NCBI GenBank assembly: GCA_000004985.1 | Contig: GG738862.1 | DNA: 64,000 bases | Source: Naegleria gruberi | Lineage: Eukaryota | Strand: one strand, 5' to 3' | Shown here: positions 1-64,000 of the stretch, piece after piece | How positions within the stretch are numbered: the first letter of the stretch is position 1 | Layout of the letters: each line of letters opens with the position of its first letter | Position numbers and translations under genes: made by a program | The notes under the pieces: generated by a model | Seen by the model: only the letters and a program-made list of their open reading frames with translations | Databases searched by the model: none | Told to the model about the DNA's origin: nothing

Positions 1-744
1 AGTTTATTGGTTAGTAATAAGAGTAGAGCAGTAGAGTATTCGAATCATTTTGTTTCGAATTTGAATAACGCAACTAGAGAATATTTAGAGAAGGCACTAT
101 ATGAAAGTGATAAGAATGATGCTATTGAGACCCTTTATATGGATTCGACAGCTATAATTGGAACCATACTATGTGGATTGGCTCTGTTAATTATACTTCC
201 GACCGGTTTTATTGCTACTTTTGGAAGAAATAACAAATTATTGGAAAAATTACAAAAAGTCAATGCAAAGGAGGTCTTGAAGACGGTGTCTGATACATAT
301 TTGAATACTTCCTTTAAAGAATATTGTAAAAATCATCAACAATTGAAATATTTTCTATTTTTAGAAAAATCATTACTTTATTCAGAATATTGTGAAGAAA
401 TATTTAATTTAAATTCAATTGAAAATTACTTAAATGGTACCAATACCAATTCTATAGAAACTAGAATTGATGAATTTGAATCTAAAAAGTGTGAAATTAT
501 CTTTGAAACCATGATTGAGTTTCTCAGCTCAAAAGGTGAATATTTTCTTGGTGAGAAACAAATTGGCGGGAAGAAATTAATTCAAAAAGTTAATAAGGAA
601 TTCAAATCTAATCCAATGAATTTACCAGAAAATTTATTAGATGAAATTGAATCGAATATTTCAATTTGTTTAATTTCAACACTCAAGTCATTTCAATCCA
701 CGCAAAAACAAAAGAGAACTCTTTACAATTTTTCAAAACAATAG
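1..744 (+). CDS. Two-TM membrane protein with C-terminal RGS-like domain, family paralogue. It is 5'-partial: the reading frame is open from window position 1.
   Basis: The ORF is open from nt 1 (ORF-track start at 7 is a TTG). The protein contains TM2 (IIGTILCGLALLIILPTGF) and the conserved C-terminal domain LEKLQKVNAKEVL...FKEYCKNHQQLKYFLFLEKSLLYSEYCEEIFNL...FLGEKQIGGKK...NPMNL shared with the genes at 4146, 5548, 7187 and 9046. Blocks of about 95 nt are nearly identical to the 4146 and 5548 genes. Confidence 0.5.
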   Translation, partial: SLLVSNKSRAVEYSNHFVSNLNNATREYLEKALYESDKNDAIETLYMDSTAIIGTILCGLALLIILPTGFIATFGRNNKLLEKLQKVNAKEVLKTVSDTYLNTSFKEYCKNHQQLKYFLFLEKSLLYSEYCEEIFNLNSIENYLNGTNTNSIETRIDEFESKKCEIIFETMIEFLSSKGEYFLGEKQIGGKKLIQKVNKEFKSNPMNLPENLLDEIESNISICLISTLKSFQSTQKQKRTLYNFSKQ

Positions 745-770
745 TCAACTTGAAGAGTTTGAGGAATTCT

Positions 771-895
771 TACTCTATATATATTTTGAGTAGTGAGATC
801 ATAAAACTCTAAATGAATTCCTTGCTATTATTACGAAGATATCATTGATTGATGGAAGAGGAAACCACTTGAATCATCGTATCAGTAAACACCAA
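771..895. repeat. About 125-bp dispersed duplicate. Its minus strand encodes ...VFTDTMIQVVSSSINQ* plus 3' flank, a copy of the C-terminal end of the RCC1-like gene (see 2459..2570).
   Basis: Direct alignment of 771-893 against 2459-2568 gives about 80-85% identity. Both copies contain tcattgattgatgga and gaatcatcgtatcagtaaa(c/t)acacca. Confidence 0.6.
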
Positions 896-990
896 GCCAT
901 ACTGAACCATACTGATGTGGCCCGATGATTCTTTGAGGCGCTCATCGTGATATGGTTAAAAGTTTGCTGATGTGTTACTGTACAATCAGC

Positions 991-1990
991 TTATTTTCTT
1001 AGTGATGTTAATTGTTTCATTTCACTTAAATATTTGGCTCCTTTATCACTAATTTCATTGTTATAAATATAAAGTAATGTCAGTTGTTTCATTTCACTTA
1101 TGTATTTGGCCCCTTCATCACTAATTTCATTGTAACCAATATTAAGTGATGTTAGTTGTTTCATTTCACTTATATATTTAGCTCCTTTATCACCAATTTG
1201 ATTGTCATAAATATAAAGCGATGTTAATTGTTTCATTTCACTGATGTGTTTGGCTCCTTCATCACTAGTTTCATTGTTAGAAACATTAAGTGATGTTAAT
1301 TGTTTCATTTCACTTAAATATTTGGCTCCTTTATCACTAATTTCATTGTTATAAATACAAAGTGATGTCAATTGTTTCATTTCACTGATGAATTTAGCTC
1401 CTTCAACAGTAATTTCATTGTAACCAATATTAAGTGATGTTAGTTGTTTCATTTCATTTATATATTTGGCCCCTTCATCACTAATTCGATTGTTAGAAAT
1501 ATAAAGTGATGTCAATTGTTTCATTTCACTTATGTATTTGGCTCCTTCATCACTAATTCATTGCTACCAATATTAAGTGATGTTAATTGTTTCATTTCAC
1601 TTATATATTTGGCTCCCTCTACACCAATTCGATTGTCATAAACATTAAGTGATGTTAATTGTTTCATTTCACTGATGAATTTAGCTCCTTCATCACGAAT
1701 TTCATTGTTAGAAACATTAAGTGATGTTAATTGTTTCATTTCACTGAAATATTTGGCTCCTTCATCACCAATTTCGATTGCTACCAATATTAAGTAATAT
1801 TAATTGTTTCATTTCACTTATATATTTGGCTCCTTTATCACTAATTTGATTGTAATATATATTAAGTGATGTTAGTTGTTTCATTTCACTTATATATTTG
1901 GCTCCTTCATAACCAATTAGATTGTGAGAAATATCAAGTGATGTCAATTGTTTCATTTCACTAATGAATTTGACTCTTTCTCTCGAGCCA
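991..1990 (-). repeat. 72-bp tandem repeat array of about 14 units. Each unit encodes a 24-aa RI-type leucine-rich repeat, MKQLTSLNIGYNEISDEGAKYISE.
   Basis: Visible 72-nt periodicity: gt(c/t)a(g/a)ttgtttcatttcac...ttggc(t/c)cc...tcatcactaatttcattg...attaagtgat, repeated head to tail. Confidence 0.85.
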
Positions 1991-2403
1991 AGCAAATATC
2001 CAGAAAATTCAACATTAACAATACTATTCCTAAATTGACTTTTCTTGAATAATTTAATTCTTTTCTTTGTAAATTTGTTTTTAAATTGAATAACAAGTTT
2101 TGAACGTTCCTTGATCACATTAAAGAATTGTTTTGAAATTAAAGTGCAATTATTTAAAATAAACCACGAATCATCAATCATTGAAATTATTTCAAAACAA
2201 ATATCATCTGAAAATATTTCTTGTCGCTGGAGTTTCACAAATTTTTTCTTCTGTTTTGCTTTCACCATATTATTATGGTCAATTGTGAATATTTCCTCCG
2301 AATTATTCGTATGATGATTTTCAAAATCTTGACTGTTTCGTTGACCCATTTTTTTAAATTTGAATGATTTAGAGAAATTGTCTGATATTTTAACAATCGG
2401 CAT
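991..2403 (-). CDS. F-box-like/LRR (ribonuclease-inhibitor-type) protein. The reading frame is interrupted by two compensating 1-nt homopolymer indels near 1556 and 1776, so this is a possible pseudogene or sequencing error.
   Basis: The N-terminal segment QEIFSDDICFEIISMIDDSWFILNNCTLISKQFFNVI is F-box-like. It is followed by 24-aa LRR units. The three ORFs 1765..2403, 1530..1787 and 991..1524 all read the same repeat consensus. The outer two share a frame (offset 879 = 3x293) and the middle one is shifted. Confidence 0.5.
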
Positions 2404-2458
2404 TGGAAAGCACTACTGCATAACAAAGTGATCTAATTATTGAAGGAAGTTAAAGACA

Positions 2459-2570
2459 CTCTATATTTGAGTGGTGGGATCATAAACTATATAGTACTAT
2501 TATTACAAAGATATCATTGATTGATGGATGAGGAAATTACTTGAATCATCGTATCAGTAAATACACCATC
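2459..2570. repeat. Second copy of the about 125-bp element. Here it forms the genuine 3' end (DGVFTDTMIQVISSSINQ* plus 3'UTR) of the minus-strand gene 2514..3824.
   Basis: Aligns to 771..895 (see that feature). Confidence 0.6.
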
Positions 2571-3824
2571 CCTCAATCTATTTTTCAGTTTTTCAGTCAT
2601 AGTCTTCATATTCAAAGAATGAGTAAAATAATCCTCTCTCCAATAAATTATATCAAGAAATTCAGAAGTGATGGATAATTTGGAATCTCCTTTAATATTG
2701 CTAGTTGTGTAGATGGGTGTCAGAATGAAAAACGAGTTACTAACCAAGTCATTCATTCGATAAATTGTTGAATTGTTGATAACTATGAAAAATTCTCTAC
2801 CCGAAGAATAAATTCTGCATGATTTGATAGTTTCAGGTTTCTTTCTTATTAGTTTCGTAATTTCAATCTTGTGATTTTTTGGGGAATAAATATGGAACTT
2901 GTCTAATTGAAATTCAATGTAAAAAACACATATTATTATGAGGAAACTTACTTGTTAATAGAGCTACTCCATTATATGTAGAAGCAATATCAATAACAAA
3001 TTCATTAGTATTTGAATCTGGTAGTGGAAACTCTTTCAACGAATCCCCAAATTCACTTCCACAACAAAAAACCTTTCCATCATTTGTAAGGGCCACAGTT
3101 TTATGATCTCCATTTACAACCTTTACAAAAAATGGTTTAATACTCTGCTGTTCATCTAAATTACATTCCATAATTCTTTTTTGAGAAAGGTTTGAGATTT
3201 GACTTGTTGATTGACCTGTTTCTCCAAATTTATTACATCCACTAGCCAATAGTCTTCCTTTGGATGTTAAATAAACAATAGTTGAAGATGCACATGAAAT
3301 AAATCTAACAAACTCATCCATTTCCAAACAATTTTCAAAATCCAAAATTTCATGCCAATCTCTAATGTCAAATGTTGGCGTAATTGATTTTTCAAATGAT
3401 AATTGATCAAATGATTCAGTTTCTCCACGATAAAGTTTAACATTCTCTCCAAAATAACCACTACCAGTATATATATATTGTATCCAAACACTTTCGTCTT
3501 ACATGTCACTCTATTCTGTACCAATAATAAGATATTACAATAGGAGGCACTAATTTCAATAATTGTTTCATTCCTCCGATCAGTAATAAATGGTAATTCT
3601 AATTTCCACCAAATTCCCTTCCTATACATGAATAATTCATCATCTTTGGTTACCACATAACAATAAAATAATCGGAAGAGAATAAACTTGATTGGTGCAA
3701 AACGACCAATAAAATCAGAATTTTCTATTTCACTCTTATTTCCACTCAAATTTATATCGGGATAGAATGAGACGAATCGATCGGATTTTTGTACAGTTTC
3801 AATTATTGTTGATGAATCAAACAA
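2514..3824 (-). CDS. RCC1-like repeat protein in three ORF pieces (3267..3824, 2914..3345, 2514..2756). There is a frame change near 3480-3500, caused by an intron or a frameshift.
   Basis: Motifs LLASGCNKFGETGQ and ALTNDGKVFCCGSEFGDSL resemble RCC1 blades (GxNxxGQLG). The pieces lie in different frames with no clean in-phase GT..AG pair found. Confidence 0.35.
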
Positions 3825-4145
3825 GTAAAGGAAATTGACAGGTTGCTTGTGGAGCCATTTTTTTTTCTTCTTAGATTTTAATAATTTTAGAAATCAAAAA
3901 AGTAATGATAATATTTAATTGATGAAGATGTGTGGTTAGCAAGTTGCAGGCCAAAAAATTAAGTGAATCAAAATAGAATTAAGGTGACCACTTACGACTT
4001 TCTAAATGCAATTCGAGTAATTTTTACTTCTTTCGTTCTCGTTAATGTCATGATCTTACTATTTTACTAATTTACCTTCAAGAGCTTTCTTTTTTAGGAA
4101 GATATCATCGAGCTAATCAACTTGCGCAGCGCCACATGAAAAAAA

Positions 4146-5432
4146 ATGACTTTAAATCCATCGACGTCTACATTTGAATTATCAGTGAAGATTGAACCAC
4201 ACAATGCACCACTTCATCAATTCAACAATAACAATAACAACAATAAAGAAACAACAAATAATTACTTTTCGGAAAGAAAAAAACGAAAATACAAGATTAA
4301 TACGAAATGTGGAAGTATTGAATTTGACATTGAAAGAATATTAACTTTTCTAGTCATGTTTGTGGTTGTTGCTTCTCTTCTTGGTTTGGCTATAATGAGT
4401 GGATTTGGTTTCATTCGAAGTTATAAAGAATTAAGTGTTTACTATTATGGTGGTAAATCAACAGGTTATTCTATTGAATTATCAACATATATGAGAATAG
4501 TATTATCTTCTGATATAATAATTAATGACAGATGGCTTTTAAAAATCAATTCAACTTTTGAGAATTGGTTGTATGCTTCTGAATGGGCAATTTTTCATTC
4601 TTTCTATGTTGATTATTATGAAATTCAATTACCACAAATAGTTAAAGACATTCAGAAAGAATATGAACACTTGTACAATTCACTACTATTACAAAATATT
4701 AACAAGACAAGTCAATTTCAATATTTTCAAAATGAATTTGTGAAAAGTGTTGAAAGTTTCAATGTGGATTATCTTTTGAGTGCTTATAGATATAGTCTAG
4801 CTATTAATGAAAGAGAATCAAGTTATATTGTCATTACTTCTATAATTGGAACTATTGTTTGTGCCTTGATATTACTAATTATACTTCCAACTGGTTTTAT
4901 TGCTACTTTTGGAAGAAATAACAAATTATTGGAAAAATTACAAAAAGTCAATGCAAAGGAGGTTTTGAAAACTATAAATGATCCTTATTTGAACGATCCA
5001 TTTCGGAAATTCTGCAAAGAAAATCAAAAACTTAATTACTTTCTATTTTTGGAAAAATCATTACTATATTCAGAATATTGTGAAGAAATATTTAATTTAA
5101 ATTCAATTGAAAATTACTTGAATGATAGTAGTACCAATTCTATAGAAACTAGAATTGATGAATTTGAATCTAAAAAATGTGAAATTATCTTTGAAATCAA
5201 AACTGAATTTCTAAATTCGAAAGGTGAATATTTTCTTGGTGAAAAACAAATTGGCGGGAAGAAAGAAATTCAAAAAGTGAAATTGGAATTCAAATCCAAT
5301 CCAATGAATTTATCTGATAATTTATTAGATGAAATTGAATCGAATATTTCAATTTGTTTAATTTCAACACTCAAATCATTTCAATCAAATCTTAAAAATA
5401 AGAAATTCATCTCAACCAAGTCGTTACAATAA
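4146..5432 (+). CDS. Two-TM receptor-like protein with cytoplasmic RGS-like domain (family paralogue)
   Basis: Basic juxtamembrane motif RKKRKYKINTKCGSIEFDIERILTF. TM1 is VMFVVVASLLGLAIMSGFGFI. An approximately 200-aa loop carries NxS/T sites. TM2 is IIGTIVCALILLIILPTGFIATF. The C-terminal domain matches the RGS-box pattern (F-K-x3-K-x9-F; ...CEE...; VNL(D/E)xS; (S/D)xxF(L)G). Confidence 0.55.
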   Translation: MTLNPSTSTFELSVKIEPHNAPLHQFNNNNNNNKETTNNYFSERKKRKYKINTKCGSIEFDIERILTFLVMFVVVASLLGLAIMSGFGFIRSYKELSVYYYGGKSTGYSIELSTYMRIVLSSDIIINDRWLLKINSTFENWLYASEWAIFHSFYVDYYEIQLPQIVKDIQKEYEHLYNSLLLQNINKTSQFQYFQNEFVKSVESFNVDYLLSAYRYSLAINERESSYIVITSIIGTIVCALILLIILPTGFIATFGRNNKLLEKLQKVNAKEVLKTINDPYLNDPFRKFCKENQKLNYFLFLEKSLLYSEYCEEIFNLNSIENYLNDSSTNSIETRIDEFESKKCEIIFEIKTEFLNSKGEYFLGEKQIGGKKEIQKVKLEFKSNPMNLSDNLLDEIESNISICLISTLKSFQSNLKNKKFISTKSLQ

Positions 5433-5547
5433 ACAACATTTGTTTCAATTATTTAGTTGTAAGTATTGTCGACAGCGCTATCCATTTCCAGAATATTTTA
5501 AATTTCCGTTTTAGGAAGATATTCATCCGAAACCTGTCATAAAAAAA

Positions 5548-6831
5548 ATGTCCACACCAACAACAAGCTCTTCAACATTGGAGTTGTTAGAAGAGGATTC
5601 TTCTCCCTCTCGGAAACAACAAGATCAATTCAATAATAATAACAAAAACAACATTATTTTGCCATCATCAACATATAAACTTTCGAATAGAAAGAAACGA
5701 AAGTTTATCATTAATACTAAATGTGGCAGTATTGAAATGAGCATTGAACGAATATTAACATTCCTAATCATGTTCATTGCCATATTTTCACTTTTCATTC
5801 TTTCAATTATTACAATCTATGCATTCTTCTTGAAAAATTACAATGAACATTCAATTTACAAAACATCACATCAAACTATTCAACATTCGAATAGATTATC
5901 TACTTATTTTCATATCATTTTATCAACTAATATTACAATAGATGATAGATGGTTATTAAAAATTAATTCTACTTTTATGGAATTTAAAGAAAAAGCATTA
6001 TTTGGAGCACTTTATTATTTTGAAATTTCCAATAATGGAAATGAATATATTAGACCAATGGAAATTGTTAAAATTGAACAAGATTATAATTATTTATATG
6101 AATTATTAACTAAAAATAAGAAAGATTTGGAATTTTATAAAAATCAATTTATTTATGGAATTGAAAATTATGTACAAAATTATTTGGAAATTGCTTTGAA
6201 GAAAAGTGATAAAAATGATGAAATAGAAACTATTTTTATGTATTCTACTGCTATAATTGGAACTATAATATGTGGATTGACTTTATTAATTATTATTCCA
6301 ACTAGTTGTATTGCCTTAATTGGAAATAATAACAAAATTATGAAAAAATTACAAAAAGTGAATGCAAAAGAAGTTTTAAATTTTATTTCAGATTCTTATT
6401 TGAATATTTCCTTTAAAGAATATTGTAAAAATCATCAACAATTAAAATACTTTCTATTTTTGGAAAAATCATTACTATATTCAGAATATTGTGAAGAAAT
6501 ATTTAATTTAAATTCAATAGATAATTACATCACTAATTCCAATACTAACCTGAGTGAAATACAAATAGATAAATTTGAATCTAAAAAATGTGAAGTTGTC
6601 TTTGAAATTATTACAGAATTTCTAAATTCGAAAGGTGAATATTTTCTTGGTGAGAAACAAATTGGCGGGAAGAAATTAATTGAAAAAGTTAATAAGGAAT
6701 TCAAATACAATCCAATGAATTTATCTGAAAATTTATTTAATATTATTGAATCAAATATTTCAATTCATTTATTTCCAACACTTAAATTATTTAAATCTAA
6801 TAGAAAGACTATTCCTAATCTAACAAATTGA
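5548..6831 (+). CDS. Two-TM receptor-like protein with cytoplasmic RGS-like domain (family paralogue)
   Basis: Same architecture (RKKRKFIINTKCGSIEMSIERILTFLIMF TM1, TM2 IIGTIICGLTLLIIIP, C-terminal FKEYCKNHQQLKYFLFLEKSLLYSEYCEEIFNL). Nucleotides 6440-6520 are nearly identical to 5040-5120 and 340-420. Confidence 0.55.
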   Translation: MSTPTTSSSTLELLEEDSSPSRKQQDQFNNNNKNNIILPSSTYKLSNRKKRKFIINTKCGSIEMSIERILTFLIMFIAIFSLFILSIITIYAFFLKNYNEHSIYKTSHQTIQHSNRLSTYFHIILSTNITIDDRWLLKINSTFMEFKEKALFGALYYFEISNNGNEYIRPMEIVKIEQDYNYLYELLTKNKKDLEFYKNQFIYGIENYVQNYLEIALKKSDKNDEIETIFMYSTAIIGTIICGLTLLIIIPTSCIALIGNNNKIMKKLQKVNAKEVLNFISDSYLNISFKEYCKNHQQLKYFLFLEKSLLYSEYCEEIFNLNSIDNYITNSNTNLSEIQIDKFESKKCEVVFEIITEFLNSKGEYFLGEKQIGGKKLIEKVNKEFKYNPMNLSENLFNIIESNISIHLFPTLKLFKSNRKTIPNLTN

Positions 6832-7186
6832 AAATATTAGTATTCTAATTAAGAAGACTCTTCTGAAGTTGATCACTAATTTAGTTTGATAGATCTTTAA
6901 TTTAACAATCAAATAGTATTTAGTCAACTCAATTACTCTTTAAGAATTTAAAATTCAACTATGAAAATTGAAAGTACATAATCATGATTACAATCCTCGT
7001 AGTTCGTAGTGTAAAACATTTTCAAGACACTTGTCTCTTTTATTCTTCAATTGTAACAACCATTAGCTATATAGAGATAGTTTCCATACCAAGGAAAAAT
7101 GACATGTTGACATTTGGTATCTTTTATAGACATTTGACCACCACATAAGCCAACAATCACGATTGCGATATCTTTCACTAAAAAAA

Positions 7187-8716
7187 ATGTCTCTTCAACA
7201 TGCTCTTCAACAACAAAGCAATTCAATTACCTTTGTTGAAATGGAGAATCTTCTCATCACCTTGAATATCGATAGTACAAATCAACTAGAACAACAAATA
7301 ACATCAACAATATTATCTTCCTTACCTTCTGCACATTTAAATAATTCAACTTCTATAACAACAACAACAGGTAGTTCACAACAGTTGTCAACTTTTAAAT
7401 ATTTTGATCAGAGTACAAGTAGTAGTACTTTGATAAAAATTATTGAGGAAGGAAATAATGATGGTGTTAATATTAATAAGAATATATCAATTCAACGAAA
7501 GAAGGAATTTATTATAAAAACTAAATGTGGTCAATTGGAATTGACATTTGACAGAATATTGGCATTTATTATCATGTTATTGGCAATTATAACATTATTA
7601 ATATTAGTAATATTATCTACTGGTACTATTTTCTTGCAAACTAATACAGAAAACAAAACTTTTAATAACTTTACAAAAGTTACAAAAAATTTAATAAGAT
7701 TGAATGCATATTATACTATTTTAATGGAAAGTAAATTAGATGAATTATTGATTGAGGAAATTAATGAAACAATGATTGATGTTAAAGTGGATTACAACAA
7801 GTTATTAATTGATATTCCTTATTATGGAAATACTGCTCAATATAGTAGGTCCAGAGTTGTTACAATTTTAAATAGAAATTTTAAATCTTTGGAGAGTAAT
7901 CATAATTATATTTATAATGAGATTATAGTAAATAATTATACAGATACTAAATTTTTCTATTCGAATTATCATCCTAGTTTAGTCAATTTCACACAAAGTT
8001 TAGACCTAGCTCTGATACTTGCTGATAAGGCTGCAAGTAATGAAGATGAATATATGAATATAAATGCAATCATTGATTTGTCTCTAGTTGGATTTGTATT
8101 GATAATCATAATTCCATCAATTGGTCTAATTTTAATCAAGTCAGCTGTCAATGACAACAAATTTATGGAAAAATTACAAAAAGCAGATGCAAGAATAGTG
8201 ATTGAAACAATTGCAGATCCTAGATATCAATCATATTTTAAAGAATTATGTAAAGAACATAATCAATTATCAAAATATCTATTTATGGAAAGAGTTCAAT
8301 TATTTAATGAAATATGTCAAAGAGTTTTCACATTACAAGATGAAATTGAAGAAGGAGTTAATCTAGAAATGAGTAAGAAAATGTTAATTGAAATTGATGA
8401 TTTAGAAGCAAAGAAATTTGAATTATCATTTGAATTAATTACAGAATATCTTGATTTAGGTAGTGATACCTTTTTAGGATTTAGATTAGTAGGTCGTAAA
8501 AGATCCATTGAGAAAATCAAAAAGATATTCGACACACAATCAATGAATTTGCCTGAAAATCTCTTCAAGAATATTCAATCAAATGTTTCATTGAATTTAC
8601 TTCCAATTTACAAATTATTTAAATCCAATCAACAACGAAAGAGAAATGAAAGAAAAATTAAAATTATTGCAAAACAACAAGACAAACATGAAATTATGAA
8701 AAATAAACAACAGTAA
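7187..8716 (+). CDS. Two-TM receptor-like protein with cytoplasmic RGS-like domain (divergent paralogue)
   Basis: KKEFIIKTKCGQLELTFDRILAFIIML TM1. An N-glycosylation-rich loop (NKTFNNFT, NETMIDV, NYTDTKFFYSNYHPSLVNFTQ). TM2 is LVGFVLIIIIPSIGLILI. C-terminal FKELCKEHNQLSKYLFMERVQLFNEICQRVF...GVNLEMS...GSDTFLGF. The start is placed at the ATG after an A7 run. The ORF-track start at 7163 is a TTG. Confidence 0.5.
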   Translation: MSLQHALQQQSNSITFVEMENLLITLNIDSTNQLEQQITSTILSSLPSAHLNNSTSITTTTGSSQQLSTFKYFDQSTSSSTLIKIIEEGNNDGVNINKNISIQRKKEFIIKTKCGQLELTFDRILAFIIMLLAIITLLILVILSTGTIFLQTNTENKTFNNFTKVTKNLIRLNAYYTILMESKLDELLIEEINETMIDVKVDYNKLLIDIPYYGNTAQYSRSRVVTILNRNFKSLESNHNYIYNEIIVNNYTDTKFFYSNYHPSLVNFTQSLDLALILADKAASNEDEYMNINAIIDLSLVGFVLIIIIPSIGLILIKSAVNDNKFMEKLQKADARIVIETIADPRYQSYFKELCKEHNQLSKYLFMERVQLFNEICQRVFTLQDEIEEGVNLEMSKKMLIEIDDLEAKKFELSFELITEYLDLGSDTFLGFRLVGRKRSIEKIKKIFDTQSMNLPENLFKNIQSNVSLNLLPIYKLFKSNQQRKRNERKIKIIAKQQDKHEIMKNKQQ

Positions 8717-9045
8717 CTTTTCCATTATTCGACTTTTCACATTATTTCCTTTTTGAGCTCATGGTCAACTGGTTCTTTTATTAACAATTATTCCATTAAG
8801 AGAACAAATTATCAGCAATCACACAATAAGAATGTTACTTTACACAACTTACAATATCCACTAGAATCGGAATTAGAATCTTTTATTTATGCGATTCTTA
8901 TTTGAGCCAGCAAATCATTTTGGAATCTTTCACTTTACGAACTCTATTTTACCTTTTTAGATGTTTTTGGAATGTTAAACTACTATTTTCAATTTGCAAT
9001 ATTGACATCCATGAATCTTTCACACAGTCAATTAAACACAAAAAA

Positions 9046-10527
9046 ATGTCTCTTGACGAAACTGTTCGAAACAATGAAATTAATCTTGTTGAAATGGAGA
9101 ATGTTTTATATTCAATGAAGATTGATACTGAACAACAATTTTATGAATCAACTTCAACTCAACAAGATGCCTTCAATTCTTCATCTAATAATAATAACAA
9201 TATTGATAATACACAGTTGACTAGTAATAATAAACCTTTACAACAAACTAGTAATACAATAGTTAAAATTGAAGAAGGTCAACAAGAATATAACACTAGT
9301 GTAACAATACCACCTAAAATTCCAAAACAAGATCAACAATATATTATAAATACCAAATATGGACAATTACAATTATCATGTGATAGAATAATATCAGTAT
9401 TAATCATGTTATTAGCAATTATTACATTATTTATGATGGCATTTCTATCTGCATGTACTTTAATATTAGAAACTAATACTGAAAATAAAACATTTAATCA
9501 CACAACTCAATTATCAAAGAATTTAATAAGATTAAATACTTATTACAAAATTATTATGGAAAGTGAAATTGTAGAGTTGTTAGTTGAGGAAATTAATGAA
9601 ACAATGATTGATGTTACAAGTGATTATCATCTATTATTAAGAGATGTACCTTATACTGGTAACACTGATAAATATAGTAGGGCAAGTGTAATTACTAGAA
9701 TTGGAGATTATTTTAACATATTGGAAAGTAATCATTTTCATCTTTATAATCAAGTTATTGAAAATAATTATACAGATACTAAATTTTTCTATTCGAATTA
9801 TCATCCAAGCCTAGTCAATTTCACACAAAGTTTAGACCTAGCTCTGATACTTGCTGATAAAGCTGCAAGTAATGAAGACGAATATATGAATTTAAATGCA
9901 ATTATTGATCTTGTATTATCTGTATTTGTATTAATTATTATAATTCCATCAACTGCTATATTACTTATCAAGTCAGCTGTCAATGACAACAAGTTTTTAG
10001 AAAAATTAAAAAAAGCAGATGCAAGAGTAGTGATTGAAACAATTGCAGACATAAGATTACAGAATGAATTTAAAGAATTATGTAAAGAACATAATCAATT
10101 ATCAAAATATCTATTTATGGAAAGAGTTCAATCATTCAATGAAATATGTCAAAGAGTTTTCGCATTACAAGATGAAATTGAAGAAGGAGTTAATCTAGAA
10201 ATGAGTAAGAAAATGTTAATTGAAATCGATCAATTGGAATCTAAAAAATTTGAATTATCATTTGAATTAATTACAGAATATCTTGATTTAGGTAGTGATA
10301 CCTTTTTAGGATATCCTTTAATAGGTGGAAAGAAAGCAGCGGAGAAAATCAAAAAGATATTCGATACTCAATCTGTTCACTTACCTGAAAACTTGTTTAA
10401 AAATGTTCAATCAAATGTTTCTTTGAATTTACTTCCAATTTACAAATTATGTAAATCCAATCAACAACGAAAGAGAAATCAACGAATGAAATTAATGAAG
10501 AAACAACAATTAGCAACGACACAATAA
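9046..10527 (+). CDS. Two-TM receptor-like protein with cytoplasmic RGS-like domain (paralogue of the 7187 gene)
   Basis: About 70% identical to the 7187 gene product over the TM2 and C-terminal domain (FKELCKEHNQLSKYLFMERVQSFNEICQRVFALQDEIEEGVNLEMSKKMLIEID). The start is chosen at aaaaaaATGtctctt by analogy with 7187. The upstream part of ORF 8902.. lacks family similarity. Confidence 0.5.
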   Translation: MSLDETVRNNEINLVEMENVLYSMKIDTEQQFYESTSTQQDAFNSSSNNNNNIDNTQLTSNNKPLQQTSNTIVKIEEGQQEYNTSVTIPPKIPKQDQQYIINTKYGQLQLSCDRIISVLIMLLAIITLFMMAFLSACTLILETNTENKTFNHTTQLSKNLIRLNTYYKIIMESEIVELLVEEINETMIDVTSDYHLLLRDVPYTGNTDKYSRASVITRIGDYFNILESNHFHLYNQVIENNYTDTKFFYSNYHPSLVNFTQSLDLALILADKAASNEDEYMNLNAIIDLVLSVFVLIIIIPSTAILLIKSAVNDNKFLEKLKKADARVVIETIADIRLQNEFKELCKEHNQLSKYLFMERVQSFNEICQRVFALQDEIEEGVNLEMSKKMLIEIDQLESKKFELSFELITEYLDLGSDTFLGYPLIGGKKAAEKIKKIFDTQSVHLPENLFKNVQSNVSLNLLPIYKLCKSNQQRKRNQRMKLMKKQQLATTQ

Positions 10528-10744
10528 TAAACATGATCGATTCGTAGACCGTATTACAATCAACATGTTGTTAGTTGTAGGAAATAGAGACTCCATTTTC
10601 CGACTCAAAGTTTACAACAAACAACAAATTTCAGAGGTGGACATTGATGGACATTGAAGGACTTTGATAATTGTTTTAAAAGTGTGAAATGAGTGGATTC
10701 TTTTCAAGGAGTTTTAAAGAAAAAACAAACAACACTTCACACAA

Positions 10745-12181
10745 ATGGAGATTTTTGATATTTTCATAGCACTGATCGTTGCATTGGTTTTATTCATTTC
10801 CATTCGATTCTTTACCTCTCAAAAAGGAAAGAAGAATGAACCACCAAGAGTACCTAATTTCATACCTTATTTTGGATCATTTATTGGTTTTGCCAAGAAT
10901 CCAGTAAATTTCGTCATTGAAAATTCTAAAATATATGGAAACATATTCACTGCAACCATTTTAGGTAAAGAAATGACATTTATTAATCATCCAACATTAT
11001 TAGATACAGTATTCAAAGCAACAGATAATGAATTATCATTGAGAGATATTTACAAATTTATGAAACCTGTATTTGGTAATGGAGTTGTTTATGACGCCGA
11101 GTCAACTGAAAGAATGATGGAACAAGTTAAATTTGTTAGTTCTGGTTTAACAACTAGTCGTTTCAGAGTCTTTGTTGATATTATTGAAGATGAAGTTAAA
11201 CAAAGAGTTGAACAATTGGGAAATGAAGGAACTTTTAATTTACTTGACTTGTTAAGTGATTTGATAATTTTCACAGCATCACGTTGTCTATTAGGAGATC
11301 AAGTCAGAGAATATTTGAGTGAGAAACAATTAGGTAAATTATATCATGATATAGATGAGGGAATTAGTGCGTTATCATTCTTTTATCCTTCATTACCTGC
11401 TAATAGACGTGATGTTGCTAGAAAGGCAATTGGTGAAATATTTCAAGAATTATTGAATAAGAGAAGAGAAGAACATGTAAAGAATCCAGAACGTTTATTA
11501 GATGAATCTAAAATGGATATAGTTGATCATTTACTTTTACAAAAATATAAAGATGGTCAAGAATTAACAGATGAACATCGAATTGGAATTTTAATTGCTG
11601 GTTTATTTGCTGGTCAACATACTTCATCCATTACAAGTACTTGGACTTTATTGAATATCATTTCTAATAAGAGAATTGAACAACAATTTAGAAATGAACA
11701 ATTATTACTTGAAAAGGAAAAGATGAATTATGAAACTATTATGAAAATGGAATATTTAGAAGCATGTATGAAAGAAGCACTTAGAATGTATCCACCACTT
11801 ATTATGGTAATGAGAATGGCTAGAAAACCAAGACAATGTGAAGAATTCATAATTCCTAAAGGTAATATTATTGTAGTTTCACCTTCGGCTGCTGGTAGAT
11901 GTAAAGATGTTTATTCTAATCCAGACGAATTCAATCCTGAACGTTTTACTGAATTGAAAGAACATGAAAAGTTTAAATATGGTTCAATTCCGTTTGGTGC
12001 AGGACGTCACAAATGTATTGGTGAAAATTTTGCACTTTTACAAGTGAAAAGTGTAATTTCCATTCTATTGAGATATTATGATATGGAATATAGTGGTGAA
12101 ATGCCATCTCCTTCATATACTTCAATGGTTGTTGGTCCTGATAAACCAATTATTGTAAAATATAAAAGAAGATTACAATAA
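10745..12181 (+). CDS. CYP51: Cytochrome P450 family 51, sterol 14-alpha-demethylase
   Basis: N-terminal membrane anchor plus PPRVPNFIPYFGSFIGFAKNPVNF. Helix-I signature AGQHTSS (CYP51 hallmark). Heme loop FGAGRHKCIGENFA. EXXR (EALR). It is a single exon. Confidence 0.85.
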   Translation: MEIFDIFIALIVALVLFISIRFFTSQKGKKNEPPRVPNFIPYFGSFIGFAKNPVNFVIENSKIYGNIFTATILGKEMTFINHPTLLDTVFKATDNELSLRDIYKFMKPVFGNGVVYDAESTERMMEQVKFVSSGLTTSRFRVFVDIIEDEVKQRVEQLGNEGTFNLLDLLSDLIIFTASRCLLGDQVREYLSEKQLGKLYHDIDEGISALSFFYPSLPANRRDVARKAIGEIFQELLNKRREEHVKNPERLLDESKMDIVDHLLLQKYKDGQELTDEHRIGILIAGLFAGQHTSSITSTWTLLNIISNKRIEQQFRNEQLLLEKEKMNYETIMKMEYLEACMKEALRMYPPLIMVMRMARKPRQCEEFIIPKGNIIVVSPSAAGRCKDVYSNPDEFNPERFTELKEHEKFKYGSIPFGAGRHKCIGENFALLQVKSVISILLRYYDMEYSGEMPSPSYTSMVVGPDKPIIVKYKRRLQ

Positions 12182-12276
12182 AATATTTAATTTGTTAATT
12201 GACTATATTTAATCAGCTAATCTTCTACAGGACTAAAATGGACTCTAATAGAGAGAATCATCCTACATTTTTTTGA

Positions 12277-13264
12277 TTGGATTGTTCAACTTCAAATGTC
12301 ATTTGTCCTGTCTCTTTACAAAACAAAAAATTTAGTTCTCTCGTGTTGAGTGGCAAATTCAACCACCATCAAACACAACAAACAAAAAAAAATAACAACA
12401 AAATGCCCATCAAAACAAACAACAATCAAAACAAACAAGACAAGATAGAGAAAAAAACTGCCAAATGTCCAGTTTGTTTATTCAACAATTTAACATGTCA
12501 CCATGCTGATAATATTAAATACAAGATATCCAACACTCCCTTCATCGGATGTTATAATAGAATATATATATTATGTATACAGATATGACTATCTACCAAT
12601 ACCTCCACAACAACAATTTTCCTATGATAATTTAATTTATGAACAAATAAGTAAATTTGCTGACATGTTAAATTATAATGAAAATTATTCTGATAAGGCC
12701 TATAGAGGAATGTTGTTGGAATATTTTTATAAACCTCTTCATACATATGCGAAGGGAGAAGGTTGGATAGATGAGAGTGCAACACTTTCAATCAAAGAGG
12801 AAACGAATAAGAATACTAAAGAAGGAAATGTCTTGAGTGATGATGATAGTGTAGATTTGGGAGCTAATTTACAAGATGAACAACATCTTCCCTCATCTAT
12901 TCAACTAAATTATGGGAATACATCCTGCCTATTTAAACCTAAAAAGATTACAAAAAAGTCAAAACGCAAGCAAAAAGCTCCATCAACAACAAATATTCCA
13001 CCAATTAAGAGAACTGCCATAATTAGTAATAGAGCAAATAATGAATCTAGAATGATGTATTTAGAAGAGAAGGATCTCAATAGCACAGAAACATTATTAA
13101 CTGCTATAAGAAATAATTTAGAAATCACTCGTTTAAATAATTTACAATTTAAACATAAGAATATTTATGTTACTGTTAAGGAGAATGAAGTTTCAATAAT
13201 TAAAGATCTAATGAAGGAGAATGATGATACTTTGAAATTTTGTTATGGAACTAAAGCTCAATAA
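12277..13264 (+). CDS. Hypothetical protein formed by two overlapping ORFs (probably joined by a small intron). The N-terminus has a CPVC...CHH zinc-knuckle-like segment.
   Basis: ORFs 12277..12588 and 12503..13264 are in different frames. No recognisable domain. Confidence 0.25.
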
Positions 13265-14316
13265 TAATAATAAATATCAAATCATTATTTTAGGAATACA
13301 CATTATCAACAATCCAATAAGAGCTCCACATTCACAACTTGTTCCTCCTTACAATAATCAAAAAAAAACAAATAAAAAAAAAACAAATAATGACTGAAAA
13401 TCTATTACGTGCTATAGTGTTGCTTCCAACACATAATTATAGTGATGAAGAATTAAAGGAACAACTCGGTTCTCTTGCAAATTTATTAGCTGCTGTTCCA
13501 TTTGAGGAAATGAAAGATAAAGAATCTAATAGTGTATCTCTATTGACATTGTTGGTAAAGTTATTGAACTTCCATTTCGTTTGGCTGGAATGTGATTGAC
13601 AGAAGGAAATTTGTGAAGTTTGTATTTCAGTGAGTGGTAAGGCAAATGAAAGCAACTTAATTACTTCTTCCAGAAAATCTTCAAACACCTGCCAATACTA
13701 GAATGATGAAACCAGCTAAAAAACAAGTTTCATCCAAAGAATGGATTATTGACTGATAACACCATTCAGGAAGGTGTTACAAAATTCAAAACTCAATTAT
13801 ATGATGCAGTAGATCTCACTAAGGAAACAGCAAAGAATATGCTCATCCTTACCAGAAACATGTCTCACAAATAAGGAGGTTATCAATATTAGTTGTATAA
13901 TAATTTATTATAAAACAACAATGCAATTTGTAAATAAAAATGATTAATCAATCTTCTTCATCAGCATCACCTCCAATAATACAAACATCTTCATCATCGA
14001 CAAGTAGCCATCATCATTATCAACATGAAAATATTCCTCGAGTAGCCTCTTCTTCATCATCATGTGATTTAAATAGAATGAATAGTTCGGAGAGTAATTT
14101 AGATGATATTCTCTCTTCATCACTATCATCAACAGGTTCTATTAAGGAACATCGTTCAATGAGACAATCTTTATCTATTCAACAACAACAATATTATAAT
14201 CAATCATCTGATTATACTTCTAATTCATTATTATTTGAGCCTAAAACTTTATTCTTTCCATGTATGTAATATTTAAATTCATCAATCATTATACAACAAT
14301 TTAATTAATTTAATTC

Positions 14317-14712
14317 ATGAACAACAATATAATAGTACCTAACAAGTATAAAACAAAATTTAGTCTCTATCTATTTAATGATAGTTCAACTGATTTCATA
14401 GCCTTCACTATTAAGAATCCAAATACAAAATATTTTGAAATTTCATCCGAAGCCTATTTTCCATCACTGAATAGTAATTCATCATCATCGTCATCATCTT
14501 CATGTTCATGTAATAATAATTGTTATGGATGTAGTAATAGTCTATTATCAAGTCAAGTTATATTTCCAAAATCTCAAATAGTATTAAATATTACATTACA
14601 TTGTAATCAAGTATTAACAAATGATGATAATTTAATATTTGAATTTAATTATAAAAAATCAGAAGATCCACATGATTTAATTAGAAAAACTGTATGTTTT
14701 AATTTTATTTAA
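14317..14712 (+). CDS. Hypothetical small protein with a possible MSP/PapD-like beta-sandwich
   Basis: The pattern FSLYLFNDSSTDFIAFTIKNPNTKYFEISSEAYFP...SQIVLNITL resembles the MSP domain. This is weak. Confidence 0.2.
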   Translation: MNNNIIVPNKYKTKFSLYLFNDSSTDFIAFTIKNPNTKYFEISSEAYFPSLNSNSSSSSSSSCSCNNNCYGCSNSLLSSQVIFPKSQIVLNITLHCNQVLTNDDNLIFEFNYKKSEDPHDLIRKTVCFNFI

Positions 14713-14822
14713 TTATTTAATTTTATTTAATTTTACTATAATTTAATTATTTTTTATATAATTATTTATTTAATTATTTAATTAATTAAAAGAATATACC
14801 AAAAATAACATTTACACATAAA

Positions 14823-16585
14823 ATGGAAGTTAAATTTTCATATCCATCAGATGATAATATAAATGTAAAATTTGGAGATAATATATTATTATTAACACCT
14901 AAAAAATTAAATTTTCATTCCCTAATTAGACCTGATCTTTCCATAAATGTAAAATATAGTACTTTACAAAATTATAAAAAATTATATTCATTAAATGAAT
15001 TATATTTAAATCATTTAATGAATATAATAGAAAAAGATGAAATTCAAGAAGAAATTCAAAGTTATTATTGTCCATCATGTTTAACTGAATTTGCTAAAAG
15101 TGAAGCAATGTTTAACAAGATGAAATGTCAATTTTGTTTTTCATGTCCATCATGTCAATGTAATTTAAATTTAGTTACAAGAAATTTACAAACATTTTTA
15201 TCATGTCCATATTGTTATTATGATACTTTGGATATTAATTTAAAAACAAATGATTCATTTAATCAATTATTTGAAATTGTAAAGGAAAATGATAATAGAT
15301 TACAATCAGATTTTAATTTACAATTAAGAAAATATGCTGATCATGTTAAAAAATTAAATTCAAATTCAAATTCAAATCAACAATATAGAAAATTTTCAAT
15401 AGTTTTAGATTCTTATGTAACTGTGACTACTAATAGTAATTCATCATCTAATAATAGTAATAATAATAGAATTGGTAATAGTAATACTTCTAATTATGGA
15501 AATGGAATTGAACCATTAACTCATTCATCAAATGAAAGTTTAGATTCCTATTTAAAAAAAAGTGATCAAAGAGTTCAATACATGACATCAAGTGAATATT
15601 CATATAATAATTTAATATCATTTGAAAGTAAATTACAAAATAATAATAATAATACATTTAATTCTAATAATTCTAATAATAATAATAATGACATTTCAAT
15701 GTTGTATCCACAGAGAAAAACACTTTGTATTAAAAAGATTAAAAAATATGGAGAGGAAATTATTGTTAAAAGAGATTCAAAAAATCATTCAACTAATTTT
15801 GATATTAATTATAATGCAATGTATGTTTTTTAATTTTTTAATTTTAATTTTAATATTTTTAAAGTAAATTTTTACCTAAATTTTCAATACTTAATGTACC
15901 AGTATTAAATGTAAATAGAGAATCAGATATATATTTATTAATTACAAATCCAAATGAGGAATGTAGATTATATTTAAATTTAGAATCATTTGATAATAAT
16001 GTTAAATTAAATTTACCTAAAAAGACAATAGTATTAAAAGAAAATAATGGATTAGAATCATATTCAGCTGATGTTCAACAATTAGGAATTGAAGATGAAA
16101 AATTGAGGGAATTAGATCATGAAATTGAACACATAATTGAAAGGAGAAATAATCAATTAAAAATTAGAATTGGAGTTTTACCATTTGAATCCAATGTTAA
16201 ATTTAAAATAAGAGTTAAATTGAGTGGACTATCTTTGAGTGCTGCATTTTCATCTTCTCCAAATTCTGTTACATCACCTAATAATAATTCAAGTTCTGCT
16301 ATCACTAATTCAAATAGTAATATCAATAACAATAGTAATAATAACTCATCAACAAATGCTACTAATAATAATGGATTGACTGTTTCATCAAGTTTAACAA
16401 ATTCAATGATGGAATCAATAGCACTAAACTCACCCAAAAAGAAGGAAATGTATGAAAAACAAGAAAACAAACAAGTGGAATATCTTGTACATTTTCAACT
16501 TCCAAGTGCTGTTTATACTGAAGATGATTTGAATGAGCACCAAGAAAGTTCTACACCAAAAGTTGACTGGATTAAAGTTTATTGA
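14823..16585 (+). CDS. DCTN4: Dynactin subunit 4 (p62), two exons: 14823..15820 and 15865..16585, separated by a 44-nt intron
   Basis: YYCPSCLTEFAKSEAMFNKMKCQFCFSCPSCQCNLNLVTRN matches the p62 Cys-rich motif (YCPSCLE..AEA..KK.RC..CF.CP.C...L.TRA). The intron GTATGTTTTTTAATTTTTTAATTTTAATTTTAATATTTTTAAAG restores continuity INYNA|IKFLPKFSILNVPVLNVNRESDIYLLITNPNEE, which resembles the human segment [33 protein letters not shown]. Confidence 0.6.
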
Positions 16586-16734
16586 GTTGTGCTTATCAAT
16601 AAATTTCTTAAAGTTCTTAATTTTATAAGAATAATTTTATTAATGGTTAGTTACAATGGAGTAGAATAATTACGAATAACAAATTGTTCTTCTTCTTGCT
16701 AATTATCCCAATTGTTGAGTTGGTCCAAGTGTTA

Positions 16735-19698
16735 TTAGACATTTTCTTGATTAACTCCTCTTCCATTATTATCTGTGTTATTATCACCAGCAATTGGACC
16801 ATCATTGGATAATGTAGTACTATTATTAGTTGTATCATTACCAATTCCATATTGTCTTCTCAATGCATCCAAATCAAAAGGTAAAGTTAATTGAATTTGT
16901 AAATTTGGTCTCTTTGCATTTTCTCTTCTCAATTTTTCTAATTCTTCTTCATCAATAATCCACATTTCATCATCATCATAACGTTGACCAAAACATAATA
17001 AATTTGATTTGATAAAATCTAAAGCCTTCATAAAATTATTACCATATTTTGAATTATTAAAATTATTTAAAAATCTACGTTTAGATTCAACCTGTTCAAC
17101 ACGTGCAGTACCAGTTGTTGTATCAAATGGAAGTGGAATTTCCTTAGTTGCTCTATAATTTTCTATATTTGCAATATTTTCATGTTCAATACGGAAAATA
17201 TTCCAAATAAATCTTCTTAAAATTTCCAAAAATACAAACAAGTATAAAATCCATTCCAATGTTTCCTTTTCAATTTTAACAAATGATTTAACAAATAAAA
17301 ATGGTAACCAAACCCATCTTAGTATAATATTACTAAACATGGCCATATAATAATATTGAGGTGAAAATATTAATTTAGATCTTAATCCCCAATATTTAGT
17401 TTTCTTTTCAAATAAACCCATATCAACACGTAAATCCCAATATAATTTTAAACATGTTGAAATAATATTTATAATAATATATATAATACGTAATATTGTA
17501 AATGATCCAATTAATATATTATTAGAATTATCCAATGTTAATTTATCAATAAATGCAATAATAATGACTAAACATGATGAAAAATATTTTAATGCATTTA
17601 ATAAATGCATTTTTTGTCTAGTATCATAATATTTTCTTAAACATTGCATTAATCTAACATGATATGGAATGTAATTTAAAATTGGAATTCCTAAACTTTT
17701 AGTTGAAGAACAAAATAAAGAAATTGTTGAAAATTTTGAAGTTGCAGGATAAATACAACCAATAAATTGTAATTCAAATAAAACATCAGATAAAGAAGTT
17801 AATTGATCTGCAATAAAAAAGTCAGAAAATCTAACTACTGTAAAAGGAGATGCTAACATTCTTAAAATACATTTTAATAACCAATATCTAAATTCAAAAT
17901 TTAAAATTTTAAAAGGATTAATTAAATATAAAATAAAAATAATCCATAATATAATTGGATGCCAATATGCATATTGTCCTATTAATAGAATATTACTTAA
18001 ATAGGAAATTACATTCATCATGTAAATTAATTGACTTGTAAAAATTATATTTAAAATTAATAATGAAATTGATAAAAATTTCCAAGTTGATAAACACATT
18101 AATGGATTTAATCCTAATATGTAAATATAATTAATATTATATTTACTCCAAATTCTAATATTTATACTTATAAAAAATGTTAATAATGTTGGAAATAATA
18201 ATAATCTATATAAAGAAAAACTTTGATCATCATATTCTATATTTTCCTTATTTGTAAATTCATATGTATAAAAATAATAAAATAAATTTATAATTATTAA
18301 TATAAATAAACTTCCTAATAAAATACCACTTGTAAATATATCTTTTAAATTATTTACTTCTAAAATACCAATATCTCCTATTTTTAATTTACTTAATTGT
18401 TCACTTGCTAATTTTATATCATTTTCACAATAATATTCTGCATAATAATAAATTGTATCTTTAATATGTTTATCAATTAAATTAGAATTTTTAAAATATT
18501 GATATTTTATAAATTTTATATTTTCAAATATTTCTGTAAAATTAATATTTCCATATATAGTATCATAATAATTATTATATTATTATTATTTAGAATTATT
18601 ATTATTATTAGAATTATTATTAAAATTATTATTAATAATAATAGGAGTATTAATTGAATTATTTTTAGAATTATAATTAATTGCATCATTTAATTCATTA
18701 AAAGTAAATTTAATTTTTCTTTTTGTAATTTCATTTAATTTTGTTGTAATATGAATTAAAGCATTATAATTAACTAATCTATAATTAAATAATAAATTTA
18801 AATTATAATAATGTTCTTCAATTCCTTCTTTTAATTTTTGTTTTTGATTAAATGTTAAAATTTCTAATTTTGATGATTTACTATCTTTAGAAATTAATGA
18901 TCTTGCATATTTATTATCATTATACATTTCATTAATTTTATTAATTTGTTCTAATAATCTATTATGTTCATCATTAATAGAAATTTCATTTTCTAAATAA
19001 AAATTATTAATCTTATTAATTTCCTTATATAGTAAATATTTAAAATCTTCAATTAAATTATTATTTATATCATTATTATTATTATTATTTCTTCTATTTG
19101 TTAAATTAATAGATGAAGATATAATATTTTTAATATTAAAATCAGAATGTTTAAATTCATCTTTTAAATCATTTAATTTATCAAGTAAATATTTATAATC
19201 TAAATATTTAACTTGCCATTCTGTTACCATATTTGCATAAAATTGTTGTTGTAATGTTTTTTCATCATATGAAGATGATATTATTATAGATTCAGATGAT
19301 TCACTACTACTACTACTATCATCTGATTCTACACTTTCAATACTATTTCTATTTTCATTATCTTCATTAGATCTCAATAATATATTATTAGTATTATTAT
19401 TGCTGTTATTATTATTATTAATAGATTTAAAAGAGTGATGATGATGATGACGGTGATGATCACCATATTCTATTGGATCATCAATATATTTATGATGATG
19501 ATCTAATAATTCTAATTCATCTTCTTGATTTAATGGAATATCTTCTTCTATACGTTCATCATCATCATTAATTGTTGAGGAATGTATCATCATCATTGGT
19601 GGAGGAGGTGTTGAAAAACTTCCTACCCCACTACCAATGGGTGATGAAAATGATGACAAGTTTGGTGGAGTCTTGTTAATTATACTTGTTCTTCTCAT
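16735..19698 (-). CDS. SPX-EXS family protein (XPR1/SYG1/PHO1-like phosphate exporter homologue). It has a His-run N-terminal extension. There is at least one intron, with acceptor ttttacag at about 18535.
   Basis: EXS signatures are VVRFSDFFIADQLTS and RRFIWNIFRIEHENIANIENYRATKEIPLPFD. The SPX start-like segment is FYANMVTEWQVKYLDYKYLLDKL (compare PEWRKQYINYEEMK). The frame is open on the minus strand from 16735 to about 18534 without an ATG. The upstream exon 18586..19698 ends in a stop, so the exact splice is unresolved. Confidence 0.55.
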
Positions 19699-19772
19699 AT
19701 TGTAAATACACTTGTTGTTGTTGTTCTATGAGTAGTTTCAATAGGTATTAGATGATAATAATATGATGCTAT

Positions 19773-22133
19773 TTGGATATAGAAATGGATGAATTTATAG
19801 TAAATACAGTTACAGATACTATTGAAAATGTAATAGTATCATTTAAATGTAAAAGTTATTGGTTTATTTCATTTGATGGTGTTGCAACTAAATCTAAAAG
19901 ACTTTTACAAAGAGATAATAGAGCTAAAACTTCACGTAAATCAAATAAACAGTTATTTAATAATAATAATAATAATATAGATGATAATAATAATATAGAT
20001 GATAATATAGATGATAATAATATAGATGATGAACAAGTTGATAAAGAAGATCTCATTGAAGATAAAGAAGATTTCATTGAACAAGATGATAATAATATTA
20101 TTATTATTGAAAAAGAACAAGATGAATTAAATGATGATGAACAAGATGAAAATCCAAAAAAAAGAAAATTAAATGATGATATCAATGAAGAGAATGATAA
20201 TAATATTAATAATAATAATACTACTCCTATAACAAATATATCTAATAATAATACAAATACTAATAATAATAATATAAATAATAATAATAATATAAATATA
20301 GATAATGTAGAATGTAAAAGATCATTAAGTGTAGAAATATCACCTGGTACAAATTTAAGTAAATTAATGTATGAATCAATAACTAAATTAACATACCAAA
20401 TATGTAAAAAATTAAAAATAGATATATATGTATCATCTACTAATAGATCAGGTGAAGGTGAAACTAAAATAATTGAACATTTAAGACAATATTCTAAAAA
20501 TAATACATTACCTAAATCAGTATTAATTATATCACAAGATTCAGATATGATTTTAATACCATTAATTAATTCAGATATTAATTGTTCTTTTTATATTTTA
20601 ATACCAAATTCAATACAACATTTTAAATCTGGTAATTTTATTGATGTTACAAGTTTTAAATTATTTTTATATAATTTTATTTCTAAAAATAAATTTAAAA
20701 AAATAGATAATTCTAATATAAATAGTAATTATTCTATAAATAATTATAAAAATATTCATCAATTATGTTTAGATTTTGTTAGTATTACATTATTAGCAGG
20801 TGGATGTGATTATTTTAGATATTTTCAAAAAGGATTTATAAGAAATTGGAGAAATTATTTTAAATTAATTGAAAATTCATCTAATTTTAATATTTTTGAA
20901 TTAAATATTTTAAATAATTCAGAAATTGAATTTACAATTAATTGTAATAATTTTATATCTGTATTTGGAAGTAGAGTACCATATACACAAATGGAAATGA
21001 AAAGTGATCCAAATAATGCAATTTTATTTTTTAAACAATTATGTGCATGTATTTTACAATTTAAAGGAATAATTCCAATTATGGAATATTTTAATAATCA
21101 TTTAAAAATGATTGATGTTTTACATTTATTTTCTTTAAATAATAATTTTTATGAACAAGTTGAATTTACAAATAATAATAATATTACTAAATTTAGAAAA
21201 GTAATTACAAAAACATTTAAAGATAAAATTAAAATTTTAACAACAATTGAAGAATTAACAGATAAAACAAATTTAACTCCACTTGAAGGTTTAATTTCAA
21301 TGATTAATAATTTAAATTATCATGCATTACCAAATCAAAATTTAATTGAAATTTTTAAACATGAAGAATTATCTTTTATTTTAAATATAAATACAAAAAT
21401 GGAAAAAAAATATTGGACTTTAAATGATCCTTATTTAAAAATTAGAAATTTTATTAATGAATGGAAAATTAAATATTCAAATATTAATGATAATGAAATT
21501 AATAATATTAATACTGGTACTTTATATTTAAAATATAATGATTATAATAATATATTGACTTTTATGGAAGGTAATAGACCATTTATGGAATTTAATAATA
21601 TTGATTTAAATTTAAATTTAAATAATAATTATCATAAATATTTAAATATTTCAAATATAATTACTGCTCCTTCTATTGATCAAATTAATTTATTAAAATT
21701 ATTTGATGAAACTGATCCACATAAAAATTTAACTAAATTAGTTTATAAAAGACAAAGACGTCCTAATAATAATAATAGAAATAGAAATAATAGAAATAAT
21801 AATAATAGAAATAGAAATTATGATAGAAATGATAATTATGATAGAAATAGAAATGATAATAATAGAAGTAGAAATTATGATAGAAATTATGATAGAAATG
21901 ATAATAGAAATACTACTATTGAAGATAAGAATAATGATAAAAGTAGTTATGATAATAGAAGAGATGATAGAGATAATAATTATAGAAATTATGATAGAAA
22001 TTATGATAGAAATAGAAGTTATAATGATAATAGAAATGATAATAGAAATTATAATAATAATAATTATAAAAGAAGAGATAATAGAGGAAATACTTTTTAT
22101 AATGAAAGAAAAGATAATGATAGAAATAAATAA
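19773..22133 (+). CDS. XRN-family 5'-3' exoribonuclease homologue (divergent). It lacks the canonical extreme N-terminus and has an N/D-rich insert and a C-terminal RN(Y)D repeat tail.
   Basis: [27 protein letters not shown] compares with XRN1 [48 protein letters not shown] compares with [37 protein letters not shown]...[14 protein letters not shown] compares with PGEGEHKIMEFIR...LYGLDADLIMLGL. Confidence 0.55.
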   Translation: [786 protein letters not shown]

Positions 22134-22401
22134 TTATTAAATATGGAGGTAAAGCAATTTATTTAATAAATTTTATCTAAAAATTCTTTGATTAAAGGAT
22201 TTGGAGAATAAAACACAAGTTTCATGATATCAAATTGGTTTAGCATTACAATTTGCACCTACAATACCATTGTTGTTGATTTAGCAATTAGATCAGACAA
22301 TATTCACTACTTGTGAAATGATAATAATTAAATTAAAATTAAATATACTTAAATATAAATATAATTAAATATAAAAATTTCAATTAAATATAAAAATCAT
22401 C

Positions 22402-23774
22402 TCAATTAAATAATTCATAAATAGGTCTAAATGATTTTTGTTGAATAACTTGTGGTATTTCTAATAAACCTCTCAATGCTTTTAAAATATCAATACCTAA
22501 TAAAACACCTAACATTCCAGCTAAATCTCCTAATAATTGTAACATTGTTTTACCTGCAATTTCACTAACTTGATGAATATTTAAAGTAGAATAAGCAAAT
22601 GAAACAACAACAATTGAATCTTCTTTAAAAGTTAATTGTACATTTGAAATACGTGAATCCCAATGTATTGAATGTAATGGATATTCTTCAGTTGATTTTA
22701 ATCTATTAGTTTCAATTTTAGTTAAAGTAAAGAAATTATCAACGTATGGTATTGCAAAATTAGTTTCAGCAAAAACTAGTGGAATTGAACCAATTTCATG
22801 AAATGATGCTTGTAATCCAAATCTTGAATCTCTATCAGATTTTACAGGTGGTAATGTAAAATACATTGAAATACTACCACCATATCCTGTTGTTTTAACT
22901 GCTAATGGTTTACTTGTATCATTATTAAATACATAACATTGAAATACTTGTCCATTTTGTTCAATTACTGTTTCACTTAATTTAAATGGACATTCATATA
23001 TTGTACCATCTGTATCATTCACCATTGTACATGTTTTTAATGTTAAATTACAATAATCACAATAATATTCTGCATTCCAATTACATATTGTTACTATTTA
23101 ATTATATTATTATATTTTAATTATATTATTATATTTTTAAATTATTATGTATTTATATTATTAATTATTTTAATATTTTAATATTAATTATTATATTTTA
23201 ATAATAAAAATAACATACCAGCAGGATAATTTAAAGGTACTTGTTCAATATAAGAAATAGAAGTGGATGGATTTGTTTGTGCATCTAAATAACCATTTAT
23301 AGAAGAATATAAATAAAATAAATAAACACCAATACATATTAACCATCCAATTGATGTTATAATTTCAGATATTCTTACACCTGTTCTTATTTGTAAACAA
23401 TCTGCATGATCATTTTGTGATTCTAAATCATCTCCATCTCCATCTTCATATTTATGTATATTTTTAACTCTAGGTGTTAATACTTTTGAAAGTGTATCTA
23501 ATGTTGTTGAGTGATGTTGTTGATGTTGTATTTCCTTATTAAATGATTGATTATTATTTGTATTTTTCATTAAATTATTATTTTGTTGTTGTTGAGATTC
23601 AGGATAATCAATACAACAATTATTATCCATTTCAACTTGTATCGGAGGTTGTGGTTCAAAATCATCTAATGTTGGAAGCCTACTTGATGCTACATGTGAT
23701 GTTTGAGCCTTATATCCATCTTGATTTGTTGTTGTTGTAGATGTTACTGAGGTATTAAGATTATTATTCTTCAT
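22402..23774 (-). CDS. DEG/ENaC/ASIC-family cation channel homologue with two exons, 23219..23774 and 22402..23093. The 125-nt intron 23094..23218 starts GTATGT and ends AATAG.
   Basis: Exon 1 has a long N-rich N-terminus, TM1 ITSIGWLICIGVYLFYLY, then ...NYPA|. The splice creates YPAVTICNWN (compare the conserved post-TM1 FPAVT(I/L)C). A Cys-rich ectodomain follows. C-terminal TM2 LLGDLAGMLGVLLGIDILKALRGLLE aligns with ASIC [26 protein letters not shown]. Confidence 0.6.
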
Positions 23775-25353
23775 TTATTGTTGATGTTAATGTTGGATGT
23801 AGTAGTTGTTGTATATATATATTAATTGATTATTTCATGAATTGGATGTTGTGTTGTTTTTTTCATTTTATGAAATATACAGGTTTTGGCGCCATGCAAC
23901 TACAAGTTCACGGTTTAGCTAATTTTGGGTTGTTTAACTGCGCACCTGTTTGAGGGAATCAAGGCTAACTGTAGAAATATATCTAGAACTGGTTGATCAT
24001 CCTTTGAATTCATTTTACATCTCCAATAATTCAAAATAATAACCTTCTTTCCAAGCAATTATTTAATACATCATCAATTACAACAAATGAGTCAGTTATG
24101 GAAATATTATCATTTATTGTGGAAGCAAAGTTAAACAAAACTCAATCACAAAGTTTGATTTAAATCAACTTCACAAGTTATTACCTCCTTGTAATCTTCC
24201 AAATCATACTTCAAGAGTTTACTTTTGTGAAGAATCAGTTTCAAAACATTCTCAAACAATTTGTGAAATATTTGATATTAACAAATTCTAGACCCCTAGA
24301 AAGACATGAAAAGGAAGTAATTTCAGATTTATTGTGCCTTGACAATGAATATTAGATTCGTACTAACAGAAGATTCAAGCTAGGACAACTCCAGTATTTG
24401 GACATGAGCCGAATAATTTAACAGATTGAAATAATGAAAGTTGCTTCAAGCTAACACCAAGGTGAAAAGTCCTTTGTTTAAAATTGATATTATTACTTAT
24501 AATAAGTTGATACAACTATATTGTTACCATTATCTGGTGTCATGTTTGGGACGGTATAAGAGGATGTCCAAAACTAAAATACACTTTAAAACTAGAAGGC
24601 TGCAGATTACAATAGGTTTACATGCATTTTGCGCTGAATGTTTGACAGGCGATAAAATAAGTAGATGATATCTAGATACACATTATACTGTTGTATTTCA
24701 ACATACATATACATACATTCAACAACTGTTGATTACCGTACAATCTAGTGATAATTACAAGTATCAACTAGGATAAACACTACCGCGACATAGATACCAT
24801 GTACTTCACAAGAAAATGATTTATCACTGAATATTGGTGCCGTAAGCGAGTGTATGCATATTTAGTGTATGTCCAACTTAGAGTGTATCTTATATAACAT
24901 ACTATATCTAATACAGTTATGGTATTGGAATAGCCATTCTTCTCGGGTTGACAATATTAGCTCAAGGTTTACTCTAGGGTGCACCAAAATTAAGTTTTCA
25001 GGATATGAGATGTTTGCTTTGAACTACTAGTACAAAACAACCCTATCAGTTGTTTTACTCTCTAGTTTGGAATACTTGTATTACAGGAATCTTCGAAGAG
25101 TATTTGGCAATTTTTTGTTATATATACTATTTCTTGTATTCAGAGAACCTGCCACTAACGAATTCTTGTCAATTAATAACCACAATATTTCAATCACTTC
25201 TTTTCACCTACGACCACAAAGGAAGATTGGTTAATAGCATTCTCTAGAAACATTTCTTGTGGTCAGCTTGTGTCGTTCTTTGCCAAAGAAGGTTACATCA
25301 ATTCCTAAATTGCGCTATTAGGATAAATTCCATTCTGAAAAGTTTTAAAAAAC

Positions 25354-27918
25354 ATGTCATTACACGATGATCAATTATCCTCCTCTATTACAACTCCCCA
25401 ACAAGATGATGATATTAATAATAAAGATATTGTTGATGAATTGAATAAATATGATATTAATAATAATAATATATTTGGTTATAATAAACAAATAAATAAA
25501 AAACAAATTATATATGGATGTGGTGATGGATTTTGGAAGAAACAAACCGATATAATATCAATTACTAAATTAACAAATTTTGATAAAATAGATTATTTAC
25601 AAAATTATATATTAAATGATAAAATAATTAAATTTAAATGTAAAGATCAATTATGTATATTTCTTACTAGTAATGGAAATGTATATAAAATGGGACAATG
25701 TACATTTATAAATAATTGTACAAATATTCCAACATTAATTAATAATTTTAAAAATGATAAAATTATTGATTTTTCNNNNNNNNNNNNNNNNNNNNNNNNN
25801 NNNNNNNNNNNNNNNNNNNNNNNNNNNNNNNNNNNNNNNNNNNNNNNNNNNNNNNNNNNNNNNNNNNNNNNNNNNNNNNNNNNNNNNNNNNNNNNNNNNN
25901 NNNNNNNNNNNNNNNNNNNNNNNNNNNNNNNNNNNNNNNNNNNNNNNNNNNNNNNNNNNNNNNNNNNNNNNNNNNNNNNNNNNNNNNNNNNNNNNNNNNN
26001 NNNNNNNNNNNNNNNNNNNNNNNNNNCTTTTATAGAATATAAAAAAAATGGTAAATATCAAGTTGACTATTTTTATACTTTAAATTTTACAAATATTACT
26101 AAAATAGTAAAAGAATGTAATAAAAATAAAAATATATTTATTAATAATAATAAAATACAAGATATTAAAGATATTCAATGTAATGGTATTAATACTATAA
26201 TTATTTATAATGATAATACAAATATATTATCTCCTTTATTTAATGATTATTATAATCCAATTAAAAATGAAATTATTTTAAATAAAGTTTATAATAATTT
26301 TATTTTTGAAAATGTATATCAAAAATTAATTTTAAATGAATATCAAATTTTATATTTAAATAATAATAATGAATGTAAATTTATTGATTATAATGGTAAT
26401 TTATTTAAAATGGATAATATTATAAATATGGAAAGTGGTACATTTCATAGTTTTTTACAAACTATTGATAATAAATTTTATTCATTTGGATCTAATGAAT
26501 TTGGTGAATTAGGATATAATAAGAAATTTAATGAATTAAAACAAGTTGAATTACCATTTACTATTAAGGAAGGTGATAATGTTCAAATTTGTTGTGGTAA
26601 AAATTTTACTATTTTAATACATGAAACAGATAATGATGAAATATTTAAAATTAATAATTTAATTGTAACTGATAATTTTAATTTTAATTATGAAATTAAT
26701 TCAAATTTTTATTTAAATTTAAATTTATTAAAAAATATTTCCAATGATTTTTATAATTTAATTACAAATAATAATATAATTGAATATTTAAATGAAAATG
26801 ATCAAAAAGCATTATATTATTTAATTAAAAATGCATTAATTAATTTAAATAATTTAACTAATTTAGATGAATTATTTATTAATTATGATAAATTTATAAA
26901 ATTAATTTCCTTTAATGAAATTGAATTAAATTTAGTAACATGTCTATTTATATTAAATGATATAAATGATATTAATAATGAAATTAAATTATTATTATTT
27001 AATGATCTATCAAATAGAATTAATATTGATAATATTATGAATATTTTACAAAAAGTTAATAATTATCTTTCTTTAAATATTTTAAAACAATCTAAAAATA
27101 GTATTTTATTATTATTAGCAAATAAATGTTTAGCATTTATTAAAGAAAATGAAAAATTATTAAAATCAGAAAAATTATTTGAAATTATTAAAGATAAATT
27201 ATTAAATATTAAAAAATCATTTAAACAAATTATTTATAAAATTGATAATATTACTACTATAAATGGAATTGATAATAATATTAAAAATATAAATGAATCA
27301 TTAAAATTATTATATAATAATAATGAAAATAATGATATTAAAATTATAATTGATGAAAATTCAAATGAAATATTATATTTACATAAAAGTATATTATCTA
27401 TTCATAGTCCAGTTTTAAATATTTTATTTAAAAATTTAAATATTAATGAAATTAATTTATATGAATTTATTGAAATGATGATATCAGATGAATGGATAAT
27501 TAATTTATTTAAATATTCAAATAAAATTAATGAAATATTAAAAATAATATTTAAATTATGTTATGGATATAAATTAAATAATTTAAATTTAAATAATTTA
27601 ATTGGTATTTTAATTATTTCACAACAATTAGATATTACATGGTTAATTAAATATACATGTAATTTAATTATTGAAAAATTTAATGAAATTAATGATACTG
27701 AATTTATTTTATTACTAAATTTAGTATCAATTTCACAAAATAATAATAATTGTAAAGAATTTGTTGAATATTTTAAAATATTTTGTTCAAATAATTTATC
27801 ATTTGATTATTTACAAAAAATACAATCAGTTTGTAAAGATAATCAATCATGTGATAATTTTATTAAAATTATTATTGATTATTATTTAAGAGTACATACT
27901 ATAAATAGAAAATATTAA
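25354..27918 (+). CDS. RCC1-repeat plus BTB/POZ-domain protein (RCBTB-like), extremely AT-rich. The CDS is interrupted by an assembly gap.
   Basis: YSFGSNEFGELGYNKK and GCGDGFW are RCC1-blade-like. ILYLHKSILSIHSPVLNILFKN is the BTB core. The N run inside the ORF is read as X. Confidence 0.4.
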   Translation: MSLHDDQLSSSITTPQQDDDINNKDIVDELNKYDINNNNIFGYNKQINKKQIIYGCGDGFWKKQTDIISITKLTNFDKIDYLQNYILNDKIIKFKCKDQLCIFLTSNGNVYKMGQCTFINNCTNIPTLINNFKNDKIIDFXXXXXXXXXXXXXXXXXXXXXXXXXXXXXXXXXXXXXXXXXXXXXXXXXXXXXXXXXXXXXXXXXXXXXXXXXXXXXXXXXXXXXFIEYKKNGKYQVDYFYTLNFTNITKIVKECNKNKNIFINNNKIQDIKDIQCNGINTIIIYNDNTNILSPLFNDYYNPIKNEIILNKVYNNFIFENVYQKLILNEYQILYLNNNNECKFIDYNGNLFKMDNIINMESGTFHSFLQTIDNKFYSFGSNEFGELGYNKKFNELKQVELPFTIKEGDNVQICCGKNFTILIHETDNDEIFKINNLIVTDNFNFNYEINSNFYLNLNLLKNISNDFYNLITNNNIIEYLNENDQKALYYLIKNALINLNNLTNLDELFINYDKFIKLISFNEIELNLVTCLFILNDINDINNEIKLLLFNDLSNRINIDNIMNILQKVNNYLSLNILKQSKNSILLLLANKCLAFIKENEKLLKSEKLFEIIKDKLLNIKKSFKQIIYKIDNITTINGIDNNIKNINESLKLLYNNNENNDIKIIIDENSNEILYLHKSILSIHSPVLNILFKNLNINEINLYEFIEMMISDEWIINLFKYSNKINEILKIIFKLCYGYKLNNLNLNNLIGILIISQQLDITWLIKYTCNLIIEKFNEINDTEFILLLNLVSISQNNNNCKEFVEYFKIFCSNNLSFDYLQKIQSVCKDNQSCDNFIKIIIDYYLRVHTINRKY
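25777..26026. other. Assembly gap (run of about 250 N) inside the RCC1/BTB gene
   Basis: Contiguous n characters. The frame continuity across the gap is an artefact of the placeholder length. Confidence 0.95.
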
Positions 27919-28746
27919 ATTTGATTACCAATCAGATTTATTAGAATTATTTAGTTATTTATTTTTTATTAGAAATTTATATATTGTGTAATGAAATAAA
28001 ATTATGTTGTGTATTTAAAATTCATAAATTATTTTATTACATCTCGGCAGCCATGAAGAATTGAAATTGTATTATATTGAAGATTCATCAATAATATGGA
28101 ATGATGATGATCCATAGTAAATCATATGGATGACATTCAGTAGTGAATCTTGTGACTTGTCATTATATTATCCAATAAATTTAGATATAAATAATCCCTG
28201 AAATGAACTAATTACAATATCGCCAATAATAGATCAATCCCTTCCAAAAAGAATACATTCAATAGGTGATTGTTATCCATTGTATTATAAGTAAACACTT
28301 TCAATCAATGTATTCTTCACCTCAATGAACCACATATCACCTCAGAGACTAGTAAGTTATCCAATTGATCTGGTTATTGTAATAATAATAGTTGTATTAA
28401 TGTGTATATATTGACATTTGTGGATGTAGGTAATTGAGGTAATAGTTTCGCCACAACCTTACTCAAGACCTAATAAAACAACAATCAATTGTAATATTTT
28501 CAATGACAAATTCATCATTCCATATCAATTATGAACAATTCTGCATCTTTTTACAATAGGTGGTCTTTATTAAAACCAAAATAGGACCTAACAAGATTTC
28601 CCAATTGGTATCGTCAGTGCTCAAAATGGATTCCAGCACAAATATTCGCTATTTTCTTCAACTACAAAGGGACATTTTTTATGATTCAATTTAAAAAAAA
28701 ATACAACAATAATAACTGCAAAGATTTCATTTAATAATAACAAAAA

Positions 28747-31647
28747 ATGTCATCCAATCCAAGTAAATTTTGTTACTTTTTTGGTATTGATCCAAAAAGT
28801 GGTCAAAATTTAACAGAAGGTAATCGTAATATGAAAGATTTATTAGGTGGTAAAGGAGCTAATTTAAGTGAAATGTGTAATTTAGGTGTTCCTGTTCCAC
28901 CTGGTTTTACAATTTCAACTGAAGCCAATGTTTTATTTAACAAACATAATAATTATGCTTCTAATATTGAATTGGAAGGTGAAACTAAAGTTACTAAAGA
29001 TCAACTTCCACAACAAATTATTGATGAAGTTAATCAATATTTAACTAAATTAGAACAAGTTGCTGCTAAGAAATTTGGTTCTCTTCAACAAGAAGGTGAT
29101 AGAGTTTTACTAGTTTCTGTTAGAAGGTTTGTTTTTCATCATTCCGATCATTTAATTTTATATTACTTTTTTAATACAATGATTGTATCATACTCACAAT
29201 CAACACTCATCCATACAATCCATACCCAATCCAATATATAATAATATAATATAATAATATAATAATATAAAAAAAACAGTGGTGCAGCAGCATCAATGCC
29301 AGGTATGATGGATACAATTTTAAATTTAGGATTGTGTGATGATAATTTACAATTAATGATTTCCAATTTTGGTGGTAATGAAAGATTTGTATGGGATTCA
29401 TATCGTAATTTAATTCAAATGTTTGGTGATGTAGTGATGGGAGTCAAGTATGAAAAATTTGAAGAAAATATTCAAAAACAAAAAAAGAAGAGAGGTATTT
29501 CATTAGATATTGATTTAACATTGGAAGAAATTAAAGAAATTGTTCAAGATCATAAAGAAACAATTAGAGAAATGACAGGTGAAGAATTTCCACAAGATAC
29601 AAGACAACAAATGTTTAAAGCAATAATAGCAGTATTTCAATCATGGTCAAATAAGAGAGCAATTCATTATAGAAGAATTCATAATATTAGAGGATTGAAA
29701 GGTACAGCTGTTAATATTCAAACAATGGTATTTGGTAATATTGATAAGAGATCATGTTCAGGTGTTTCATTTTCTAGAAATCCATCAACTGGTGAAAATA
29801 AGTTTTATGGTGAATATTTAACACAAGCACAAGGTGAAGATGTTGTTTCAGGTGTTAGAACTCCTGAAAAGATTGAAAATTTATCAATTGAATTTCCACA
29901 ATGTTATAATGAATTAATTAATATTTCACACAAATTAGAAAAACATTATAAGGATATTCAAGATATGGAATTTACAATTGAAATGAATCAATTATACATG
30001 TTACAATGTAGAAATGGTAAAAAATCAGCTGCTGCTGCATTACAAATTTATTGTGACATGTTAGATGAAAATTTAATTACAGAACAAGAATCAATTTTAA
30101 AAATTGATGCATCACAATTAGATCAATTACTTCATAAATATTTAACAGATGAAGAAATTCAAAAACATGAACCATTAGCAAGAGGATTAGCAGCATCACC
30201 TGGTGTTGCAGTTGGTAGAATTGCCTTTACATCTGAACAAGCAATTGAAATGGCAAAAGAAAGAAAAATCAGAGGTGATGTTATTTTAGTGAGAACTGAA
30301 ACTTCACCTGAAGATTTAGCTGGTATGCAAATGTCACAAGGTTTTTTTACAACAAATGGTGGTATTACTAGTCATGCAGCAGTTGTTGCTAGACAGAATG
30401 GTAAATGTTGTGTTAGTGGTTGTTCTGCATTAATTGTAAATGAACATGAAAAGACTTGTACAATTAATGGTATTGATTTTAAAGAGGGTGATATTATTAC
30501 AATTTCAGGTTCAACTGGTTTAGTTTTTAATGGTGCATTGAAAATGAGTGAACCAACAGTTACAGGTGGTAATTTTGGTAGAATTATGGAAATTGAAAAA
30601 AAGTATCGTACAATGGGAGTTTATGCTAATGCAGATACAACATCAGATGCAAAGAGAGCATTAGAATTTGGTGCTGAAGGTATTGGTTTATGTAGAACTG
30701 AACACATGTTCTTTGAAAAGACTCGTATTATGGATATGAGAAGAATGATTTGTGCTACATGTGATGAAAAGAGACAAGATGCAATTACAAAATTGAAACA
30801 ATATCAAAAACAAGATTTTATTGGTTTATTTAATGTAATGGGTGATAGAAAAGTTACTATTCGTTTATTAGATCCACCACTTCATGAATTTTTACCACAT
30901 GAAGAACATGAAATTGAAGAATTAGCTAATTTATTGAATGAAGATATTCATATTATTAAGAGAAGAATTGAAGAATTAACTGAAAAGAATCCAATGTTAG
31001 GTCATCGTGGTTGTAGATTAGGTATTACTTTACCTAAAATTACACAAATGCAAGCAGAAGCAATATTTGAAGCTGCAATTGAAAGTGAAAGTGAAATTGT
31101 TCATGTTGAAATTATGATTCCATTAATTTCATCCATTCAAGAATTGAGACATCAAAAGGAAATTATTGATCGTATTGCACAACGTATTATTTCATCCTCA
31201 TCTTCTCTATCCAATAAGGTTAAATATAGAGTTGGATGTATGATTGAAACACCACGTGCTGCTTTATTAGCAGATGAAATTGCATCCATTTCAGATTTCT
31301 TTAGTGTTGGATCAAATGATTTAACACAAATGACATTTGGTTTTTCAAGAGATGATGCTGAAAAATTCTTAAAAGATTATATTGAAATGGAATTGACTCA
31401 AAATGATCCATTCCAAATATTAGATAATGAAGGTGTTGGTCAATTAATTAAAATGGCAGTACAAAAAGGTAGAAGTGTTAAACCTGAATTAACAGTTGGT
31501 TTATGTGGTGAACATGGTGGTGAAATGAATTCTGTTCAATTCCTTCATACTTGTGGTTTAACTTATGTTAGTTGTTCACCTTTTAGAATTCCAATTGCTA
31601 GAATTGCTGCATGTCAACAATCTATTTTATCTGCTCAAAAGAAGTAA
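28747..31647 (+). CDS. PPDK: Pyruvate, phosphate dikinase, two exons: 28747..29126 and 29280..31647, separated by a 153-nt AT-rich intron
   Basis: N-terminal [21 protein letters not shown]. Splicing restores LLVSVR|[19 protein letters not shown] (consensus [17 protein letters not shown]). The catalytic-His region [22 protein letters not shown] is present. The C-terminal PEP-utilising domain [10 protein letters not shown]...CRLGI is present. The donor is GTTTGT and the acceptor is ACAG. Confidence 0.9.
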
Positions 31648-32203
31648 CAATTTTTATTATTATGATAATAAATTTAAATTTATAATTCTTAATCATTTTA
31701 CTTGTTATTAGAAGAAAGAGCTTTAAATTAAAATTTTTCTCTGGAACTGAGTTCGATCAACAATCAAATCTGTCAAACTTCACATTAAAAAATGTCTAAC
31801 TTTATGGTACAAGCCACCAAGGACGATTGGAAAACAAGAGACTACGTTGAAGATGTGTCCTTGTGTATTCTTCAAGTAACAGAATTTTTAAATAAATTCG
31901 GTAAGTTTCCACCACTAGAGACTAAACCTAACTTTTTATCATCATTACATAATTTATTCATCATCAAATCATCATCACATCATCAATCATATAATTTATA
32001 ATTTTATCATAAAATAATTATTTCGGAATGATGAAACAATAGAAAGAAACATGAGAGTGAGACTCTTGGAATTGAATGAAAAATTAAACGACTTGGAAAG
32101 AAAGATGCAATATGTTGAAGCTGCTGTGAATTCTATAGAACAATGTCAAAACAAATAATAATAATAATACATCATCATCATAAAATAATAAATTTGTGTA
32201 CTT

Positions 32204-33298
32204 TTACTTTTTGGAAGGTTTCTTCTTTCCTTTAGCCAAATCCTTAGCGAAACCAAATAATGATTCCAATTCTTTCATTTCCTTTTCAAGTTCATCTTCC
32301 ATATCCTTAAGAGATTTACCTTGTCCAAGAGTGGCTTTCAAATCACTTTCAAACTTTTGTAATTGTTCCTCAGAATCAACACCAAGAACTTGTTTCATCA
32401 TCTTTTTCATGGCTGGATTTTGGAAATCTTTCATAACTTCTTCAGGTGAAATATTCAAATCCATCTTACTGATATCATCCATTGATAGTTTAGTTGTTGT
32501 TGTTGAATTACTTGTTGATTTCTTTTGAGAATTATTAGCAACAGGTGTGGCAGTAGTAGAAGTAGAAGTAGTAGTAGTAGCAGATTTACCTGTTGGTTTG
32601 GCAGTGGATGGAGTCTTTTCAACCTTCTTTGATGCAGAGTTGACAGCAGCAGCTGCAGCAGCAGAAGCAAAATCACCTCCCTTTGTATCAGCTTGATTCT
32701 TAATAAAGTTGAAAATTTCAGGACTATCAAATTCATTCTTCAATGAATCCATATAATTTTGTCCAAATAATTTGTAAGCATTCTTATCTTCATAACTCAA
32801 ATCACCTTCATCTTCAATAAGTTGTTCATTCATTCCATTACCTCCTGTACCATTATCAAAAGAATTAATCATATCCTTATATTGATCCCATCTTCCAGAA
32901 AGTCCCAATTCTTTCAACATTTTATCCATTTCAACATCATCAATATCAACATCTTCATCTATTATGGATCCGAGTGGTTTGTTTCTAGTATTATTATTAT
33001 TATTATTTGAAGTAGTAGAAGTAGTAGTAGCCTTTGGTTTTCTTTCTTGTTTTGTCAAAATTTCTTCATCTTCTAACAAGGCTTGTAATTCTTCAAGTTC
33101 TTGTTCTTCCTTTGCTGCAGCAGATGATTTACTTTTATTGACGGAATTTAAAATCCTACTCATTTCTTCATCACTAACACCACCCTTCTTCTTGGCATAT
33201 TGAATAGATGAGACGGAGAAGATGGTACGATATTGTTGTTGTTGTTTTGTTGACAACTTTAGAGTTGTTCTTGAAAGTCTACGAAGGTTGCAAAGCAT
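32204..33298 (-). CDS. Hypothetical acidic/Ser-Thr-rich protein with an N-terminal presequence-like segment (possibly mitochondrial)
   Basis: MLCNLRRLSRTTLKLSTKQQQQYRTIFSVSS is basic and hydroxylated with no acidic residues. The rest is low complexity (E/K/T/S), and no domain is recognised. Confidence 0.3.
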   Translation of the reverse strand: MLCNLRRLSRTTLKLSTKQQQQYRTIFSVSSIQYAKKKGGVSDEEMSRILNSVNKSKSSAAAKEEQELEELQALLEDEEILTKQERKPKATTTSTTSNNNNNNTRNKPLGSIIDEDVDIDDVEMDKMLKELGLSGRWDQYKDMINSFDNGTGGNGMNEQLIEDEGDLSYEDKNAYKLFGQNYMDSLKNEFDSPEIFNFIKNQADTKGGDFASAAAAAAVNSASKKVEKTPSTAKPTGKSATTTTSTSTTATPVANNSQKKSTSNSTTTTKLSMDDISKMDLNISPEEVMKDFQNPAMKKMMKQVLGVDSEEQLQKFESDLKATLGQGKSLKDMEDELEKEMKELESLFGFAKDLAKGKKKPSKK

Positions 33299-34664
33299 TT
33301 TTTATATCATCAAATTGATTGAAAATTGTAGTTTATTATCATCAAATATCAATTTGATATTATTATTGTTATTATTTAATATTACTATTTAATATTTCAT
33401 TAATGGGTGGAGTGATGATGTGTTTAATTGATATAATTTTCTCTCTGGTAAATTTTTCTTATTCCGATTATCACTTGTTTTTCCTTTCTAATATATGTTG
33501 CCAAGCCTTGTTTTTATAAAAAGTCTTCTTCTATGAATAATTGTATCTTTCTGGGTGATTGGAAAAGGCCAAGTAGAGTAAAAAGAAGATTGGAATGGAC
33601 ATTCCTGCTCTTCTCATATGAATTCTGTTTAATTGAAAAAATCCAGTGATTGCATTCTTCTTTCCGATAAATCTCTTAAGACTAATACTCTTTGGCTTTT
33701 CTCCCATTTTTATTTAAAATTTGAAATAATTTTGTGATCGAAAATTTATGTGAAATAATTAAGAAGAATGATAATTAGAATTGGAATTTAAACATTCAAA
33801 TAATAAAAGCCAAGGTTCATACCAATTGAGGATAACTTGTGGATTTTGAAAGATTCACAATTATTAACCAGAACCAATAGAGAATCTTCTGAATTCTTCA
33901 ATCCATTCTCAGATGCATGGACATTGGTAGGCAGGTTTCAGTTGTGATTTGGAGTTGTTAGTAGTTATTTTTCAAGTAAAGTGAGGGTGTTATCGTTTAT
34001 GAAAGTTAAATTACTTAATTTAAGAAAAGCAATGCTATCTGTGTCCATCCTAGTTTGGATGAAGCTACACTAAAATGGGCGAATGTTATGCTTGGAAGTC
34101 TGTCTTTTTATGGATGGGATTGTTTCTGATTCAAACAATGTTATTAAGAATTTGGTAGAATGAGTGAAAAGAATATTGAAAGTAATTATGAAGTGTTGAG
34201 AGTTAATCTGTTTCAAATGCCTAACATTGTTTAAACAAACCTCCCCAATAAGGGTCCAAGATAATGTATACATCATCTTATAAGGTGTTTGTATTAATGT
34301 CTTATAAGGTCTTTTTATATATCGCCATTCAACGTTTTGGAGTGTAGCCCATATTTTCCTTAATTGAAATATGGCAGATATCTTTTTAATGAAGTATCAT
34401 GGTCGGTATTACATGTAATATCTCTATAGGTCTCCTTAATACAAGTTCATCAATAGATTTGTTTGGCTTCCCTTAGTTCCTTGACTATTCTTGGGAATCA
34501 AAGTAAATAAAAGTATACGTATTGTTTTACATGGTTGGGGATGAGCCTTTCTTTAGTGGTGATGAATCTGCAAAATCAGTTGTAGTAATCGAAAAGATGA
34601 GGATGTTTTTTTTCGCGCCAAAAAACTACAAATTGTTTTGAATTAGATTCAAAAATATAAAGAA

Positions 34665-35523
34665 ATGCCAAAGAAGAAGCCTTCATTTGATGACTCGGAT
34701 CATGAATCGGAAGAAGAAGTTGAAGAAGTAATTTCTAGGAATCATCCTGTAACAATATCAGATGATCAAATAATATCGGATTTATGGGAAGTTTTCAATT
34801 CGATAGATAAAAATCAGGATGGTGTTATAACGTTTATGGAATTAAAAATCATGCTTAAACGATTAAATCAATTTAGTTCGGATGCTGAAGTGCAGTCGAT
34901 GATTAAAAATGTAGCAGAGAGTAATGATTTGGTAGATTTTCAAAACTTTGTTCGTGTGTTTATGGATTCATATAGGGACAGTGTTTTGAACGGAAGTGAC
35001 GAAGAAATGGACCGAAAAGTGTTTGAAATATTCGATGTTAATAAGGACGGAATGATTGAGGTATGTTTTACTGAGTAATTCAAGTACTTTAAACCATCAA
35101 TGGTCATACATCTCTGTAAAACATGTTTACACTCTAAACCATAATGGAAAACTCATCTGATACAGATCGAAGTAAGTAATTCAAATCTGGAATCACCTCT
35201 CCTAAACCATATATGCAGGAAATCAAGGAAATTATTCACGAATATTGTATGGGAGATTTAGCTGAAGATTTTACAGAAGACCGTATCGTAGAGTAAGTTT
35301 CTTTAGATTTGGATTGTTAGAATTTCCTTATCCTAATAGCATGTTGCATTTACTGGACACTAATTTTGATGGTGTAATCGATTTTAAGGTATGTTCTACG
35401 AAAATTTCTTTAAGGAACCAAGAAAACCCGCTTCCCAAAATGTACTGTCTTTGCCCTCTTCTTGATCAACATTCTGTGTTGCAAACAGGAATTTCGCAAC
35501 CTCGCTAACAGCAAGTTGACCTA
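34665..35523 (+). CDS. EF-hand calcium-binding protein (calmodulin-like, four EF loops) with about five exons
   Basis: The EF loops are DKNQDGVITFMEL, DVNKDGMIE and DTNFDGVIDFK. The donors GTATGT (35073), GTAAGT (35169) and GTAAGT (35292) delimit small exons. Confidence 0.45.
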
Positions 35524-35638
35524 GTCACACTTTGTGTGATCACAACGCAATTCACTTCTCTTTGAAAACTCTTCCAATCACAACAAATAAACCAAAGTGA
35601 AAAAAACCTTCTATTGTAACTTAGTAACAAAATTAATC

Positions 35639-37145
35639 ATGTTGCATAAGCGAGTTAAGGATATTAGAAGTGAAGTTGGAGATACTTGTTTTCTTCCTTC
35701 TATTGGGCCATCTTCACCTGAAAATAACTCCTACCTCAAATCATCATCATCATCCTCTTCAGTTGTTGCACCAACATCATCATCCTATCATCACTCTGGT
35801 GCAATGAAATATCAATCCTATGAAATGATGAAGAATATCTTCTCAGTATTCGACAGAGATAATGATGGTTTTATTAGGTATGTTTCAATGTACTATTCAA
35901 TTTTATTAACACAAGCCTTATCATCTCCATGATCATCACTATTAAATCCTTGAAAAACATTTGAACATGTAAAACAGACATGCGGAATTAAGACTCTTTC
36001 TCAATGACCTTGGATACCATGTAACTATTGATGATGTCGACCAAATCATACGGAGTGCTGGCTCAAAAGGTTGCATTACCTTTGATGAATTCCTTGACTT
36101 GATGATGGTCGAACAAGAAGATGAACAAGAGGAACAAGAGGAAGCATTCTATTTTCCAGCCTCTAATAATCCATTCGAAGACCCATTCACAGTGGAGACT
36201 TCACCCACCAAAGTAATATCACCATCAAGAATTTCACCAACCAAACCTACCTCTCCTTCCACAACACAATTTCAAAGAACTCCACCTCGTAATATTCCAC
36301 CTCCTTCCTCACCCTCCTCCAGACACTCACCATCAAGTTATAATTCAAATACACTTTCTCCACCAAGCTTTTCACCTTCATCAAGAAGTGGTAATACCAC
36401 ACCTTCCTCTCCTAATCATCAACTTGCTCCAATTTCACCTCAATCTAATGCCTCTACAAGAAGTAGAGCAACTTCACTTTCACCTGCTTATGGTGCCTCT
36501 CCACCTAAAGTTAATTTTACTAAACGTGTGCTTAGTAAGAATAACTTGAAAGAAACAAAGGATGGATTTAGTTTGTTTGATGCTTTAAGGAAACGTATTC
36601 CAATTTTTAAACCATTCCAGGACTCACCAACACAAAATCTTAATACAAATACCACCTATATAAGACCTGTTGAGAATTTGAAATTGCCATCTCTTGATGC
36701 AAGGTCAAGAAGAAATAGTTCTCCTGTGGTTCCAGTCATTTTACAAAATCAACCAAGTAGTGGTGGATTTGTTGGTGTACCAAATTCTCCAAATACAAAT
36801 AATACTAGAAAAGTAAGAAAGGGTTATAGTCAAAATGCTGTTCAACATCTTCAAATGTCCACTTCTCTTTCATCTGGTATGGATTATATTCAAGAGAATA
36901 GTAAATCTACTCCAACTGATTATGGTACTGCTCACACAAGAGAAGAATTAAAGGATGCATTCTCTTTATTTGATACAAATGATGATGGAAAGGTTAGCAA
37001 GGCAGAAATGAGAAATGTAATGAAAAAGATTGGTCTATCAATGATCATGTCTGATGCTGAGCTTGATCAATTATTTGGCATGGTTGATAAAGATGGCGAA
37101 GGAAATATTGACTTTGATCAATTTGTGCAACTCTTCTTAATGTAA
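35639..37145 (+). CDS. EF-hand protein with an N-terminal EF pair, a long Ser/Pro-rich (SP/TP) linker and a C-terminal EF pair. It is multi-exon.
   Basis: N-terminal FSVFDRDNDGFIR|intron|...GSKGCITFDEFLDLMMVEQEDE. C-terminal FSLFDTNDDGKVSKAEMRNVMKKIG and VDKDGEGNIDFDQFVQLF. The linker SPSRISPTKPTSPST...SPSSRSGNTTPSSP is dense in S/T-P sites. Confidence 0.45.
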
Positions 37146-37164
37146 TTATAAATTTCTAAATTAT

Positions 37165-40087
37165 TTACTTTTTAAGTGTTGTTGTTGTTAGCTTGATCCA
37201 TTGATCTTTTCTACTCTTCTCAATATCTGATTGATATTTTGATTTCTCTTTAAAGAATTGCTCAATAGAGTTAACACTCTTTCCAAATGAATCTTGAATT
37301 TGAACGCCTTTTCTTATCCACTTTGAGAGTTTGTTTGTTAATCTCGATTGGTGATATCTCTTATCTAATAAAAGAACAGTTGCATAATCCTTACTATGTC
37401 TAATTGCTCTTCCAATTGATTGATTAACTCCATTCATACAAAGATTGTCTAAATATTCTCCCTTACTGACTTTGGTGGTTTTTTCAAAAAAGTTCTGTTG
37501 TTCTACCAATTCAGGATCGGTAGTATTTGGATAAGGCATTCCAACGACAATTATCAATCGACCATATCCATCTGAAAAGTTAATTCCCTCTGAAAGTTTA
37601 CCTCCCACAACACAACTCAAAACACTTCCATTATATCTCTGTAGACTACCACCACTACCACTGCTACTGCTACTGATGCTACTGATGCTGTTGTTGTTGT
37701 TTGTTGGAAGATACAGAATTTCCAAAATTATGATCAATAATCTTCTTATATTCCTGTAAGATTTTTTCCAATGATGAGTTGGGTTCCTCATTGGTGCTTG
37801 CCTCTCTCAAGAATTTCTTTTTCTTTTCTATTTGGCCAATTATACCATTATTCTTCCAGTATTCGAATACTGTCTTCTCATATTGGTAGCTAGGGAAGAA
37901 CAGTACAACACCATCAGGAACAATATTACACAAGTTCACTATCATTTTACCCAAACTTTTTGTTAGGGCATCATTCTTTTGTCTGTTTTTAAAGGTGAAA
38001 TCTAATACAATATCGTCGACACCTTTGGAAAGGGCGATCGGTAAGAAATGATTTTGGGGAACAATGTGCTTATCACATTGATAAATGTGAATTTTGGAAG
38101 ATTCTGTTTTGGGAAATACTTGTTGTATTAATTGTTGTATTGGTTCCATAGTTCCTCCAGTTAAAATTACTGATCTAGCTTCTTTTAAAATAGATTGAAA
38201 GTATACACTAGGATTAAGGAGAAGGAATTTAATCTTTTGTTGTGGTCGAACAAAAACTCTTCCATCCTTATCAACATTCATTAAGGCCAACAGTAGTGAG
38301 ACAAAATTATTTACAGCAATATTACTTGTTGCTGGTGTGATAATTTTAGATACATCTATTGAGGGTTTTGTTGCATTGTATTGTACATAGTTTGCAGAGT
38401 AATTGTTTCTCTTCACTGTCTTGTTATTGTGAATGGTAACAGTTTGATTATTAGAGTCTTGTCTTTCCATGAACATGTTCAACTTTTTAGTTAAATCTGA
38501 CTTTTCTATAAATTCTGCAATATCAAATAAATTAATATTATCTAATTTAGTCTCAAAAACGAGATCAGTAATGGAAACAATAAATCCACCAATATCATTA
38601 GAACCAGTTCCTTCATCTGCAATAATATTAAGAGTAGATGGTTTCTTTACAGTATTAAGATAGGTTATCATATTGTTAATAATTGTTAATAGTCTGTTAA
38701 TATTTGTTTGATTGGTACTTGAAAGTCTATTCTTGAATTTAGTATAATAACTATTAAGTGTCTCATTAACTAAATAAAGTTGAGTAATGTCCAATTCGAC
38801 AGAATGCATTTGATGGATAGCATTAATCAAATTGTGAGCTTCATCAATAATTACAACACAATCCTTCAATGTTGAGATACCAAGTGATTTTCTAGTTTGT
38901 TCATGAATAAGTGAATTGTAAGGCATGCAAATTAACTCTGATATAGGAAGTGCCTTTCTTGTTCCAAAATAAGAACAAATTTTCAATCTCTTTCCCAAAT
39001 CCAATAAATCCTCAATATCATGTACCTTAACAGTCATGTGATCTTTAAATAGTGAGGGATCATTATCATAAGAACATGCCTTTTTATCTCTCAAATATTG
39101 ACATTTCTCATTGATTGCATTGAGAGAATTTTGAATATTTCCATTCTTTGTTTTTCTATAGAGCACATCTTCGTTATTACATAAAACTTGTCTCGAGGCA
39201 ATATTAGAAACTCTAACCTTCTTTGAAAATTCAGTCTTTCTCAATTCCTGAACAAATTGATTCAATTGAGAATGTGTTCTACTGCAATATATAATTTTAG
39301 GTGTTTCAAAATTATCCTCCTCAACTGCTTTCTTTTGACCATAACTTGTGGAAAAGATTGGTCTTTCATCATCACTATCATCTTCATCATATAAATCCTT
39401 TAATAATTCATTATTAATTCCAATCTTATCTAGAACATCCACTTCATTCAATAATAAATCATCATCACTCTCCTTTAGAATGGTATCTGCAAGAAATTGT
39501 TGTCTCCTCTCATCATACTTTTGAACATTCTTCTTACTCTTTTCCAATCGTTCCTTTCTTTCCAATTCTTCTTCATCCTTTTGTCTTTTTAATGTTTGTT
39601 CAGTGACCCATGAAGGTTCTTCATCATCATTATCACTATTCAATTTTCTCTTTAAACAAGTTGAGTTTACATAATGATGTTGATGTTGATCATTATTTTC
39701 ATTACTAATTCCATCTCTTTCTGCATAATGAGCATAGAGCCATGACAAGGCTCCACAAATTAAACTCAATGATTTACCACTTCCTGTTGGAGATTCGAAT
39801 ATTCCTACCTTGCCACTTTGGATAGTATCAAATAATTGTTCCATATATTGTTGTTGGATATCATATGGTTTTTCATAGGGAAAGGAAAAGTTTCTTTTTG
39901 GTTTGTTGGTGGAGTTTATTGTGGAGGATGAGGTTGATGGTGGATTTTTACTTGTCACATTATGTGATGATGATTGTTGCTGTTGTGAGGGAAAGGTTTT
40001 TCGTGTTGTGGTGGACATTTTTTTTAATGGTGAAAAAAACGATATATTTTGGCGGGAACGTTTTATTCTTCTCTTGAATGGAAGCAA
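37165..40087 (-). CDS. DDX11: DDX11/ChlR1 (Chl1) family DNA helicase, Rad3/XPD superfamily. Exons are 37715..40087 and 37165..37638, with a 76-nt intron.
   Basis: [49 protein letters not shown] compares with human DDX11 [48 protein letters not shown]. The DEAH box is [10 protein letters not shown]. The C-terminus [14 protein letters not shown]...GMPYP...[24 protein letters not shown] matches. The intron GTATCT...CTACAG lies inside a Ser-codon repeat. Confidence 0.8.
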
Positions 40088-40362
40088 TCTTTACAAAATA
40101 TTAAATTACTTTAAACTGATTGAAGATAATCGTGATGATCGTATCATCCACGTGTTCAATTAATGAAAATCAATGCCAAATTCTTTCAATTTGAATATTA
40201 ATAGTTTAAAAAAATTGAATCATTATACTTCCGATAAGAAAGAGACTATTTGGACGTTTTTAAATTAGATTGGAACATTCAAGTAAATAGCGGTTAAAAA
40301 CTTTCTAGTAATATTAATTAACAGCATCATCTCACCATCACCATCACCATCATCACATCATC

Positions 40363-41292
40363 ATGGTAATAGCAAGAAGAGATGCTTTTGCAGGAGCTTG
40401 GTATCAAGATGATAAAGAGGCACTCTCTCATGAATTGAATGATTATTTGGAGAAGGCTTCATCAACAAGTAGCACTTCAATTCATCACGGAAAGAAGGTA
40501 AAAGCCATCATTTCTCCTCATGCTGGTTATCGTTATTCAGCTCCTACATCAGCACATGGATACAGTTGTGTATTGAATTCATCAAATTATGATAAGATTA
40601 GAACAGTGTTTGTTTTGGGACCTTGTCATAGACTTTACTTGGATGATCAATGTGTATTGTCAAAATGTGATCAGTGTAATACTCCACTTGGTGCATTGAA
40701 AGTTAACAAGAGTATTCAAAGTGAATTAGTAAGCAAGTATTCAGATTTATTTGGATATTTGAAAGATAAGAAGAATGAAGAGGATGAACATTCATTGGAA
40801 TTACAATTTCCTTTTATTGCATATTTATTTAGAGAAAAATTGAATCAGATTCAAATTGTACCAATCATGGTTGGTGATTTATCAAGTGAATCAATTAGTA
40901 GAATGGCTGAATCTTTGACACCTTATTTAGATAGTGAGGAATCATTATTTGTAATTAGTAGTGATTTCTGTCATTGGGGGAAGAGATTTAGTTATCAATA
41001 TGTTATTAATAAGGATATTTCTCTTTCAAAGTCAATTCAACAATTAGACATGTTGGGAGTTTCTAAAATTACTGAACACTCCAAAAATCCAGAAGAATTC
41101 TACAATTACATGAAAAAGTACAAGAATACAATTTGTGGAAAGAATCCAATTCTTGTCATGTTGAATGCACTACAGAAATCTAATAATTGGAAGAACCATG
41201 AATCATTATTCTTAAATTATAGTCAATCAAGTGCTGCTAAATCAATGGAAGATAGTAGTGTTAGTTATGTATCTATTGCTATCCTACAATAA
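40363..41292 (+). CDS. MEMO1: MEMO1 (AmmeMemoRadiSam/Memo family) protein
   Basis: AGAWYQDDKEALSHELNDYL...AIISPHAGYRYSAPTSAHGY...VFVLGPCH is the characteristic Memo N-terminal motif set. It is a single exon. Confidence 0.8.
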   Translation: MVIARRDAFAGAWYQDDKEALSHELNDYLEKASSTSSTSIHHGKKVKAIISPHAGYRYSAPTSAHGYSCVLNSSNYDKIRTVFVLGPCHRLYLDDQCVLSKCDQCNTPLGALKVNKSIQSELVSKYSDLFGYLKDKKNEEDEHSLELQFPFIAYLFREKLNQIQIVPIMVGDLSSESISRMAESLTPYLDSEESLFVISSDFCHWGKRFSYQYVINKDISLSKSIQQLDMLGVSKITEHSKNPEEFYNYMKKYKNTICGKNPILVMLNALQKSNNWKNHESLFLNYSQSSAAKSMEDSSVSYVSIAILQ

Positions 41293-41485
41293 TTTGTATT
41301 ATAACAAAATCATAATAATATATGGTCAACTTGTAAATATATCTAACTTTGTGATAAAAATAAAATCGTAATTTTTTCCCGCCAAATTTTTGAGCAAACT
41401 TTAAAAAAAACAAAATAACACAAACCTAGGTTATCTATACCTTTATCCCTGAACATTTCCTATTACTAGCACAACCAAGGAAACA

Positions 41486-44400
41486 ATGGAAACAAACGAT
41501 ACAACCCAAGAGGAAGTAGAATATATTGATGAGGCACAATTAAAAAAGAAAAGGAAATCATTAAAGCCCAAAACAAAATCAAGACCAACAAGTGAAGAAT
41601 ATGTTGAATACAAACGTTCCCTTACGGATAGACATTCATCACCAAATGTACATTACTATCCGCCACCACCTCACATGCAATACTATCCGCCACCTCCTCA
41701 ACATGTCTCTTATGGTGGTTATCCACCTCACTACTCAAATCCACCACCAGTCAATTATCAATATAACAATGCAGTACCTCAACCAGCATCAACATATTCA
41801 TCAGATGGTGACTACAGCTACGATCAAAACAATGGAAAATTTTATTTCAAACCAAGAAGAGAAACCTTGAATTGGAGAGTTTTACTTTCTTTAAACTTGG
41901 AGAAAATTATGGATAAAGTTGATATTGACACTTTGGAAAGTATTACAAAGAATTTAACCTTTGCGAGAGTTGACTTTAATGATTTACGATATTTCAATGA
42001 AACGAATTTTGTTCAAGTATTCAGACTATCTCAATTAATAATTGAGTATTTGCTGTACGTTCAGAACTATTTATCGGTGAAGAAGTAAGTATTTAATAGA
42101 CAGAATCACCTAACAATACAAAGAAAAGAAGTAGAGTCAAATGTAAAAACAATTATAGGTGACTCGGAAGAATATAAATCTAATCTGGCCAAAAAAACAG
42201 AGGAGATTAACTATTTGAAAAAAGAGCTAAAGAGAAAAAAGAAAGCATTATATGCTTATGAATGCGTATTTGGTGCTAATCCTGAAAAGGCAAAAATATT
42301 ATTAATGTCACAAAACCAACCACAACCTCAACCTCAGCAAGTTGTTGTGACATCAAGCTCAAGATCTGATAAAGAAGAAACATTTGGAGAATTGAGAGGT
42401 GAAATTAGAAGGCTTCAAGAAAATCTTTTTTCTCAACTTGAAGATACCATAGAGAAGAAACAAAAATTATTGGAAAAAGAAAATCAAAAGAGATTAGATC
42501 AATTCCAGAAAGAATTTGAAAAATTCACGGACAGCTGTAAATATCAACAGGATAATCTCTATTCAGCATTGAGTAAATCAATATCTAAGTACTCAGAAGA
42601 AGGTAGCAATGGATCAGGAAACTCTCCGGATGACTTTATGAAATTTTCTTCACATCTCCAAAACTTGATACAGCAAAATAACCAATTATTGATGAGCTCA
42701 TTTGACAGGAAGATGAATGATTTATCAGCTTCAGCCAAGCAAACAACTCAGGTAGATAACAGTGCCGAACTGAACGAAATGAGAAGGAAGTTAGATGATA
42801 TAATGAGAAATGTTAACAAAAAACCAGAGCCAATAGTTGAGACTGTTGTTCGAAAAGTTGTGAAGAAAGAACCTCCAAAAGAAGAAATTGTTACTGTAGT
42901 TAAGGCTAAGCCAAAAGAGCCTCCAAAACCTGAACCTAAACCAGAACCAAAAGTTGATCCTCCAAGACCAAAGACCCCTGTTGTTGTAAAACCAAAACCT
43001 GAACCAGAGCCAGTAGTAGAACGACCAAAAACTCCAGTGATGGCTAGACCTAAACCAGTGGAAAAACCAGTTCAACGAGTTGAAACTCCTCCAAGAGTTA
43101 AAACACCACCTCCACCTAAGCCACAAACACCAGAACAAGAAAGTTTTATTTCTGAAACAACAACTGATAGCTCAGATTACTCTTCAACAGACACAAGCAT
43201 GACTTCGGATAATTCAAATCTAGGATTACGAGAACGTATCTACAAAGAATTGAAATTAGGAAAGATTTTTGATGAGCTTGATGAATCAATTGCATATCAA
43301 CACTATGAAGATAAACCTTGGTTGAAAGCAAAGTACAAGCAAAATCCAAAATTTGTCAAAGTGCAAAACTCTGAAACAGACCAAGTATTTGATCACGAGA
43401 TGAGAACATTGGGGGTGGATCCTAGCCAATCAGGAATAACTGAGAATGAGTATTTGAGAGGTTTACAGGTACTCCAAAAATCCAGAGGAAATACTGTAAA
43501 TAACAACCCGGATCACCTGGTCATTATGAACGCATTAAGAGAACAAGTTGACAAGATTGCTTTGGATAGATTAAATGGTGATTCCCAGCAAGGTAATAGA
43601 GTTTCTTTCTCCCATGATCCTACACTCAACGATTTTATTAACAAATTACAAAAAATTAATGACTATGATGCTATTAGGAGAGTAAACCCAACAGAAAATC
43701 AACAAGAATCTCCAAGACGAAGAAAGAGCAATGCTGAATCACCGAGAAGAAGAATAAGTAATGCTGAATCGCCCAGACGAAAGTTTAGCAATGCAGACGA
43801 GGACCCAGCCAATGATATTCCAAAAGTTAAAATCCCTGAAAAACCAGAACCAAAGATGAAAGCTATTACAATTGCCCTTGAGGCTCAAGCTAAAAAAATG
43901 GAAATGGATGCAAAGAAAACCGTAAAGAATCCAGAAGACAATCAACCCCGAGTTGAAACTAAGAAACCATCAGAGCAAATGAATACTCTCAAATCAACAA
44001 TGAATGATACAAAACAATCAAACACATTACAATCCACTTTGAAGAGCGACAGAAGCTTGAATAACACCAAAATTATTGAGGCAGAATTTGATGATGTGAC
44101 TGCTGATGAGCATGATGAGGGATCTACTATGTATGAGGTTGTTGGTGCTCAGGGAGGAAACGGAGGAGGCGGAGGTGAAGAAAGTGAATATTCGACTGAG
44201 TATGAAACTGAAACCGAAGATATAGAACCTCCAAGACAAGTTGCTCAATCTGTTTCAAAGCCAACCAATCAAGTCGTAGAAGAGGAAGATAATGACCACG
44301 ATGATGATTATGAGGAAATAGAGGAGGAAGAAGAGGAAGTACCAAAACCTAGTAGTCAGAATCTCATTCAAACTTTCGTTGCTCCTGAGTCAGATGAAGA

Positions 44401-44848
44401 AATTCCACCAAAACAAAATGTAAATACTAAGAGTGAATCCAATGTAAAGAAACAAATGGAATTGGAATCAGAAAGCGAAGAAGAACATGCTGTTGTAAGG
44501 GTTGTGAGCAAAGTCTCGAAGGTTAAAATTGAAAGTAGTGATGATAGCGATGAAGAGTTAAGTAGAGGTGGAAACCTTTCGAACCAAGCTTTGGGAAATA
44601 AGTTCAAGAGCTTGAACAATATGTGGGATGGAATGAATAATAAGAAACGACCAAGTAAGCTTGACAATATTAATAGAAACAATGACAGTAGCATTGATTT
44701 GCCAGGTTCTGATGACTTTGACATTTCAGCATTTAAGCAAAATCTTACTCCAAACTCAAGACCAGGAACTGCCTACTCGAGTGACATTTCTGGATTCATA
44801 AAGACTCTAAAGCATGATGACGATGATCTTGATACTGAAGAGTTGTAA
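41486..44848 (+). CDS. Dzip1-like N-domain protein (ciliary/basal-body zinc-finger protein DZIP1/Iguana-like) with a long coiled-coil, Pro/Glu-rich C-terminal region. The two same-frame ORFs 41486..42088 and 42089..44848 are probably joined by a 39-nt intron at 42085..42123.
   Basis: FYFKPRRETLNWRVLLSLNLEKIMDKVDIDTLESITKNLTFARVDF...VFRLSQLIIEYLLYVQNYL matches the Dzip-like N pattern F.F.PRRE..WR...D...TL...N.TF...LAQLIIEYLLH.Q. The single in-frame TAA sits inside aa|GTAAGT...acaaAG. Both ORFs share frame, and the downstream frame is open back to the stop. Confidence 0.4.
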
Positions 44849-45137
44849 TAAAATTAAAAATTAAAAAAAATGTCTTGGAATGATGTGATAGCAACCTCAT
44901 CAACTCTTCTTTCAAAGTATTTGGAATTATTTGAAAAGGCTCGGAATTATATAGGAACATTAGAATTTGATAAACTTATTAATAATGAATTTTTATGGCC
45001 CAACCAATTTGAGACTAATTTATTAATTGTTGAAGTTATTGTAATTATAATGCTAATAGTAATGATTGTTATTGCATGGAGATACTATCAGCAATATATT
45101 CAACAATTAGTAATGGATGATAATTAAATTTTTTGAT

Positions 45138-46181
45138 TTATTTAACCAAGTATAATCCTTCCAAGGCTGTACTTCCATCCTCATCAAATACCAAACGTGG
45201 TAGAATCACTTTATCTATTTTTCCAGATTGTAAATCCAAGTGATTTTGTAAATGTATTTTTTGATCAATTTTGCTTACTTCCAATTCTTGAGGAAGCTGA
45301 AAATCAAAATGCATTGGCTTGGCAACAAGTTTCATCGATAGAAAATGTTTAAAGAACTCCACTCTTTCTAAATTTGAGTTACACCAAAATTTTAACTTTT
45401 TTTCTGCAAGATAGGTCTCCATTTGTGGTTCATCATTCATTTGAAAGTTTTCAATCATTTTGGGAATGTACATGTATAGTATTTCATTCACTCTTGTTTC
45501 TGCTGTTGAGGATATTGACTTGACATAGTTAAAGACATTACTTTTGCTTGCTTCATTCATCATTGCAGAAAATTTCCTTTCTATAGCTCCAAAAATATCA
45601 ATGTGAAGATCTACAAGTGTATCCAGATCCAGATCCGTGTTATCTTCCAACCAAGCTGCAAGAGTTTGGCTTTTGTACCTCTCAAAGTATTTGATTACTT
45701 CTTGAGGAAGTGGAATTGGAGATGTCAAAAGTGCATCTCGTTCTCTCCTTTTCTTCAATGCCCTTTCCATTTGATTGGCATGTTCAGCAACCAGCTCATG
45801 AGCTTGATTGATTTTCCTCTTCAGCTCATTAATTGCCTGCAACTCCTGATCAACCTCTTCCTCCACTATTGGCTCTTCATTATGCTGCTCACCAGATTCA
45901 TCATGTTGTGGAAAAGTAGTATCATGATTGACAACCTCCACAGATTCAAGATTACTTTCCAAACTCTCGGCAACTTTAACTTGCTTTTCCGGTTGATCTC
46001 CTTCACCATCATCACAAGAATGAGTTACTTCATCCATACATGAGTCTTCGCTGGCTGTGGTTGGTTTCTCTTCATCATCATGATGGTTTAAAGTAACCTG
46101 TTCAATCATTTCTTGTGGGTTATTTTCAGACATTTTTTTAGTTGTTGTCTGTTTTGGACATGCCATCTTTCCATATCGCAC
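45138..46181 (-). CDS. Hypothetical acidic protein
   Basis: A 347-aa ORF with eukaryotic codon usage and no recognisable domain. Confidence 0.3.
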   Translation of the reverse strand: MRYGKMACPKQTTTKKMSENNPQEMIEQVTLNHHDDEEKPTTASEDSCMDEVTHSCDDGEGDQPEKQVKVAESLESNLESVEVVNHDTTFPQHDESGEQHNEEPIVEEEVDQELQAINELKRKINQAHELVAEHANQMERALKKRRERDALLTSPIPLPQEVIKYFERYKSQTLAAWLEDNTDLDLDTLVDLHIDIFGAIERKFSAMMNEASKSNVFNYVKSISSTAETRVNEILYMYIPKMIENFQMNDEPQMETYLAEKKLKFWCNSNLERVEFFKHFLSMKLVAKPMHFDFQLPQELEVSKIDQKIHLQNHLDLQSGKIDKVILPRLVFDEDGSTALEGLYLVK

Positions 46182-46247
46182 GGTTGAATTCTAATGCTAA
46201 TAACCTTTCTCAATTCCAACACATCAATCCCAACACAAAAACAAAAA

Positions 46248-48026
46248 ATGTCTTCATCTAATACACCAACACATGTTGCTGCCATTGATTTTGGTACCAG
46301 CAACACCGCAGTTGCCTACGCAAAAACACCAACAACTTCAAACTCTCATTTTGACATTGTACTATTCCAGTTAGATAAGAACAAGCCCAAAACCAAAACT
46401 ATTGTTGCTTTAGATGTAATGAAACCTAAAGGACAACAATGTGTTGCCTTTGGTGATCAAGTTAAGAAGAAATTCGAGGATGAAGAATCCTTCCATTCAG
46501 ATGTATTAGTGTTCGAACATTTTAAAATGCTTCTTCATAACAACTCAAGTGGAAATGAGAGAGATGATGTATGCATTGCTCATAACGGTAAAACAAAACC
46601 ACTCACTCAAGTGATTGGAGAAACATTGAAATATCTAGTAGATCGGACTGTGGAAGAAATTTCCAGTAAAAGCATCAAAACAGTACAAAAGAAAGATATT
46701 ATGTGGGTTTTAACTGTACCAGCAATCTGGACATGGAAAGCTAAGAGTATAATGAGGAATGCCATGAGAGAATATGGCCAAATAGAAGAAAAATTTATCA
46801 TTGAAGCACTTGAACCTGAATGTGCTTCAATTACTTTGTGGCAAGAAAATCCTGAAATTGCCAATCAAAGTAAAACTGCAATGATTGTGGATATTGGGGG
46901 AGGAACAGTTGACATTAGTGTACATAAATTGAATACAAAAGAAAAAAGATTAGAGAGTAAATTAGAAGCAAGAGGAGGAGCTTGGGGTGGACGAAACATT
47001 GACCGATCTCTATTCGAATTTATGCAAGAAGTTTTGAAGTTTGATTTTACTTCATATAAATTTAAAGAAAATGGTGACTATTTCGATTTAACAGCAAATA
47101 TAGAAGACTTGAAAGTTTGTTTTGCTAAAGACTTTGATCCAAGAGACTACAAAGACAAGAATGGTAATCTTTCACTCAATCATGACCAAATCAAATATTC
47201 TATTGTAAAAAGAATTGAAGAATACAAGGAAAGAACCAAAACCAAACAAGTTGATTCTCTTCAGAGAAAGTATGGAATCAAAATTTCATTTCAAATACTT
47301 TTCAGCTTTTATATGAAAATTTTACAAAATATTACTTCTACTATCAATGAAATCATAACACAATTATCAAAGAATAATATAGCAATTGACTATATTTATC
47401 TAGCTGGAGGTATGGCAGAGGCAAAAGTAGTTGTCGATGAAATTAAGAATTCTAGTAAGAATAAGCAAGTAGCAGTTGTTACAAATCCTCAGACTGCAAT
47501 TGTAAGAGGTGCTGTCTATTATGGACTCAATCAAAATATTATCAAAACAAGAGTTTCTACATTTACTTACGGGTTATCTGTGAATGCACCATTCAATCCT
47601 GCTATTCATGATACATCGAGAAAAATTATTAATTTTAATAAGGAAGTTATGTGCAAAGATTGCTTTTTAGAAATAGTTAAAATAGGTGAGGAAATTGACA
47701 CGAATCAAATCAAATCATTAAGTGCTCCTCCAACAACAGTTGATCAAACTGTAATTAATTTTAATATTTTACAAACAAAGAAAAGTAATCCTAAATATGC
47801 AGATGAAAAAGATGTTGAAATATTAGCCTCAATTAGTATTGATATTTCGGATTGTTTGCATTTACCAATTGAAAAGAGGACTGTCACTGTTAACTTTATG
47901 TTTGGAGCTACAATTATTTATGTGAATGCAATTAATGAAGCTACTGGAAAACAAGAGAATGTCTATATTTCATTTGATTGTAAGTTAATCTCTTTCTTAG
48001 AATTTAATAGAAGAAATCTTCACTAG
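46248..48026 (+). CDS. Atypical Hsp70-family ATPase (HSPA12-like, actin-like ATPase fold)
   Basis: VAAIDFGTSNTAVAYA (phosphate-1; compare HSPA12 AIDFGTTSSGYA). MIVDIGGGTVDISV (phosphate-2). LAGGMAEAKVVVDEI (adenosine motif). The start is placed at the ATG after an A-run (46248), and an alternative in-frame ATG lies at 46194. Confidence 0.65.
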   Translation: MSSSNTPTHVAAIDFGTSNTAVAYAKTPTTSNSHFDIVLFQLDKNKPKTKTIVALDVMKPKGQQCVAFGDQVKKKFEDEESFHSDVLVFEHFKMLLHNNSSGNERDDVCIAHNGKTKPLTQVIGETLKYLVDRTVEEISSKSIKTVQKKDIMWVLTVPAIWTWKAKSIMRNAMREYGQIEEKFIIEALEPECASITLWQENPEIANQSKTAMIVDIGGGTVDISVHKLNTKEKRLESKLEARGGAWGGRNIDRSLFEFMQEVLKFDFTSYKFKENGDYFDLTANIEDLKVCFAKDFDPRDYKDKNGNLSLNHDQIKYSIVKRIEEYKERTKTKQVDSLQRKYGIKISFQILFSFYMKILQNITSTINEIITQLSKNNIAIDYIYLAGGMAEAKVVVDEIKNSSKNKQVAVVTNPQTAIVRGAVYYGLNQNIIKTRVSTFTYGLSVNAPFNPAIHDTSRKIINFNKEVMCKDCFLEIVKIGEEIDTNQIKSLSAPPTTVDQTVINFNILQTKKSNPKYADEKDVEILASISIDISDCLHLPIEKRTVTVNFMFGATIIYVNAINEATGKQENVYISFDCKLISFLEFNRRNLH

Positions 48027-48214
48027 ACACTTCCAATAATAATAACACTTCAAAGAGATCTTTAGAAGAGGAATGTACTTCCTCTAAAAAGACCAAATCT
48101 AATCCCACATCAACTGATCCCTTAACTTCCATACTTCAGAAAAAAGAAGGAAACAGTCTCTTTAGTGATATTCTGCAAAGAAATTCAAAGAGTCAGCACG
48201 TTGCTCCAATATTA

Positions 48215-49455
48215 GTGAAAGACAATGAAAGTGAAAAATTTGAAGATGAAGTTAAAACGTATGATACTGTTTATAATGGTATTATTAGAGATTATAAACC
48301 AAAGGATTTCTTTAGGGCCCTCTTTAGAATTAAGGATATTCCACAAAAATACCTATCAAGTTATTCTGAATTAGCAAAATATTTGACTGAACCTTTCACA
48401 AATGTGGAAGACAAAGCAAAAGTTATCTATGCATGGATCACCCATAATATTGCCTATGATGTTTATTCAGCAAGAACCAATTCATATCACAATGATCCAA
48501 TCAAAACATTTAAAGAAAGAAAGGGTGTATGTGGAGGATATGCTGCCTTATTTCAAGCAATGATGTTTCAATGTGATGTTCCTTCAACAGTTAAAATTAA
48601 TGGTAGATCTAAATCAGTAGATGGAAATGTAGGATCTCATGCATGGAGTGCTGTTCAATTAGAAAATGGTCAATACTTTCTATTAGATTGTACTTGGGGA
48701 GCTGGATTTACTTCATCAGGTATATTCGAAAGACATTTTAATCCAAACTACTTCTTTGTCAATCCAAAAACTCTAATATCTACTCACTTACCTGACAATG
48801 ATAAATGGCAATTTTTAGAAAAAACAGTAACTCCAGATGAGTATTATGAACTACCTGTAATTACTCAACATGGTATTAATAATGGATTGACTATTATTTC
48901 AAACAAGAAAAAGAGTATTCTTTTACAAGATACAAACAGAGGAATTTTGGTTCTTCAAGCCAATCCAAACTTGAATTGGGATGCTGATTTAAAAGATTTG
49001 AGTGGAAATTCAATTGCAGACAAAACTTTTGTCTGTATGAATCCAGTACTGCCAATATTCATTACATTATTCCACAAGCTGATAAGGCCTACCGTCTATA
49101 TCTGTATTTGGATAAGATGTGCGTCACATCATATGAGATTAAAACAAGGAAGGTAACGATTAATGATGTCTTTGTTACTAAATATAAGGGAATGGAAGAT
49201 GCACGAGTTGGAATTCTCCATCCATTACAAAAGAGATTAGATTCTGATAAGGAATGGACATTTGTGTTAAAAAATCCTCAAGGAAGAGATTTATATTTTA
49301 GTTATGATGGGCAGTACATTCCACTTGTAAAAGTGGGAGAATTTCAAGTAATGAAAACAAGAATTCCACCAAATGCCAAACAAATCAGTATTTGTTTTAT
49401 GGAAGGAGAATATTGGGTAACCATCTGTCGTTATGATGTTCAATTAGTAATATAG
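48215..49455 (+). CDS. Transglutaminase-like cysteine-peptidase-fold protein (kyphoscoliosis peptidase KY-like). Two ORFs (48215..49156 and 49108..49455) are linked by a frame change near 49030-49090.
   Basis: RKGVCGGYAALFQAMMFQCDVPSTVKINGRSKS...GSHAWSAVQLENGQYFLLDCTWGAG forms the Cys-His-Asp transglutaminase-like core. Frame 1 is open from 48988 and reads protein-like sequence (IIPQADKAYRLYLYLDKMCVTSYEIK). A candidate 56-nt intron runs 49031..49086 (GTCTGT...AAG). Confidence 0.5.
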
Positions 49456-49518
49456 CTCAACAAAATTTGATAATCAAGTAATTGTTATTAGGTAATTAAT
49501 CATTTTGCTCCATGTTGT

Positions 49519-51003
49519 TTACTTCATTCCATATCTTTTGGAAATGAACTCAAGCATTGCTGTGGATGTTGGTCTGGCAAGATGGTCAAAAACGAGTAGC
49601 TTTTTGATGATTGTGGTCATGAAATGATTTGAATAACCTCTAAATGTGTTATTCAAATATTGATTGAGCAGCTCATGAGATGGTATATAACCCAAACAAA
49701 TAAAGCCATTTGTAACACAAACATCTGTTGCATCTGTAAAGGTTGCAAGAGGGTCAATATCCCATATTTGACACATTATGTTGAAAAATGTAACTCCCAA
49801 GCTCCATATATCTAGTTTAGTAGATTTGTGATTCTTTTTCAATGTTTCTGGAGGTAAATAGAGCTTTGTACCAAATAAACTTGAAATACTTCCACTGGCA
49901 GAGTCATCTACCAATTCAAAATCTGACAAACAAACATAGACATCTGGTTTGTAATAGCTTACCAGAATATTTGCCTCTTTGATATCGTTATGAGATAGCT
50001 CAATATCATGTATGGATTTTAAGCCTTTCAAGTTTTGTACCACAATTTGTCCCAATAGAGCATCACGTTGATTGGAATCAGATTTGAGAATGGGAATGAA
50101 ACCAAGTAATGACATTTGTAGAAGTGGGCTAATCATTTCCACCTTGTAATGATCTTCAATATATCTATAGTCATACTTTTCAATACGAAGAACGTGAGAT
50201 GGTTGTGGAATGGTTTGCAGTTTTTTCTTTTTTGAATTCCAGATAATTGTAGAACATTCAATAATAATACTTACAATTTTGTACTCAAGATCCTCAATTG
50301 TTGGGAGTTGTCTATATTGTTTCAAAGCCTTTCTTTCCTTAAAGAACTTGTGCTCTATTTCATATACGATCCCATTTGTACCACTTCCAATGAATTTGAT
50401 TACCTTGTAGAATTGCTTAATTTCATCTGGAAGGTCAATAAATAGTTCTGTTTCTTTGATTGGTTTAATGGGTTGCTCCTCAATCTTCAAGTTGGAAGAG
50501 TAAAATTCAAATATAATTGAATCACCAATCTCAGTAAGTTGTTCTTCATTAAAATCAAGAGTTCCAATATTATCAAAGGTACGGTATTGAAAATGACCAA
50601 AAACACTATACATCTCTAAAAATACCTTTGATGCTGAATTCTCATCCAGTTTACGATGAATCTTGATACAATCTAATAGAGTTTCAAAATAATCTTCAAG
50701 AAAGAGAATGTGTGCACTGTGATGTTTAAGTTGCCTTACTCTTTCCTCATTACATAAATTAGCTAGTACATGAATTATTGAATTCAGTTTTTTCTCAATA
50801 GAAACTCTGTTTTGTTCCAATGTTGTCTTGTGATTAAGCAATGTGTAAAGACCGAAACGATTAACCTTGGTCTGTCCAATTATGAACCATAGAGAGAGCT
50901 TTTTATCAGCAATGATTTGATCTCTGGTTTTAAGTAATGAACTGTATGATCGATACAACATGTTGAATTGCTCTAGTGAATAGGTAATAACATATTCAAT
51001 CAA
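49519..51003 (-). CDS. Protein kinase-domain protein with variant catalytic motifs (HND, DFE), a possible pseudokinase
   Basis: IGSGTNGIVYEIEHKFFKERKALK (Gly loop plus Lys). HNDIKEANILV (HRD replaced by HND). LSDFELV (DFG replaced by DFE). PPETLKK...DIWSLGVTFFNIM. Confidence 0.6.
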   Translation of the reverse strand: MIEYVITYSLEQFNMLYRSYSSLLKTRDQIIADKKLSLWFIIGQTKVNRFGLYTLLNHKTTLEQNRVSIEKKLNSIIHVLANLCNEERVRQLKHHSAHILFLEDYFETLLDCIKIHRKLDENSASKVFLEMYSVFGHFQYRTFDNIGTLDFNEEQLTEIGDSIIFEFYSSNLKIEEQPIKPIKETELFIDLPDEIKQFYKVIKFIGSGTNGIVYEIEHKFFKERKALKQYRQLPTIEDLEYKIVSIIIECSTIIWNSKKKKLQTIPQPSHVLRIEKYDYRYIEDHYKVEMISPLLQMSLLGFIPILKSDSNQRDALLGQIVVQNLKGLKSIHDIELSHNDIKEANILVSYYKPDVYVCLSDFELVDDSASGSISSLFGTKLYLPPETLKKNHKSTKLDIWSLGVTFFNIMCQIWDIDPLATFTDATDVCVTNGFICLGYIPSHELLNQYLNNTFRGYSNHFMTTIIKKLLVFDHLARPTSTAMLEFISKRYGMK

Positions 51004-51072
51004 GTCTATTCCTAAATTGATTGGAAATTGTTTTTGTAAAGCAAATCAAAAAGCATAAATATTTAAAAAAAA

Positions 51073-52683
51073 ATGATCAAATCAATTATTGGGAAGAGTT
51101 TTCAACTTTCTAAAAGAAATAACACTTTTAATAATACATTAATCAACAATCAACTTTCAAAGCCTTCATTATTGCCACAATTTATTGAATTAATCAATAA
51201 TCATCGTTCCTTCTCTCTGACTTTATCTTTACATGATGAAGAAAAGGCTTCTCCGATATTATTAAATAATAATCAAACAAATAATTCAACAAGTACAAAT
51301 AATAATAGTGGAAAAAGTAATTCCGAAGAAAAATCAAGTAAATCCAATAAATCCTCTGATGGAGGTGGAGGTGGCGGTGATGGAAAGAAGAAATCATCTA
51401 AAACATTTAGTGTATATATGAAGAAATGGTTAACTTATGGAGTATTAACGACTATTGCAATTACTAGTGTAAATTATCAAGATATTGTAGCAGAAAAGAA
51501 GAGTATTGAATGGATTAAAGATGGTTCTAGGAATACTGACAATAATGAGAATCATAGATCCCCTTCATTAAATCATCACCATTTGTGGATTTCTCGAGAG
51601 GAAGAAGTAAAGAATTTGGAAAGTTTAATTAGTACTAATCATGATAGAGAAATTGCACCTTCATATATATTGGTAGTTGGAAGAAAGGGAGATGGAAAGT
51701 CAAATATTTCAAAGGAACTTTCTAAAAAGATTGGAAAGTCCTGTATTCACATTCAATTCCAAAGAGATATGAAAGAAATTCAAATTGTGGAAGAAATTGC
51801 AAAAGCAGTGAGGTATTATCCATTCATGAATAGAAATGATCTACCTCTTCACAAGTATATTGTAAGAAGTTTTTTGGAAATTGTTAGACCTTCAAAACCA
51901 ACATTTTCTGAAATGACTCATGTATTGAAATCAATAACTTCAAAGATGAAAGATGAAGAATTAGTTCCATATTTTATATTTGATGGAGTGGATACTCTTG
52001 TTAAAAAGAATAATGAAAGTGTAGAATTTAATCTCTTACCTGATTTGATTGAGCTTTGTAAAGAAGGATCGACTAATAATTGGTTTGGAAGTGTTTTATT
52101 CACAAATGAGGAAGGAATGAAGCATGTACAATCTTCATCTGGTCGTTATGCTATTAGTAACATTTATTATTTGCCTGGAATCAAGAAATTGGATGCCATT
52201 TCATACCTCTCTCAATCAACATCACGTGAAAATGCTGAAATTTTGGTAAATGATATTTGTGGGGATCATCTTAAAACAATACTTGATGTTTCTAAAGAAT
52301 TGAAAATGAATTTATCAAACGAAGAAATTATTCAACACTTTGTGAAATTTGTAAAACAAAATTTAAGAGGTCTAGAGCTAGGTCAAATACCCAATAATAA
52401 GGAAGCATTTGCCGTTTGGAATCTTTTATATTACATGTCAAAGAATGGAGGAGAATGTACCATCAGTGAAGCCTCAATATGTATTGGATATGAAAACAAA
52501 CCATTACAAGTCATCATTGAGAATCTTATTTCAAGAGATTTGATTCGTACCAAGGCTGATGGACAACTTTCGTTTTATAATAATGCCGTTGGTTATTTAG
52601 TGAATAGATCTAGGTCAAGAAATGTTGATCTATTCCACAAGTTCGACAAAGTGCAACCAAAAGAAAGAATTTTAGATTTTTAA
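51073..52683 (+). CDS. P-loop NTPase-domain protein (Walker A GRKGDGKS) with a presequence-like N-terminus
   Basis: ILVVGRKGDGKSNISKEL is a Walker A motif. The family was not recognised. Confidence 0.35.
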   Translation: MIKSIIGKSFQLSKRNNTFNNTLINNQLSKPSLLPQFIELINNHRSFSLTLSLHDEEKASPILLNNNQTNNSTSTNNNSGKSNSEEKSSKSNKSSDGGGGGGDGKKKSSKTFSVYMKKWLTYGVLTTIAITSVNYQDIVAEKKSIEWIKDGSRNTDNNENHRSPSLNHHHLWISREEEVKNLESLISTNHDREIAPSYILVVGRKGDGKSNISKELSKKIGKSCIHIQFQRDMKEIQIVEEIAKAVRYYPFMNRNDLPLHKYIVRSFLEIVRPSKPTFSEMTHVLKSITSKMKDEELVPYFIFDGVDTLVKKNNESVEFNLLPDLIELCKEGSTNNWFGSVLFTNEEGMKHVQSSSGRYAISNIYYLPGIKKLDAISYLSQSTSRENAEILVNDICGDHLKTILDVSKELKMNLSNEEIIQHFVKFVKQNLRGLELGQIPNNKEAFAVWNLLYYMSKNGGECTISEASICIGYENKPLQVIIENLISRDLIRTKADGQLSFYNNAVGYLVNRSRSRNVDLFHKFDKVQPKERILDF

Positions 52684-52716
52684 ATAAATTATAATTTTGT
52701 ATTTTTTTTAATTTTT

Positions 52717-54444
52717 TTATAAAAGACCTTTGAAAATGTCATTGGCACCATCATCAGTCGGTAAACTAAACATAATGTTAGGATCAACTGAGTACAATTT
52801 GGTGATGACATAATTAATCATTTGTCTCTTCTTTTGCTCGTCTGTGTTTGTTTGAATATAATCAAAAACACTTGTTGTAACTTGTTTAAAGTCATCAAAA
52901 CTGGAAATCTTAACCTTTTGTGGGCTTGATTGAGGTGTTGTTGTTGTGGTAACTGTATTAATTTCTGCAGCTTCTTCTTCCTTTCTCTTTCTTTTGGAAG
53001 CTTGTTTCTTAGTCTTGTTCTTAGATGGTTTTCTGGCTAAAACCTTGAAGGAAGCAGATTCCTTAATGAGGATTGGGTTATCCAAATCAGATTCAATAAA
53101 GTAGGAAACTCTGAAAGCAAATTTACAATTACCATGATGATAACTACAATCTGTGAACTTAATCTTCATACTTGTTGAAGCAATATTTTCGTTAGCATTT
53201 CCCTTTGAAACGTTGGATTCTACAACACCTCCCAGAATAGTCTTACCGTTCTTTAAAACTTCATTCTTATTATCTGGGTGAATGATTTGTACACGACAGA
53301 AGAGTTGGAGATCATTATCAGATTCGTTCAAAAATTTAAGACACTTAATTTCATGTCTCATCTCATATTTGATAGAGCTATACAATTCACTTTCTACAAT
53401 AGAATCATTTCTTGGACCAGAATCTCTTGTTTCTAAATAAATATTAACTTGAACATTTGAAGAATCAAGAAAATCTCTATTAACATGACAATTTGACCAT
53501 TCACGATTCTCTTCACATTCTGAAGTATTATCACCTTCCTTTTTACAATCCATTGGTTTAGAATCACTATCATCTTCAATTTCTTCATCTTCAGTATTAT
53601 TTGCATTGGTATTTTGTACATTTTGACTTGTTGTAGTGGCAGTATTAGTTTGAACATTACTAACAGTATTATTGTTAGAATTTGTAGATGATTGTGTGAT
53701 GACTGTAGCAGGATTGTTAAGTGAGAGTTGTTGAGCTGTGGTGGTAGTTGTAGAGCTAGCAGTTGGAAGGGAATGTTGGAGATGTGAATGATTTAACAAT
53801 TGTTGTTGTTGCTGTAAGAGTACAGCAGCAGCAGCGCTTTGATCGTACAAAGCAGCTAATGGAGTATGGCTTGAGAAATGAATTGGGTGAATTGGATGAC
53901 TCAAAGGATGATATAAATATGGAGAATATTGACTTGGATAGTAATGATATGGATGATGACCAGCAGCTGCTGATAATAAAGCAGCATTATTTACAATAGA
54001 ATTACCACTTGTACTTGTTGTAGTATTATTAGATTCTACATTATTTGTTTGACCAGAGGCTAACATTTGAAGAGTGGCTTGATGATGAGTATGATCAACA
54101 GCATTATTCAACTCTTCCAAAAGTAATTGTGTAGTGGACATTTGAGTTGTAGCATTAGGATGAACAAAAGATGCCAAGTGGTGATGACTATTTGCAGATA
54201 ATGGTGTTGTTGGATCAACAGTATTTGGGTGCATATGAGAAGCTCCCATCATTAAACTAGCATGTTGTAAATTTTCGGTGCCTAACATTTGCATCAACTC
54301 ATGATAATTAATTCTCTTATCGTGAACAGATTCTACAACTGGTGTAGTAGAAGATCCATTGTTAGTATTCGTAGTATTATTATTATTATTATTGGATGAA
54401 TTAGTAATATTAGATGCTGATAACGAACGACGAGGTTGTTGCAT
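52717..54444 (-). CDS. Q/N/H/T-rich nuclear-type protein with a conserved approximately 200-aa C-terminal beta-rich domain (putative DNA-binding). Family unassigned.
   Basis: The C-terminal block ...NVQVNIYLETRDSGPRNDSIVESELYSSIKYEMRHEIKCLKFLN...ILGGVVESN...CKFAFRVSYFIESD is followed by KKQASKRKRKEE (NLS-like). Confidence 0.3.
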   Translation of the reverse strand: MQQPRRSLSASNITNSSNNNNNNTTNTNNGSSTTPVVESVHDKRINYHELMQMLGTENLQHASLMMGASHMHPNTVDPTTPLSANSHHHLASFVHPNATTQMSTTQLLLEELNNAVDHTHHQATLQMLASGQTNNVESNNTTTSTSGNSIVNNAALLSAAAGHHPYHYYPSQYSPYLYHPLSHPIHPIHFSSHTPLAALYDQSAAAAVLLQQQQQLLNHSHLQHSLPTASSTTTTTAQQLSLNNPATVITQSSTNSNNNTVSNVQTNTATTTSQNVQNTNANNTEDEEIEDDSDSKPMDCKKEGDNTSECEENREWSNCHVNRDFLDSSNVQVNIYLETRDSGPRNDSIVESELYSSIKYEMRHEIKCLKFLNESDNDLQLFCRVQIIHPDNKNEVLKNGKTILGGVVESNVSKGNANENIASTSMKIKFTDCSYHHGNCKFAFRVSYFIESDLDNPILIKESASFKVLARKPSKNKTKKQASKRKRKEEEAAEINTVTTTTTPQSSPQKVKISSFDDFKQVTTSVFDYIQTNTDEQKKRQMINYVITKLYSVDPNIMFSLPTDDGANDIFKGLL

Positions 54445-55485
54445 ATTGTTAGATTATTTGTGGAGTTGTTTGTTGTTGGGTTTAATAAGATTGAATTCTC
54501 TCTCTACTTGTAAAGAACCAAATATAATTTCGACAATGATGGGCAGGTTAACACACTTTTAACGTTGATAGAATACTTTCAAAGAAGTAATATATAAATA
54601 AACAGGTTGAATGATTAATTATATGGGTGATTGTGATTTATCAGGGCTTTGCCGAGAGTAAAAAGTGGTATCTTTGTTTGAGTGGTGTGATCGCTGAACA
54701 GCAGGTTATGTCGAATATATTTGTGTTCTTTGCAAAGAGGAGGTTTCAATGCAAATTATTTCTTTCAAAATAGATAAATCCCACTGGAGCGTTTTAAAGA
54801 TTTTTAACCGATTGTTTTCTAGCCTTGAACCTTCATAAAATTAAAAATAGTTTTGCCTTTCAACTAAAAATACATTTTTGATTTGTTTTGTTAGTGGCGC
54901 CAATTGCATTTCTTTGAAATTCCGGGTTTTCCGTGTATTACAATTAAGCTTTTTTATTGGGCCGTAGATGATCAACAAAATTCACACAACAGGTGTGCTT
55001 GTGAAAAAGATAAAAGACTTATTGGATTTATTTGTTAAAGTTCAGATGTTGTCCATATATACATTCTGTAGCTACACAACTGTTGTTGCAATTACTGCAA
55101 TACAAATGAATAAAGGGCATGTGGGTTTTGGTTATTTGAAAGACAATTTTATGCCATGTGCAATTTATTTGTTGAGGATTGAGTCTATTGGAAAAATGTG
55201 AAATTCTGCAATAAATTGTTGAATTGGTATTAGGATTGAAAGGTCCATTTATTCGTTAACGAATCCTTTCGATTCTAACTATGTGAATTTATTCATTTAA
55301 AGATGTATCCTCAACGATTAGTTTCATTTAAAGCTCCGTCTCACTTGAGATGCAACATTGTTAACGATACAAAAGATATTTTGCAGAATTGGAAATACTA
55401 CGAATTACAGTATCTACGAATTTTATTTACAATATATTCTATAATTTACAATCCTTTAACTCCAAAGGAATCAATGATGAATGAC

Positions 55486-57222
55486 CTACGTTGTGAGAAA
55501 ATGTGAATAAATGACATGCAACTGTCTGGATGTATCAGAATTTTCAAATTGTGGAATTGTTGTTTCATAATCTCGTAGATAAATTATCTTATTGTCAGAA
55601 TCGGTTTTTTGCTTCTTTTCTGGCATACCTAAATTCTTCTTGGAACCAATAACAATATCTCTTCTATTGAGTTTGGTTATGAAAAGACGAATATCAATAA
55701 GTGTAGACCAATAGAGTCCTAGGGATGGTCTAGTAATTTCACTTGGTGTTACTCTAAAGTAAGATCTCACTTTTGAAATGTCTCCAATCATAAAATCATC
55801 CTCATCATTATCCTCTTCTTCATCTCTATGTATTTCCTTAGGCATATTATAAATGTATGAACTATGAGCTTCTTCATTATTAAGACTTTCATTTCTATGA
55901 GATTGATGATATCTTTTCGTAGCTTCATTTTCTTCTTGGAAGAATGATGTTACTTGATTCAAAACTACAAATAATACTCTATATTTGGTTGCTAAATATT
56001 TCATGGCTTGTATCTGATTCTGTAAAGATCCAGCTCTTTCTATTGTTGAATTGGCAGATGAATCTCTATACAGCATACCCATAGAATCCAATACAACAAC
56101 CTTTATACCTCTCTTTTCAATTTCATTCTCCAACATGGTCATTGAGTGATGATTCTTTCTAACCAATACTTCATCTAATTCTTCTTTAGTCACAACCTTT
56201 TTCTGTATTATATTATCTAAAAGGTATGATGTTTCAATAGTCTTGTCAATATTATGTTGTTTGTAATACTCATTACATTGTCTAGCTCTGGCTTGTGCCA
56301 TTTCATCCAATCTCTCTACAGGATTTTGTTCAGAAAATAAATAAATAGATTTAGAATTTAAACCTCCAAATTCTTCTGGTAAAACTGATTGTAAACATAA
56401 TTGGAGAGCTAATTGAGTTTTACCACTACCTGCCACACCTGATAATTCAACAACAAATCCTCCACTTGTTTCCTTGAAAGGAATTCCAAAGATGCAATCC
56501 TTCTTACTTATTGGTGTTTCGAATAGTGAATCTAGTACTTCGTCTCCAAGTGATAAAAATTTTGGTTTTGAATTTGTATCATTTTGAATTTCTAAAAGTG
56601 ATCTAGGTGCTCTCAATAAAACCTGTTGTGCAATATCATGGAATATAATATCGACATGCTCAGATATGAATCCTTTGTGTTTAACAGGTAATGATTGAAG
56701 ATGATGTAAAAATTCTCTTTTGAAATTTTCTCTATCAATGCAATATTTTGACAAAAAAGTGAATAAATATATACAATTCATAGCTCGGAAGGTTAATTTT
56801 AACTGTTCTAGTGTTGGAAATGGTACATAGAATTGATCATTATTTTCATCTACAAAAGCTAAAGGAGGGAGTGGATAATCTGTATCAAAGAATGATTGTA
56901 AAATTTCCAAAATTGTTTTGTTTTGTACTTCTGATGAAAATCCATCTTGATAATCGTAATTATTTCTTGTTTCATTTGTATAATCATCATAGGTTTCCTC
57001 TTCCACAGATTCTTGTAATTCCTTGGTATCAGATTTTTCCAATTCCTCATCCTCCAACAATTGTTCTAATAATTCGTCATCGATCATTTCATCCCTATTT
57101 AACATTGCTAATGCAGATTCTTCTTCTGTTGTGGTAGTAGAAACTTGTTTGGTATTTTCTTCTTCACCACCCTCGTCTTCAATAATATTTGGTGATTCGG
57201 GAACACTCTCCATAGAGGACAT
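55486..57222 (-). CDS. XRCC3: RAD51 paralogue, XRCC3-like, with an acidic N-terminal extension
   Basis: [53 protein letters not shown] compares with human XRCC3 [54 protein letters not shown]. Walker B-like segments are [12 protein letters not shown] and VLFVVLNQV. Confidence 0.7.
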   Translation of the reverse strand: [578 protein letters not shown]

Positions 57223-57463
57223 GATGAAAGGCTTGTTTTCTTGGAGCTATTTTTTTATGTGATTTGGTTATTTTAATTTCCATCAAAAATTGGAAAATAA
57301 TAACTGTCAAGTTTTCTTAAGAGAACAGTCCAACTTGAATATTGAAGAACAAAATATTCTTGTTTGTTAAGTATTAAATTAACTTTTTGATAAGGCTTGA
57401 TGATGTTTATGTTCGTTAAAAGTTTTCCCGCTCTTTTTTAAATTAAATAAAAATCATAAAAAA

Positions 57464-59278
57464 ATGTTCAATAACAACACTTCTCGATCTTTTGTATATA
57501 ATAACAATAATCAGGACTTACTATTCGGTGGTGGTGGAAATAATCAAGTATCATCATATTTGAATAGGAATGAACCTACAAGAGAGTCATTGAATAACAG
57601 TATTATGAAATCTAATTCCAATAATAATAGTATGCTTGGTGGTGGTAATAATTTGAGACAATCACTGGGAGGAAATAATAATTATTTATCAATGTTCCAT
57701 GATGATGATGATGAAGATGTATTTGATACAGCAGGTATTAACTCTCAACCTATGATGAGTAATAATTCCTTCTTAAATTCGGGACAACATAATGTTTTAA
57801 ATAATACAATGAATAATAATAACAATTTGGATAATAGTAAATTAAATAATAGTAGATTTACTCATCAGACATCTAATTTTAATAACACTAGCAAATCCTC
57901 AATGTATGGTGGTGGCCTACCATCTTCTCAACCTTTTGCTAATACATCCTTCAAATCTTATTCAATGAACAAACCTACTGGTATCTTTTTATCAAATAGA
58001 GAACAATTACCTCAATGTATGGAATATATCAACAATAAGATTAGTAACACTATGGCTTTATTGCCTTTAATGTCATTTTATAGTGAGGCTAATGCTATGA
58101 ATTCATTTAGATTGGATTTTAATAACTCTGATAATGATATTTTTGTTGTGAATGTACTTTATTACCTTTTAAAGGAAAGAGAAGATGATTCAGCTTCAAA
58201 AGTTACATTACAAGACAAAGTTAAAAGATTACAATGTGATCAAAGTGCTCTTCAGTTGAATAATAACAAATTGGAACAAAAAATTGTTGAACTACAAAAA
58301 CTTTACAACCTCGAACAACAAAAACATACAACACTTCAAAAGGAATCAAGAATGAAATTGAAAAAATTGGAAACAGCAAAAACAGCTTTGGAATCTCAAA
58401 ATAAGAATATTCAACAAAAGTGTGATCAATATGAACACAATCTGATAAAAATGGAAAAGGAAATGGATAAATTAAAGCAACAAATGACACACAAATTGAA
58501 TATGCTTCTCAATATGAATTTATATGGAAGTAATTTAAATTCAAGCAAAGTAGATGTAATTAATCAAACAAATCATCCTGCAATTTCATCACCAGCCATA
58601 ACACTTTCACCACATCATAACAAATCTTTTGCTTGGAAACATGGTTTGGAAAGAAATGAAGATATTCTCTATCAAAATGTAGTTGAAGCATTTAAAGATG
58701 AAAAACAAGAAATTCTTGCAGAGAATCAACAACTCAAGAGGTCATTAAAACAATTGAATGGAGAGTTGAATAATTTGAGACAACAGTACTCAATAACAGC
58801 ACCTCTATTTGATAGTCTTAAAGATGGGCAATTCGAGTTACCATACCATCTTGCCCAAGAAGAAATTGAATCAGCCATTAGAGATAAGATTCAAGATATA
58901 AGTAATATTATGGGAAAGTCTTCGCATTTAGGAGGTGGAGGAGGCATGCACAGTTTAGATGCTGATGTTGATGATATTGACTTGACTGATCCTGTTTCTG
59001 TTAAAATAGCATTAGACTCATTGAGGAATCAGTGCAATGAATATAGGAGACAATTAAATTCGAGACTAGAACATTACCCCTTCCAACACACATTTTCAAC
59101 AGCATCATTGGGTCAAAATAGGAGTGAATCATCGCCGACCTTCCCAACCAACATTCCAAGATTACACACTGATGACCAAAATCTTGAACAATTAATGTTA
59201 GACACTAATGAAATTCCACTCGATGAAGATGTGGCAGTTTCTGCACATAGTATAACTACAAACTATAATTTCCTCTAG
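57464..59278 (+). CDS. Hypothetical N-rich coiled-coil protein
   Basis: The central section 58200-58500 encodes heptad-like KLEQKIVELQKLYNLEQQK... The family was not recognised. Confidence 0.3.
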   Translation: MFNNNTSRSFVYNNNNQDLLFGGGGNNQVSSYLNRNEPTRESLNNSIMKSNSNNNSMLGGGNNLRQSLGGNNNYLSMFHDDDDEDVFDTAGINSQPMMSNNSFLNSGQHNVLNNTMNNNNNLDNSKLNNSRFTHQTSNFNNTSKSSMYGGGLPSSQPFANTSFKSYSMNKPTGIFLSNREQLPQCMEYINNKISNTMALLPLMSFYSEANAMNSFRLDFNNSDNDIFVVNVLYYLLKEREDDSASKVTLQDKVKRLQCDQSALQLNNNKLEQKIVELQKLYNLEQQKHTTLQKESRMKLKKLETAKTALESQNKNIQQKCDQYEHNLIKMEKEMDKLKQQMTHKLNMLLNMNLYGSNLNSSKVDVINQTNHPAISSPAITLSPHHNKSFAWKHGLERNEDILYQNVVEAFKDEKQEILAENQQLKRSLKQLNGELNNLRQQYSITAPLFDSLKDGQFELPYHLAQEEIESAIRDKIQDISNIMGKSSHLGGGGGMHSLDADVDDIDLTDPVSVKIALDSLRNQCNEYRRQLNSRLEHYPFQHTFSTASLGQNRSESSPTFPTNIPRLHTDDQNLEQLMLDTNEIPLDEDVAVSAHSITTNYNFL

Positions 59279-59335
59279 CTTACTAACTTGAAAACTAATC
59301 TAACGAACAAGTGAATCAAATAATTTTCACTAACT

Positions 59336-60610
59336 TTATTTCTTTAATTCATATTGATTGTCATAGTAATAAATTTCCTGTCTTGGATAATTAGAAGTTG
59401 GTTTTTCCACTTGAATTCTAACATGTCTTAAAAGATAGACTAAATATCCTATTATTGAAACAACTACAAATGTTAAATATTTTCTCTTATTTGGTAAGGC
59501 TGGAACAAGTTGATGTGTTGTTGATCTTTTAGTATTTAAATTTTGAATTGGTGTAATATTATTAACCATAGAAGAAGAATCATGTGATTTTGATGATAAA
59601 TTATTTTGATATTGAATGAAATATTGATTTGATTCATAAATGAATTCATCATGTATAGTACTTAACCATCTCTTCAAATTTGGATATCTATTAAAAATTT
59701 TAGTTACTAAATTATTTTCTAATGAATCGTTTGAATTAGATTTTACAATAGAAATAGATGTATGATAAATTGTACTCAAATATCCATATACAATTGTATC
59801 TAATGTGGAAGGATTATGTCCATAAAAATACTTGTTATCACTTCCTAATAACATATTTAAAGAATCCAAACATTCAATAAATAATTTAACACTAATTTTT
59901 TCGTCATGAGTTATTAAACCTAAATGATTCATTGTTTCTTCATCTAAATTTTTAAAAGTTTTACTTGATATTAAATTTTTATAAAGTTGAACATGTTTGT
60001 TTCTATCAGAATAAGTATGAATCCATCTAGAAATAACAGACATGTTACTAAAATATAAACTTTTTGTATAGGATTTGAAAATATCATCTCTATTCCAAAA
60101 GTAATGTAAATAAAAAGGTAAACATTTTTCATGTACAATATTAATAAAAGCTTCAATTTCTGTTTGAATTTGTTGTAAACTTGTTGAAGTATTTTCATTC
60201 AATGTCAAATTTGAATCTAAATTTTCTCCTTTACTTTTTAAGTAATTTAAAATTTCATTCATTCCATAAATTACAACGTTATTTTCACTATAAGAATGAA
60301 CAAGTATTGGAAAATGAATATCGTTAGATGAAATATGATTAGCATAAATAGATGATAATATACATGATGGTTCCATAATCTTAATTTTATATTTAATATT
60401 AGAAAATACCAAATAGGCATTAATTATTGTTGAATAAATATCAATATTAAACAAATGTTCGTTATCACTTGTTTTATTATTTAATAAATCCGAATAACTA
60501 ATATATAATGTAATAGAATTTTCTTCTCTATCCGATGATGATGAATCGGCTACCATTTGATGATGCGAATAGGAGGAGGAAGAACCACCATGTTGTTGAT
60601 GATAAAACAT
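59336..60610 (-). CDS. Metaxin-like GST-fold protein with a C-terminal tail anchor (mitochondrial outer-membrane SAM/TOB-associated?)
   Basis: LDSNLTLNENTSTSLQQIQTEIEAFINIVHEKCLPFYLHYFWNRDDIFKSYTKSLY follows the metaxin pattern L..L..KL.P.L.H.FW.D..N....T...Y. A C-terminal hydrophobic segment LTFVVVSIIGYLVYLL is present. Confidence 0.4.
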   Translation of the reverse strand: MFYHQQHGGSSSSYSHHQMVADSSSSDREENSITLYISYSDLLNNKTSDNEHLFNIDIYSTIINAYLVFSNIKYKIKIMEPSCILSSIYANHISSNDIHFPILVHSYSENNVVIYGMNEILNYLKSKGENLDSNLTLNENTSTSLQQIQTEIEAFINIVHEKCLPFYLHYFWNRDDIFKSYTKSLYFSNMSVISRWIHTYSDRNKHVQLYKNLISSKTFKNLDEETMNHLGLITHDEKISVKLFIECLDSLNMLLGSDNKYFYGHNPSTLDTIVYGYLSTIYHTSISIVKSNSNDSLENNLVTKIFNRYPNLKRWLSTIHDEFIYESNQYFIQYQNNLSSKSHDSSSMVNNITPIQNLNTKRSTTHQLVPALPNKRKYLTFVVVSIIGYLVYLLRHVRIQVEKPTSNYPRQEIYYYDNQYELKK

Positions 60611-60735
60611 TTTTTTTAAAAAGGCTTTTCACCACTAAAATCAAAGCCTTGTTTTTAGCATGCTTCTCTTTGGAAAGCCTTTATTCAATCAATTTATGAA
60701 GGCTGTTTGGTTGTTGAGGTTTGAAATTGAAAAAA

Positions 60736-61734
60736 TGCCACCATCGGATTCTGCAGTTTTTAAATTTAATTTCATGGTTAATGATAATGATAGTGATGAT
60801 GATGATGACGAGAATAATTCATCGGAAGAGAGTAAATTTGCTCCAACCATTGAAAAGAATGAAGAAATGAAGGATAATGTAGAATTGGAACCATTTAAAA
60901 TCATTAATTACAAAGATTTAAATACAAGAAAACAATATAATGAACATGTTCATACTTGGAAACATTTAAAATTTATTAATGTTACATCAATTATTTCAAA
61001 TCATGTTTCTCAACAATTAAATACAGATTTAGTTAAATATAAGTATGAAGGTGGATTTAAATTATGGGAATGTTCGGAAGATTTAGTTGAATTTATGACA
61101 AGTAATTTGAATTTTGTTGAAGAAAATGTAAAGAATAAGAATATATTAGAATTAGGATGTGGTCATTCTTTACCTTCTATTCATTGTTTATTATATTGTA
61201 ATGCAAATATTTGTGCTTTTCAAGATTATGTATGTTTTTTAATATTATTCCATATTGTAATATTAATATTAATAATATTAATAGAATCATGATGTTATTG
61301 AAAATTTAACAATACCTAATATTATAGTAAATTTGAATGATGAAAAACTTTTAGATAAAACAATGGAAAGATGTGAATTTTATTCTGGTGATTGGGGTTT
61401 CATGTCTGAACAACAATTGAACAAATTTGATTTAATTTTAATGAGTGATACTATTTATCATGTTGATTCCTATGATAGATTATATAGAGCTATTAAATCA
61501 TCTTTAAAGAAGGGTGGAAAAGTGTATGTTTTTTATTGTAATATTAATAATTTATTGTAATGATATAGATTGTGTGGAGCTAAATCATATTATTTTGGAT
61601 GTGGTGGAAGTACTAAACAATTTAAGGAATTTATTCAACAAAAAGAAGGTTCCAATGTAAAGATTGAAACTGTTAAGGATATTATGGATGGAACTTCAAA
61701 TGTTCGTGAAATTTTACTTTTTACTTTCAATTAA
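60736..61734 (+). CDS. METTL18: METTL18/Hpm1-like protein-histidine methyltransferase with three exons: 60736..61229, 61285..61537 and 61580..61734. The introns are 55 nt and 42 nt.
   Basis: FKFNFMVND (compare FQFNF). YEGGFKLWECSEDLVEF (compare YEGGLKIWECTFDLLAYF). Motif I ILELGCGHSLPS. Splicing gives FQDY|NHDVIENLTIPNIIVNL (compare FQDYN..VIE..TLPNVVAN), FYSGDWGF and FDLILMSDTIY (compare YDLILTSETIY). The third exon gives KSYYFGCGGSTKQFKEF (compare AHYFGVGGGVHLFQKF). Intron 1 is GTATGT...AATAG and intron 2 is GTAATA...GGAG. Confidence 0.6.
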
Positions 61735-61855
61735 AAGAAAATACATTTCAATTATTTAGTATCTGTTTTTGCTGCAAGTAGATTATTCCTTTCGCATACT
61801 TTCTCATACTGGCATTGAACTCTGATAGTCACGAACTTATGATTGAATATAAGAA

Positions 61856-61926
61856 GCGTCGATGGTTTAGTGGTAGAATACGGCGTTGCCATCGCCGTGA
61901 CCCGGGTTCAATTCCCGGTCGACGCA
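61856..61926 (+). tRNA. tRNA-Gly (anticodon GCC)
   Basis: GCGTCGA-TG-GTTTAGTGGTAGAAT-ACGGCG-TTGCCAT-CGCCGT-GAC-CCGGG-TTCAATT-CCCGG-TCGACGC-A. The 7-bp acceptor stem, T-loop GTTCAATTC and anticodon loop TTGCCAT closely resemble eukaryotic tRNA-Gly-GCC. Confidence 0.9.
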
Positions 61927-62129
61927 TTCAGAATTAATTTTTACTTTTATCTCTCACAATAAATTATTAAAATTTTTATTTTAAAAACTATACATTCACA
62001 TCTACCAGAAACTCAATTTTTACATCTTCAATCGTTATATTCATTGAATAAATCATCAAAGTTTTGACCCCATTTTTTAATAAATATTAAAAAAAATAAA
62101 ATTCTAATTTTAAAAATAAAAAAATAAAA

Positions 62130-63398
62130 ATGATATCATCCAAACAACAAGCAATTTCATCATCTATTAATGAACAACAACAGCAATTTGTCGATCATTT
62201 AGCATCATTAGATTATGATCCGAGCAGAGAAATACATTCATCTATTAGTTCTCACAATAACAAACAAGATAATGAATATCATGATGATCAAACATTGTTA
62301 TCTGATCTTCCACCGGAAATAATTTCATCAATATTTAGTTTTATTCCATTATTTTCATCAACAACAATGACATCCAATCTAGATTTGATGGATAATTGGC
62401 AAAATGAAGAAAAACAAAATTCAACCATTTCATCAATTTTATCAAGTTGTAAATTATTTAAATTATTAATAGAACAAGAATGGAATAATAAATTGGATAG
62501 AAATGTATATATTCAAACAAAAAAGGAAAATTATGAATTTTCACAATTAAAAATACAATTACAATATTATGAAAAATATTATGGAAGTTTATTTGATAAA
62601 AAATCTAGAATGGTACCAATAATGAGAATTATAATTATTTTATTATGTTTATTTGGTTTTTATGATTTTAATTTTTCAATTCAATTTATGTATATTCCCT
62701 TTTTTATACATATAATACCATTTACTGTATATTCCTTAATTGGGTATTGGAAATATAAAAGAAGATTTACAACATTTCCATTAAGATTAAGTTTAAATCA
62801 TTTAGCTAGTTCACAGATTATGTATTTATCTTTAATCAGTTTTACAATTTCATATGTTACATTATTCTATGGTGGAGTTTATTATAAATTGAATTATTTA
62901 AATAATACAAATATAGAAAATACTATTCATGGAAATTATATTTATTTTAAATATGAAATATATGTTGGATTAATAATTAGTATTTTAATTGGAATTTCTT
63001 TATTAGATGTTTGTTTAATTGCTATTAGAAAATATTCCAAAACTAGACATTTTTTATTACTATTAATAGTTATATTACCATTGTTATTATTTTATTCATG
63101 TATTATAATTGGTAAATTTATTACATTTTCATATATTATACTTTCTATTTTTTGTATAACAGCAACTATTGCATTAATATATTTAGAAAGTCAAAAAAAG
63201 GAAAAATTATTATCATTATTTTGTATTTTATCATTTTTATGTATTTTAATTTATTTAATTTTCAATTCATTACCATATTTTGAATATGTTATTATTATAT
63301 CACAATTATTATTTAAATTCTATGTTGGTTATTATGGAAAAAATAATGAATTTGAATGTTACTGTGAAAATTGTAAATATAAAGTTGTACATTTATAG
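62130..63398 (+). CDS. Polytopic membrane protein (about 7 TM segments) with an N-terminal F-box-like motif
   Basis: LSDLPPEIISSIFSFIP is F-box-like. Multiple hydrophobic helices follow (IMRIIIILLCLFGFY, FIHIIPFTVYSLIGYW, IMYLSLISFTISYVTLFYG, VGLIISILIGISLLDVCLIAI, FLLLLIVILPLLLFYSCIIIG, ILSIFCITATIALIYL, LSLFCILSFLCILIYLIF). Confidence 0.35.
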   Translation: MISSKQQAISSSINEQQQQFVDHLASLDYDPSREIHSSISSHNNKQDNEYHDDQTLLSDLPPEIISSIFSFIPLFSSTTMTSNLDLMDNWQNEEKQNSTISSILSSCKLFKLLIEQEWNNKLDRNVYIQTKKENYEFSQLKIQLQYYEKYYGSLFDKKSRMVPIMRIIIILLCLFGFYDFNFSIQFMYIPFFIHIIPFTVYSLIGYWKYKRRFTTFPLRLSLNHLASSQIMYLSLISFTISYVTLFYGGVYYKLNYLNNTNIENTIHGNYIYFKYEIYVGLIISILIGISLLDVCLIAIRKYSKTRHFLLLLIVILPLLLFYSCIIIGKFITFSYIILSIFCITATIALIYLESQKKEKLLSLFCILSFLCILIYLIFNSLPYFEYVIIISQLLFKFYVGYYGKNNEFECYCENCKYKVVHL

Positions 63399-63679
63399 AA
63401 TTTTATTAAAATATATATATGGAAAGTTCACCGATTTGTTTTTTTCAAAATGTTGGAAACTCTAACACAACAAATAAATTCCTGCGAGGTCCTAACAAAA
63501 GTGATTGTACGAAACTTTAAATGCAATCGAAAAATCCATTCAGCAACCTAAATTTGAAACGTTACAGACATTCTTAAAATTGTAACTCGCTAGAAACGGT
63601 TATGCATGAGTTTGATGTAAATCACTCATTTCAAATATTTGAGAAACTAAGAATTGAGATAAGAATGAAATATATTGAA

Positions 63680-64000
63680 TTAAAATTTGTAGTACTCTTT
63701 CACTAATTGTGTAACAATATTTTGGAGCTCATTGTAAAAACCAACAAAGAAATGATCAGATCCATCCATAGGAATTAGTTCATGAGAAAATTTAGAACCA
63801 AGATTCTTTTCCTTAACTTGATTTTTGAAAAATTCGTGGAATTGTTGAGAATCTGAGAATGGAATCATTGAATCTCTATCACCATGTATTGAGTAGACAC
63901 GCAATGGATAATTTTCTTGTAATTGAATCTTGGTATCGACCTTCCCACGTTCTTCAAGAGCTTGCTTTGTAACATAAAGCTCTTTAATAATATCAGTTGA
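63680..64000 (-). CDS. C-terminal part of an alpha/beta-hydrolase-like protein. The gene continues beyond the window end.
   Basis: The minus-strand frame is open from 64000 down to the stop at 63680. ...YSIHGDRDSMIPFSDSQQFHEFF resembles the HGxxDxxVP C-terminal catalytic-His region of esterase/thioesterase-type hydrolases. Confidence 0.3.
   Translation of the reverse strand, partial: STDIIKELYVTKQALEERGKVDTKIQLQENYPLRVYSIHGDRDSMIPFSDSQQFHEFFKNQVKEKNLGSKFSHELIPMDGSDHFFVGFYNELQNIVTQLVKEYYKF

Follow-up and report, generated by a model that had tools for sequence, protein, structure and literature searches.

Five open reading frames, arranged head-to-tail along the plus strand of a Naegleria gruberi scaffold, open the stretch of 64,000 nucleotides analysed here (the window). 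The initial annotation took their products for two-pass, receptor-like membrane proteins carrying a cytoplasmic RGS box, and proposed for them either a ligand-regulated GAP activity or a GAP-dead, G-alpha binding role. The locus therefore raises the question of what the C-terminal domain of these proteins derives from, and whether it may still act on G-alpha.

Organization of the array and of its family

All five ORFs are present at the positions originally assigned to them (Table 1), and their paralogy is clear: tblastn E-values range from 1e-37 to 0, with identities of 28–70%. Two subgroups are formed, copies 1–3 and copies 4–5. No further array copy is found within the window; the 502-kb scaffold carries a sixth paralogue, P0006, at another location. 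The junction between copies 2 and 3 is also featured by an independent metagenome contig, 98.6% identical, so that the array is not an assembly artefact.

Table 1. Features of the array and of the interrupting genes (nucleotide positions in the window)
Feature	Position	Strand	Remarks
Copy 1	1..744	+	3' part only, ORF cut by window edge; full product P0005, 432 aa
Copy 1, TM2	166-222	+	
Copy 1, RGS-like domain	232-699	+	
Copy 1, remodelled loop	541-576	+	YFLGEKQIGGKK
Unrelated genes between copies 1 and 2	991..3824	-	two genes, unrelated to the array family
LRR_6-repeat gene	991-2403	-	interrupts array
RCC1-like gene	2914-3824	-	interrupts array
Copy 2	4146..5432	+	P0003, 428 aa
Copy 2, INTKCG motif	4296-4313	+	
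Copy 2, TM1	4338-4394	+	
Copy 2, ectodomain	4395-4826	+	modelled four-helix bundle
Copy 2, TM2	4827-4883	+	
Copy 2, RGS-like domain	4920-5387	+	
Copy 2, FLG loop	5229-5264	+	
Copy 3	5548..6831	+	427 aa
Copy 3, INTKCG motif	5710-5727	+	
Copy 3, TM1	5761-5817	+	
Copy 3, ectodomain	5818-6264	+	
Copy 3, TM2	6265-6321	+	
Copy 3, RGS-like domain	6331-6798	+	
Copy 4	7187..8716	+	P0001, 509 aa
Copy 4, IKTKCG motif	7514-7531	+	
Copy 4, TM1	7556-7612	+	
Copy 4, ectodomain	7613-8080	+	
Copy 4, TM2	8081-8137	+	
Copy 4, RGS-like domain	8156-8626	+	
Copy 5	9046..10527	+	P0002, 493 aa
Copy 5, INTKYG motif	9346-9363	+	Cys lost
Copy 5, TM1	9388-9444	+	
Copy 5, ectodomain	9445-9912	+	
Copy 5, TM2	9913-9969	+	
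Copy 5, RGS-like domain	9988-10458	+	

A word-indexed protein search returned N. gruberi paralogues only, and the family seemed tiny. Its size was corrected by an exhaustive profile search (hmmsearch), which retrieved 68 representatives, mostly as full-length matches, with an E-value of 1e-10 or lower for 51; clustered at 50% identity, the family thus amounts to no fewer than 68 groups. All named members belong to N. gruberi, N. lovaniensis or Willaertia magna, and the family is, so far, confined to two genera of vahlkampfiid amoebae, Naegleria and Willaertia. Far from standing alone, the array is one divergent subclade of this larger family: its copies give full-length profile matches and share with the other members the TM pattern, the loop, the TCCG-type motif and the C-terminal RGS-type domain. 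Canonical members, such as D2W391_NAEGR and D2V992_NAEGR (N. gruberi), A0AA88GKR8 (N. lovaniensis) and KAL9646225 (W. magna), have the full-length architecture of the array and show homology to it from end to end (E 1e-20 to 1e-33). For some relatives, automatic annotation in public databases has already assigned the label "RGS domain-containing protein". No published description of a two-TM RGS class was found in the searchable full texts, and the Naegleria/Willaertia two-pass RGS receptor family is apparently undescribed.

Membrane topology and ectodomain

Exactly two TM segments, rather than seven, are found in each full array copy (Kyte-Doolittle scan), in agreement with the architecture first proposed, and in 54 of the 68 family members. 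Array copies begin with a cytoplasmic N-terminal tail, followed by TM1, an extracellular loop of about 145–160 aa and TM2, and end in a C-terminal domain of about 160 aa. The loop (median length across the family 155 aa) is shorter than the 200 aa originally estimated, and its description as rich in N-glycosylation sites was overstated, with 2 sequons in copies 2–3 and 5 in copies 4–5; family-wide, sequon density is 2.2 per 100 aa in the loop versus 1.3 in the cytoplasmic parts. Members of the family are N-in/C-in two-pass membrane proteins: according to the positive-inside rule, mean K+R counts are 2.2 and 3.5 in the cytoplasmic flanks, versus 0.5 and 1.2 in the loop flanks. A T-C-C-G-x-h-E-L motif is conserved at the end of the cytoplasmic tail, before TM1; where the family consensus has TCCG, TKCG or TKYG is found in the array. 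The juxtamembrane motif originally reported holds for copies 2–4 (I[NK]TKCG), while in copy 5 it is degenerate (INTKYG).

In the model, the ectodomain takes the form of a four-helix bundle of about 150 aa, with TM1 and TM2 as continuations of its first and last helices; both structure models were built on an alignment of six sequences, and the full-length one has a mean pLDDT of only 65.9. The modelled arrangement has a membrane topology like that of the sensors of bacterial chemoreceptors (Tar/Tsr) and histidine kinases (TorS, NarX, QseE). Since four-helix bundles are ubiquitous, this likeness concerns only fold and topology, with no link in sequence or in Pfam: none of the 68 members matches the Pfam sensor families (4HB_MCP, TarH and similar) at E <= 0.01, and generic bundles (vinculin, talin, designed proteins) match the model as well as the bacterial sensors do. 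The output is also different, HAMP plus a kinase or methyl-accepting domain in the bacterial proteins, an RGS domain in the eukaryotic ones. A bacterial origin of the ectodomain was rejected for lack of a sequence link to the Pfam sensor families.

Proteins of this shape might alternatively play a structural or trafficking role, for instance in an internal organelle, the ectodomain being a helical luminal spacer and the C-terminal domain an RGS-homology scaffold, as in SNX13/14/25. This is unlikely: divergence is far more rapid in the ectodomain, at 25–47% identity in most close pairs, than in the cytoplasmic domain, at 72–87%, and the family expanded in tandem, two features that are each typical of sensor or recognition families. 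PX, PXA and nexin-C domains are absent from the 68 members.

Identity of the C-terminal domain

When analysed directly, the window copies give no RGS signal. A Pfam scan of all five at E <= 10 returned no RGS match, and only sub-threshold noise (TMEM9, STE3, Suv3_N and others). Searches of PDB sequences by phmmer and hmmsearch, using copy 2 and a profile of the array C-terminal domains, gave no matches; Foldseek, run with the C-terminal model against the PDB, gave no match better than E 0.6, RGS domains being absent from the 50 highest-ranking ones, and hhalign assigned to the array-only profile a probability of 0.2% against RGS4. The whole-family profile found in the PDB only RGS10, at E 0.88, along with spurious TM matches to GPCR chains.

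PF00615 is matched by 47 of the 68 family members in their own right (best E 7.8e-12), always in the region immediately following TM2. In the 10 members checked the match extends from there to the C-terminus; the curated cut-off of 23.9 bits is passed by 6 of them, and in several of those above threshold coverage of the model is nearly full (positions 4–116 of 117); P0007, the nearest relative outside the array, scores 17.9 bits (E 0.0043), under the cut-off. When an HMM is built from the C-terminal domains of the non-array members, it matches the window copies over the whole domain (E 1e-28 to 1e-35). By hhalign, the array aligns to the rest of the family with a probability of 99.9% (E 4e-31), and the rest of the family to RGS4 with 85% (E 6e-6), along 93 colinear columns spanning RGS4 residues 76–171. 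The RGS identity of the array rests on transitive homology, since a direct signal is missing in the window copies. These comparisons support the array C-terminal domain as a highly diverged RGS homologue, linked to the superfamily by its less-diverged relatives.

One of the motifs on which that reading had been built does not hold. VNL(E/D)xS occurs only in copies 4–5, as GVNLEMS, where it sits in a variable insert, not aligned with the V-N128-L loop of RGS proteins; it was accordingly rejected. The segment that truly corresponds to that loop is "(Y/T)FLG".

Loss of the G-alpha contacts under purifying selection

Five residues contacting G-alpha were tested (E87, N88, N128, D163 and R167, in RGS4 numbering). 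Most canonical members pass the Pfam RGS model, and 31 of the 59 non-array members keep all five contacts, with DNNDR in four more; none of the five, in contrast, is retained in any of the six array-clade copies (the five of the window and P0006), where the patterns KYQSS, NYQSS, KYQPL, SKGPL and RYQSS are found. The Asn of the SEEN motif had rightly been reported as missing. The loop of Asn128, between alpha5 and alpha6, is replaced in the array by a conserved FLG-x4-G(G/R)K(K/R) insert, devoid of any Asn. P0007, located on a different scaffold, features the same replaced-residue state, which is therefore old and maintained.

The RGS-like domain of the array is under purifying selection. Between close paralogues its dN/dS is 0.23–0.41; in a strain that is 98.6% identical, the orthologue of copy 3 differs from it by 11 synonymous and 3 nonsynonymous codons, and the six clade members have 41 invariant positions, the new FLG/GxK loop among them. 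As judged from their sequence, the array proteins are most likely GAP-dead pseudo-RGS proteins, because the five contact residues are lost while the domain stays under purifying selection. The "GAP-dead" half of the original proposal fits these data; the G-alpha binding associated with it is not supported, the canonical binding surface being gone. In some RGS-homology domains, G-alpha binding takes place at other surfaces.

The other half of that proposal, active ligand-regulated GAP receptors still accelerating hydrolysis despite their divergence, would be compatible with the homology to members with fully canonical RGS residues, with purifying selection, and with the use of membrane-bound RGS proteins as GAPs by Naegleria (PMC9283941), but is improbable for proteins lacking every canonical contact, with an Asn-free FLG-x4-GGKK insert in place of the Asn128 loop and no Pfam RGS match even at E <= 10. 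More improbable still is that the copies are decaying relics of tandem expansion, having lost their RGS residues under relaxed constraint. That all functional residues are lost, that copy 5 has a degenerate TKYG motif, and that the metagenomic copy-3 orthologue carries a 2-bp indel at codon 19, either an assembly error or an N-terminal truncation, may be seen as signs of decay; yet all five ORFs are intact, the invariant positions include the new loop, the replaced state is common to P0007, and a pseudogene reading was rejected on the dN/dS values and the copy-3 comparison. Finally, derivation from an unrelated helical domain, the Pfam matches of the relatives being compositional or coiled-coil artefacts, can practically be dismissed, as those matches are independent, in several cases above the curated threshold, no other Pfam family is found repeatedly among members, and in 31 members the functional E-N...N...D..R residues occupy exactly the aligned positions, an agreement not expected from chance similarity.

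Relation to other RGS proteins and significance

A receptor-shaped membrane part followed by a C-terminal cytoplasmic RGS domain is also featured by the 7TM-RGS proteins (AtRGS1 from Arabidopsis, Nf 7TM RGS1-4 from Naegleria fowleri, and those of Trichomonas). They are found in the same genus as the array, where some G-alpha subunits are self-activating and GAP-regulated; in N. fowleri these are under the control of membrane-bound RGS proteins (PMC9283941). The membrane part of 7TM-RGS is a seven-helix bundle, while in the array family two TM helices flank the modelled four-helix bundle; 7TM-RGS domains, in addition, use the G-alpha contact residues, all of which are missing in the array. N. 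fowleri RGS domains depend on the canonical interface, because a switch-1 G-to-S mutation abolishes the GAP activity of its 7TM-RGS. Loss of the transition-state contacts is shared with the non-GAP RGS-homology domains of Axin, GRK2, SNX13/14/25 and RhoGEFs (rgRGS), where the RGS fold serves for binding or as a scaffold; structural comparison, with a model based on six sequences, places SNX13 and SNX25 among the top matches. No sequence relationship with these domains exists beyond the RGS superfamily, and the domain context is different: in the array the loss is independent and lineage-specific.

The reading preferred here, with a probability of roughly 0.7, is that the array consists of tandem paralogues of a vahlkampfiid two-pass RGS family, and that its subclade is kept as pseudo-RGS, without G-alpha GAP function. 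Members with canonical residues (31 of 59) may act as receptor-type GAPs for Naegleria G-alpha, as 7TM-RGS proteins do. The array subclade, given the identity of its residues, would have lost binding to the G-alpha transition state, along with the ability to speed GTP hydrolysis; it may be retained as a pseudo-RGS module, with the FLG-x4-G(G/R)K(K/R) loop as a new conserved surface. Its proteins could either bind a different partner, or pair with canonical members and modulate them through the bundle ectodomains. More tentatively, and with rather low odds, the family might form a two-TM "receptor-GAP" class parallel to 7TM-RGS, in which a chemoreceptor-like dimeric bundle would directly control the RGS domain, and the array proteins would be pseudo-GAP regulators, acting by heterodimerisation or through a new partner of the FLG-GGKK loop.

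In Naegleria, where some G-alpha subunits self-activate, the regulated step is GTP hydrolysis by membrane-bound RGS proteins, of which 7TM-RGS alone has been studied so far. The family described here is a second large class of such proteins, with a sensor module made of two TM helices around a modelled four-helix bundle; what it extends is a known principle, receptor-RGS fusion, and no new principle is established. Part of this class, array included, is missed by standard domain searches, and since diverged members escape them, the reported RGS counts (229 in N. gruberi, PMC3971589; "79 additional" in N. fowleri) are probably underestimates. Several sublineages have erased the G-alpha interface, yet remain under selection, and provide a natural set of predicted pseudo-GAPs. 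Members of the family are candidates for coupling extracellular cues to G-protein signalling in Naegleria, the genus of the lethal pathogen N. fowleri.

Organisation of the array and its genomic surroundings

Five uninterrupted ORFs are found on the plus strand, exactly where the initial annotation had placed them, and their paralogy is borne out by tblastn (E from 1e-37 to 0). Copies 1-3 make up one subgroup, copies 4-5 the other. The window edge truncates copy 1, which in full encodes the 432-aa P0005. A sixth paralogue, P0006, is encoded elsewhere on the same scaffold, a 502 kb sequence of Naegleria gruberi; the window itself is AT-rich (GC 12-35%). Copies 1 and 2 are separated by two unrelated minus-strand genes, LRR and RCC1-like, which break the array. 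That the copies truly lie in tandem is shown by an independent metagenome contig, L001 (ENA ERZ929261, 1901 bp): it comes from a closely related, N. gruberi-like strain, is colinear with part of the window at 98.6% identity, and keeps the junction of copies 2 and 3.

Positions of the array copies, of their motifs and domains, and of neighbouring features in the window
Feature	Position	Strand	Remarks
Copy 1	1-744	+	
Copy 2	4146-5432	+	
Copy 3	5548-6831	+	
Copy 4	7187-8716	+	
Copy 5	9046-10527	+	
RGS-like 3' domain, copy 1	232-699		
RGS-like 3' domain, copy 2	4920-5387		
RGS-like 3' domain, copy 3	6331-6798		
TKCG/TKYG juxtamembrane motif, copy 2	4296-4313		
TKCG/TKYG juxtamembrane motif, copy 3	5710-5727		
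TKCG/TKYG juxtamembrane motif, copy 4	7514-7531		
TKCG/TKYG juxtamembrane motif, copy 5	9346-9363		
Segment colinear with contig L001	5136-7067		
LRR gene	991-2403	-	three adjacent ORFs; near-perfect 24-aa 'SEMKQLTSL' LRR_6/LRR_8 repeats; within the 3.4-kb gap interrupting the array
RCC1-like repeat gene	2914-3824	-	divided between two overlapping ORFs; lies in the gap that separates copies 1 and 2
Cytochrome P450 gene	10745-12181	+	Pfam E 1.4e-73; directly 3' of the array
EXS-domain and SPX-domain ORFs, adjoining	16735-19698	- (both)	
Low GC	18001-22000		18-20%
ASC/ENaC-type channel fragment	22402-23025	-	
Second RCC1-repeat ORF	25354-27918		
GC minimum	26001-28000		12%
Pyruvate phosphate dikinase	29296-31647	+	
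DEAD_2 (XPD/Rad3-type) helicase	37679-40087	-	
Memo-like protein	40363-41292	+	

Among the neighbours, the three LRR ORFs are probably one gene that an intron or a frameshift has divided; its N-terminal ORF is, by eye, presumably F-box-like. From its sequence, we take the P450 to be a candidate CYP51 sterol 14-alpha-demethylase; CYP51 is a drug target in Naegleria. The EXS and SPX ORFs look like the two parts, separated by an intron, of a single XPR1/PHO1-type phosphate-exporter gene. The GC minimum falls mostly inside the second RCC1-repeat ORF, and thus indicates a long low-complexity coding stretch, probably Asn/Lys-rich. The channel fragment, dikinase, helicase and Memo-like genes have no obvious link to the array.

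RGS homology of the C-terminal domain

When the window copies are tested directly, the RGS identity proposed for their C-terminal domain is not detected: the Pfam scan, including RGS (PF00615), gives no RGS match for any copy at E<=10, no PDB sequence is matched by phmmer or hmmsearch, and an array-only profile is assigned by hhalign a probability of 0.2% against RGS4. The AlphaFold model of the domain, based on an alignment of six sequences (pLDDT 80.6, pTM 0.73), has no significant Foldseek match. All hhalign comparisons to RGS were made against the single RGS4 sequence, whose box was confirmed against PDB 1AGR.

The evidence comes through relatives. When 1.84 billion representatives were searched exhaustively by hmmsearch, using the profile of the full-length paralogues, 68 proteins reached E<=1e-3 and 51 among these E<=1e-10; the majority are matched over their full length. 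Scanned individually, 47 of the 68 match Pfam RGS, the best at E 7.8e-12; no second Pfam family is recurrent among them. In all ten relatives examined, the match extends from just past TM2 to the C-terminus, exceeding in six the curated cut-off of 23.9 bits. An HMM of the 59 non-array C-terminal domains, built without any array sequence, matches the five window copies over the whole domain (E 1e-28 to 1e-35) and aligns colinearly with RGS4. By hhalign, the array is linked to the remaining family at 99.9% (E 4e-31), and the family minus the array to RGS4 residues 76-171 at 85% (E 6e-6, 93 columns); past alpha3 the family carries an insert of its own, about 45 residues long. This insert, together with long linker helices, is probably the reason for the poor performance of the fold searches. 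Judged by these transitive profile matches, the domain is RGS-derived, as initially read: a genuine RGS homologue, though one that has diverged to an extreme degree. The probability of architecture and RGS homology, taken together, is estimated at about 0.9.

The family representatives with a species name belong to N. gruberi, N. lovaniensis and Willaertia magna; all others are from environmental contigs. Several relatives (D2W391, D2V992, A0AA88GKR8) are already auto-annotated as "RGS domain-containing protein"; the window copies are annotated only as "predicted protein", the products of copies 4 and 5 being identical to NCBI entries "predicted protein [Naegleria gruberi]". In N. gruberi 229 RGS proteins were counted by de Mendoza et al. 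2014 (PMC3971589), who report that most lineages contain fusions of RGS with "at least one TM domain". In searchable full text the 2TM-RGS class is undescribed, and only 7TM-RGS literature was found.

The G-alpha interface and selection on the array copies

The RGS4 residues contacting the G-alpha switch regions, E87 and N88 (SEEN motif), N128, D163 and R167, were mapped on the family. All five ("ENNDR") are present in 31 of the 59 non-array members, and "DNNDR" in four more. None is found in the five window copies, in P0006 or in P0007, the nearest non-array relative, from a different scaffold: the positions read KYQSS, NYQSS, KYQPL, SKGPL, RYQSS or SKGQL. The SEEN asparagine is indeed absent, as already remarked; in place of the Asn128 loop stands a conserved "(Y/T)FLG-x4-G(G/R)K(K/R)", with no Asn inside. 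The "VNL(E/D)xS" of copies 4-5, previously read as an RGS match, falls in a variable insert and was rejected as a coincidence. In a rough, midpoint-rooted neighbour-joining tree, ENNDR members form one large cluster, while the array copies, P0006, P0007 and two environmental sequences form a separate divergent subclade. By this mapping the canonical G-alpha interface is erased in the array copies, which have probably lost GAP function. Of the roles initially offered, a ligand-regulated GAP or a GAP-dead G-alpha-binding receptor family, the "GAP-dead" part of the second appears to be right, none of the five contacts being left.

A reading of the copies as pseudogenes is argued against by the intactness of all five ORFs, by the dN/dS of the RGS-like domain among close paralogues (0.23-0.41), by the 11 synonymous and 3 nonsynonymous codon changes separating copy 3 from its metagenomic-strain orthologue, and by 41 positions invariant among six clade members, new FLG loop included. 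The RGS-like domain is under purifying selection. In L001, codon 19 of copy 3 is hit by a 2-bp indel, because of which the called product starts at a Met just ahead of TM1, without TKCG. The indel is either genuine, in which case the N-terminus is truncated, or the result of misassembly of this low-complexity stretch.

Paralogue pairs among copies 1-3 show much less synonymous divergence in their RGS-like 3' halves than in their ectodomains (dS 0.39 vs 3.2 for copies 1 and 2); P0006, only 42% identical to copy 2 overall, is almost identical to it over the final ~80 residues. Both observations suggest that gene conversion or mosaic recombination homogenises the cytoplasmic domain.

Membrane architecture and possible role

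Each full copy features exactly two strongly hydrophobic segments, in agreement with the two-TM topology first proposed; exactly two TM segments are likewise present in 54 of the 68 family representatives, where the median loop length is 155 aa. Family-wide, K+R at the TM1 and TM2 flanks average 2.2 and 3.5 on the cytoplasmic side vs 0.5 and 1.2 on the loop side: the positive-inside rule is obeyed, indicating an N-in/C-in hairpin. The loop, initially given as ~200 aa, measures ~145-160 aa in the window copies. Its description as N-glycosylation-rich survives as a moderate family-wide enrichment (2.2 sequons per 100 aa vs 1.3 in cytoplasmic parts); single window copies have only 2-5 sequons per loop. 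In copy 2, modelled at full length (overall pLDDT 65.9; loop 70-89), TM1 runs on into a long helix, followed by two more, and a fourth enters TM2. The modelled ectodomain likeness is confined to fold and membrane topology. Compared with the cytoplasmic domain, the ectodomain is much the faster-evolving part in the majority of close pairs, a pattern to be expected of a recognition module.

The basic juxtamembrane motif is genuine (I[NK]TKCG locally, INTKYG in copy 5). Directly ahead of TM1 the family as a whole carries the signature h-x-h-x-T-C-C-G-x-h-E-L, of which the array has this weakened local version (TKCG or TKYG); in the family alignment T-C-C-G-x-h-E-L, ~8-10 residues ahead of TM1, is kept in nearly the whole family. 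The copy 2 model places a short beta-hairpin around the motif. The T-C-C-G cysteines could be a putative S-acylation site, and T-C-C-G-x-h-E-L is a candidate for such a site or for a signalling element.

The family thus combines an N-in/C-in two-TM architecture, a helical ectodomain and a C-terminal RGS homologue. Likened to 7TM-RGS proteins, its canonical members would be receptor-type GAPs. The array subclade, probably unable to act as a GAP, would serve as a pseudo-RGS module, which may bind a new partner via the remodelled basic loop, or may pair with canonical members via the bundle ectodomains. Ligand sensing and heterodimer modulation are tentative proposals, clearly more doubtful than the loss of GAP function. 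Of the initial interpretation, which is supported in part, the RGS-derived domain and, probably, the GAP-dead state stand; the array itself forms a divergent subclade within a lineage-specific family of considerable size, and therefore a variation on the known receptor-RGS theme rather than a separate system.

What the first reader, a model, noticed from the sequence alone, without database searches (positions are those of the whole stretch)
170..6520. Concerted evolution or gene conversion among array members
Nucleotide blocks 181-285, 4876-4980 and (partly) 6300-6400, and blocks 340-420, 5040-5120 and 6440-6520, are about 97-98% identical including synonymous sites. The ectodomain-loop regions of the same genes are strongly diverged. 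This mosaic pattern suggests ongoing gene conversion of the TM2/RGS-like module together with diversifying ectodomains, a receptor-family signature.
Basis: seen in the sequence. Interest (0 to 1): 0.5.

Follow-up and report, generated by a model that had tools for sequence, protein, structure and literature searches.

The report
Gene conversion among tandem receptor-like genes
Neighbouring Naegleria gruberi genes for two-pass membrane proteins with an RGS-like tail have repeatedly copied short stretches of DNA from one another, which is a clean but ordinary case of gene conversion in a tandem gene family.

Summary
The window is a Naegleria gruberi scaffold. Positions 1-10527 carry five same-strand paralogues: A (5' end cut off), B, C, D and E. 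A sixth, NAEGRDRAFT_66402, lies just left of the window. Each encodes an N-terminal tail, TM1, a helical ectodomain of about 150-190 aa, TM2 and a divergent cytosolic RGS-like domain.

The 97-98% figure holds only for narrower cores. C does not share block 1.

The mosaic is not just uneven constraint, because the closest paralogue alternates along the gene (A=B, then A=C, then A=B, and so on). Fixed-bin and permutation tests give p about 5e-5, and GENECONV-style fragment tests give p = 2e-4. dS is 0.07-0.25 in tracts and at least 1 or saturated in the ectodomain. In an independent contig from another strain, 10 of 14 differences carry a paralogue's base.

Short-tract interlocus gene conversion in the TM2-RGS half is well supported. 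Diversifying selection on the ectodomain is not: dN/dS is about 0.5 and dS is saturated. The process is well known; this is a new instance in an uncharacterised heterolobosean 2TM-RGS family.

The parts
1..744 (+). Gene A, 3' 247 codons plus stop. This is NAEGRDRAFT_66403 (EFC45572); its 5' part lies left of the window.
   Evidence: tblastn of P0002 residues 186-432 matches window 1-741 at 100%. Accession.
151..225 (+). TM2 of gene A (AIIGTILCGLALLIILPTGFIATFG). Homologous TM2 segments are B 4839-4913 and C 6250-6324.
   Evidence: Translation, alignment and hydrophobic segments.
244..702 (+). Divergent RGS-like cytosolic domain of gene A. The equivalents are B 4932-5390 and C 6343-6801.
4146..5432 (+). 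Gene B, 428 aa, NAEGRDRAFT_66405 (EFC45573).
   Evidence: The ORF is identical to P0003.
5548..6831 (+). Gene C, an intact 427-aa ORF. Its exact product is absent from the protein collection, so it is apparently unannotated.
   Evidence: A 98.6% identical contig from another strain is L001.
7187..8716 (+). Gene D, 509 aa, NAEGRDRAFT_66406 (second subfamily).
9046..10527 (+). Gene E, 493 aa, NAEGRDRAFT_66407 (second subfamily).
205..284 (+). A-B conversion tract 1 (= B 4893-4972). It covers the end of TM2 and the juxtamembrane helix. A and B agree against C at 19 of 20 informative sites, with a 71-nt exact run at A205-275.
306..348 (+). A-C tract (= C 6405-6447). A and C agree against B at 17 of 17 informative sites.
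352..419 (+). Core shared by all three genes (= B 5040-5107 = C 6451-6518). Only 2 variable sites, both private to A.
420..472 (+). A-B tract 2 (= B 5108-5160). 18 of 18 informative sites within its two sub-runs support A=B.
555..596 (+). A-C tract (= C 6654-6695). 7 of 8 informative sites; it lies within a 51-nt exact run at A532-582.
639..684 (+). A-B tract 3 (= B 5327-5372). 11 of 11 informative sites; it lies within a 56-nt exact run at A631-686.
5169..5372 (+). Part of B whose protein is 90-100% identical to the paralogue outside the window, NAEGRDRAFT_66402 (P0004). The rest of that protein is only 15-55% identical to B. Seen at protein level only.
7930..8480 (+). D-E high-identity region (= E 9762-10312), with exact runs of 45-67 nt. 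It includes the end of the ectodomain (7930-8068).

Best explanation
Short-tract interlocus (ectopic) gene conversion acts among same-orientation paralogues of a Naegleria gruberi tandem array of 2TM-RGS-like genes.

Inferred mechanism: a break or nick in one copy is repaired by homologous recombination using a neighbouring copy 1.4-6 kb away as template. This copies tens to roughly a hundred bases without reciprocal exchange. Repeated events with different partners (A<->B, A<->C, B<->C, B<->66402, D<->E) produce a patchwork.

Tracts are confined to the TM2-RGS half. Purifying selection on that domain keeps the copies similar enough for heteroduplex formation there. The N-terminal tail, the ectodomain and the extreme C-terminal tail are too diverged (40-60% nt identity) to pair, so they escape conversion and keep drifting.

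Shown: the mosaic, the alternating partner, the low dS inside tracts, and paralogue-derived variants between strains. Inferred: the repair mechanism, the direction of each event, and the reason tracts are limited to the 3' half.
For: 1. Array: five homologous + strand genes and no other copies in the window. A sixth sits next to A by locus-tag order.

2. Alternating nearest paralogue. In fixed 60-nt bins from A101 to A700, the odd-one-out counts (AB/AC/BC) are 2/18/7, 9/7/6, 10/0/1, 3/17/3, 0/2/3, 13/3/1, 10/1/4, 0/3/4, 4/5/3 and 11/0/1. Chi-square is 80.4 with permutation p = 5e-5. Third codon positions alone give p = 6.5e-4. A runs test gives p < 5e-5.

3. This cannot be slow evolution alone. 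In A205-275 there are 0 A-B differences in 71 nt, while C differs at about 27% of sites. In the adjacent A276-351 there are 30 A-B differences in 76 nt, while A and C are nearly identical over A306-348.

4. GENECONV-style permutation tests give p = 2e-4 for the best fragments of A-B, A-C, B-C and D-E, and are not significant for most cross-subfamily pairs.

5. dS is 0.07-0.25 in tracts, against 0.8 to saturated in flanks, ectodomain and tail.

6. Contig L001, an independent contig from another strain (98.6% identical to window 5136-7002), keeps the same mosaic. Of its 14 substitutions in the paralogous parts of B and C, 11 fall at paralogue-variable sites and 10 carry a paralogue's base. P = 3e-4 even when conditioned on variable sites.

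7. The protein of NAEGRDRAFT_66402 switches abruptly from about 50% to 90-100% identity with B only, over about 65 residues.

8. Naegleria encodes the recombination and mismatch-correction machinery (PMC9928731).
Against: - Codon bias is strong. Even between subfamilies, 62-73% of identical amino acids use identical codons, so synonymous identity alone is weaker evidence than it looks.
- Only three sequences could be compared at DNA level within the A/B/C subfamily, and no usable outgroup polarises the changes, so donors and directions are unknown.
- Tract limits were read from the data after the fact, although the fixed-bin test does not depend on them.
- Tracts show no GC enrichment, so there is no GC-biased conversion signature.
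- The inter-strain evidence rests on a single metagenome contig.
- Substitution density in the paralogous part is not significantly higher than elsewhere (14/895 vs 6/801, p = 0.18).
- The fully shared core A352-419 could be explained by constraint alone.
- D, E and the unlinked paralogue P0006 show no mosaic at protein level, so the D-E pattern could also be recent duplication plus uneven constraint.
Confidence: 0.85

Rival explanations
1. A single duplication history with uneven purifying selection, reinforced by codon bias. The blocks are simply the most constrained parts of the TM2-RGS module, and the ectodomain is weakly constrained.
For: The RGS-like half has lower dN than the ectodomain in every pair. 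The core A352-419 is conserved in all three genes. Codon bias makes 62-73% of identical residues use identical codons even between subfamilies. The N. fowleri tandem pair shows the same protein-level profile, which constraint alone could give.
Against: Constraint lowers divergence for all pairs alike and cannot make the nearest paralogue alternate. A205-275 has 0 A-B differences but about 27% against C. A306-348 has 2 A-C differences but about 40% against B. The effect persists at third codon positions (p = 6.5e-4). It also does not explain the inter-strain variants that copy paralogue bases.
Confidence: 0.06
2. Chimeric genes made by unequal crossing-over or segmental duplication within the array (reciprocal exchange and domain shuffling), rather than non-reciprocal short-tract conversion.
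For: The genes are tandem, in the same orientation and close together. The 66402/B junction is a single sharp switch that one crossover could produce. D and E look like a fairly recent duplicate pair throughout.
Against: A against B and C changes partner at least six times within about 600 nt, in segments of 20-80 nt. That would need many nested crossovers, each changing copy number. Gene spacing and gene lengths remain regular.
Confidence: 0.06
3. Assembly artefact: reads from similar paralogues were merged, creating false mosaic consensus sequence.
For: The scaffold comes from a draft assembly and has a gap at 25776-26026. The paralogues share exact runs of up to 71 nt.
Against: An independently assembled contig from a different sample reproduces the B 3' end, the spacer and all of C at 98.6% identity, with the same blocks. 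All five ORFs are intact. The segments are far shorter than sequencing reads, so read-level chimeras are implausible.
Confidence: 0.02

Closest known systems
Interlocus gene conversion / concerted evolution in tandem multigene families. Textbook examples from my own knowledge: primate gamma-globin, RHD/RHCE, opsin and KIR genes. In N. gruberi itself, the 'exceptionally similar' flagellar alpha-tubulin family (PMC2115128).
   Same: Physically close, same-orientation paralogues. Short non-reciprocal patches. Significant GENECONV-type fragments. Locally depressed dS. Phylogenetic incongruence along the gene. Paralogous variants that reappear as allelic differences.
   Different: Here only the 3' half of the gene takes part, and the copies are otherwise old (dS at least 1). 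The result is a fine patchwork rather than near-identical genes. Species-level concerted evolution is untested.
Transmembrane RGS proteins: the 7TM-RGS proteins of N. fowleri and AtRGS1 (PMC9283941), and TM-fused RGS architectures across eukaryotes (PMC3971589).
   Same: A membrane-anchored protein with an extracellular region and a C-terminal cytosolic RGS-family domain. It belongs to the large heterolobosean RGS expansion; N. fowleri has 79 RGS proteins outside the 7TM class.
   Different: These proteins have two hydrophobic segments, not seven. The ectodomain is a predicted helical bundle between the TMs. The window subfamily falls below the Pfam RGS threshold.
RGS-homology domains without GAP function, such as SNX13/SNX25, GRK and axin. 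Loss of GAP activity in some RGS domains is noted in PMC3971589.
   Different: There is no sequence-level membership in those families, and GAP activity is untested.
Bacterial 2TM sensors with a periplasmic four-helix bundle: chemoreceptors of the Tar/Tsr/PcaY type, and the histidine kinases QseE, NarX/NarQ and TorS.
   Different: Four-helix bundles are ubiquitous; talin, vinculin and designed bundles score equally well. There is no sequence or Pfam match. The output is an RGS-like domain in a eukaryote. This is a resemblance of form only.

Membership tests
Interlocus gene conversion among tandem paralogues | Homologous copies that are physically close, here also in the same orientation | tested here: met
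   Five + strand copies lie within 10.5 kb at spacings of 1.4-4.7 kb.
Interlocus gene conversion among tandem paralogues | Identical or near-identical fragments longer than expected from the overall divergence (the GENECONV criterion) | tested here: met
   Permutation p = 2e-4 for A-B, A-C, B-C and D-E.
Interlocus gene conversion among tandem paralogues | Phylogenetic incongruence along the alignment, with the nearest paralogue changing between segments | tested here: met
   Runs test p < 5e-5. Fixed-bin chi-square 80.4, p = 5e-5; third positions only, p = 6.5e-4.
Interlocus gene conversion among tandem paralogues | Synonymous divergence lower inside tracts than in flanking sequence | tested here: met
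   dS is 0.07-0.25 in tracts against 0.8 to saturated outside. Caveat: strong codon bias.
Interlocus gene conversion among tandem paralogues | Ongoing activity: allelic or strain differences that carry the base of a paralogue | tested here: met
   10 of 14 substitutions in L001 carry a paralogue base; conditional P = 3e-4. This rests on a single contig.
Concerted evolution in the strict, species-level sense | Paralogues within a species are more alike than orthologues between species | not tested
   No orthologous array DNA from a close relative was available. N. fowleri, N. lovaniensis and Willaertia relatives were seen only as distant proteins.
Diversifying (positive) selection on the ectodomain | dN/dS above 1, or site-level evidence of positive selection | tested here: not met
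   B-C ectodomain dN 0.57 / dS 1.18. D-E dN 0.27 / dS 0.87. dS is near saturation.
RGS domain (Pfam PF00615) | Match to the family model at or above the curated threshold | tested here: not met
   No RGS hit at E <= 1 for A-E. A profile of the domain against PDB sequences found nothing.
RGS domain (Pfam PF00615) | Significant profile homology to proteins with a bona fide RGS match over the same region | tested here: met
   The profile of the six C-terminal domains hits P0009 (8e-18) and P0010 (2e-15), among others. 42 of 52 hits match PF00615, several above the 23.9-bit threshold, at coinciding coordinates.
RGS domain (Pfam PF00615) | RGS fold | tested here: met
   [not shown]
RGS domain acting as a G-alpha GAP | Conserved G-alpha contact residues (RGS4 Asn88 and Asn128 equivalents) | tested here: not met
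   The aligned positions read K/Y or S/K, and Leu within 'FLG' plus a 4-aa insertion, in A-E, 66402, P0006 and P0007. Other 2TM-RGS relatives keep S-x-E-N and V-N-I.
RGS domain acting as a G-alpha GAP | GTPase-accelerating activity on a G-alpha subunit | not testable with these tools
   Needs a biochemical assay.
7TM-RGS proteins (AtRGS1, Nf 7TM RGS) | Seven transmembrane helices N-terminal to the RGS domain | tested here: not met
   Two hydrophobic segments per protein. The model has two membrane-length helices flanking a helical bundle.
Four-helix-bundle sensor domains (4HB_MCP and HK sensors) | Sequence or profile membership, or a specific structural match beyond a generic four-helix bundle | tested here: inconclusive
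   [not shown]

The most novel reading that the evidence does not exclude
The array may encode a so far undescribed heterolobosean class of receptor-like proteins. They would have a chemoreceptor-style topology (TM1, four-helix-bundle ectodomain, TM2), with an output RGS-homology domain that has lost the canonical G-alpha contact residues. Gene conversion would then act as a built-in mechanism that keeps the cytosolic output module interchangeable among neighbours, so they share a signalling partner, while the ligand-facing bundles are free to diverge.
Probability: 0.2. Interest if true: 0.55.

Novelty: new member of a known kind. Interest (0 to 1): 0.3.

Why it matters
The process itself, ectopic gene conversion in a tandem family, is textbook. 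No new mechanism is implied.

The local value is threefold:
- It shows that recombination between paralogues is active and recent in N. gruberi, an organism whose sexual cycle has never been observed.
- It warns that trees and orthology calls for the very large Naegleria RGS expansion will be misleading if built on the RGS domain alone.
- It draws attention to an uncharacterised 2TM, helical-ectodomain, RGS-like family in Naegleria and Willaertia. One intact member (gene C) appears to be missing from the reference annotation, and this subfamily lacks the usual GAP contact residues.

Tried and rejected
- Pfam on the window proteins: no RGS hit.
- Profile of the C-terminal domain against PDB sequences: nothing.
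- phmmer of a relative's RGS region against PDB: only noise.
- Foldseek of the domain model against PDB: nothing at E <= 0.001.
- The search for homologous proteins with the domain alignment: no hit (a wasted search).
- The look-up of encoding contigs for P0002 and P0004: not on record, so no DNA for the left end of the array.
- Exact-pattern scan of metagenome contigs with the 29-nt shared core: no match.
- GC-biased conversion: tracts are not GC-enriched.
- Higher inter-strain substitution density in the convertible part: a trend only, p = 0.18.
- Protein-level triplet D / E / P0006: no mosaic; D and E are sisters throughout.
- Extra copies or pseudogene fragments as hidden donors in the window: none at E <= 1e-3.
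- 'Synonymous identity proves conversion': rejected as a stand-alone argument because of codon bias.
- Positive selection on the ectodomain: no support.
Full report
WHAT IS THERE

The window is AT-rich eukaryotic DNA (GC 0.12-0.35). It comes from Naegleria gruberi. The proteins encoded at 4146-5432, 7187-8716 and 9046-10527 are identical to NAEGRDRAFT_66405, 66406 and 66407. The partial ORF at the left edge is identical to residues 186-432 of NAEGRDRAFT_66403. All lie on a 502,116-nt contig.

Positions 1-10527 carry five homologous + strand genes:
- A: 1-744, with its 5' end cut off by the window edge
- B: 4146-5432
- C: 5548-6831
- D: 7187-8716
- E: 9046-10527

A, B and C form one subfamily. 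D and E form a second, about 35% aa identical to the first. A sixth member, NAEGRDRAFT_66402 (P0004), precedes A by locus-tag and accession order, just outside the window. Between A and B, on the minus strand, lie an LRR gene and an RCC1-like gene. tblastn finds no further copies or fragments in the 64 kb.

THE PROTEINS

Each protein has two hydrophobic segments. Basic residues precede TM1 and follow TM2, which by inference puts the roughly 150-190-aa loop outside the cell. An AlphaFold model of C (25-sequence alignment, pLDDT 76.6) shows a helical bundle between the two TM helices and a helical C-terminal domain.

The window proteins do not hit Pfam RGS even at E <= 1. Homology to RGS is nevertheless well supported:
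- A profile of the six C-terminal domains finds 54 proteins among 1.84 billion representatives.
- These come from N. gruberi, N. fowleri, N. lovaniensis and Willaertia magna, and several are named 'RGS domain-containing protein'.
- 42 of 52 match PF00615, with coordinates that coincide with the profile match.
- Foldseek found nothing.

So 'RGS-like' is right.

These motifs hold the G-alpha contact asparagines. I infer it may be an RGS-homology domain without GAP activity.

CHECKING THE OBSERVATION

The true registers are A->B +4688, A->C +6099 and B->C +1411.

The 97-98% figure holds for three cores:
- A188-275 / B4876-4963: 2 mismatches in 88 nt
- A352-431 / B5040-5119: 2 mismatches in 80 nt
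- B5037-5107 = C6448-6518: exact, 71 nt

C is only 72% identical to A over block 1. The ectodomain is strongly diverged, with B-C at 43-65% nt identity and third-position identity of 0.3-0.5.

IS IT GENE CONVERSION OR JUST CONSTRAINT?

Synonymous identity alone is a weak argument here. Codon bias makes 62-73% of identical residues use the same codon even between subfamilies.

The decisive signal is that the nearest paralogue alternates along the gene. Sites where two of A, B and C agree against the third fall in blocks:

| A coordinates | Sites supporting the majority pairing |
|---|---|
| A101-186 | 24 AC vs 2 AB |
| A187-290 | 21 AB vs 3 AC |
| A291-351 | 17 AC vs 1 AB |
| A352-419 | almost invariant in all three |
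| A420-475 | 19 AB vs 3 AC |
| A555-608 | 7 AC vs 2 AB |
| A609-698 | 13 AB vs 1 AC |

With bins fixed in advance (45, 60 or 90 nt) the heterogeneity gives permutation p = 5e-5. Third positions alone give p = 6.5e-4.

Uneven constraint lowers divergence for all pairs equally. It cannot produce 0 A-B differences in 71 nt where C differs at about 27%, next to 30 A-B differences in 76 nt where A and C are nearly identical.

Other tests agree. GENECONV-style fragment tests give p = 2e-4 within subfamilies and are mostly non-significant across subfamilies. Nei-Gojobori dS is 0.07-0.25 in tracts, against 0.8 to saturated in flanks, ectodomain and C-terminal tail.

At protein level, the out-of-window paralogue 66402 is 15-35% identical to A, B and C in the ectodomain and about 50% in the first half of the RGS domain. 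It then becomes 90-100% identical to B alone over about 65 residues. Its tail resembles that of A.

IS IT ONGOING?

A 1901-nt metagenome contig (L001, ENA ERZ929261) is 98.6% identical to window 5136-7002. It independently confirms the layout of the B 3' end, the spacer and gene C.

L001 has 14 substitutions in the paralogous parts of B and C. Eleven lie at sites where the paralogues differ (29% expected), and 10 carry exactly the base of a paralogue. P is 8e-5 and 7e-4 under the unconditioned model, and 3e-4 when conditioned on variable sites. This is the expected footprint of conversion events that differ between strains, but it rests on one contig.

WHAT IS NOT SUPPORTED

- The module is not homogenised as a block. 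It is a patchwork of short tracts with changing partners.
- Ectodomain dN/dS is about 0.5 with dS near saturation, so diversifying selection is not shown. Old divergence that has escaped conversion is sufficient.
- Tracts are not GC-enriched.
- Species-level concerted evolution could not be tested. An N. fowleri tandem pair has a similar protein-level profile, but that is only a lead.
- D and E are sisters throughout relative to the unlinked P0006. Their uneven identity could be recent duplication plus constraint as well as conversion.

MECHANISM (INFERRED)

The proposed mechanism is homologous-recombination repair using a nearby paralogue as template, giving short non-reciprocal tracts. The machinery is encoded in Naegleria (PMC9928731). 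Tracts are restricted to the region where selection on TM2 and the RGS domain keeps enough identity for pairing. The diverged 5' half and the extreme tail are excluded.

RIVALS

Three alternatives are each judged unlikely: constraint only, multiple unequal crossovers, and assembly chimera. The evidence for and against each is set out in the rival explanations.

COMPARISON WITH WHAT IS KNOWN, AND VERDICT

Interlocus gene conversion in tandem families is a well-known process. TM-fused RGS proteins and a large RGS expansion in Naegleria are already described (PMC9283941, PMC3971589).

This is therefore a new, well-documented instance in an uncharacterised 2TM-RGS-like family, and not a new kind of system. 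Interest is modest at 0.3. The family itself, with a receptor-like topology and an RGS-homology domain lacking the GAP contact residues, is the more intriguing lead.

Noticed in passing
window 5548-6831: Gene C is an intact 427-aa ORF and is conserved at 98.6% in another strain's contig. Its exact product is not in the 15-billion-protein collection, whereas its neighbours are NAEGRDRAFT_66403, 66405, 66406 and 66407. It appears to be missing from the reference annotation.
   Followed up: partly
window 825-892 and 2497-2564: A 68-nt direct repeat (93% identical) brackets the minus-strand LRR gene. On the minus strand both copies encode the C-terminal '...VFTDTMIQV(I/V)SSSINQ*' of the RCC1-like gene at 2514-3824. 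This suggests a local duplication or insertion that placed the LRR gene there.
   Followed up: no
window 929-2062 (minus-strand gene 991-2403): The LRR_6-type gene is built of 13 tandem 72-nt (24-aa) units that are up to 92% identical to each other. This is a second, intragenic case of repeat homogenisation in the same neighbourhood.
   Followed up: no
window 2514-3824, minus strand: RCC1-like ORFs overlap in different frames (2914-3345 and 3267-3824). This means either an unrecognised intron or a frameshifted pseudogene.
   Followed up: no
L001 vs window 5602-5603 and 7003-7028: The other strain has a 2-nt deletion in the 5' part of gene C, which shifts the frame so that its called product starts further downstream. 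It also has a 26-nt indel in the C-D spacer.
   Followed up: partly
window 244-702 and equivalents in B-E: The RGS-like domains of this subfamily lack the S-x-E-N and V-N-I/L motifs, which hold the RGS4 Asn88 and Asn128 equivalents, and carry a 4-residue insertion. Other heterolobosean 2TM-RGS proteins keep both motifs, so these may be GAP-inactive RGS-homology domains (RGS4 sequence from memory).
   Followed up: partly
[not shown]
   Followed up: partly
N. fowleri FDP41_008207 / FDP41_008208 (P0014, P0058): An adjacent pair of 2TM-RGS genes in N. fowleri shows 20-60% aa identity in the N-terminal and ectodomain parts, but 90-95% in the second half of the RGS domain. This is the same profile as seen here, at protein level only.
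   Followed up: partly
window 25776-26026: An assembly gap (a run of N) lies inside the long ORF 25354-27918.
   Followed up: no
window 10745-12181: A cytochrome P450 gene, NAEGRDRAFT_48319 (Pfam p450, E = 1.4e-73), lies directly downstream of the array.
   Followed up: no

What the first reader, a model, noticed from the sequence alone, without database searches (positions are those of the whole stretch)
19773..22133. Truncated, possibly catalytically inactive XRN-family paralogue with an RNYD-repeat tail
Three XRN N-domain blocks are conserved, including GEGE and D.D (DSD for DAD). The canonical first approximately 60 aa (MGVPKFFRW...LYLDMNGIIH, carrying two catalytic Asp) are absent. The protein is only 786 aa, carries a poly-N/D insert, and ends in about 100 aa of RN(Y)D(R)N repeats (21760-22130), which looks like an RNA-binding low-complexity tail. 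It might be a pseudo-nuclease or regulatory partner (compare the yeast Rat1-Rai1 system), or an upstream exon may be missing.
Basis: partly seen in the sequence, partly recalled or inferred. Interest (0 to 1): 0.5.

Follow-up and report, generated by a model that had tools for sequence, protein, structure and literature searches.

The report
5'-truncated divergent XRN nuclease gene in Naegleria
The ORF is a real gene of the amoeba Naegleria gruberi, for which no N. gruberi protein record could be retrieved: it is the local copy of a very divergent XRN-type RNA exonuclease found only in Naegleria and Willaertia, and in this assembly it lacks the first ~136 codons, including one catalytic aspartate, that all its relatives keep.

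Summary
ORF 19773-22133 (first ATG 19785) matches Pfam XRN_N (E 1e-14) only over profile positions 64-233. It has GEGE, DSD, an N/D-rich insert and a 127-aa R/N/D/Y tail.

The window is Naegleria gruberi, not Dictyostelium. The ORF is the syntenic orthologue of N. fowleri XP_044568006, of an N. lovaniensis gene and of Willaertia magna genes. These form a long-branch XRN-like clade. All of them begin MG[VI]P.F and carry I-D-x-N-x-x-[IL]-H. The N. gruberi copy starts exactly after that segment.

No upstream exon exists. The divergent SPX-EXS gene starts 86 nt away, the next + strand gene upstream is dynactin p62, and motif, tblastn and HMM scans of all six frames of the 64 kb found nothing.

Six of the seven XRN acidic residues are kept. 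Asp35, His41, helix alpha1 and core strand S1 are missing. The copy has evolved no faster than the intact N. fowleri orthologue (47 vs 53 unique changes). An old pseudo-nuclease is therefore unlikely.

The likeliest reading is a recent 0.5-0.7 kb 5' deletion. An assembly defect cannot be excluded. Interest is modest.

The parts
19785..22133 (+). XRN-like ORF from the first ATG to the TAA stop (782 aa; the frame is open from 19767, and the ORF list starts it at TTG 19773)
   Evidence: Pfam XRN_N E 9.7e-15; BLASTP to N. fowleri P0001 3e-52 and 2e-46
19785..19943 (+). CR1 block A: a helix, then strand S2 with the Asp86 equivalent (D35, 19875-19877), then the start of the tower helix with the Lys93/Gln97/Arg101 equivalents (K42, Q46, R50). 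Arg100 is replaced by N49
   Evidence: alignment with Xrn1/Rat1 and family members; residue list from PMC5499597; coordinates
19944..20315 (+). N/D/I/E-rich low-complexity insert containing PKKRKL (20154-20171, NLS-like). It sits at the same site as the acidic inserts of the N. fowleri, N. lovaniensis and W. magna proteins
20316..20702 (+). CR1 block B: [12 protein letters not shown], GEGE (E228 at 20454-20456, E230 at 20460-20462) and DSD (D256 at 20538-20540, D258 at 20544-20546)
20730..21545 (+). Family-specific C-terminal half, probably a diverged XRN CR2: GGCDYF (D346 at 20808-20810, the Asp292 equivalent), [14 protein letters not shown] (21027-21068) and [20 protein letters not shown] (21273-21332)
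   Evidence: 41% identity to N. fowleri; conserved in W. magna; hhalign against XRN CR2 is weak, E 0.078, with motifs in the same order
21750..22130 (+). R/N/D/Y-rich tail (127 aa, five RNYDRN units), encoded by an imperfect AT-rich tandem array. It is not conserved in sequence with the K-rich tails of the relatives
19699..19784 (.). 86-nt spacer between the two divergent ATGs. It stands where N. fowleri has about 580 nt of intergenic DNA plus 408 nt of N-terminal coding sequence, so it is the site of the apparent deletion
18586..19698 (-). SPX-domain ORF of the divergently transcribed SPX-EXS gene, the conserved syntenic neighbour
   Evidence: Pfam SPX; BLASTP to the N. fowleri SPX-EXS protein 8e-42; same neighbour in L001 and L002
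16735..18099 (-). EXS-domain ORF of the same SPX-EXS gene
   Evidence: Pfam EXS E 1.5e-68

Best explanation
This is the Naegleria gruberi orthologue of a highly divergent XRN-family (PIN/FEN-like, two-metal) 5'-3' exoribonuclease gene so far seen only in the vahlkampfiid amoebae Naegleria and Willaertia. No N. gruberi protein record for it could be retrieved. It sits at a conserved position, head-to-head with the SPX-EXS gene. Full-length members (N. fowleri, N. lovaniensis, W. magna) have the N-terminal MG[VI]P.F helix, the Asp35/His41 strand, all seven acidic residues, an acidic low-complexity insert in the tower region, a diverged CR2 and a basic low-complexity tail. By inference they are nuclear, Mg2+-dependent exonucleases acting on 5'-monophosphate RNA. 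In the N. gruberi sequence given here, about 0.5-0.7 kb has been lost relative to the sister species. That loss removed most of the intergenic region and the first ~136 codons (helix alpha1, core strand S1 with Asp35, His41). The ORF now begins at an ATG in good context (A at -3, G at +4), exactly where homology resumes. A protein made from that ATG cannot assemble the complete XRN active site. The rest of the gene shows no relaxation of constraint, so the loss must be recent (strain- or allele-specific) rather than an old, settled pseudo-nuclease state. Shown: organism, orthology, synteny, absence of the segment from the window, and which residues are kept or lost. Inferred: that a deletion is the cause, its recency, the enzymatic activity and the nuclear location.
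For: Organism: three window ORFs are exact N. gruberi NEG-M proteins. Orthology: BLASTP to N. fowleri P0001 gives 3e-52 and 2e-46. An exhaustive profile search of 1.84 billion representatives found only N. fowleri, N. lovaniensis and W. magna below 1e-10. Synteny: SPX-EXS(-) next to XRN-like(+) in L001 and L002, and tblastx is collinear, with Ng 19317 matching Nl 5523 and Ng 19776 matching Nl 6501. The N-terminus is present in all relatives. It is absent from the window by four tests: tblastn, motif scan, three-frame reading of 18.1-19.8 kb and an HMM of the segment against all six frames, best E 0.25. The next + strand gene upstream is dynactin p62. Six of the seven acidic residues are kept, plus K93, Q97 and R101 equivalents. 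Relative-rate test with W. magna as outgroup: 47 Ng-unique against 53 Nf-unique changes, p 0.55. The ORF is open with chance probability about 1e-42. A second, independent 5'-truncated copy exists in W. magna.
Against: No independent copy of the N. gruberi junction could be examined. A defect in the assembly therefore cannot be excluded. A 251-N gap lies 3.6 kb downstream in the same AT-rich island. For an inactivating deletion to leave a 786-codon ORF untouched, it must be very young, which is an uncomfortable coincidence. The ATG sitting exactly at the start of homology would also fit a selected, functional short form. There are no expression data. The AlphaFold model was too poor to use (pLDDT 43.9).
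Confidence: 0.5

Rival explanations
1. The gene is intact in the organism. The missing ~0.6 kb was lost in assembly or cloning of this extremely AT-rich stretch, or the N-terminal coding segment lies elsewhere in the genome, outside the window.
For: The rest of the gene evolves at the same rate as the intact orthologue, and all remaining catalytic residues are kept. That is exactly what an intact gene would show. The region is an AT-rich island with an assembly gap 3.6 kb away. Two divergent start codons only 86 nt apart is unusual, against ~580 nt in N. fowleri.
Against: There are no Ns and no long repeat at the junction that could collapse an assembly; the only repeat there is (GTT)4. From general knowledge of Sanger whole-genome assemblies, a consensus requires several concordant clones. 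No N. gruberi protein carrying the segment appeared in the exhaustive search, whose profile included that segment.
Confidence: 0.25
2. One reading: a stably maintained, N-terminally truncated XRN-like protein that no longer cleaves RNA. It would act as a pseudo-nuclease, for example a binder or protector of 5'-monophosphate RNA or a regulatory partner, using its retained basic pocket and R/N/D/Y tail.
For: The ORF is intact. The ATG has a good context exactly at the start of homology. The K93, Q97 and R101 equivalents are retained. W. magna also keeps an open truncated paralogue.
Against: Loss of core strand S1 should compromise the PIN-like fold itself, not only catalysis. In a long-standing non-enzyme the six metal-binding acidic residues would not all be expected to persist, and no rate acceleration is seen. 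There is no evidence of expression. Rai1 is unrelated to XRNs, so that analogy does not apply.
Confidence: 0.18
3. The clade is a giant-virus-derived XRN-like gene acquired by vahlkampfiid amoebae. The N. gruberi copy would then be a decaying viral insertion in an AT-rich island.
For: 328 giant-virus contig stretches encode relatives at about 30% identity. The best non-family hits of the exhaustive search are of the viral MGIPSYFS/GVAPFAK type, and W. magna shares GVAPFAK. Profile bit scores are higher for these (34-49) than for solved cellular XRNs (about 22).
Against: A neighbour-joining tree gives no supported link; deep nodes have under 35% bootstrap support. Identity of the N. fowleri protein to yeast Rat1 (28.5%) equals that to the viral proteins (23.5-28.6%). 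Synteny with cellular genes is conserved in three Naegleria species, and the N. fowleri locus has ordinary GC content.
Confidence: 0.05

Closest known systems
N. fowleri XP_044568006 / KAF0983293 ('Xrn1 N-terminal domain-containing protein', 1138 aa), the N. lovaniensis gene C9374_008916 and its downstream ORF, and W. magna KAL9641685 / KAL9648369
   Same: Orthologous or paralogous. They share the conserved blocks [42 protein letters not shown], IISxDSDM, [9 protein letters not shown], FFKQLxACxLQFKG and LTPLEGLxSMIxxxNxHALP. The insert site is the same, the neighbour gene (SPX-EXS) and its orientation are the same in Naegleria, and each has a basic low-complexity tail.
   Different: The window copy lacks their first ~136 residues (MGVPSF..., IDINPIIH). 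It is far more AT-rich (17% against ~32% GC). It has an R/N/D/Y tail instead of K-rich tails. No N. gruberi protein for it was retrievable from the collections.
Canonical XRN1 and XRN2/Rat1 5'-3' exoribonucleases (Pfam XRN_N PF03159 plus XRN_M PF17846; PDB 2Y35, 3PIE, 3FQD)
   Same: The PIN/FEN-like catalytic core is shared. Equivalents of Asp86, Glu176, Glu178, Asp206, Asp208 and Asp292 are present, along with Lys93, Gln97 and Arg101. The order of the CR1 and CR2 motifs is the same.
   Different: Sequence identity in the alignable blocks is only about 23-29%, and solved XRN structures match the family profile at no better than E ~2e-4. There is no XRN_M Pfam match. The motifs read DSD instead of DAD and GEGETK instead of GEGEHK. 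Arg100 is not conserved. In this copy Asp35, His41 and helix alpha1 are missing.
Variant XRN paralogues of other Discoba (trypanosomatid XRNB/XRNC, function unknown; mentioned in PMC5862402)
   Same: They are lineage-specific extra XRN paralogues that exist alongside canonical XRN1/XRN2-type enzymes in a discoban protist.
   Different: No sequence comparison could be made here, so any relationship is untested.
Short XRN-like proteins of giant viruses (Nucleocytoviricota MAGs, ~510-655 aa, starting MGIPSYFS...)
   Same: Compact XRN core. DSD is frequent in place of DAD. GVAPFAK is shared with W. magna. They are the highest-scoring non-family matches.
   Different: No phylogenetic support for a specific link. 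The viral proteins keep GEGEHK and a canonical NDFLP/CR2.

Membership tests
XRN 5'-3' exoribonuclease family (XRN1/XRN2) | Significant match to the Pfam XRN_N profile above its gathering score | tested here: met
   55.1 bits against a cut-off of 22.9, E 9.7e-15, but covering only profile positions 64-233 of 241
XRN 5'-3' exoribonuclease family (XRN1/XRN2) | All seven conserved acidic metal-binding residues (XRN1 D35, D86, E176, E178, D206, D208, D292; PMC5499597 Table 2) | tested here: not met
   Six are present (ORF D35, E228, E230, D256, D258, D346). The Asp35 equivalent is absent together with the whole N-terminal segment
XRN 5'-3' exoribonuclease family (XRN1/XRN2) | N-terminal MG[IV]P.F alpha1 helix and the stacking His41 | tested here: not met
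   Absent from the ORF and from all six frames of the window. Present in N. fowleri, N. lovaniensis and W. magna. Functional importance of the helix: PMC9512700
XRN 5'-3' exoribonuclease family (XRN1/XRN2) | Basic 5'-phosphate pocket (K93, Q97, R100, R101) | tested here: inconclusive
   K42, Q46 and R50 align with K93, Q97 and R101. The R100 position is N49
XRN 5'-3' exoribonuclease family (XRN1/XRN2) | Second conserved region CR2 / XRN_M helical domain | tested here: inconclusive
   No Pfam XRN_M match. hhalign of the family C-terminal half against XRN CR2 gives E 0.078, with GCDYF, KQLxACxLQFKG and TPLEGLxSMIxxxNxHALP in the order of NDFLP, YLEGLxWVxxYY and QLxxVLPxxSxxLLP. Foldseek of a low-confidence model puts Rat1 and Xrn1 first but at E > 0.1
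XRN 5'-3' exoribonuclease family (XRN1/XRN2) | Processive 5'-3' hydrolysis of 5'-monophosphate RNA | not testable with these tools
   Needs a biochemical assay
Vahlkampfiid divergent XRN-like clade (N. fowleri XP_044568006 and relatives) | High similarity over both the CR1 and C-terminal blocks | tested here: met
   BLASTP 3e-52 and 2e-46. The Naegleria trio has 100% bootstrap support, and 62% with Willaertia added
Vahlkampfiid divergent XRN-like clade (N. fowleri XP_044568006 and relatives) | Conserved genomic position head-to-head with SPX-EXS (Naegleria) | tested here: met
Vahlkampfiid divergent XRN-like clade (N. fowleri XP_044568006 and relatives) | N-terminal MG[VI]P.F ... [IF]ID[IA]N..[IL]H segment | tested here: not met
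Pseudogene | Disrupted reading frame or accelerated, unconstrained evolution | tested here: not met
   786 codons are open at 17% GC (P about 1e-42). Relative-rate test 47 against 53, p 0.55. Only the 5' end and promoter region are lost
Giant-virus XRN-like genes (horizontal origin) | Supported phylogenetic nesting within or beside the viral clade | tested here: inconclusive
   In the neighbour-joining tree the deep nodes have under 35% bootstrap support, and identity to viral and cellular XRNs is equal

The most novel reading that the evidence does not exclude
N. gruberi really expresses the short form from ATG 19785. This would be an XRN-core protein that lacks strand S1, Asp35, His41 and the ratchet helix but keeps the 5'-phosphate pocket residues and carries an R/N/D/Y-rich tail. 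It would work as a natural pseudo-nuclease, binding, protecting or sequestering 5'-monophosphate RNA or acting as a dominant-negative. Alternatively it could be one half of a split XRN whose N-terminal piece is encoded elsewhere and supplied in trans.
Probability: 0.15. Interest if true: 0.6.

Novelty: new member of a known kind. Interest (0 to 1): 0.3.

Why it matters
The practical results are four. The organism assignment is corrected to Naegleria gruberi. A 2.3-kb gene is reported for which no N. gruberi protein record could be found. A small, uncharacterised, lineage-restricted XRN-like clade is defined in Naegleria and Willaertia; it includes the pathogen N. fowleri and has no close counterpart in the other organisms searched. 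The N. gruberi copy is flagged as 5'-truncated or mis-assembled.

If the short form proved to be expressed, it would be a rare natural XRN pseudo-enzyme and a useful probe of what helix alpha1 and strand S1 contribute. If it is a recent deletion or an assembly defect, it is an annotation and assembly note. Nothing here touches a long-standing open question.

Tried and rejected
1. Dictyostelium origin, suggested by composition, was rejected by exact protein matches to N. gruberi.

2. An upstream spliced exon was sought in five ways. These were tblastn with yeast Rat1/Xrn1 and N. fowleri N-termini, a regex scan of six frames, reading of three frames over 18.1-19.8 kb, ORFs and Pfam further upstream, which gave dynactin p62, and HMMs of the segment against 2,937 six-frame fragments. 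Nothing was found.

3. The word-indexed homology searches were swamped by low complexity or otherwise patchy. One search returned one hit, one search returned none, and one search missed known members. The exhaustive search was what defined the family.

4. An independent copy of the junction was sought without success. A 97%-identical metagenome strain exists but only its P450 contig was retrievable. Both JGI metagenome scans were empty.

5. Structure prediction gave an AlphaFold2 model with mean pLDDT 43.9. Foldseek ranked Rat1 and Xrn1 first but not significantly, so the model is unusable.

6. The giant-virus origin idea was tested with a neighbour-joining tree and 200 bootstraps. No support was found.

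7. A profile-profile test of CR2 homology was only suggestive.

8. A literature search found no description of this Naegleria clade. A survey of mRNA-decay genes lists two N. gruberi Xrn1 homologues with accession numbers outside the range seen for this window's proteins.
Full report
**What is in the sequence.**
The ORF exists as described. It runs 19773..22133 on the + strand and is 786 codons long. The first ATG is at 19785, an in-frame TGA lies at 19764, and the stop TAA is at 22131-22133. Pfam XRN_N matches at 55.1 bits (cut-off 22.9), E 9.7e-15. Only residues 6-269 align, and only to profile positions 64-233 of 241.

- [10 protein letters not shown]
- GEGE (20451-20462)
- DSD (20538-20546)
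- an N/D/I/E-rich insert (19944-20315)
- a 127-residue tail (21750-22130) that is N 36%, R 24%, D 16%, Y 9%, with five RNYDRN units

The tail is encoded by an imperfect tandem array. At 17% GC, a 786-codon open frame has a chance probability of about 1e-42. Overlapping antisense and off-frame 'ORFs' are by-products of the repeats.

**Whose genome this is.**
The composition suggested Dictyostelium. However, three other ORFs of the window are exact matches to Naegleria gruberi NEG-M proteins EFC45573, EFC45576 and EFC45586, on a 502-kb scaffold.

The XRN-like ORF itself is not in the 15-billion-protein collection under either start. No N. gruberi protein appeared in an exhaustive profile search of 1.84 billion representatives. 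A published survey lists two N. gruberi Xrn1 homologues with accession numbers outside the range seen for this window's proteins. The gene is therefore an additional paralogue and, as far as I can see, unannotated. One caveat applies: the look-up tools do not serve the source genome, so a differently modelled entry could be hidden.

**The family.**
The exhaustive search found only four proteins below 1e-10:
- N. fowleri XP_044568006 (1138 aa)
- an N. lovaniensis N-terminal model (277 aa)
- two Willaertia magna proteins (a longer 1,056-aa form, KAL9641685, sits in the cluster of one of them)

BLASTP to the N. fowleri protein gives 3e-52 and 2e-46 over two blocks. Several stretches are identical, including [45 protein letters not shown] and LTPLEGL.

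The position is conserved. In N. fowleri (L001) and N. lovaniensis (L002) the gene lies head-to-head with an SPX-EXS gene, as in the window. tblastx is collinear across the junction.

Solved XRN structures match the family profile only at E ~2e-4. This is a long-branch, vahlkampfiid-restricted XRN-like clade.

The C-terminal half has no Pfam match. Its motifs are GCDYF, KQLxACxLQFKG and TPLEGLxSMIxxxNxHALP. They occur in the same order as NDFLP, YLEGLxWVxxYY and QLxxVLPxxSxxLLP of XRN CR2, but profile-profile support is weak (E 0.078). I infer a diverged CR2; I have not shown it.

**The truncation.**
Every relative begins MG[VI]P.F and carries [IF]-I-D-[IA]-N-x-x-[IL]-H. These are the XRN alpha1 helix and the strand bearing Asp35 and His41. 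The N. gruberi ORF aligns from its residue 4-6 to N. fowleri residue 137-139, so about 136 residues are missing.

They are not supplied by an upstream exon:
- The ATG of the divergent SPX gene is at 19698, leaving 86 nt.
- The N. fowleri gene is a single exon (3,417 nt for 1,138 codons plus stop).
- The + strand of 18.1-19.8 kb has no suitable frame.
- The next + strand gene upstream is dynactin p62.
- tblastn, a motif scan and two HMMs of the segment against all six frames of the 64 kb found only noise, best E 0.25.

Between the last SPX homology and the first XRN homology, the window is about 520-660 nt shorter than the sister species. That is roughly the size of the missing coding segment plus promoter.

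**Catalytic residues.**
The seven acidic residues of XRN1 are D35, D86, E176, E178, D206, D208 and D292. Lys93 in the tower helix and a basic four-residue pocket recognise the 5' phosphate (PMC5499597). The alpha1 helix is functionally important (PMC9512700).

- D86 as ORF D35
- E176 and E178 as E228 and E230
- D206 and D208 as D256 and D258
- D292 as D346
- K93, Q97 and R101 as K42, Q46 and R50, with R100 replaced by N49

It lacks D35, H41, alpha1 and core strand S1. Active-site residues sit at the ends of the five core strands of the PIN-like sheet. Losing S1 should damage the fold as well as the metal site. That last step is inference.

**Old or new?**
With W. magna as outgroup, N. gruberi has 47 lineage-specific changes and N. 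fowleri has 53, over 551 aligned columns (p 0.55). The frame is intact and all remaining catalytic residues are kept.

This argues against an old pseudogene. It also argues against a long-established non-catalytic role. It fits three other scenarios:
- a very recent loss
- an intact gene whose 5' end is missing from the assembly
- less well, a selected short form

The junction has no Ns and only a (GTT)4 repeat, which makes an assembly collapse less likely. However, a 251-N gap lies 3.6 kb away in the same AT-rich island, and I could not obtain any independent copy of the junction. W. magna carries an independent open paralogue with only the C-terminal half, so truncated copies do arise in this family.

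**Mechanism, with odds.**
I take full-length members to be nuclear, Mg2+-dependent 5'-3' exoribonucleases acting on 5'-monophosphate RNA. A PKKRKL or KKRKLN motif is present in all three Naegleria proteins. Each has a disordered basic tail: K-rich in N. fowleri, N. lovaniensis and W. magna, and R/N/D/Y in N. gruberi, built from AT-rich codons. That tail probably provides non-specific RNA or nucleolar affinity. All of this is inferred from homology.

For the N. gruberi copy my estimates are:
- recent genuine 5' deletion leaving an inactive or unexpressed remnant: about 0.5
- assembly defect, or segment encoded elsewhere: about 0.25
- stably used pseudo-nuclease: about 0.18
- viral-origin story: about 0.05

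On the last point, giant-virus XRN-like proteins are the best non-family hits. A bootstrapped neighbour-joining tree gives no supported link, and identity to Rat1 equals identity to the viral proteins.

**Verdict.**
It is a new member of a known kind and, as far as I can see, unannotated. It belongs to an uncharacterised lineage-specific subclade and has a 5' truncation that needs checking against reads. Interest is modest.

Noticed in passing
window 14000-28000: A strongly AT-rich island. GC is 12-25%, with 26-28 kb at 12% and the XRN-like ORF at 17%. The rest of the window is 28-37% and the orthologous N. fowleri locus is 30-37%. Genes inside it are full of poly-N/I/K runs, which made the window look like Dictyostelium.
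   Followed up: partly
window 25776-26026: An assembly gap of 251 N lies inside an 854-codon RCC1/BTB-domain ORF (25354-27918). This shows the assembly is imperfect in this AT-rich region.
   Followed up: partly
window 16735-19698 (-): The SPX-EXS gene is a single 1143-aa exon in N. fowleri. Here it is two ORFs separated by 486 nt of 13.6% GC (18100-18585), which could be an intron or a decayed low-complexity linker. The SPX ORF also runs ~80 codons further 5' than the N. fowleri start, and MMMIHSS at residues 34-40 resembles the N. fowleri start MIHFYHHS. The true start may therefore be near 19599.
   Followed up: partly
L083 10001-10942 (Willaertia magna JBEGDK010000167.1): A 313-aa open paralogue (KAL9641688) contains only the C-terminal, CR2-like half of the family. 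It is 81% identical to residues 394-617 of KAL9641685. No CR1 coding sequence is detectable anywhere in the 21-kb locus, including the 10 kb upstream of the gene. This is an independent 5'-truncated copy.
   Followed up: partly
L082 (ENA ERZ929261 contig k127_350338) vs window 10116-13292: A metagenome contig is 97.4% identical to the window around the P450 gene. A second N. gruberi-group strain therefore exists in public data and could settle whether the truncation is strain-specific.
   Followed up: partly
window 8284-8661 and 10116-10495: A local duplication: window 8284-8661 is ~88% identical to the first 380 nt of the metagenome contig L082, which otherwise matches window 10116 onward upstream of the P450 gene. 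It probably reflects tandem paralogous ORFs at 7163-8716 and 8902-10527, which have no Pfam match.
   Followed up: no
L002 5986-9436 (N. lovaniensis PYSW02000036.1): The N. lovaniensis orthologue is broken into three overlapping or adjacent ORFs (5986-6303, 6312-6935, 6932-9436) and annotated as two proteins. This looks like frameshift errors in the assembly rather than biology.
   Followed up: partly
window 20154-20171: A PKKRKL (SV40-type NLS-like) motif lies inside the acidic insert. N. fowleri and N. lovaniensis carry KKRKLNQL near their C-termini instead, so the same short motif sits at a different place.
   Followed up: no
window 29296-31647 and 22402-23774 (-): The neighbouring genes include a pyruvate phosphate dikinase and an amiloride-sensitive-channel (ASC)-like gene. 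Downstream synteny differs from N. fowleri, where a PARP gene follows the XRN-like gene.
   Followed up: no

Follow-up and report, generated by a model that had tools for sequence, protein, structure and literature searches.

Sequence and model support for a compact DEG/ENaC-type channel in Naegleria gruberi with a reduced ectodomain and a noncanonical filter motif

DEG/ENaC channels are usually regarded as essentially an animal invention, and the usual account of their Na+ selectivity invokes a GAS belt in the pore, an HG loop, and carboxylates at positions 18' and 21'. What, then, does a gene with the hallmarks of this family encode in the freshwater amoeboflagellate Naegleria gruberi, and what kind of pore would its product form? 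The gene lies in a 64,000-nucleotide stretch of N. gruberi contig GG738862.1 (hereafter the window), for which an earlier sequence-only reading had proposed a protist DEG/ENaC/ASIC-type channel. That reading also placed Naegleria among the rare protist reports of the family, aptly so because the stretch comes from N. gruberi itself; Studer and colleagues are said to have noted DEG/ENaC homologues in this species in 2011. Other non-metazoan homologues are documented in Tunicaraptor, Cafeteria roenbergensis, and Symbiodinium (Elkhatib et al. 2023, PMC10507113). The N. gruberi genes fall in the same Pfam family as these and are public as "predicted proteins" with PF00858, but the literature searched contained nothing relevant on NAEGRDRAFT_66414 or on ENaC, degenerin, or ASIC in Naegleria.

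Gene structure and the deposited protein model

The locus is the two-exon N. gruberi gene NAEGRDRAFT_66414, on the minus strand at 22402-23774 of the window (Table 1). Since GenBank and UniProt already carry the gene with its Pfam domain (XP_002678414.1, listed as a "predicted protein" with PF00858 precomputed), this is not the discovery of a new gene. Reverse-complemented and joined, 23219-23774 and 22402-23093 give an in-frame coding sequence of 1248 nt, or 415 codons plus a stop. Exon 1 runs from the N terminus through the pre-TM1 segment, TM1, and strand β1 into the first half of YPAV, with residues 1-185 matching it at 100% by tblastn, and exon 2 supplies the motif's other half, the remaining ectodomain, TM2, and a conserved C-terminal tail. 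The N-terminal residues 1-125 are Asn/Gln/Thr-rich and disordered, with AlphaFold pLDDT values <50 across roughly residues 1-107. No paralogue was found elsewhere in the window by tblastn, and the 1.5 kb upstream of the gene yielded no repeat and no RNA family.

Table 1. Features of NAEGRDRAFT_66414 and its product, in window coordinates
Feature	Position	Strand	Basis and remarks
Coding exon 1	23219..23774	-	Met1 to first base of codon 186; ORF list, splice reconstruction
Spliceosomal intron, phase 1, 125 nt, GTATGT...TAG	23094..23218	-	Splice reconstruction
Coding exon 2	22402..23093	-	Rest of codon 186 to Asn415, stop at 22402-22404; ORF list, tblastn
TM1, about residues 135-158, ISEIITSIGWLICIGVYLFYLYSS	23301..23372	-	Kyte-Doolittle hydropathy
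51-nt GT..AG stretch within TM1	23285..23335	-	Excised in XP_002678414.1; 18% GC
Post-TM1 motif YPAVTICNWN, residues 183-192, interrupted by the intron	23074..23228	-	Splice reconstruction, alignment
Predicted extracellular domain, about residues 159-367	22549..23300 (including intron)	-	Hydropathy, AlphaFold model
β-ball motif C238-Y-V-F-N-N, counterpart of CYTFN	22921..22938	-	Ectodomain-only profile
TM2 pore helix, about residues 368-398, TMLQLLGDLAGMLGVLLGIDILKALRGLLEI	22456..22548	-	Hydropathy, alignment, TM2-only profile
G385-I386-D387, positional equivalent of the G-A-S belt (10'-12')	22489..22497	-	Alignment
K390 (15') to R393 (18'), basic residues	22471..22482	-	Gapless alignment
Predicted cytoplasmic C-terminal tail, P-Q-V-I-Q-Q-K-S-F-R-P-I-Y-E-L-F-N-COOH	22405..22455	-	Conserved in alignments

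The sequence-only reading held that removal of a GTATGT...AG intron creates the hallmark post-TM1 motif, and the intron itself bears this out. Its GC content is 3.2%, compared with 26-27% in the exons, and the position of the junction is practically fixed, as the sole AG is formed by the last two intron bases and GT is confined to +1 and +5. Read through unspliced, the frame meets a stop after 11 more codons; spliced, it reads ...VPLNYPAVTICNWNAEYYC... across the junction. The deposited protein (P0001) is built on the identical 23218/23094 junction, and homologues in N. lovaniensis and another Naegleria assembly encode (L/F)PAVTICNWN contiguously, with no intron there. The remaining sequence statements of that reading were likewise correct on recomputation.

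The deposited protein (398 aa) departs from the 415-aa model within TM1, where excision of a 51-nt stretch turns CIGVYLFYLYSSINGYLD into Y. The TM1 segment aligns with TM1 of ASIC5 and is kept in all homologues aligned, and the excised stretch itself is present in four homologues; no copy of the 415-aa sequence occurs in a 15-billion-protein collection. On these alignments, the stretch is most likely true coding sequence and its removal a gene-prediction artefact. The 415-aa model, that of the sequence-only reading, thus appears to be the better one, and the deposited N. gruberi model, which lacks most of TM1, needs correction.

A broken TM1 in the deposited model, taken with the patchy distribution of DEG/ENaC genes outside animals, for which lateral transfer has been discussed (PMC10507113), might suggest a pseudogene, a mis-assembly, contamination from a metazoan, or recent horizontal acquisition instead of a working channel gene of the host. 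However, the frame runs uninterrupted, the spurious 51-nt intron call explains the broken TM1, and intron and exons share an AT-rich, Naegleria-type composition. AT-richness by itself could also hint at Dictyostelium, but the top homologue points to N. gruberi. Orthologues in other Naegleria species are ≈60-64% identical with invariant hallmark residues; orthologues or paralogues occur in the pathogen N. fowleri (orthologue FDP41_006660), in N. lovaniensis, and in Willaertia magna; and N. gruberi itself carries at least seven paralogues on different scaffolds. Pattern scans, which have limited sensitivity, returned no viral or prokaryotic relatives. We regard a nonhost or nonfunctional origin as extremely unlikely, and the Naegleria and Willaertia orthologues and paralogues point to vertical inheritance.

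Family membership and the predicted ectodomain

A search with the ASC-domain HMM (PF00858), which the sequence-only reading had named as a check, places the protein above the gathering cutoff (32.9 versus 23.6 bits, E = 4.8e-8) in three matched stretches. All six close homologues examined also exceed this cutoff, at 35-61 bits, as do 6 of 10 distant compact relatives, with the other four matching ASC below it. Against the PDB, the full family profile matches ASIC2 (9.6e-16) and ENaC α (1.7e-12), and sub-profiles of three independent regions each find the family separately: TM1-β1 matches ASIC5 (1.7e-6), the ectodomain alone matches FaNaC (7e-5) and ENaC γ (3e-4), and β12-TM2 matches BRTNaC1 (2.7e-7) and ASIC1 (4.6e-7). 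Over the DEG/ENaC chains it matches, this last (TM2-only) profile gives E-values of 2.7e-7 to 6e-6.

The hallmarks shared with ASIC, ENaC, FaNaC, BASIC/ASIC5, BRTNaC1, and PDPNaC1 begin with topology, as two hydrophobic segments (135-158 and 368-398) flank a predicted β domain; the ectodomain would be extracellular and both termini cytoplasmic. The post-TM1 motif, FPAVTxCN in metazoan members, aligns with FPAVTFCNLN of ASIC5, and its Pro184 and Cys189 (P167 and C172 in XP_002678414.1 numbering) are invariant in 35 diverse relatives, although Naegleria reads CN-W-N where metazoan channels have CN-x-N. The β-ball motif CYxFN, including its Cys, is shared as well: the ectodomain-only profile aligns it to CFTFN of FaNaC and CYTFNN of ENaC γ, and its Cys and first Asn are invariant in the 35 relatives. 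In contrast, the C-terminal tail, helical in the predicted model, has no counterpart in ASIC; its family consensus, IPYxxxxKSxRxI(W/Y)(D/E)xFN, runs to the C terminus.

The ectodomain sets this protein apart from metazoan DEG/ENaC members. By hydropathy, it spans about 209 aa between TM1 and TM2, compared with about 370 or more in metazoan channels, and 185 aa separate the PAVTIC Cys and the LLGD Gly, versus 303-336 in canonical relatives, consistent with the ≈190 aa given by the sequence-only reading. It contains six Cys and three N-x-S/T sites. We modeled the deposited 398-aa sequence, with its truncated TM1, in AlphaFold from a 35-sequence alignment; a 5-sequence alignment gave a pLDDT of 45 and was discarded. 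The modeled ectodomain consists of 11-12 strands and one 4-residue helix at pLDDT >90. It superposes on the ENaC γ ectodomain over 180 residues at 2.8 Å, the predicted core can likewise be superposed on ASIC, and structural alignments matched just 156-235 residues of targets 342-471 residues long. In this model, the ectodomain is an all-β palm and β-ball core from which the metazoan finger, thumb, and knuckle helices, including the Cys-rich thumb, are absent. The Pfam match, the three sequence regions, the predicted fold, and the conservation of the filter motif in relatives (see below) together support the assignment of the NAEGRDRAFT_66414 product as a protist DEG/ENaC/ASIC-type channel whose ectodomain is minimal and whose filter is non-canonical.

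Pore residues and predicted selectivity

HMMER aligns residues 340-402 with residues 398-460 of human ASIC2 over 63 residues without a gap, the Naegleria side including llgdlagmlgvllgidilkalrgll, as expected from the earlier claim of a residue-for-residue match of TM2 to ASIC. The segment LLGDLAGMLGVLLG follows the TM2 consensus LLGDxGGxxGLxxG, also gapless against ASIC, and thereby the LLGDxxGxxGxxxG scaffold of metazoan channels. Within this frame, the replacement of G-A-S by G-I-D that had been read from the sequence is confirmed: the belt Gly is unchanged here and in all 35 relatives, whereas the belt Ser is replaced by Asp387. The third belt residue is Asp in 47 of 63 compact relatives and Glu in 2 of 63, whereas canonical long relatives have Ser or Gly. 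Further down the helix, Lys390 stands at 15' in place of the ASIC Thr, Arg393 at 18' in place of the ASIC Glu, and Leu396 at 21', where Asp or Glu is usual. G-x-D itself occurs in 47/63 compact relatives, with Lys at +3 in 47/63 and Arg at +6 in 27/63; by alignment, then, G-I-D is part of a conserved G-x-D-x-x-K signature of the compact relatives. The HG re-entrant-loop motif (defined in PMC7308080) is absent from the pre-TM1 region of the query and of 12 homologues, its position being taken by a basic-x-(T/I)-G or K-x-P segment.

Pfam membership, the LLGD..G..G...G scaffold, and the matching fold would fit an amiloride-sensitive channel of the ordinary ENaC/ASIC type, selective for Na+, which is what the name of the Pfam family implies. 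The pore residues speak against it, with Asp rather than Ser at 12', Arg rather than Glu at 18', and Leu rather than Asp/Glu at 21': the charge of E18' is essential for Na+ selectivity in ASIC1a, the role of S12' being minor (PMC5449180, which also treats the role of 21'). The missing HG motif and the lack of an acidic pocket, thumb, and protease-sensitive finger weigh in the same direction, and we consider a conventional Na+ channel very unlikely. Probably, the 415-aa product is instead one subunit of a compact channel within the DEG/ENaC (Pfam ASC) superfamily, with a predicted pore chemistry that is unlike that of Na+-selective ASIC or ENaC.

How the substituted residues would act is less easily read. 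In α-ENaC, changing S589 to D, N, A, or C admits divalent cations to the pore (PMC6168236, citing Takeda 2007), but the 12' side chain of ASIC touches the HG loop and not the permeant ion (PMC7308080), so the equivalent Asp may be structural. Because Asp387 occurs with a co-conserved Lys three residues on and an Arg at 18', the pore carries both charges, and the Asp by itself does not reveal the selectivity. The Asp, being co-conserved with Lys at +3, could be neutralized by a salt bridge and not face the pore, and the Lys and Arg in the lower pore make an anion preference possible.

For ion selectivity and gating stimulus, we infer the following scheme. With the structures of ASIC, ENaC, and PAC as a guide, a trimer would surround a central pore lined by TM2, which would open when the β-core senses a stimulus; with the acidic-pocket and thumb domains absent, ASIC-type gating through them would be impossible. 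Our best guess is a cation channel that discriminates poorly between Na+ and K+; in it, the carboxylates of the three Asp387 residues may form a ring for binding or permeation of divalent cations (Ca2+), and Lys390 may pair with or tune Asp387. Given the paralogues, the subunits could assemble as homo- or heterotrimers and act in sensing ions, osmotic conditions, or pH.

Relation to PAC/TMEM206 and the wider clade

PAC/TMEM206 has been reported only from vertebrates and a hemichordate (PMC6663466), and its resemblance to ENaC/ASIC has been called "structural convergence" with "no discernible sequence homology" (PMC7904269). Like PAC, the Naegleria protein has a bare β-core between two TM helices, and PAC, at about 350 aa, is similar in size to the Naegleria protein minus its disordered N terminus. 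With the predicted model as query, Foldseek finds PAC chains at 4.5e-11, scoring almost as high as ASIC, and TM-scores normalized to the target are 0.50-0.61 for PAC versus 0.39-0.45 for ASIC. The full family profile reaches PAC at 7.2e-11 to 1.8e-5. A TM1-β1 profile of 67 positions finds all eight distinct PAC sequences, in that region only, at 5.8e-5 to 2.4e-3, with the first unrelated protein at 0.17; human PAC is matched at 6e-5, gapless over 56 residues. Over this one segment, PAC KLKHPVMSVSYKEV resembles Naegleria AQTNPSTSISYIEQ at the profile level. Used alone as a query, the sequence P0025 returned E-values that were marginal for both ASIC and PAC.

These matches, the near parity in Foldseek, and the better size fit raise the alternative of a PAC-like anion channel, in which a ring of Lys390 (and Arg393) would set anion selectivity and the Asp would be structural. 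PAC likewise has a Lys in the lower half of TM2, and the basic residues at 15' and 18' would suit such a pore; Ruan and colleagues, in 2020, reportedly identified Lys319 of PAC as its selectivity determinant. However, the ectodomain-only and TM2-only profiles match DEG/ENaC and never PAC at E up to 10, so homology to PAC beyond TM1-β1 goes undetected by these sub-profiles. The TMEM206 Pfam family matches neither the query (E up to 10) nor ten distant relatives (E up to 1), PAC lacks the FPAVTxCN, CYxFN, and LLGD..G..G..G scaffold, and the acidic belt residue, frequent to invariant, speaks against conduction of anions. We consider a PAC-like anion channel unlikely and retain the compact DEG/ENaC assignment.

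Compact relatives are found in Heterolobosea, a malawimonad, an amoebozoan, an apusomonad, a stramenopile, and many metagenomic eukaryotes, with the compact stramenopile relative lying outside the G-x-D clade. The suggestion in the sequence-only reading that such a compact member could be ancestral is a plausible hypothesis; the phylogeny built here is a neighbour-joining tree without support values. The literature searched contained neither the compact all-β ectodomain, nor the G-x-D-x-x-K pore signature, nor this wider set of lineages; what is new here is the predicted all-β core, the signature, Arg and Leu at 18' and 21', the lack of HG, the lineages, and the reach of the family profile to PAC over TM1-β1 only.

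Across several protist lineages, then, the DEG/ENaC scaffold appears to be kept while every element of the usual account of selectivity is replaced and the peripheral ectodomain modules are absent. Such proteins would therefore offer a ready-made minimal system for studying gating by the core fold and the relation between pore-residue charge and ion selectivity, and the compact clade gives a concrete route to test PAC/TMEM206 as a diverged relative of ENaC/ASIC. More tentatively, the gene may belong to a widespread, undescribed protist clade of minimal DEG/ENaC channels with an ancestral core and novel selectivity. If so, the clade would preserve the ancestral bare β-core, from which metazoan DEG/ENaC channels would have arisen by insertion of finger, thumb, and knuckle, and vertebrate PAC/TMEM206 by divergence. 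Contrary to the current account of convergence, PAC and ENaC/ASIC would in that case share ancestry, and the G-x-D-x-x-K pore with its charge-inverted lower vestibule would confer a selectivity unlike that of any characterized member, for example Ca2+-permeable or charge-ambivalent.

Gene structure and the deposited model

The channel gene lies on the minus strand of an AT-rich window (12-36% GC) and appears in the ORF listing as two reading frames arranged head to tail. Splice reconstruction joins 23774..23219 to 23093..22402 in a single in-frame coding sequence of 1248 nt (415 codons), removing an intron with 3.2% GC, compared with 26-27% in the exons. The only AG in this intron is its last two bases and GT occurs only at +1 and +5, so there is no alternative junction; the unspliced frame ends 11 codons inside the intron. 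The junction codon, a GTA split after its first base, encodes valine and yields ...VPLNYPAVTICNWN..., exactly the YPAVTICNWN that the sequence-only reading had derived from splicing here. The same motif is contiguous in two homologues lacking an intron at this point, LPAVTICNWN in N. lovaniensis C9374_012982 and FPAVTICNWN in a closer orthologue (locus L002, 64% identity), and this comparison independently supports the junction. Intron positions vary among the paralogues: PAVTIC is uninterrupted in C9374_012982 (L001 4001-5294), whose three introns follow RFG, RW, and GVMM, the last immediately ahead of GID. Homologues P0003 and P0004 have truncated C termini, as if an intron at that pre-GID position had gone unrecognized.

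The best database match is an N. gruberi "predicted protein" (NAEGRDRAFT_66414, XP_002678414.1, EFC45670.1, UniProt D2VC18) with 96% identity at full coverage and a precomputed PF00858 assignment. This 398-residue entry shares the 125-nt intron and also splices out a 51-nt stretch, a removal that changes CIGVYLFYLYSSINGYLD to Y and deletes most of TM1 (17 residues). Because homologues in N. lovaniensis, Willaertia magna, and two metagenomic Naegleria-like contigs retain the segment, and because its GC content of 18% is far from the 3% of the true intron, the call is probably an annotation error. From these sequence comparisons, we conclude that the one-intron model improves on the public entry. 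The 415-residue sequence is absent from a collection of 15 billion proteins; the gene already stands in public databases together with its Pfam assignment, with a probable error in TM1.

Features of the channel gene and its surroundings
Feature	Coordinates	Strand	Remarks
ORF, channel gene	23774..23184	minus	head to tail with next ORF
ORF, channel gene	23025..22402	minus	head to tail with preceding ORF
Intron, channel gene	between 23219 and 23093	minus	125 nt, GTATGT...TAG
51-nt stretch	23335..23285	minus	GT..AG, spliced out in XP_002678414.1
Two adjacent ORFs, SPX domain (upstream ORF) and EXS domain (downstream ORF)	16735-18099, 18586-19698	minus	
ORF with XRN 5'-3' exonuclease N-terminal domain	19773-22133	plus	
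ORF with RCC1 repeats and BTB domain	25354-27918	plus	854 aa
tRNA-Gly (GCC)	61856-61926	plus	sole Rfam or ARAGORN match in window

Among the neighboring features, the SPX and EXS pair resembles a single gene for a PHO1/XPR1-type phosphate exporter, interrupted by an intron. The XRN frame and the channel gene converge at their 3' ends, with stop codons ≈270 nt apart. A long low-complexity repeat rich in N, R, D, and Y (NRNYDRN...) closes the XRN frame, and because this frame begins with TTG, an upstream exon probably holds its real start. Upstream of the channel gene, a region of ≈1.5 kb (23800-25350) has exon-like GC content (25-40%) and could be a multi-exon or degraded gene; it contains no ORF of at least 120 aa (longest listed, 75 aa), Rfam match, or within-window repeat. 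AT content in the window peaks at 26001-28000 (12% GC, GC skew +0.26), a stretch that overlaps the RCC1/BTB frame.

Family membership and the compact ectodomain

The assignment to DEG/ENaC-type channels made from the DNA alone holds at several levels. The Pfam ASC model gives 32.9 bits, above its cutoff of 23.6; six close homologues score 35 to 61 bits, and ten distant compact relatives all match, six above the cutoff and four below it. Residues 340-402 align with human ASIC2 398-460 in a gapless HMMER alignment that includes LLGDLAGMLGVLLGIDILKALRGLL, bearing out the proposed TM2 correspondence. To exclude a family match carried by one motif, we divided a 35-sequence family alignment into three and searched the PDB with each piece. 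Each matched DEG/ENaC chains: the TM1-β1 piece ASIC5 (1.7e-6), the ectodomain alone FaNaC (7e-5) and ENaC γ (3e-4) through CYVFNN / CYTFNN and the strands after it, and the β12-TM2 piece BRTNaC1 (2.7e-7) and ASIC1 (4.6e-7). Five columns are invariant, namely the Pro and Cys of FPAVTxC, the Cys and Asn of CYxFN, and the belt Gly. Topology, family motifs, and the core fold as predicted are established, and we are highly confident that the protein belongs to the superfamily and serves as a channel subunit.

The minimal ectodomain noted previously is real. Hydropathy places TM1 at residues 135-158 and TM2 at 368-398, leaving an extracellular part of ≈209 residues with six cysteines and three sequons. 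An AlphaFold model built from five sequences was unusable (pLDDT 45); with the 35-sequence alignment, the deposited protein, which lacks most of TM1, gave a mean pLDDT of 76 and values above 90 in the ectodomain. The predicted ectodomain is all-β, with 11 to 12 strands, one four-residue helix, and no helical finger, thumb, or knuckle, and as modeled is a bare palm plus β-ball core. A metagenomic homologue, P0014, carries a Ser/Thr/Gly-rich, mucin-like insertion of ≈45 residues in a loop that joins two palm strands, so the compact ectodomain tolerates insertions there. The cytoplasmic tail (22405-22455) keeps its consensus, IPYxxxxKSxRxI(W/Y)(D/E)xFN-COOH, to the very C terminus in Naegleria, Willaertia, and numerous metagenomic relatives, whereas ASIC and ENaC have no counterpart; the motif may serve trafficking or the binding of a partner.

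A non-canonical pore across protists

Mapping the pore by the gapless ASIC alignment and ASIC prime numbering places G385-I386-D387 at 10'-12', where ASIC has G-A-S, as first read from the sequence. Asp375 at 0' matches the ASIC Asp; Lys390 (15'), Arg393 (18'), and Leu396 (21') stand where ASIC has Thr, Glu, and Asp. Alignments to ASIC and to homologues show that the HG motif and the 18'/21' carboxylates are missing from the Naegleria protein.

Among 1.84 billion cluster representatives, an exhaustive HMM search recovered 176 relatives at E ≤1e-3, 95 of them at ≤1e-10, and the best 156 of the 176 were aligned to a heterolobosean profile. Of these, 63 are compact relatives with both ends present and a spacing of 172 to 227 residues between the post-TM1 Cys and the TM2 Gly. 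At the third belt position they have Asp in 47 cases, Gly in 7, Asn in 3, Glu in 2, and Ser in 2; Lys follows at +3 in 47 and Arg at +6 in 27, and the CN-W-N tryptophan occurs in 42. The four long-ectodomain matches (303-336 residues), in contrast, show the canonical pattern of Ser or Gly in the belt, Thr or Ser at +3, and Glu at +6. The alignment thus indicates that G-I-D is not peculiar to one gene but an instance of a G-x-D conserved across compact relatives, and that Asp387 is not isolated but accompanied by conserved basic residues directly below.

The compact set includes at least seven N. gruberi paralogues (66414, 64560, 64420, 64421, 62132, 64710, and 64711), other heteroloboseans (N. 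fowleri, N. lovaniensis, and Willaertia magna), the malawimonad Gefionella okellyi, the amoebozoan Planoprotostelium fungivorum, the apusomonad Thecamonas trahens, and the stramenopile Platysulcus tardus. Pattern scans, with their limited sensitivity, found no viral or prokaryotic relatives. In a rough neighbor-joining tree without support values, a compact G-x-G / G-x-S group (Platysulcus and marine metagenomes) falls between canonical channels and the G-x-D clade, which contains all Naegleria genes. Two paralogue pairs have consecutive locus tags (64420/64421 and 64710/64711), and paralogues lie on other N. gruberi scaffolds (P0002, P0016, P0022, P0019, P0023, and P0178). P0002 (492 aa) resembles two copies fused head to tail. 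Outside these seven, the model P0020 (1563 aa) has its channel domain appended to a long, otherwise unrelated protein and probably results from gene-model fusion.

Na+ selectivity in ASIC1a depends essentially on the negative charge of E18', with only a minor contribution from S12' (PMC5449180), and the HG motif buttresses the GAS belt, touching Ser445 (PMC7308080). Replacing the equivalent α-ENaC Ser589 with Asp, Asn, Ala, or Cys lets divalent cations enter the pore (PMC6168236). Since such mutants admit divalents, and since the HG motif and the 18'/21' carboxylates are missing here, the altered selectivity suggested earlier is, by analogy, reasonable.

Possible relation to PAC and proposed function

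An unexpected result was a possible tie to the chloride channel PAC (TMEM206; PDB chains 7jna, 8h8d, 9hqn, and 7ji3). Fold comparison of the model gave PAC at 14.4 and 13.6 and the next fold at 6.5; Foldseek agreed, with ASIC1 at 4e-12 and PAC chains from rank seven onward (4.5e-11). Target-normalized TM-scores are 0.50 to 0.61 for PAC versus 0.39 to 0.45 for ASIC, higher for PAC because it is equally compact, and the predicted fold fits PAC about as well as ASIC. The 35-sequence profile matches Xenopus (7.2e-11), bovine (3.3e-7), and human PAC (1.3e-6). The 67-position TM1-β1 profile matches all eight distinct PAC sequences (5.8e-5 to 2.4e-3), aligning 56 residues of human PAC without a gap (...KLKHPVMSVSYKEVDRYDAPGI), and its first unrelated protein appears at 0.17. 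The sequence similarity detected is confined to this segment: PDB searches with the ectodomain and TM2 sub-profiles did not detect PAC, and neither the Naegleria protein nor ten distant compact relatives match the TMEM206 Pfam model. The resemblance of PAC to ENaC/ASIC has been termed "structural convergence" with no discernible sequence homology (PMC7904269), and TMEM206 has been described as lacking homologues beyond vertebrates and a hemichordate (PMC6663466). One segment plus a predicted fold make the compact protist clade a candidate bridge between the two families.

The protein would assemble as a trimer with a pore lined by TM2, gated by the β-core and not by an acidic pocket or thumb, as those modules are absent. 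We tentatively favor, with slightly less than even confidence and by analogy, a cation pore of low Na+/K+ selectivity in which a ring of three Asp387 carboxylates would form a divalent binding or permeation site. The main rival, a PAC-like anion preference, would be set by Lys390 and Arg393; the PAC-like fold and the basic residues below the belt stand on its side, the Asp at the belt and the Ser589 mutants on that of the cation pore.

A protist DEG/ENaC as such is already known, since this gene is publicly annotated with PF00858. ENaC-like genes were reportedly noted in N. gruberi by Studer and coworkers (Physiol Genomics, 2011). Homologues outside animals also include those of Tunicaraptor, Cafeteria, and Symbiodinium (PMC10507113). 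In the literature searched, we found no account of the corrected TM1, the minimal all-β ectodomain, a conserved G-x-D-x-x-K pore that has Arg at 18' and lacks the HG motif, the range of lineages in the compact clade, or the PAC link. The main interest lies in a conserved non-canonical pore and minimal architecture across a broad protist clade, with a possible link to PAC. The transformation of the freshwater amoeba Naegleria into a flagellate responds to the ionic medium, so ionic, osmotic, or pH sensing by the seven-member family is a natural hypothesis.

Follow-up and report, generated by a model that had tools for sequence, protein, structure and literature searches.

A 39-nt phase-2 intron very probably accounts for the in-frame stop codon in a DZIP1-family gene of Naegleria gruberi that is annotated as two genes

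DZIP1, DZIP1L and Iguana are animal proteins of the basal body and the transition zone that function in ciliogenesis. Naegleria is the classic amoeboflagellate. Tiny introns are known from Paramecium (about 25 nt), Stentor (15 nt) and the nucleomorph of Bigelowiella (18-21 nt). For Naegleria, Herman et al. 2021 (PMC8296547) give a mean intron length of 203 bp and 1.7 exons per gene in N. gruberi; for read mapping in N. fowleri, they set the minimum intron length to 30 bp, "based on an assessment of predicted genes". The intron that we describe here in a DZIP1-family gene of N. gruberi is, at 39 nt, far below the published mean for this species. None of the papers in the library searched joins Naegleria with DZIP1 or with the accessions discussed below.

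The window analyzed here, a 64-kb stretch (64,000 nt) of N. gruberi nuclear DNA, is AT-rich (about 30% GC) and gene-dense, and its ORFs, read with the standard genetic code, are long. The ATG at position 41486 of the window starts an ORF of 200 codons, the last residues of which, ...LSQLIIEYLLYVQNYLSVKK, are followed by a TAA triplet. This stop codon sits within gaagaa|GTAAGTATTTAATAG, where a GTAAGT donor runs from 42085 on, with 42084 as the last base of the putative exon 1 and the intron in phase 2. Past the TAA, the frame of the first ORF (41486-42088) runs on for 919 codons, beginning at 42089, before it meets its next stop at 44846-44848. The preliminary description of this locus, made from the letters alone, had placed the stop inside a splice consensus, with potential acceptors at 42099 and 42123 and another donor, GTACGT, at 42055, and all these elements were found at those positions. 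The same description gave the downstream ORF as 880 aa in the same frame; the frame holds, and the length is only approximate, the ORF caller reporting 877 aa from TTG 42215. A gene neighboring the DZIP1 gene encodes a Memo protein; neither this protein nor NAEGRDRAFT_79385 (see below) had an exact entry in an index of contigs.

Table 1 Proposed structure of the DZIP1-family gene of N. gruberi (positions in the 64-kb window), rejected splice sites and corresponding introns in related loci
Feature	Position	Strand	Description
Exon 1	41486..42084	+	Start ATG to second base of Lys codon 200; corresponds to EFC45583.1
Intron GTAAGTATTTAATAGACAGAATCACCTAACAATACAAAG	42085..42123	+	39 nt, U2-type spliceosomal, phase 2
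In-frame TAA	42086..42088	+	Intron positions +2 to +4 of the GTAAGT donor
Candidate branch-point motif CTAAC	42110..42114	+	Branch A at 42113, 10 nt 5' of the 3' splice site
Exon 2	42124..44848	+	Includes the TAA stop at 44846-44848
Dzip-like_N (PF13815)	41840..42232	+	Residues 119-236 of the spliced protein; spans the intron
C-terminal DZIP1 block, LGLRERIYKEL to REQVDKIALDRL	approx. 43220..43573	+	Bounds estimated; precomputed PF25977 match
Rejected acceptor, 15-nt intron	42098..42099	+	
Rejected donor GTACGT, 45-nt option	42055..42060	+	
Intron of L002 (near-identical strain, metagenome)			39 nt, identical to that of N. gruberi
Intron of L005			40 nt; frame shift if retained
Intron of L001 (N. 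lovaniensis)			45 nt
Intron of L004			48 nt; three in-frame stops

The first ORF encodes the beginning of a Dzip-like_N domain (PF13815). The Pfam match (E=5.6e-23) covers only positions 1-79 of the 118 positions of the profile, so the stop codon cuts the domain. Pairing GT with AG sites in every frame-compatible combination yielded introns of 15 nt and 39 nt, with in-phase acceptors at 42099 and 42123, respectively, and a 45-nt option that combines the GTACGT donor at 42055 with the acceptor at 42099; apart from these, there were only options of 69 nt (42055-42123), 150 nt and 180 nt. Exon 1 alone scores 81.5 bits against PF13815, above the gathering cutoff of 27.9 bits, as does the product from which the 39 nt between 42085 and 42123 are removed, with 103.4 bits and a gapless alignment to 118 of the 118 profile positions. 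This is the highest score of the four products compared; the other three reach 95.0 bits (45-nt intron), 90.9 bits (15-nt intron) and 88.0 bits (readthrough, the lowest). The Dzip1-like identity originally proposed for the locus holds.

We conclude that the region 41486-44848 is very probably a single DZIP1-family gene with a 39-nt phase-2 intron of the U2 type at 42085-42123. This two-exon gene would encode a protein of 1107 aa. Splicing would join AA|A as a Lys codon and restore the complete Dzip-like_N domain; translation of an unspliced transcript would end after residue 200 and would probably be unproductive. The intron starts with GTAAGT at 42085 and ends with AG at 42122-42123, as part of an AAAG acceptor. 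The CTAAC motif conforms to the canonical YTRAY/CTAAC consensus and is, as read from the sequence, a putative branch site. Exon 2 completes Dzip-like_N with its C-terminal third and further encodes a coiled-coil region, a linker rich in Pro and Lys, the putative C-terminal DZIP1 domain and an acidic tail. The N-terminal layout, in which an acidic region is followed by a K/R-rich and then by a P/Y-rich one, is present also in the L004 and L005 relatives.

In the public databases, the locus has a different form. GenBank and RefSeq have two models here, NAEGRDRAFT_66420 with 200 aa and NAEGRDRAFT_79385 with 847 aa, the second of them truncated at the 5' end. The former (EFC45583.1), named 'predicted protein', is identical residue for residue to the upstream 200-aa ORF. 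The latter is the N. gruberi protein matched by the spliced product, with 100% identity from MSQNQPQ (Met 42305) on, and its UniRef name is 'Cilium assembly protein DZIP1 domain-containing protein'. EFC45583.1 and EFC45584.1 are adjacent N. gruberi models on the same 502-kb contig, each 100% identical. A search for the merged product of 1107 aa in a protein collection of 15 billion sequences found no entry.

The annotation amounts to two genes, one encoding a 200-aa protein that ends at the TAA and the other starting separately, from Met 42305 or from TTG 42215. Prokaryote-style gene callers likewise end at the TAA on the related contigs. Such a two-gene scenario had been considered at the outset and agrees with the public models, yet it is contradicted by the domain that spans the junction and by the single-gene orthologues, and we regard it as extremely unlikely. 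Under this scenario, Dzip-like_N would be severed at position 79 of 118, the other 39 positions being encoded just after the intron and upstream of the annotated Met, and the stretch 42124-42304 is conserved in the Naegleria relatives as a coding region. In the homologues, among them those from Percolomonas and Nk52, one polypeptide contains the N domain and the coiled-coil stretch, which follow each other uninterrupted, and the Nk52 polypeptide includes the C-terminal DZIP1 domain too.

The sole new point that emerges from this analysis is that one DZIP1 gene is wrongly listed as two in the public annotation; otherwise, the intron is an ordinary one. The corrected model fuses NAEGRDRAFT_66420 with NAEGRDRAFT_79385 and regains the 60 residues that precede the annotated Met. 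Since both annotated fragments lack a complete Dzip-like_N domain, the gene may be overlooked or wrongly scored in comparative surveys of ciliary and basal-body genes. It is plausible that the gene predictors missed the intron on account of its shortness, 39 nt. As this case suggests, the N. gruberi annotation may miss introns of about 40 nt more widely, and other split genes may exist.

Comparison with homologous proteins separates the splice options from one another. Only the product with the 39 nt removed aligns without gaps with the proteins of N. lovaniensis and Percolomonas (the latter derived from a transcriptome), with Nk52 from EukProt, with a protein from ENA and with Echinococcus DZIP1; relative to these homologues, the 15-nt product contains a private insertion of 8 residues and the readthrough product one of 13 residues. 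Use of another intron, either the 15-nt GTAAGTATTTAATAG, which would be Stentor-like, or the 45-nt GTACGT(42055)...AG(42099), has in our estimate a next to negligible probability. Both options are in-phase introns of the GT..AG type, and introns of 15 nt do exist in the ciliate Stentor, but both score below the 39-nt option against the Pfam profile. The 15-nt intron would add the residues QNHLTIQR, which occur in no homologue, would be without room for a branch site, and has no counterpart in the relatives, none of which has AG at intron positions 14-15. The 45-nt option would remove YVQNYLSVKK, much of which is conserved; the alignment shows the loss of the YVQNYL motif of which the preliminary description had warned.

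The 39-nt intron also has orthologues. In four related Naegleria-type contigs, an intron interrupts the same Lys codon after its second base, with lengths of 39, 40, 45 and 48 nt (Table 1). All orthologous introns have the form GTAAGT...AAG, and the TAA in the donor is common to all five loci. The intron site is thus conserved, and across the four orthologous loci the length varies, with one length that is not a multiple of three, and the interior is poorly conserved. The spliced relatives are collinear around the junction, ...YLS(V/T/S)KKK(E/D)(V/I)E(S/A)NVKT..., and the NCBI model of N. lovaniensis, C9374_014319, is the exact product with the 45-nt intron spliced out. At the DNA level, both exons are highly conserved between N. 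gruberi and N. lovaniensis; conservation collapses, with indels, between GTAAGT and AAG and picks up again at AAG|AAAAGAA. The choice of the 39-nt intron, made originally from the letters alone, accordingly agrees with the best Pfam score, with the gapless alignment to homologues and with the orthologous introns at the same codon position. The DZIP1 gene of the relatives contains another intron as well, with lengths of 47 and 51 nt.

Domain scoring combined with the comparison of orthologues shows, at the level of sequence, that the boundaries of the intron lie at 42085 and 42123, and splicing in vivo would take place at 42084|42124. Exact and degenerate scans of the metagenome collection with the spliced-junction DNA produced no match, and protein searches yielded no junction-spanning protein at N. 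gruberi-level identity; the matches to the junction-spanning protein query were all N-terminal fragments encoded on genomic contigs, and it was these contigs that provided the orthologous introns.

The same comparison bears on the possibility that the TAA is read through or results from a sequencing or assembly error, in which case the protein would have 1120 aa, including the 13 codons at 42086-42124. The frame is open on either side of a single TAA, and the 12 intervening codons are free of stops. Nevertheless, the 13-residue segment is private to this product and occurs in no homologue, the product has the lowest Pfam score, and the segment is conserved neither in sequence nor in length. 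Readthrough cannot be a general mechanism because the 40-nt copy in L005 shifts the frame and the copy in L004 contains three stops. An identical TAA in an independent metagenome contig speaks against a sequencing error. The probability that either readthrough or an error is the explanation is, in our assessment, practically nil.

That a stop codon is found within the splice consensus follows from the phase of the intron: in phase 2, the intron G completes the last codon, and the next triplet of GTAAGT is TAA. Any phase-2 GTAAGT intron reads NNG-TAA, and the stop is embedded in the consensus without a separate meaning. The two exons look like one interrupted frame because the length of the intron, 39 nt, is a multiple of three; the chance of such a length is about 1 in 3.

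A regulatory switch based on intron retention would give the stop a role. In amoebae, the retained intron would yield a 200-aa N-terminal fragment or a target of nonsense-mediated decay (NMD), and during differentiation to flagellates, splicing would turn on full-length DZIP1. If true, amoebae would have DZIP1 switched off up to the start of de novo basal-body assembly. We consider such a switch very unlikely. The stop at intron positions +2 to +4 is kept in all five loci, which is circumstantial evidence in its favor, but the GTAAGT consensus alone accounts for the conserved TAA. Similarly, three of the four distinct intron lengths are multiples of three, but this excess is not significant (roughly 1 in 9 by a binomial estimate). 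Intron retention has been reported for N. gruberi transcriptomes as a whole (PMC6142364), and RNA-seq data for this species exist (PRJEB23822, cited in PMC6142364).

Other parts of the window also contain short introns or candidates for such. A frame-joining scan returned further short candidates of 44, 47, 49 and 55 nt. The 55-nt intron (61230-61284) is supported by a methyltransferase domain that continues over its junction, and in the pyruvate phosphate dikinase gene, removal of a 153-nt intron gives a spliced product that equals EFC45580.1 exactly. When the exact products of the seven other candidate introns were looked up, only that of the 153-nt intron was matched and the 44-55-nt candidates had no match; the sub-50-nt candidates, with exact products absent from the protein collection, are located at 15821-15864, 47980-48026 and 2903-2951. 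Compared with the other Naegleria introns examined, the 39-nt intron falls inside the range of 39-55 nt. Thus, an intron of 39 nt is short for the genus, near the lower limit, but is not exceptional.

Turning to the encoded protein, PF25977 (DZIP1) is a precomputed database match for NAEGRDRAFT_79385 (P0001), for P0002 and for the downstream ORF of L004, and the conservation of the C-terminal DZIP1 block with N. lovaniensis is visible in the alignment. Once spliced, the protein follows the plan of DZIP1, DZIP1L and Iguana, with a full Dzip-like_N, then a stretch that looks helical or like a coiled coil, and then the block assigned to PF25977. The core QLIIEYLL is invariant among Naegleria, Echinococcus, Nk52 and Percolomonas. 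Two features that set the Naegleria protein apart from the DZIP1/Iguana family are its long Pro/Lys-rich linker and its acidic tail. There is also no Pfam match to zf-C2H2 in the Naegleria product. After the N domain, Nk52, Echinococcus and P0005 have the pattern C-x2-C...H-x3-H, whereas Naegleria and Percolomonas have ...AYECVFGANPEKAKILL... in this place. Because Dzip-like_N and the block assigned to PF25977 are both present, the missing zinc finger points to a lineage-specific loss and not to exclusion from the family. The finger is missing in Percolomonas too, and its absence therefore appears to be a heterolobosean trait. Judging from the aligned proteins, heterolobosean DZIP1 appears to be a zinc-finger-less variant of the family.

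By homology with the animal proteins, the predicted role of the N. gruberi protein is most likely in the basal body or the transition zone during the differentiation of Naegleria into flagellates. The preliminary description had taken the gene to imply a cilium or basal body in the organism. This is true, the organism being N. gruberi, but uninformative because Naegleria is a known amoeboflagellate.

Among introns, the closest counterparts are the short U2-type introns of compact protist genomes, with which the 39-nt intron shares the GTAAGT donor, the AG acceptor, a CTAAC-like motif at a distance of about 10 nt, and phase 2. With respect to the tiny-intron systems, the 15-nt GTAAGT...TAG candidate is superficially alike but is rejected by the comparative data, and, unlike in those systems, the introns of Naegleria are not uniformly tiny. 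An intron with a length that is a multiple of three and with an in-frame stop, such as the one described here, fits the avoidance of stop-free introns of such lengths that has been described for short introns.

The DZIP1 locus differs among the Naegleria genomes in its intron content and at its 5' end. In N. lovaniensis (L001, contig PYSW02000088.1) and in a related Naegleria-type contig (L004), the gene harbors a second intron, inserted at the ENQKK / LDYFQ boundary, which corresponds to positions 42493 and 42494 of the window. The N. gruberi DZIP1 gene contains no intron at this site, so that the second intron was either lost or gained within the genus.

The 5' portion of the N. lovaniensis gene (L001 1870-5546) is incomplete. 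Only the final ~31 codons of exon 1 are present on the contig, and the initial ~169 are missing; instead, an opposite-strand ORF of 1180 aa is found, for which no family was detected in Pfam and which may represent a mobile element or a rearrangement. The NCBI model of N. lovaniensis DZIP1 spans this loss by means of an artificial 3-nt first exon followed by a 98-nt 'intron'. In L004 and in another contig with the DZIP1 locus, L005, the gene neighborhood, including the adjacent Memo gene, is arranged as in N. gruberi.

In an alignment of the DZIP1 proteins, those of other lineages carry a C2H2 zinc finger after the N domain, whereas the heterolobosean proteins (Naegleria and Percolomonas) lack it and share at this position the motif AY(E/Q)(C/L)VFGANPE(K/R)AKILL (window 42245-42304).

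Several other genes in the window contain, or may contain, short introns.

Features in the DZIP1 loci of Naegleria relatives and in the N. gruberi window
Feature	Sequence	Position	Strand	Details
Second DZIP1 intron	L001	5965-6011		47 nt, N. lovaniensis
Second DZIP1 intron	L004	5195-5245		51 nt
Tandem paralogous ORFs	window	4146-10527	+	4146-5432, 5548-6831, 7163-8716, 8902-10527
EXS-domain ORF	window	16735-18099	-	same strand as SPX-domain ORF
SPX-domain ORF	window	18586-19698	-
DEAD_2 / Helicase_C_2 (XPD/RTEL-type) helicase	window	37165-40087	-	overlapping ORFs 37679-40087 and 37165-37791
Hsp70/actin-like ATPase ORF	window	46194-48026	+
Transglutaminase-core ORF	window	48215-49156	+	downstream of Hsp70/actin-like ATPase ORF
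ORF with ADIP domain (PF11559)	window	57464-59278	+	E=1.7e-13
Class I methyltransferase gene	window	60660-61557	+	55-nt intron 61230-61284, GTATGT...AATAG

The Methyltransf_16 domain of the methyltransferase runs across the intron junction. The spliced product has no exact match in the public collection, so the annotated model of this gene may also depart from the spliced one. A 47-nt candidate intron, GTAAGT...CACTAG (47980-48026), could join the Hsp70/actin-like ATPase and transglutaminase-core ORFs; the public collection contains no entry for the fused product. The division of the helicase domains between two overlapping ORFs implies a further short intron near 37700-37790. The SPX and EXS ORFs, ~490 nt apart (an intron or a gap), look like the halves of a single phosphate-transporter gene of the XPR1/PHO1 type.

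The four tandem paralogues, with pairwise identities of 27-67%, show no match in Pfam at E<=1e-5 and constitute a lineage-specific gene family. The long ORF 25354-27918 encompasses an assembly gap, a run of 251 Ns (25776-26026), which accounts for the apparent 12% GC dip at this place in the composition profile.

The ADIP-domain ORF is possibly a second basal-body-related gene in this window: the domain is that of the SSX2IP/ADIP family, and SSX2IP/ADIP is in animals a centriolar-satellite and ciliogenesis protein.
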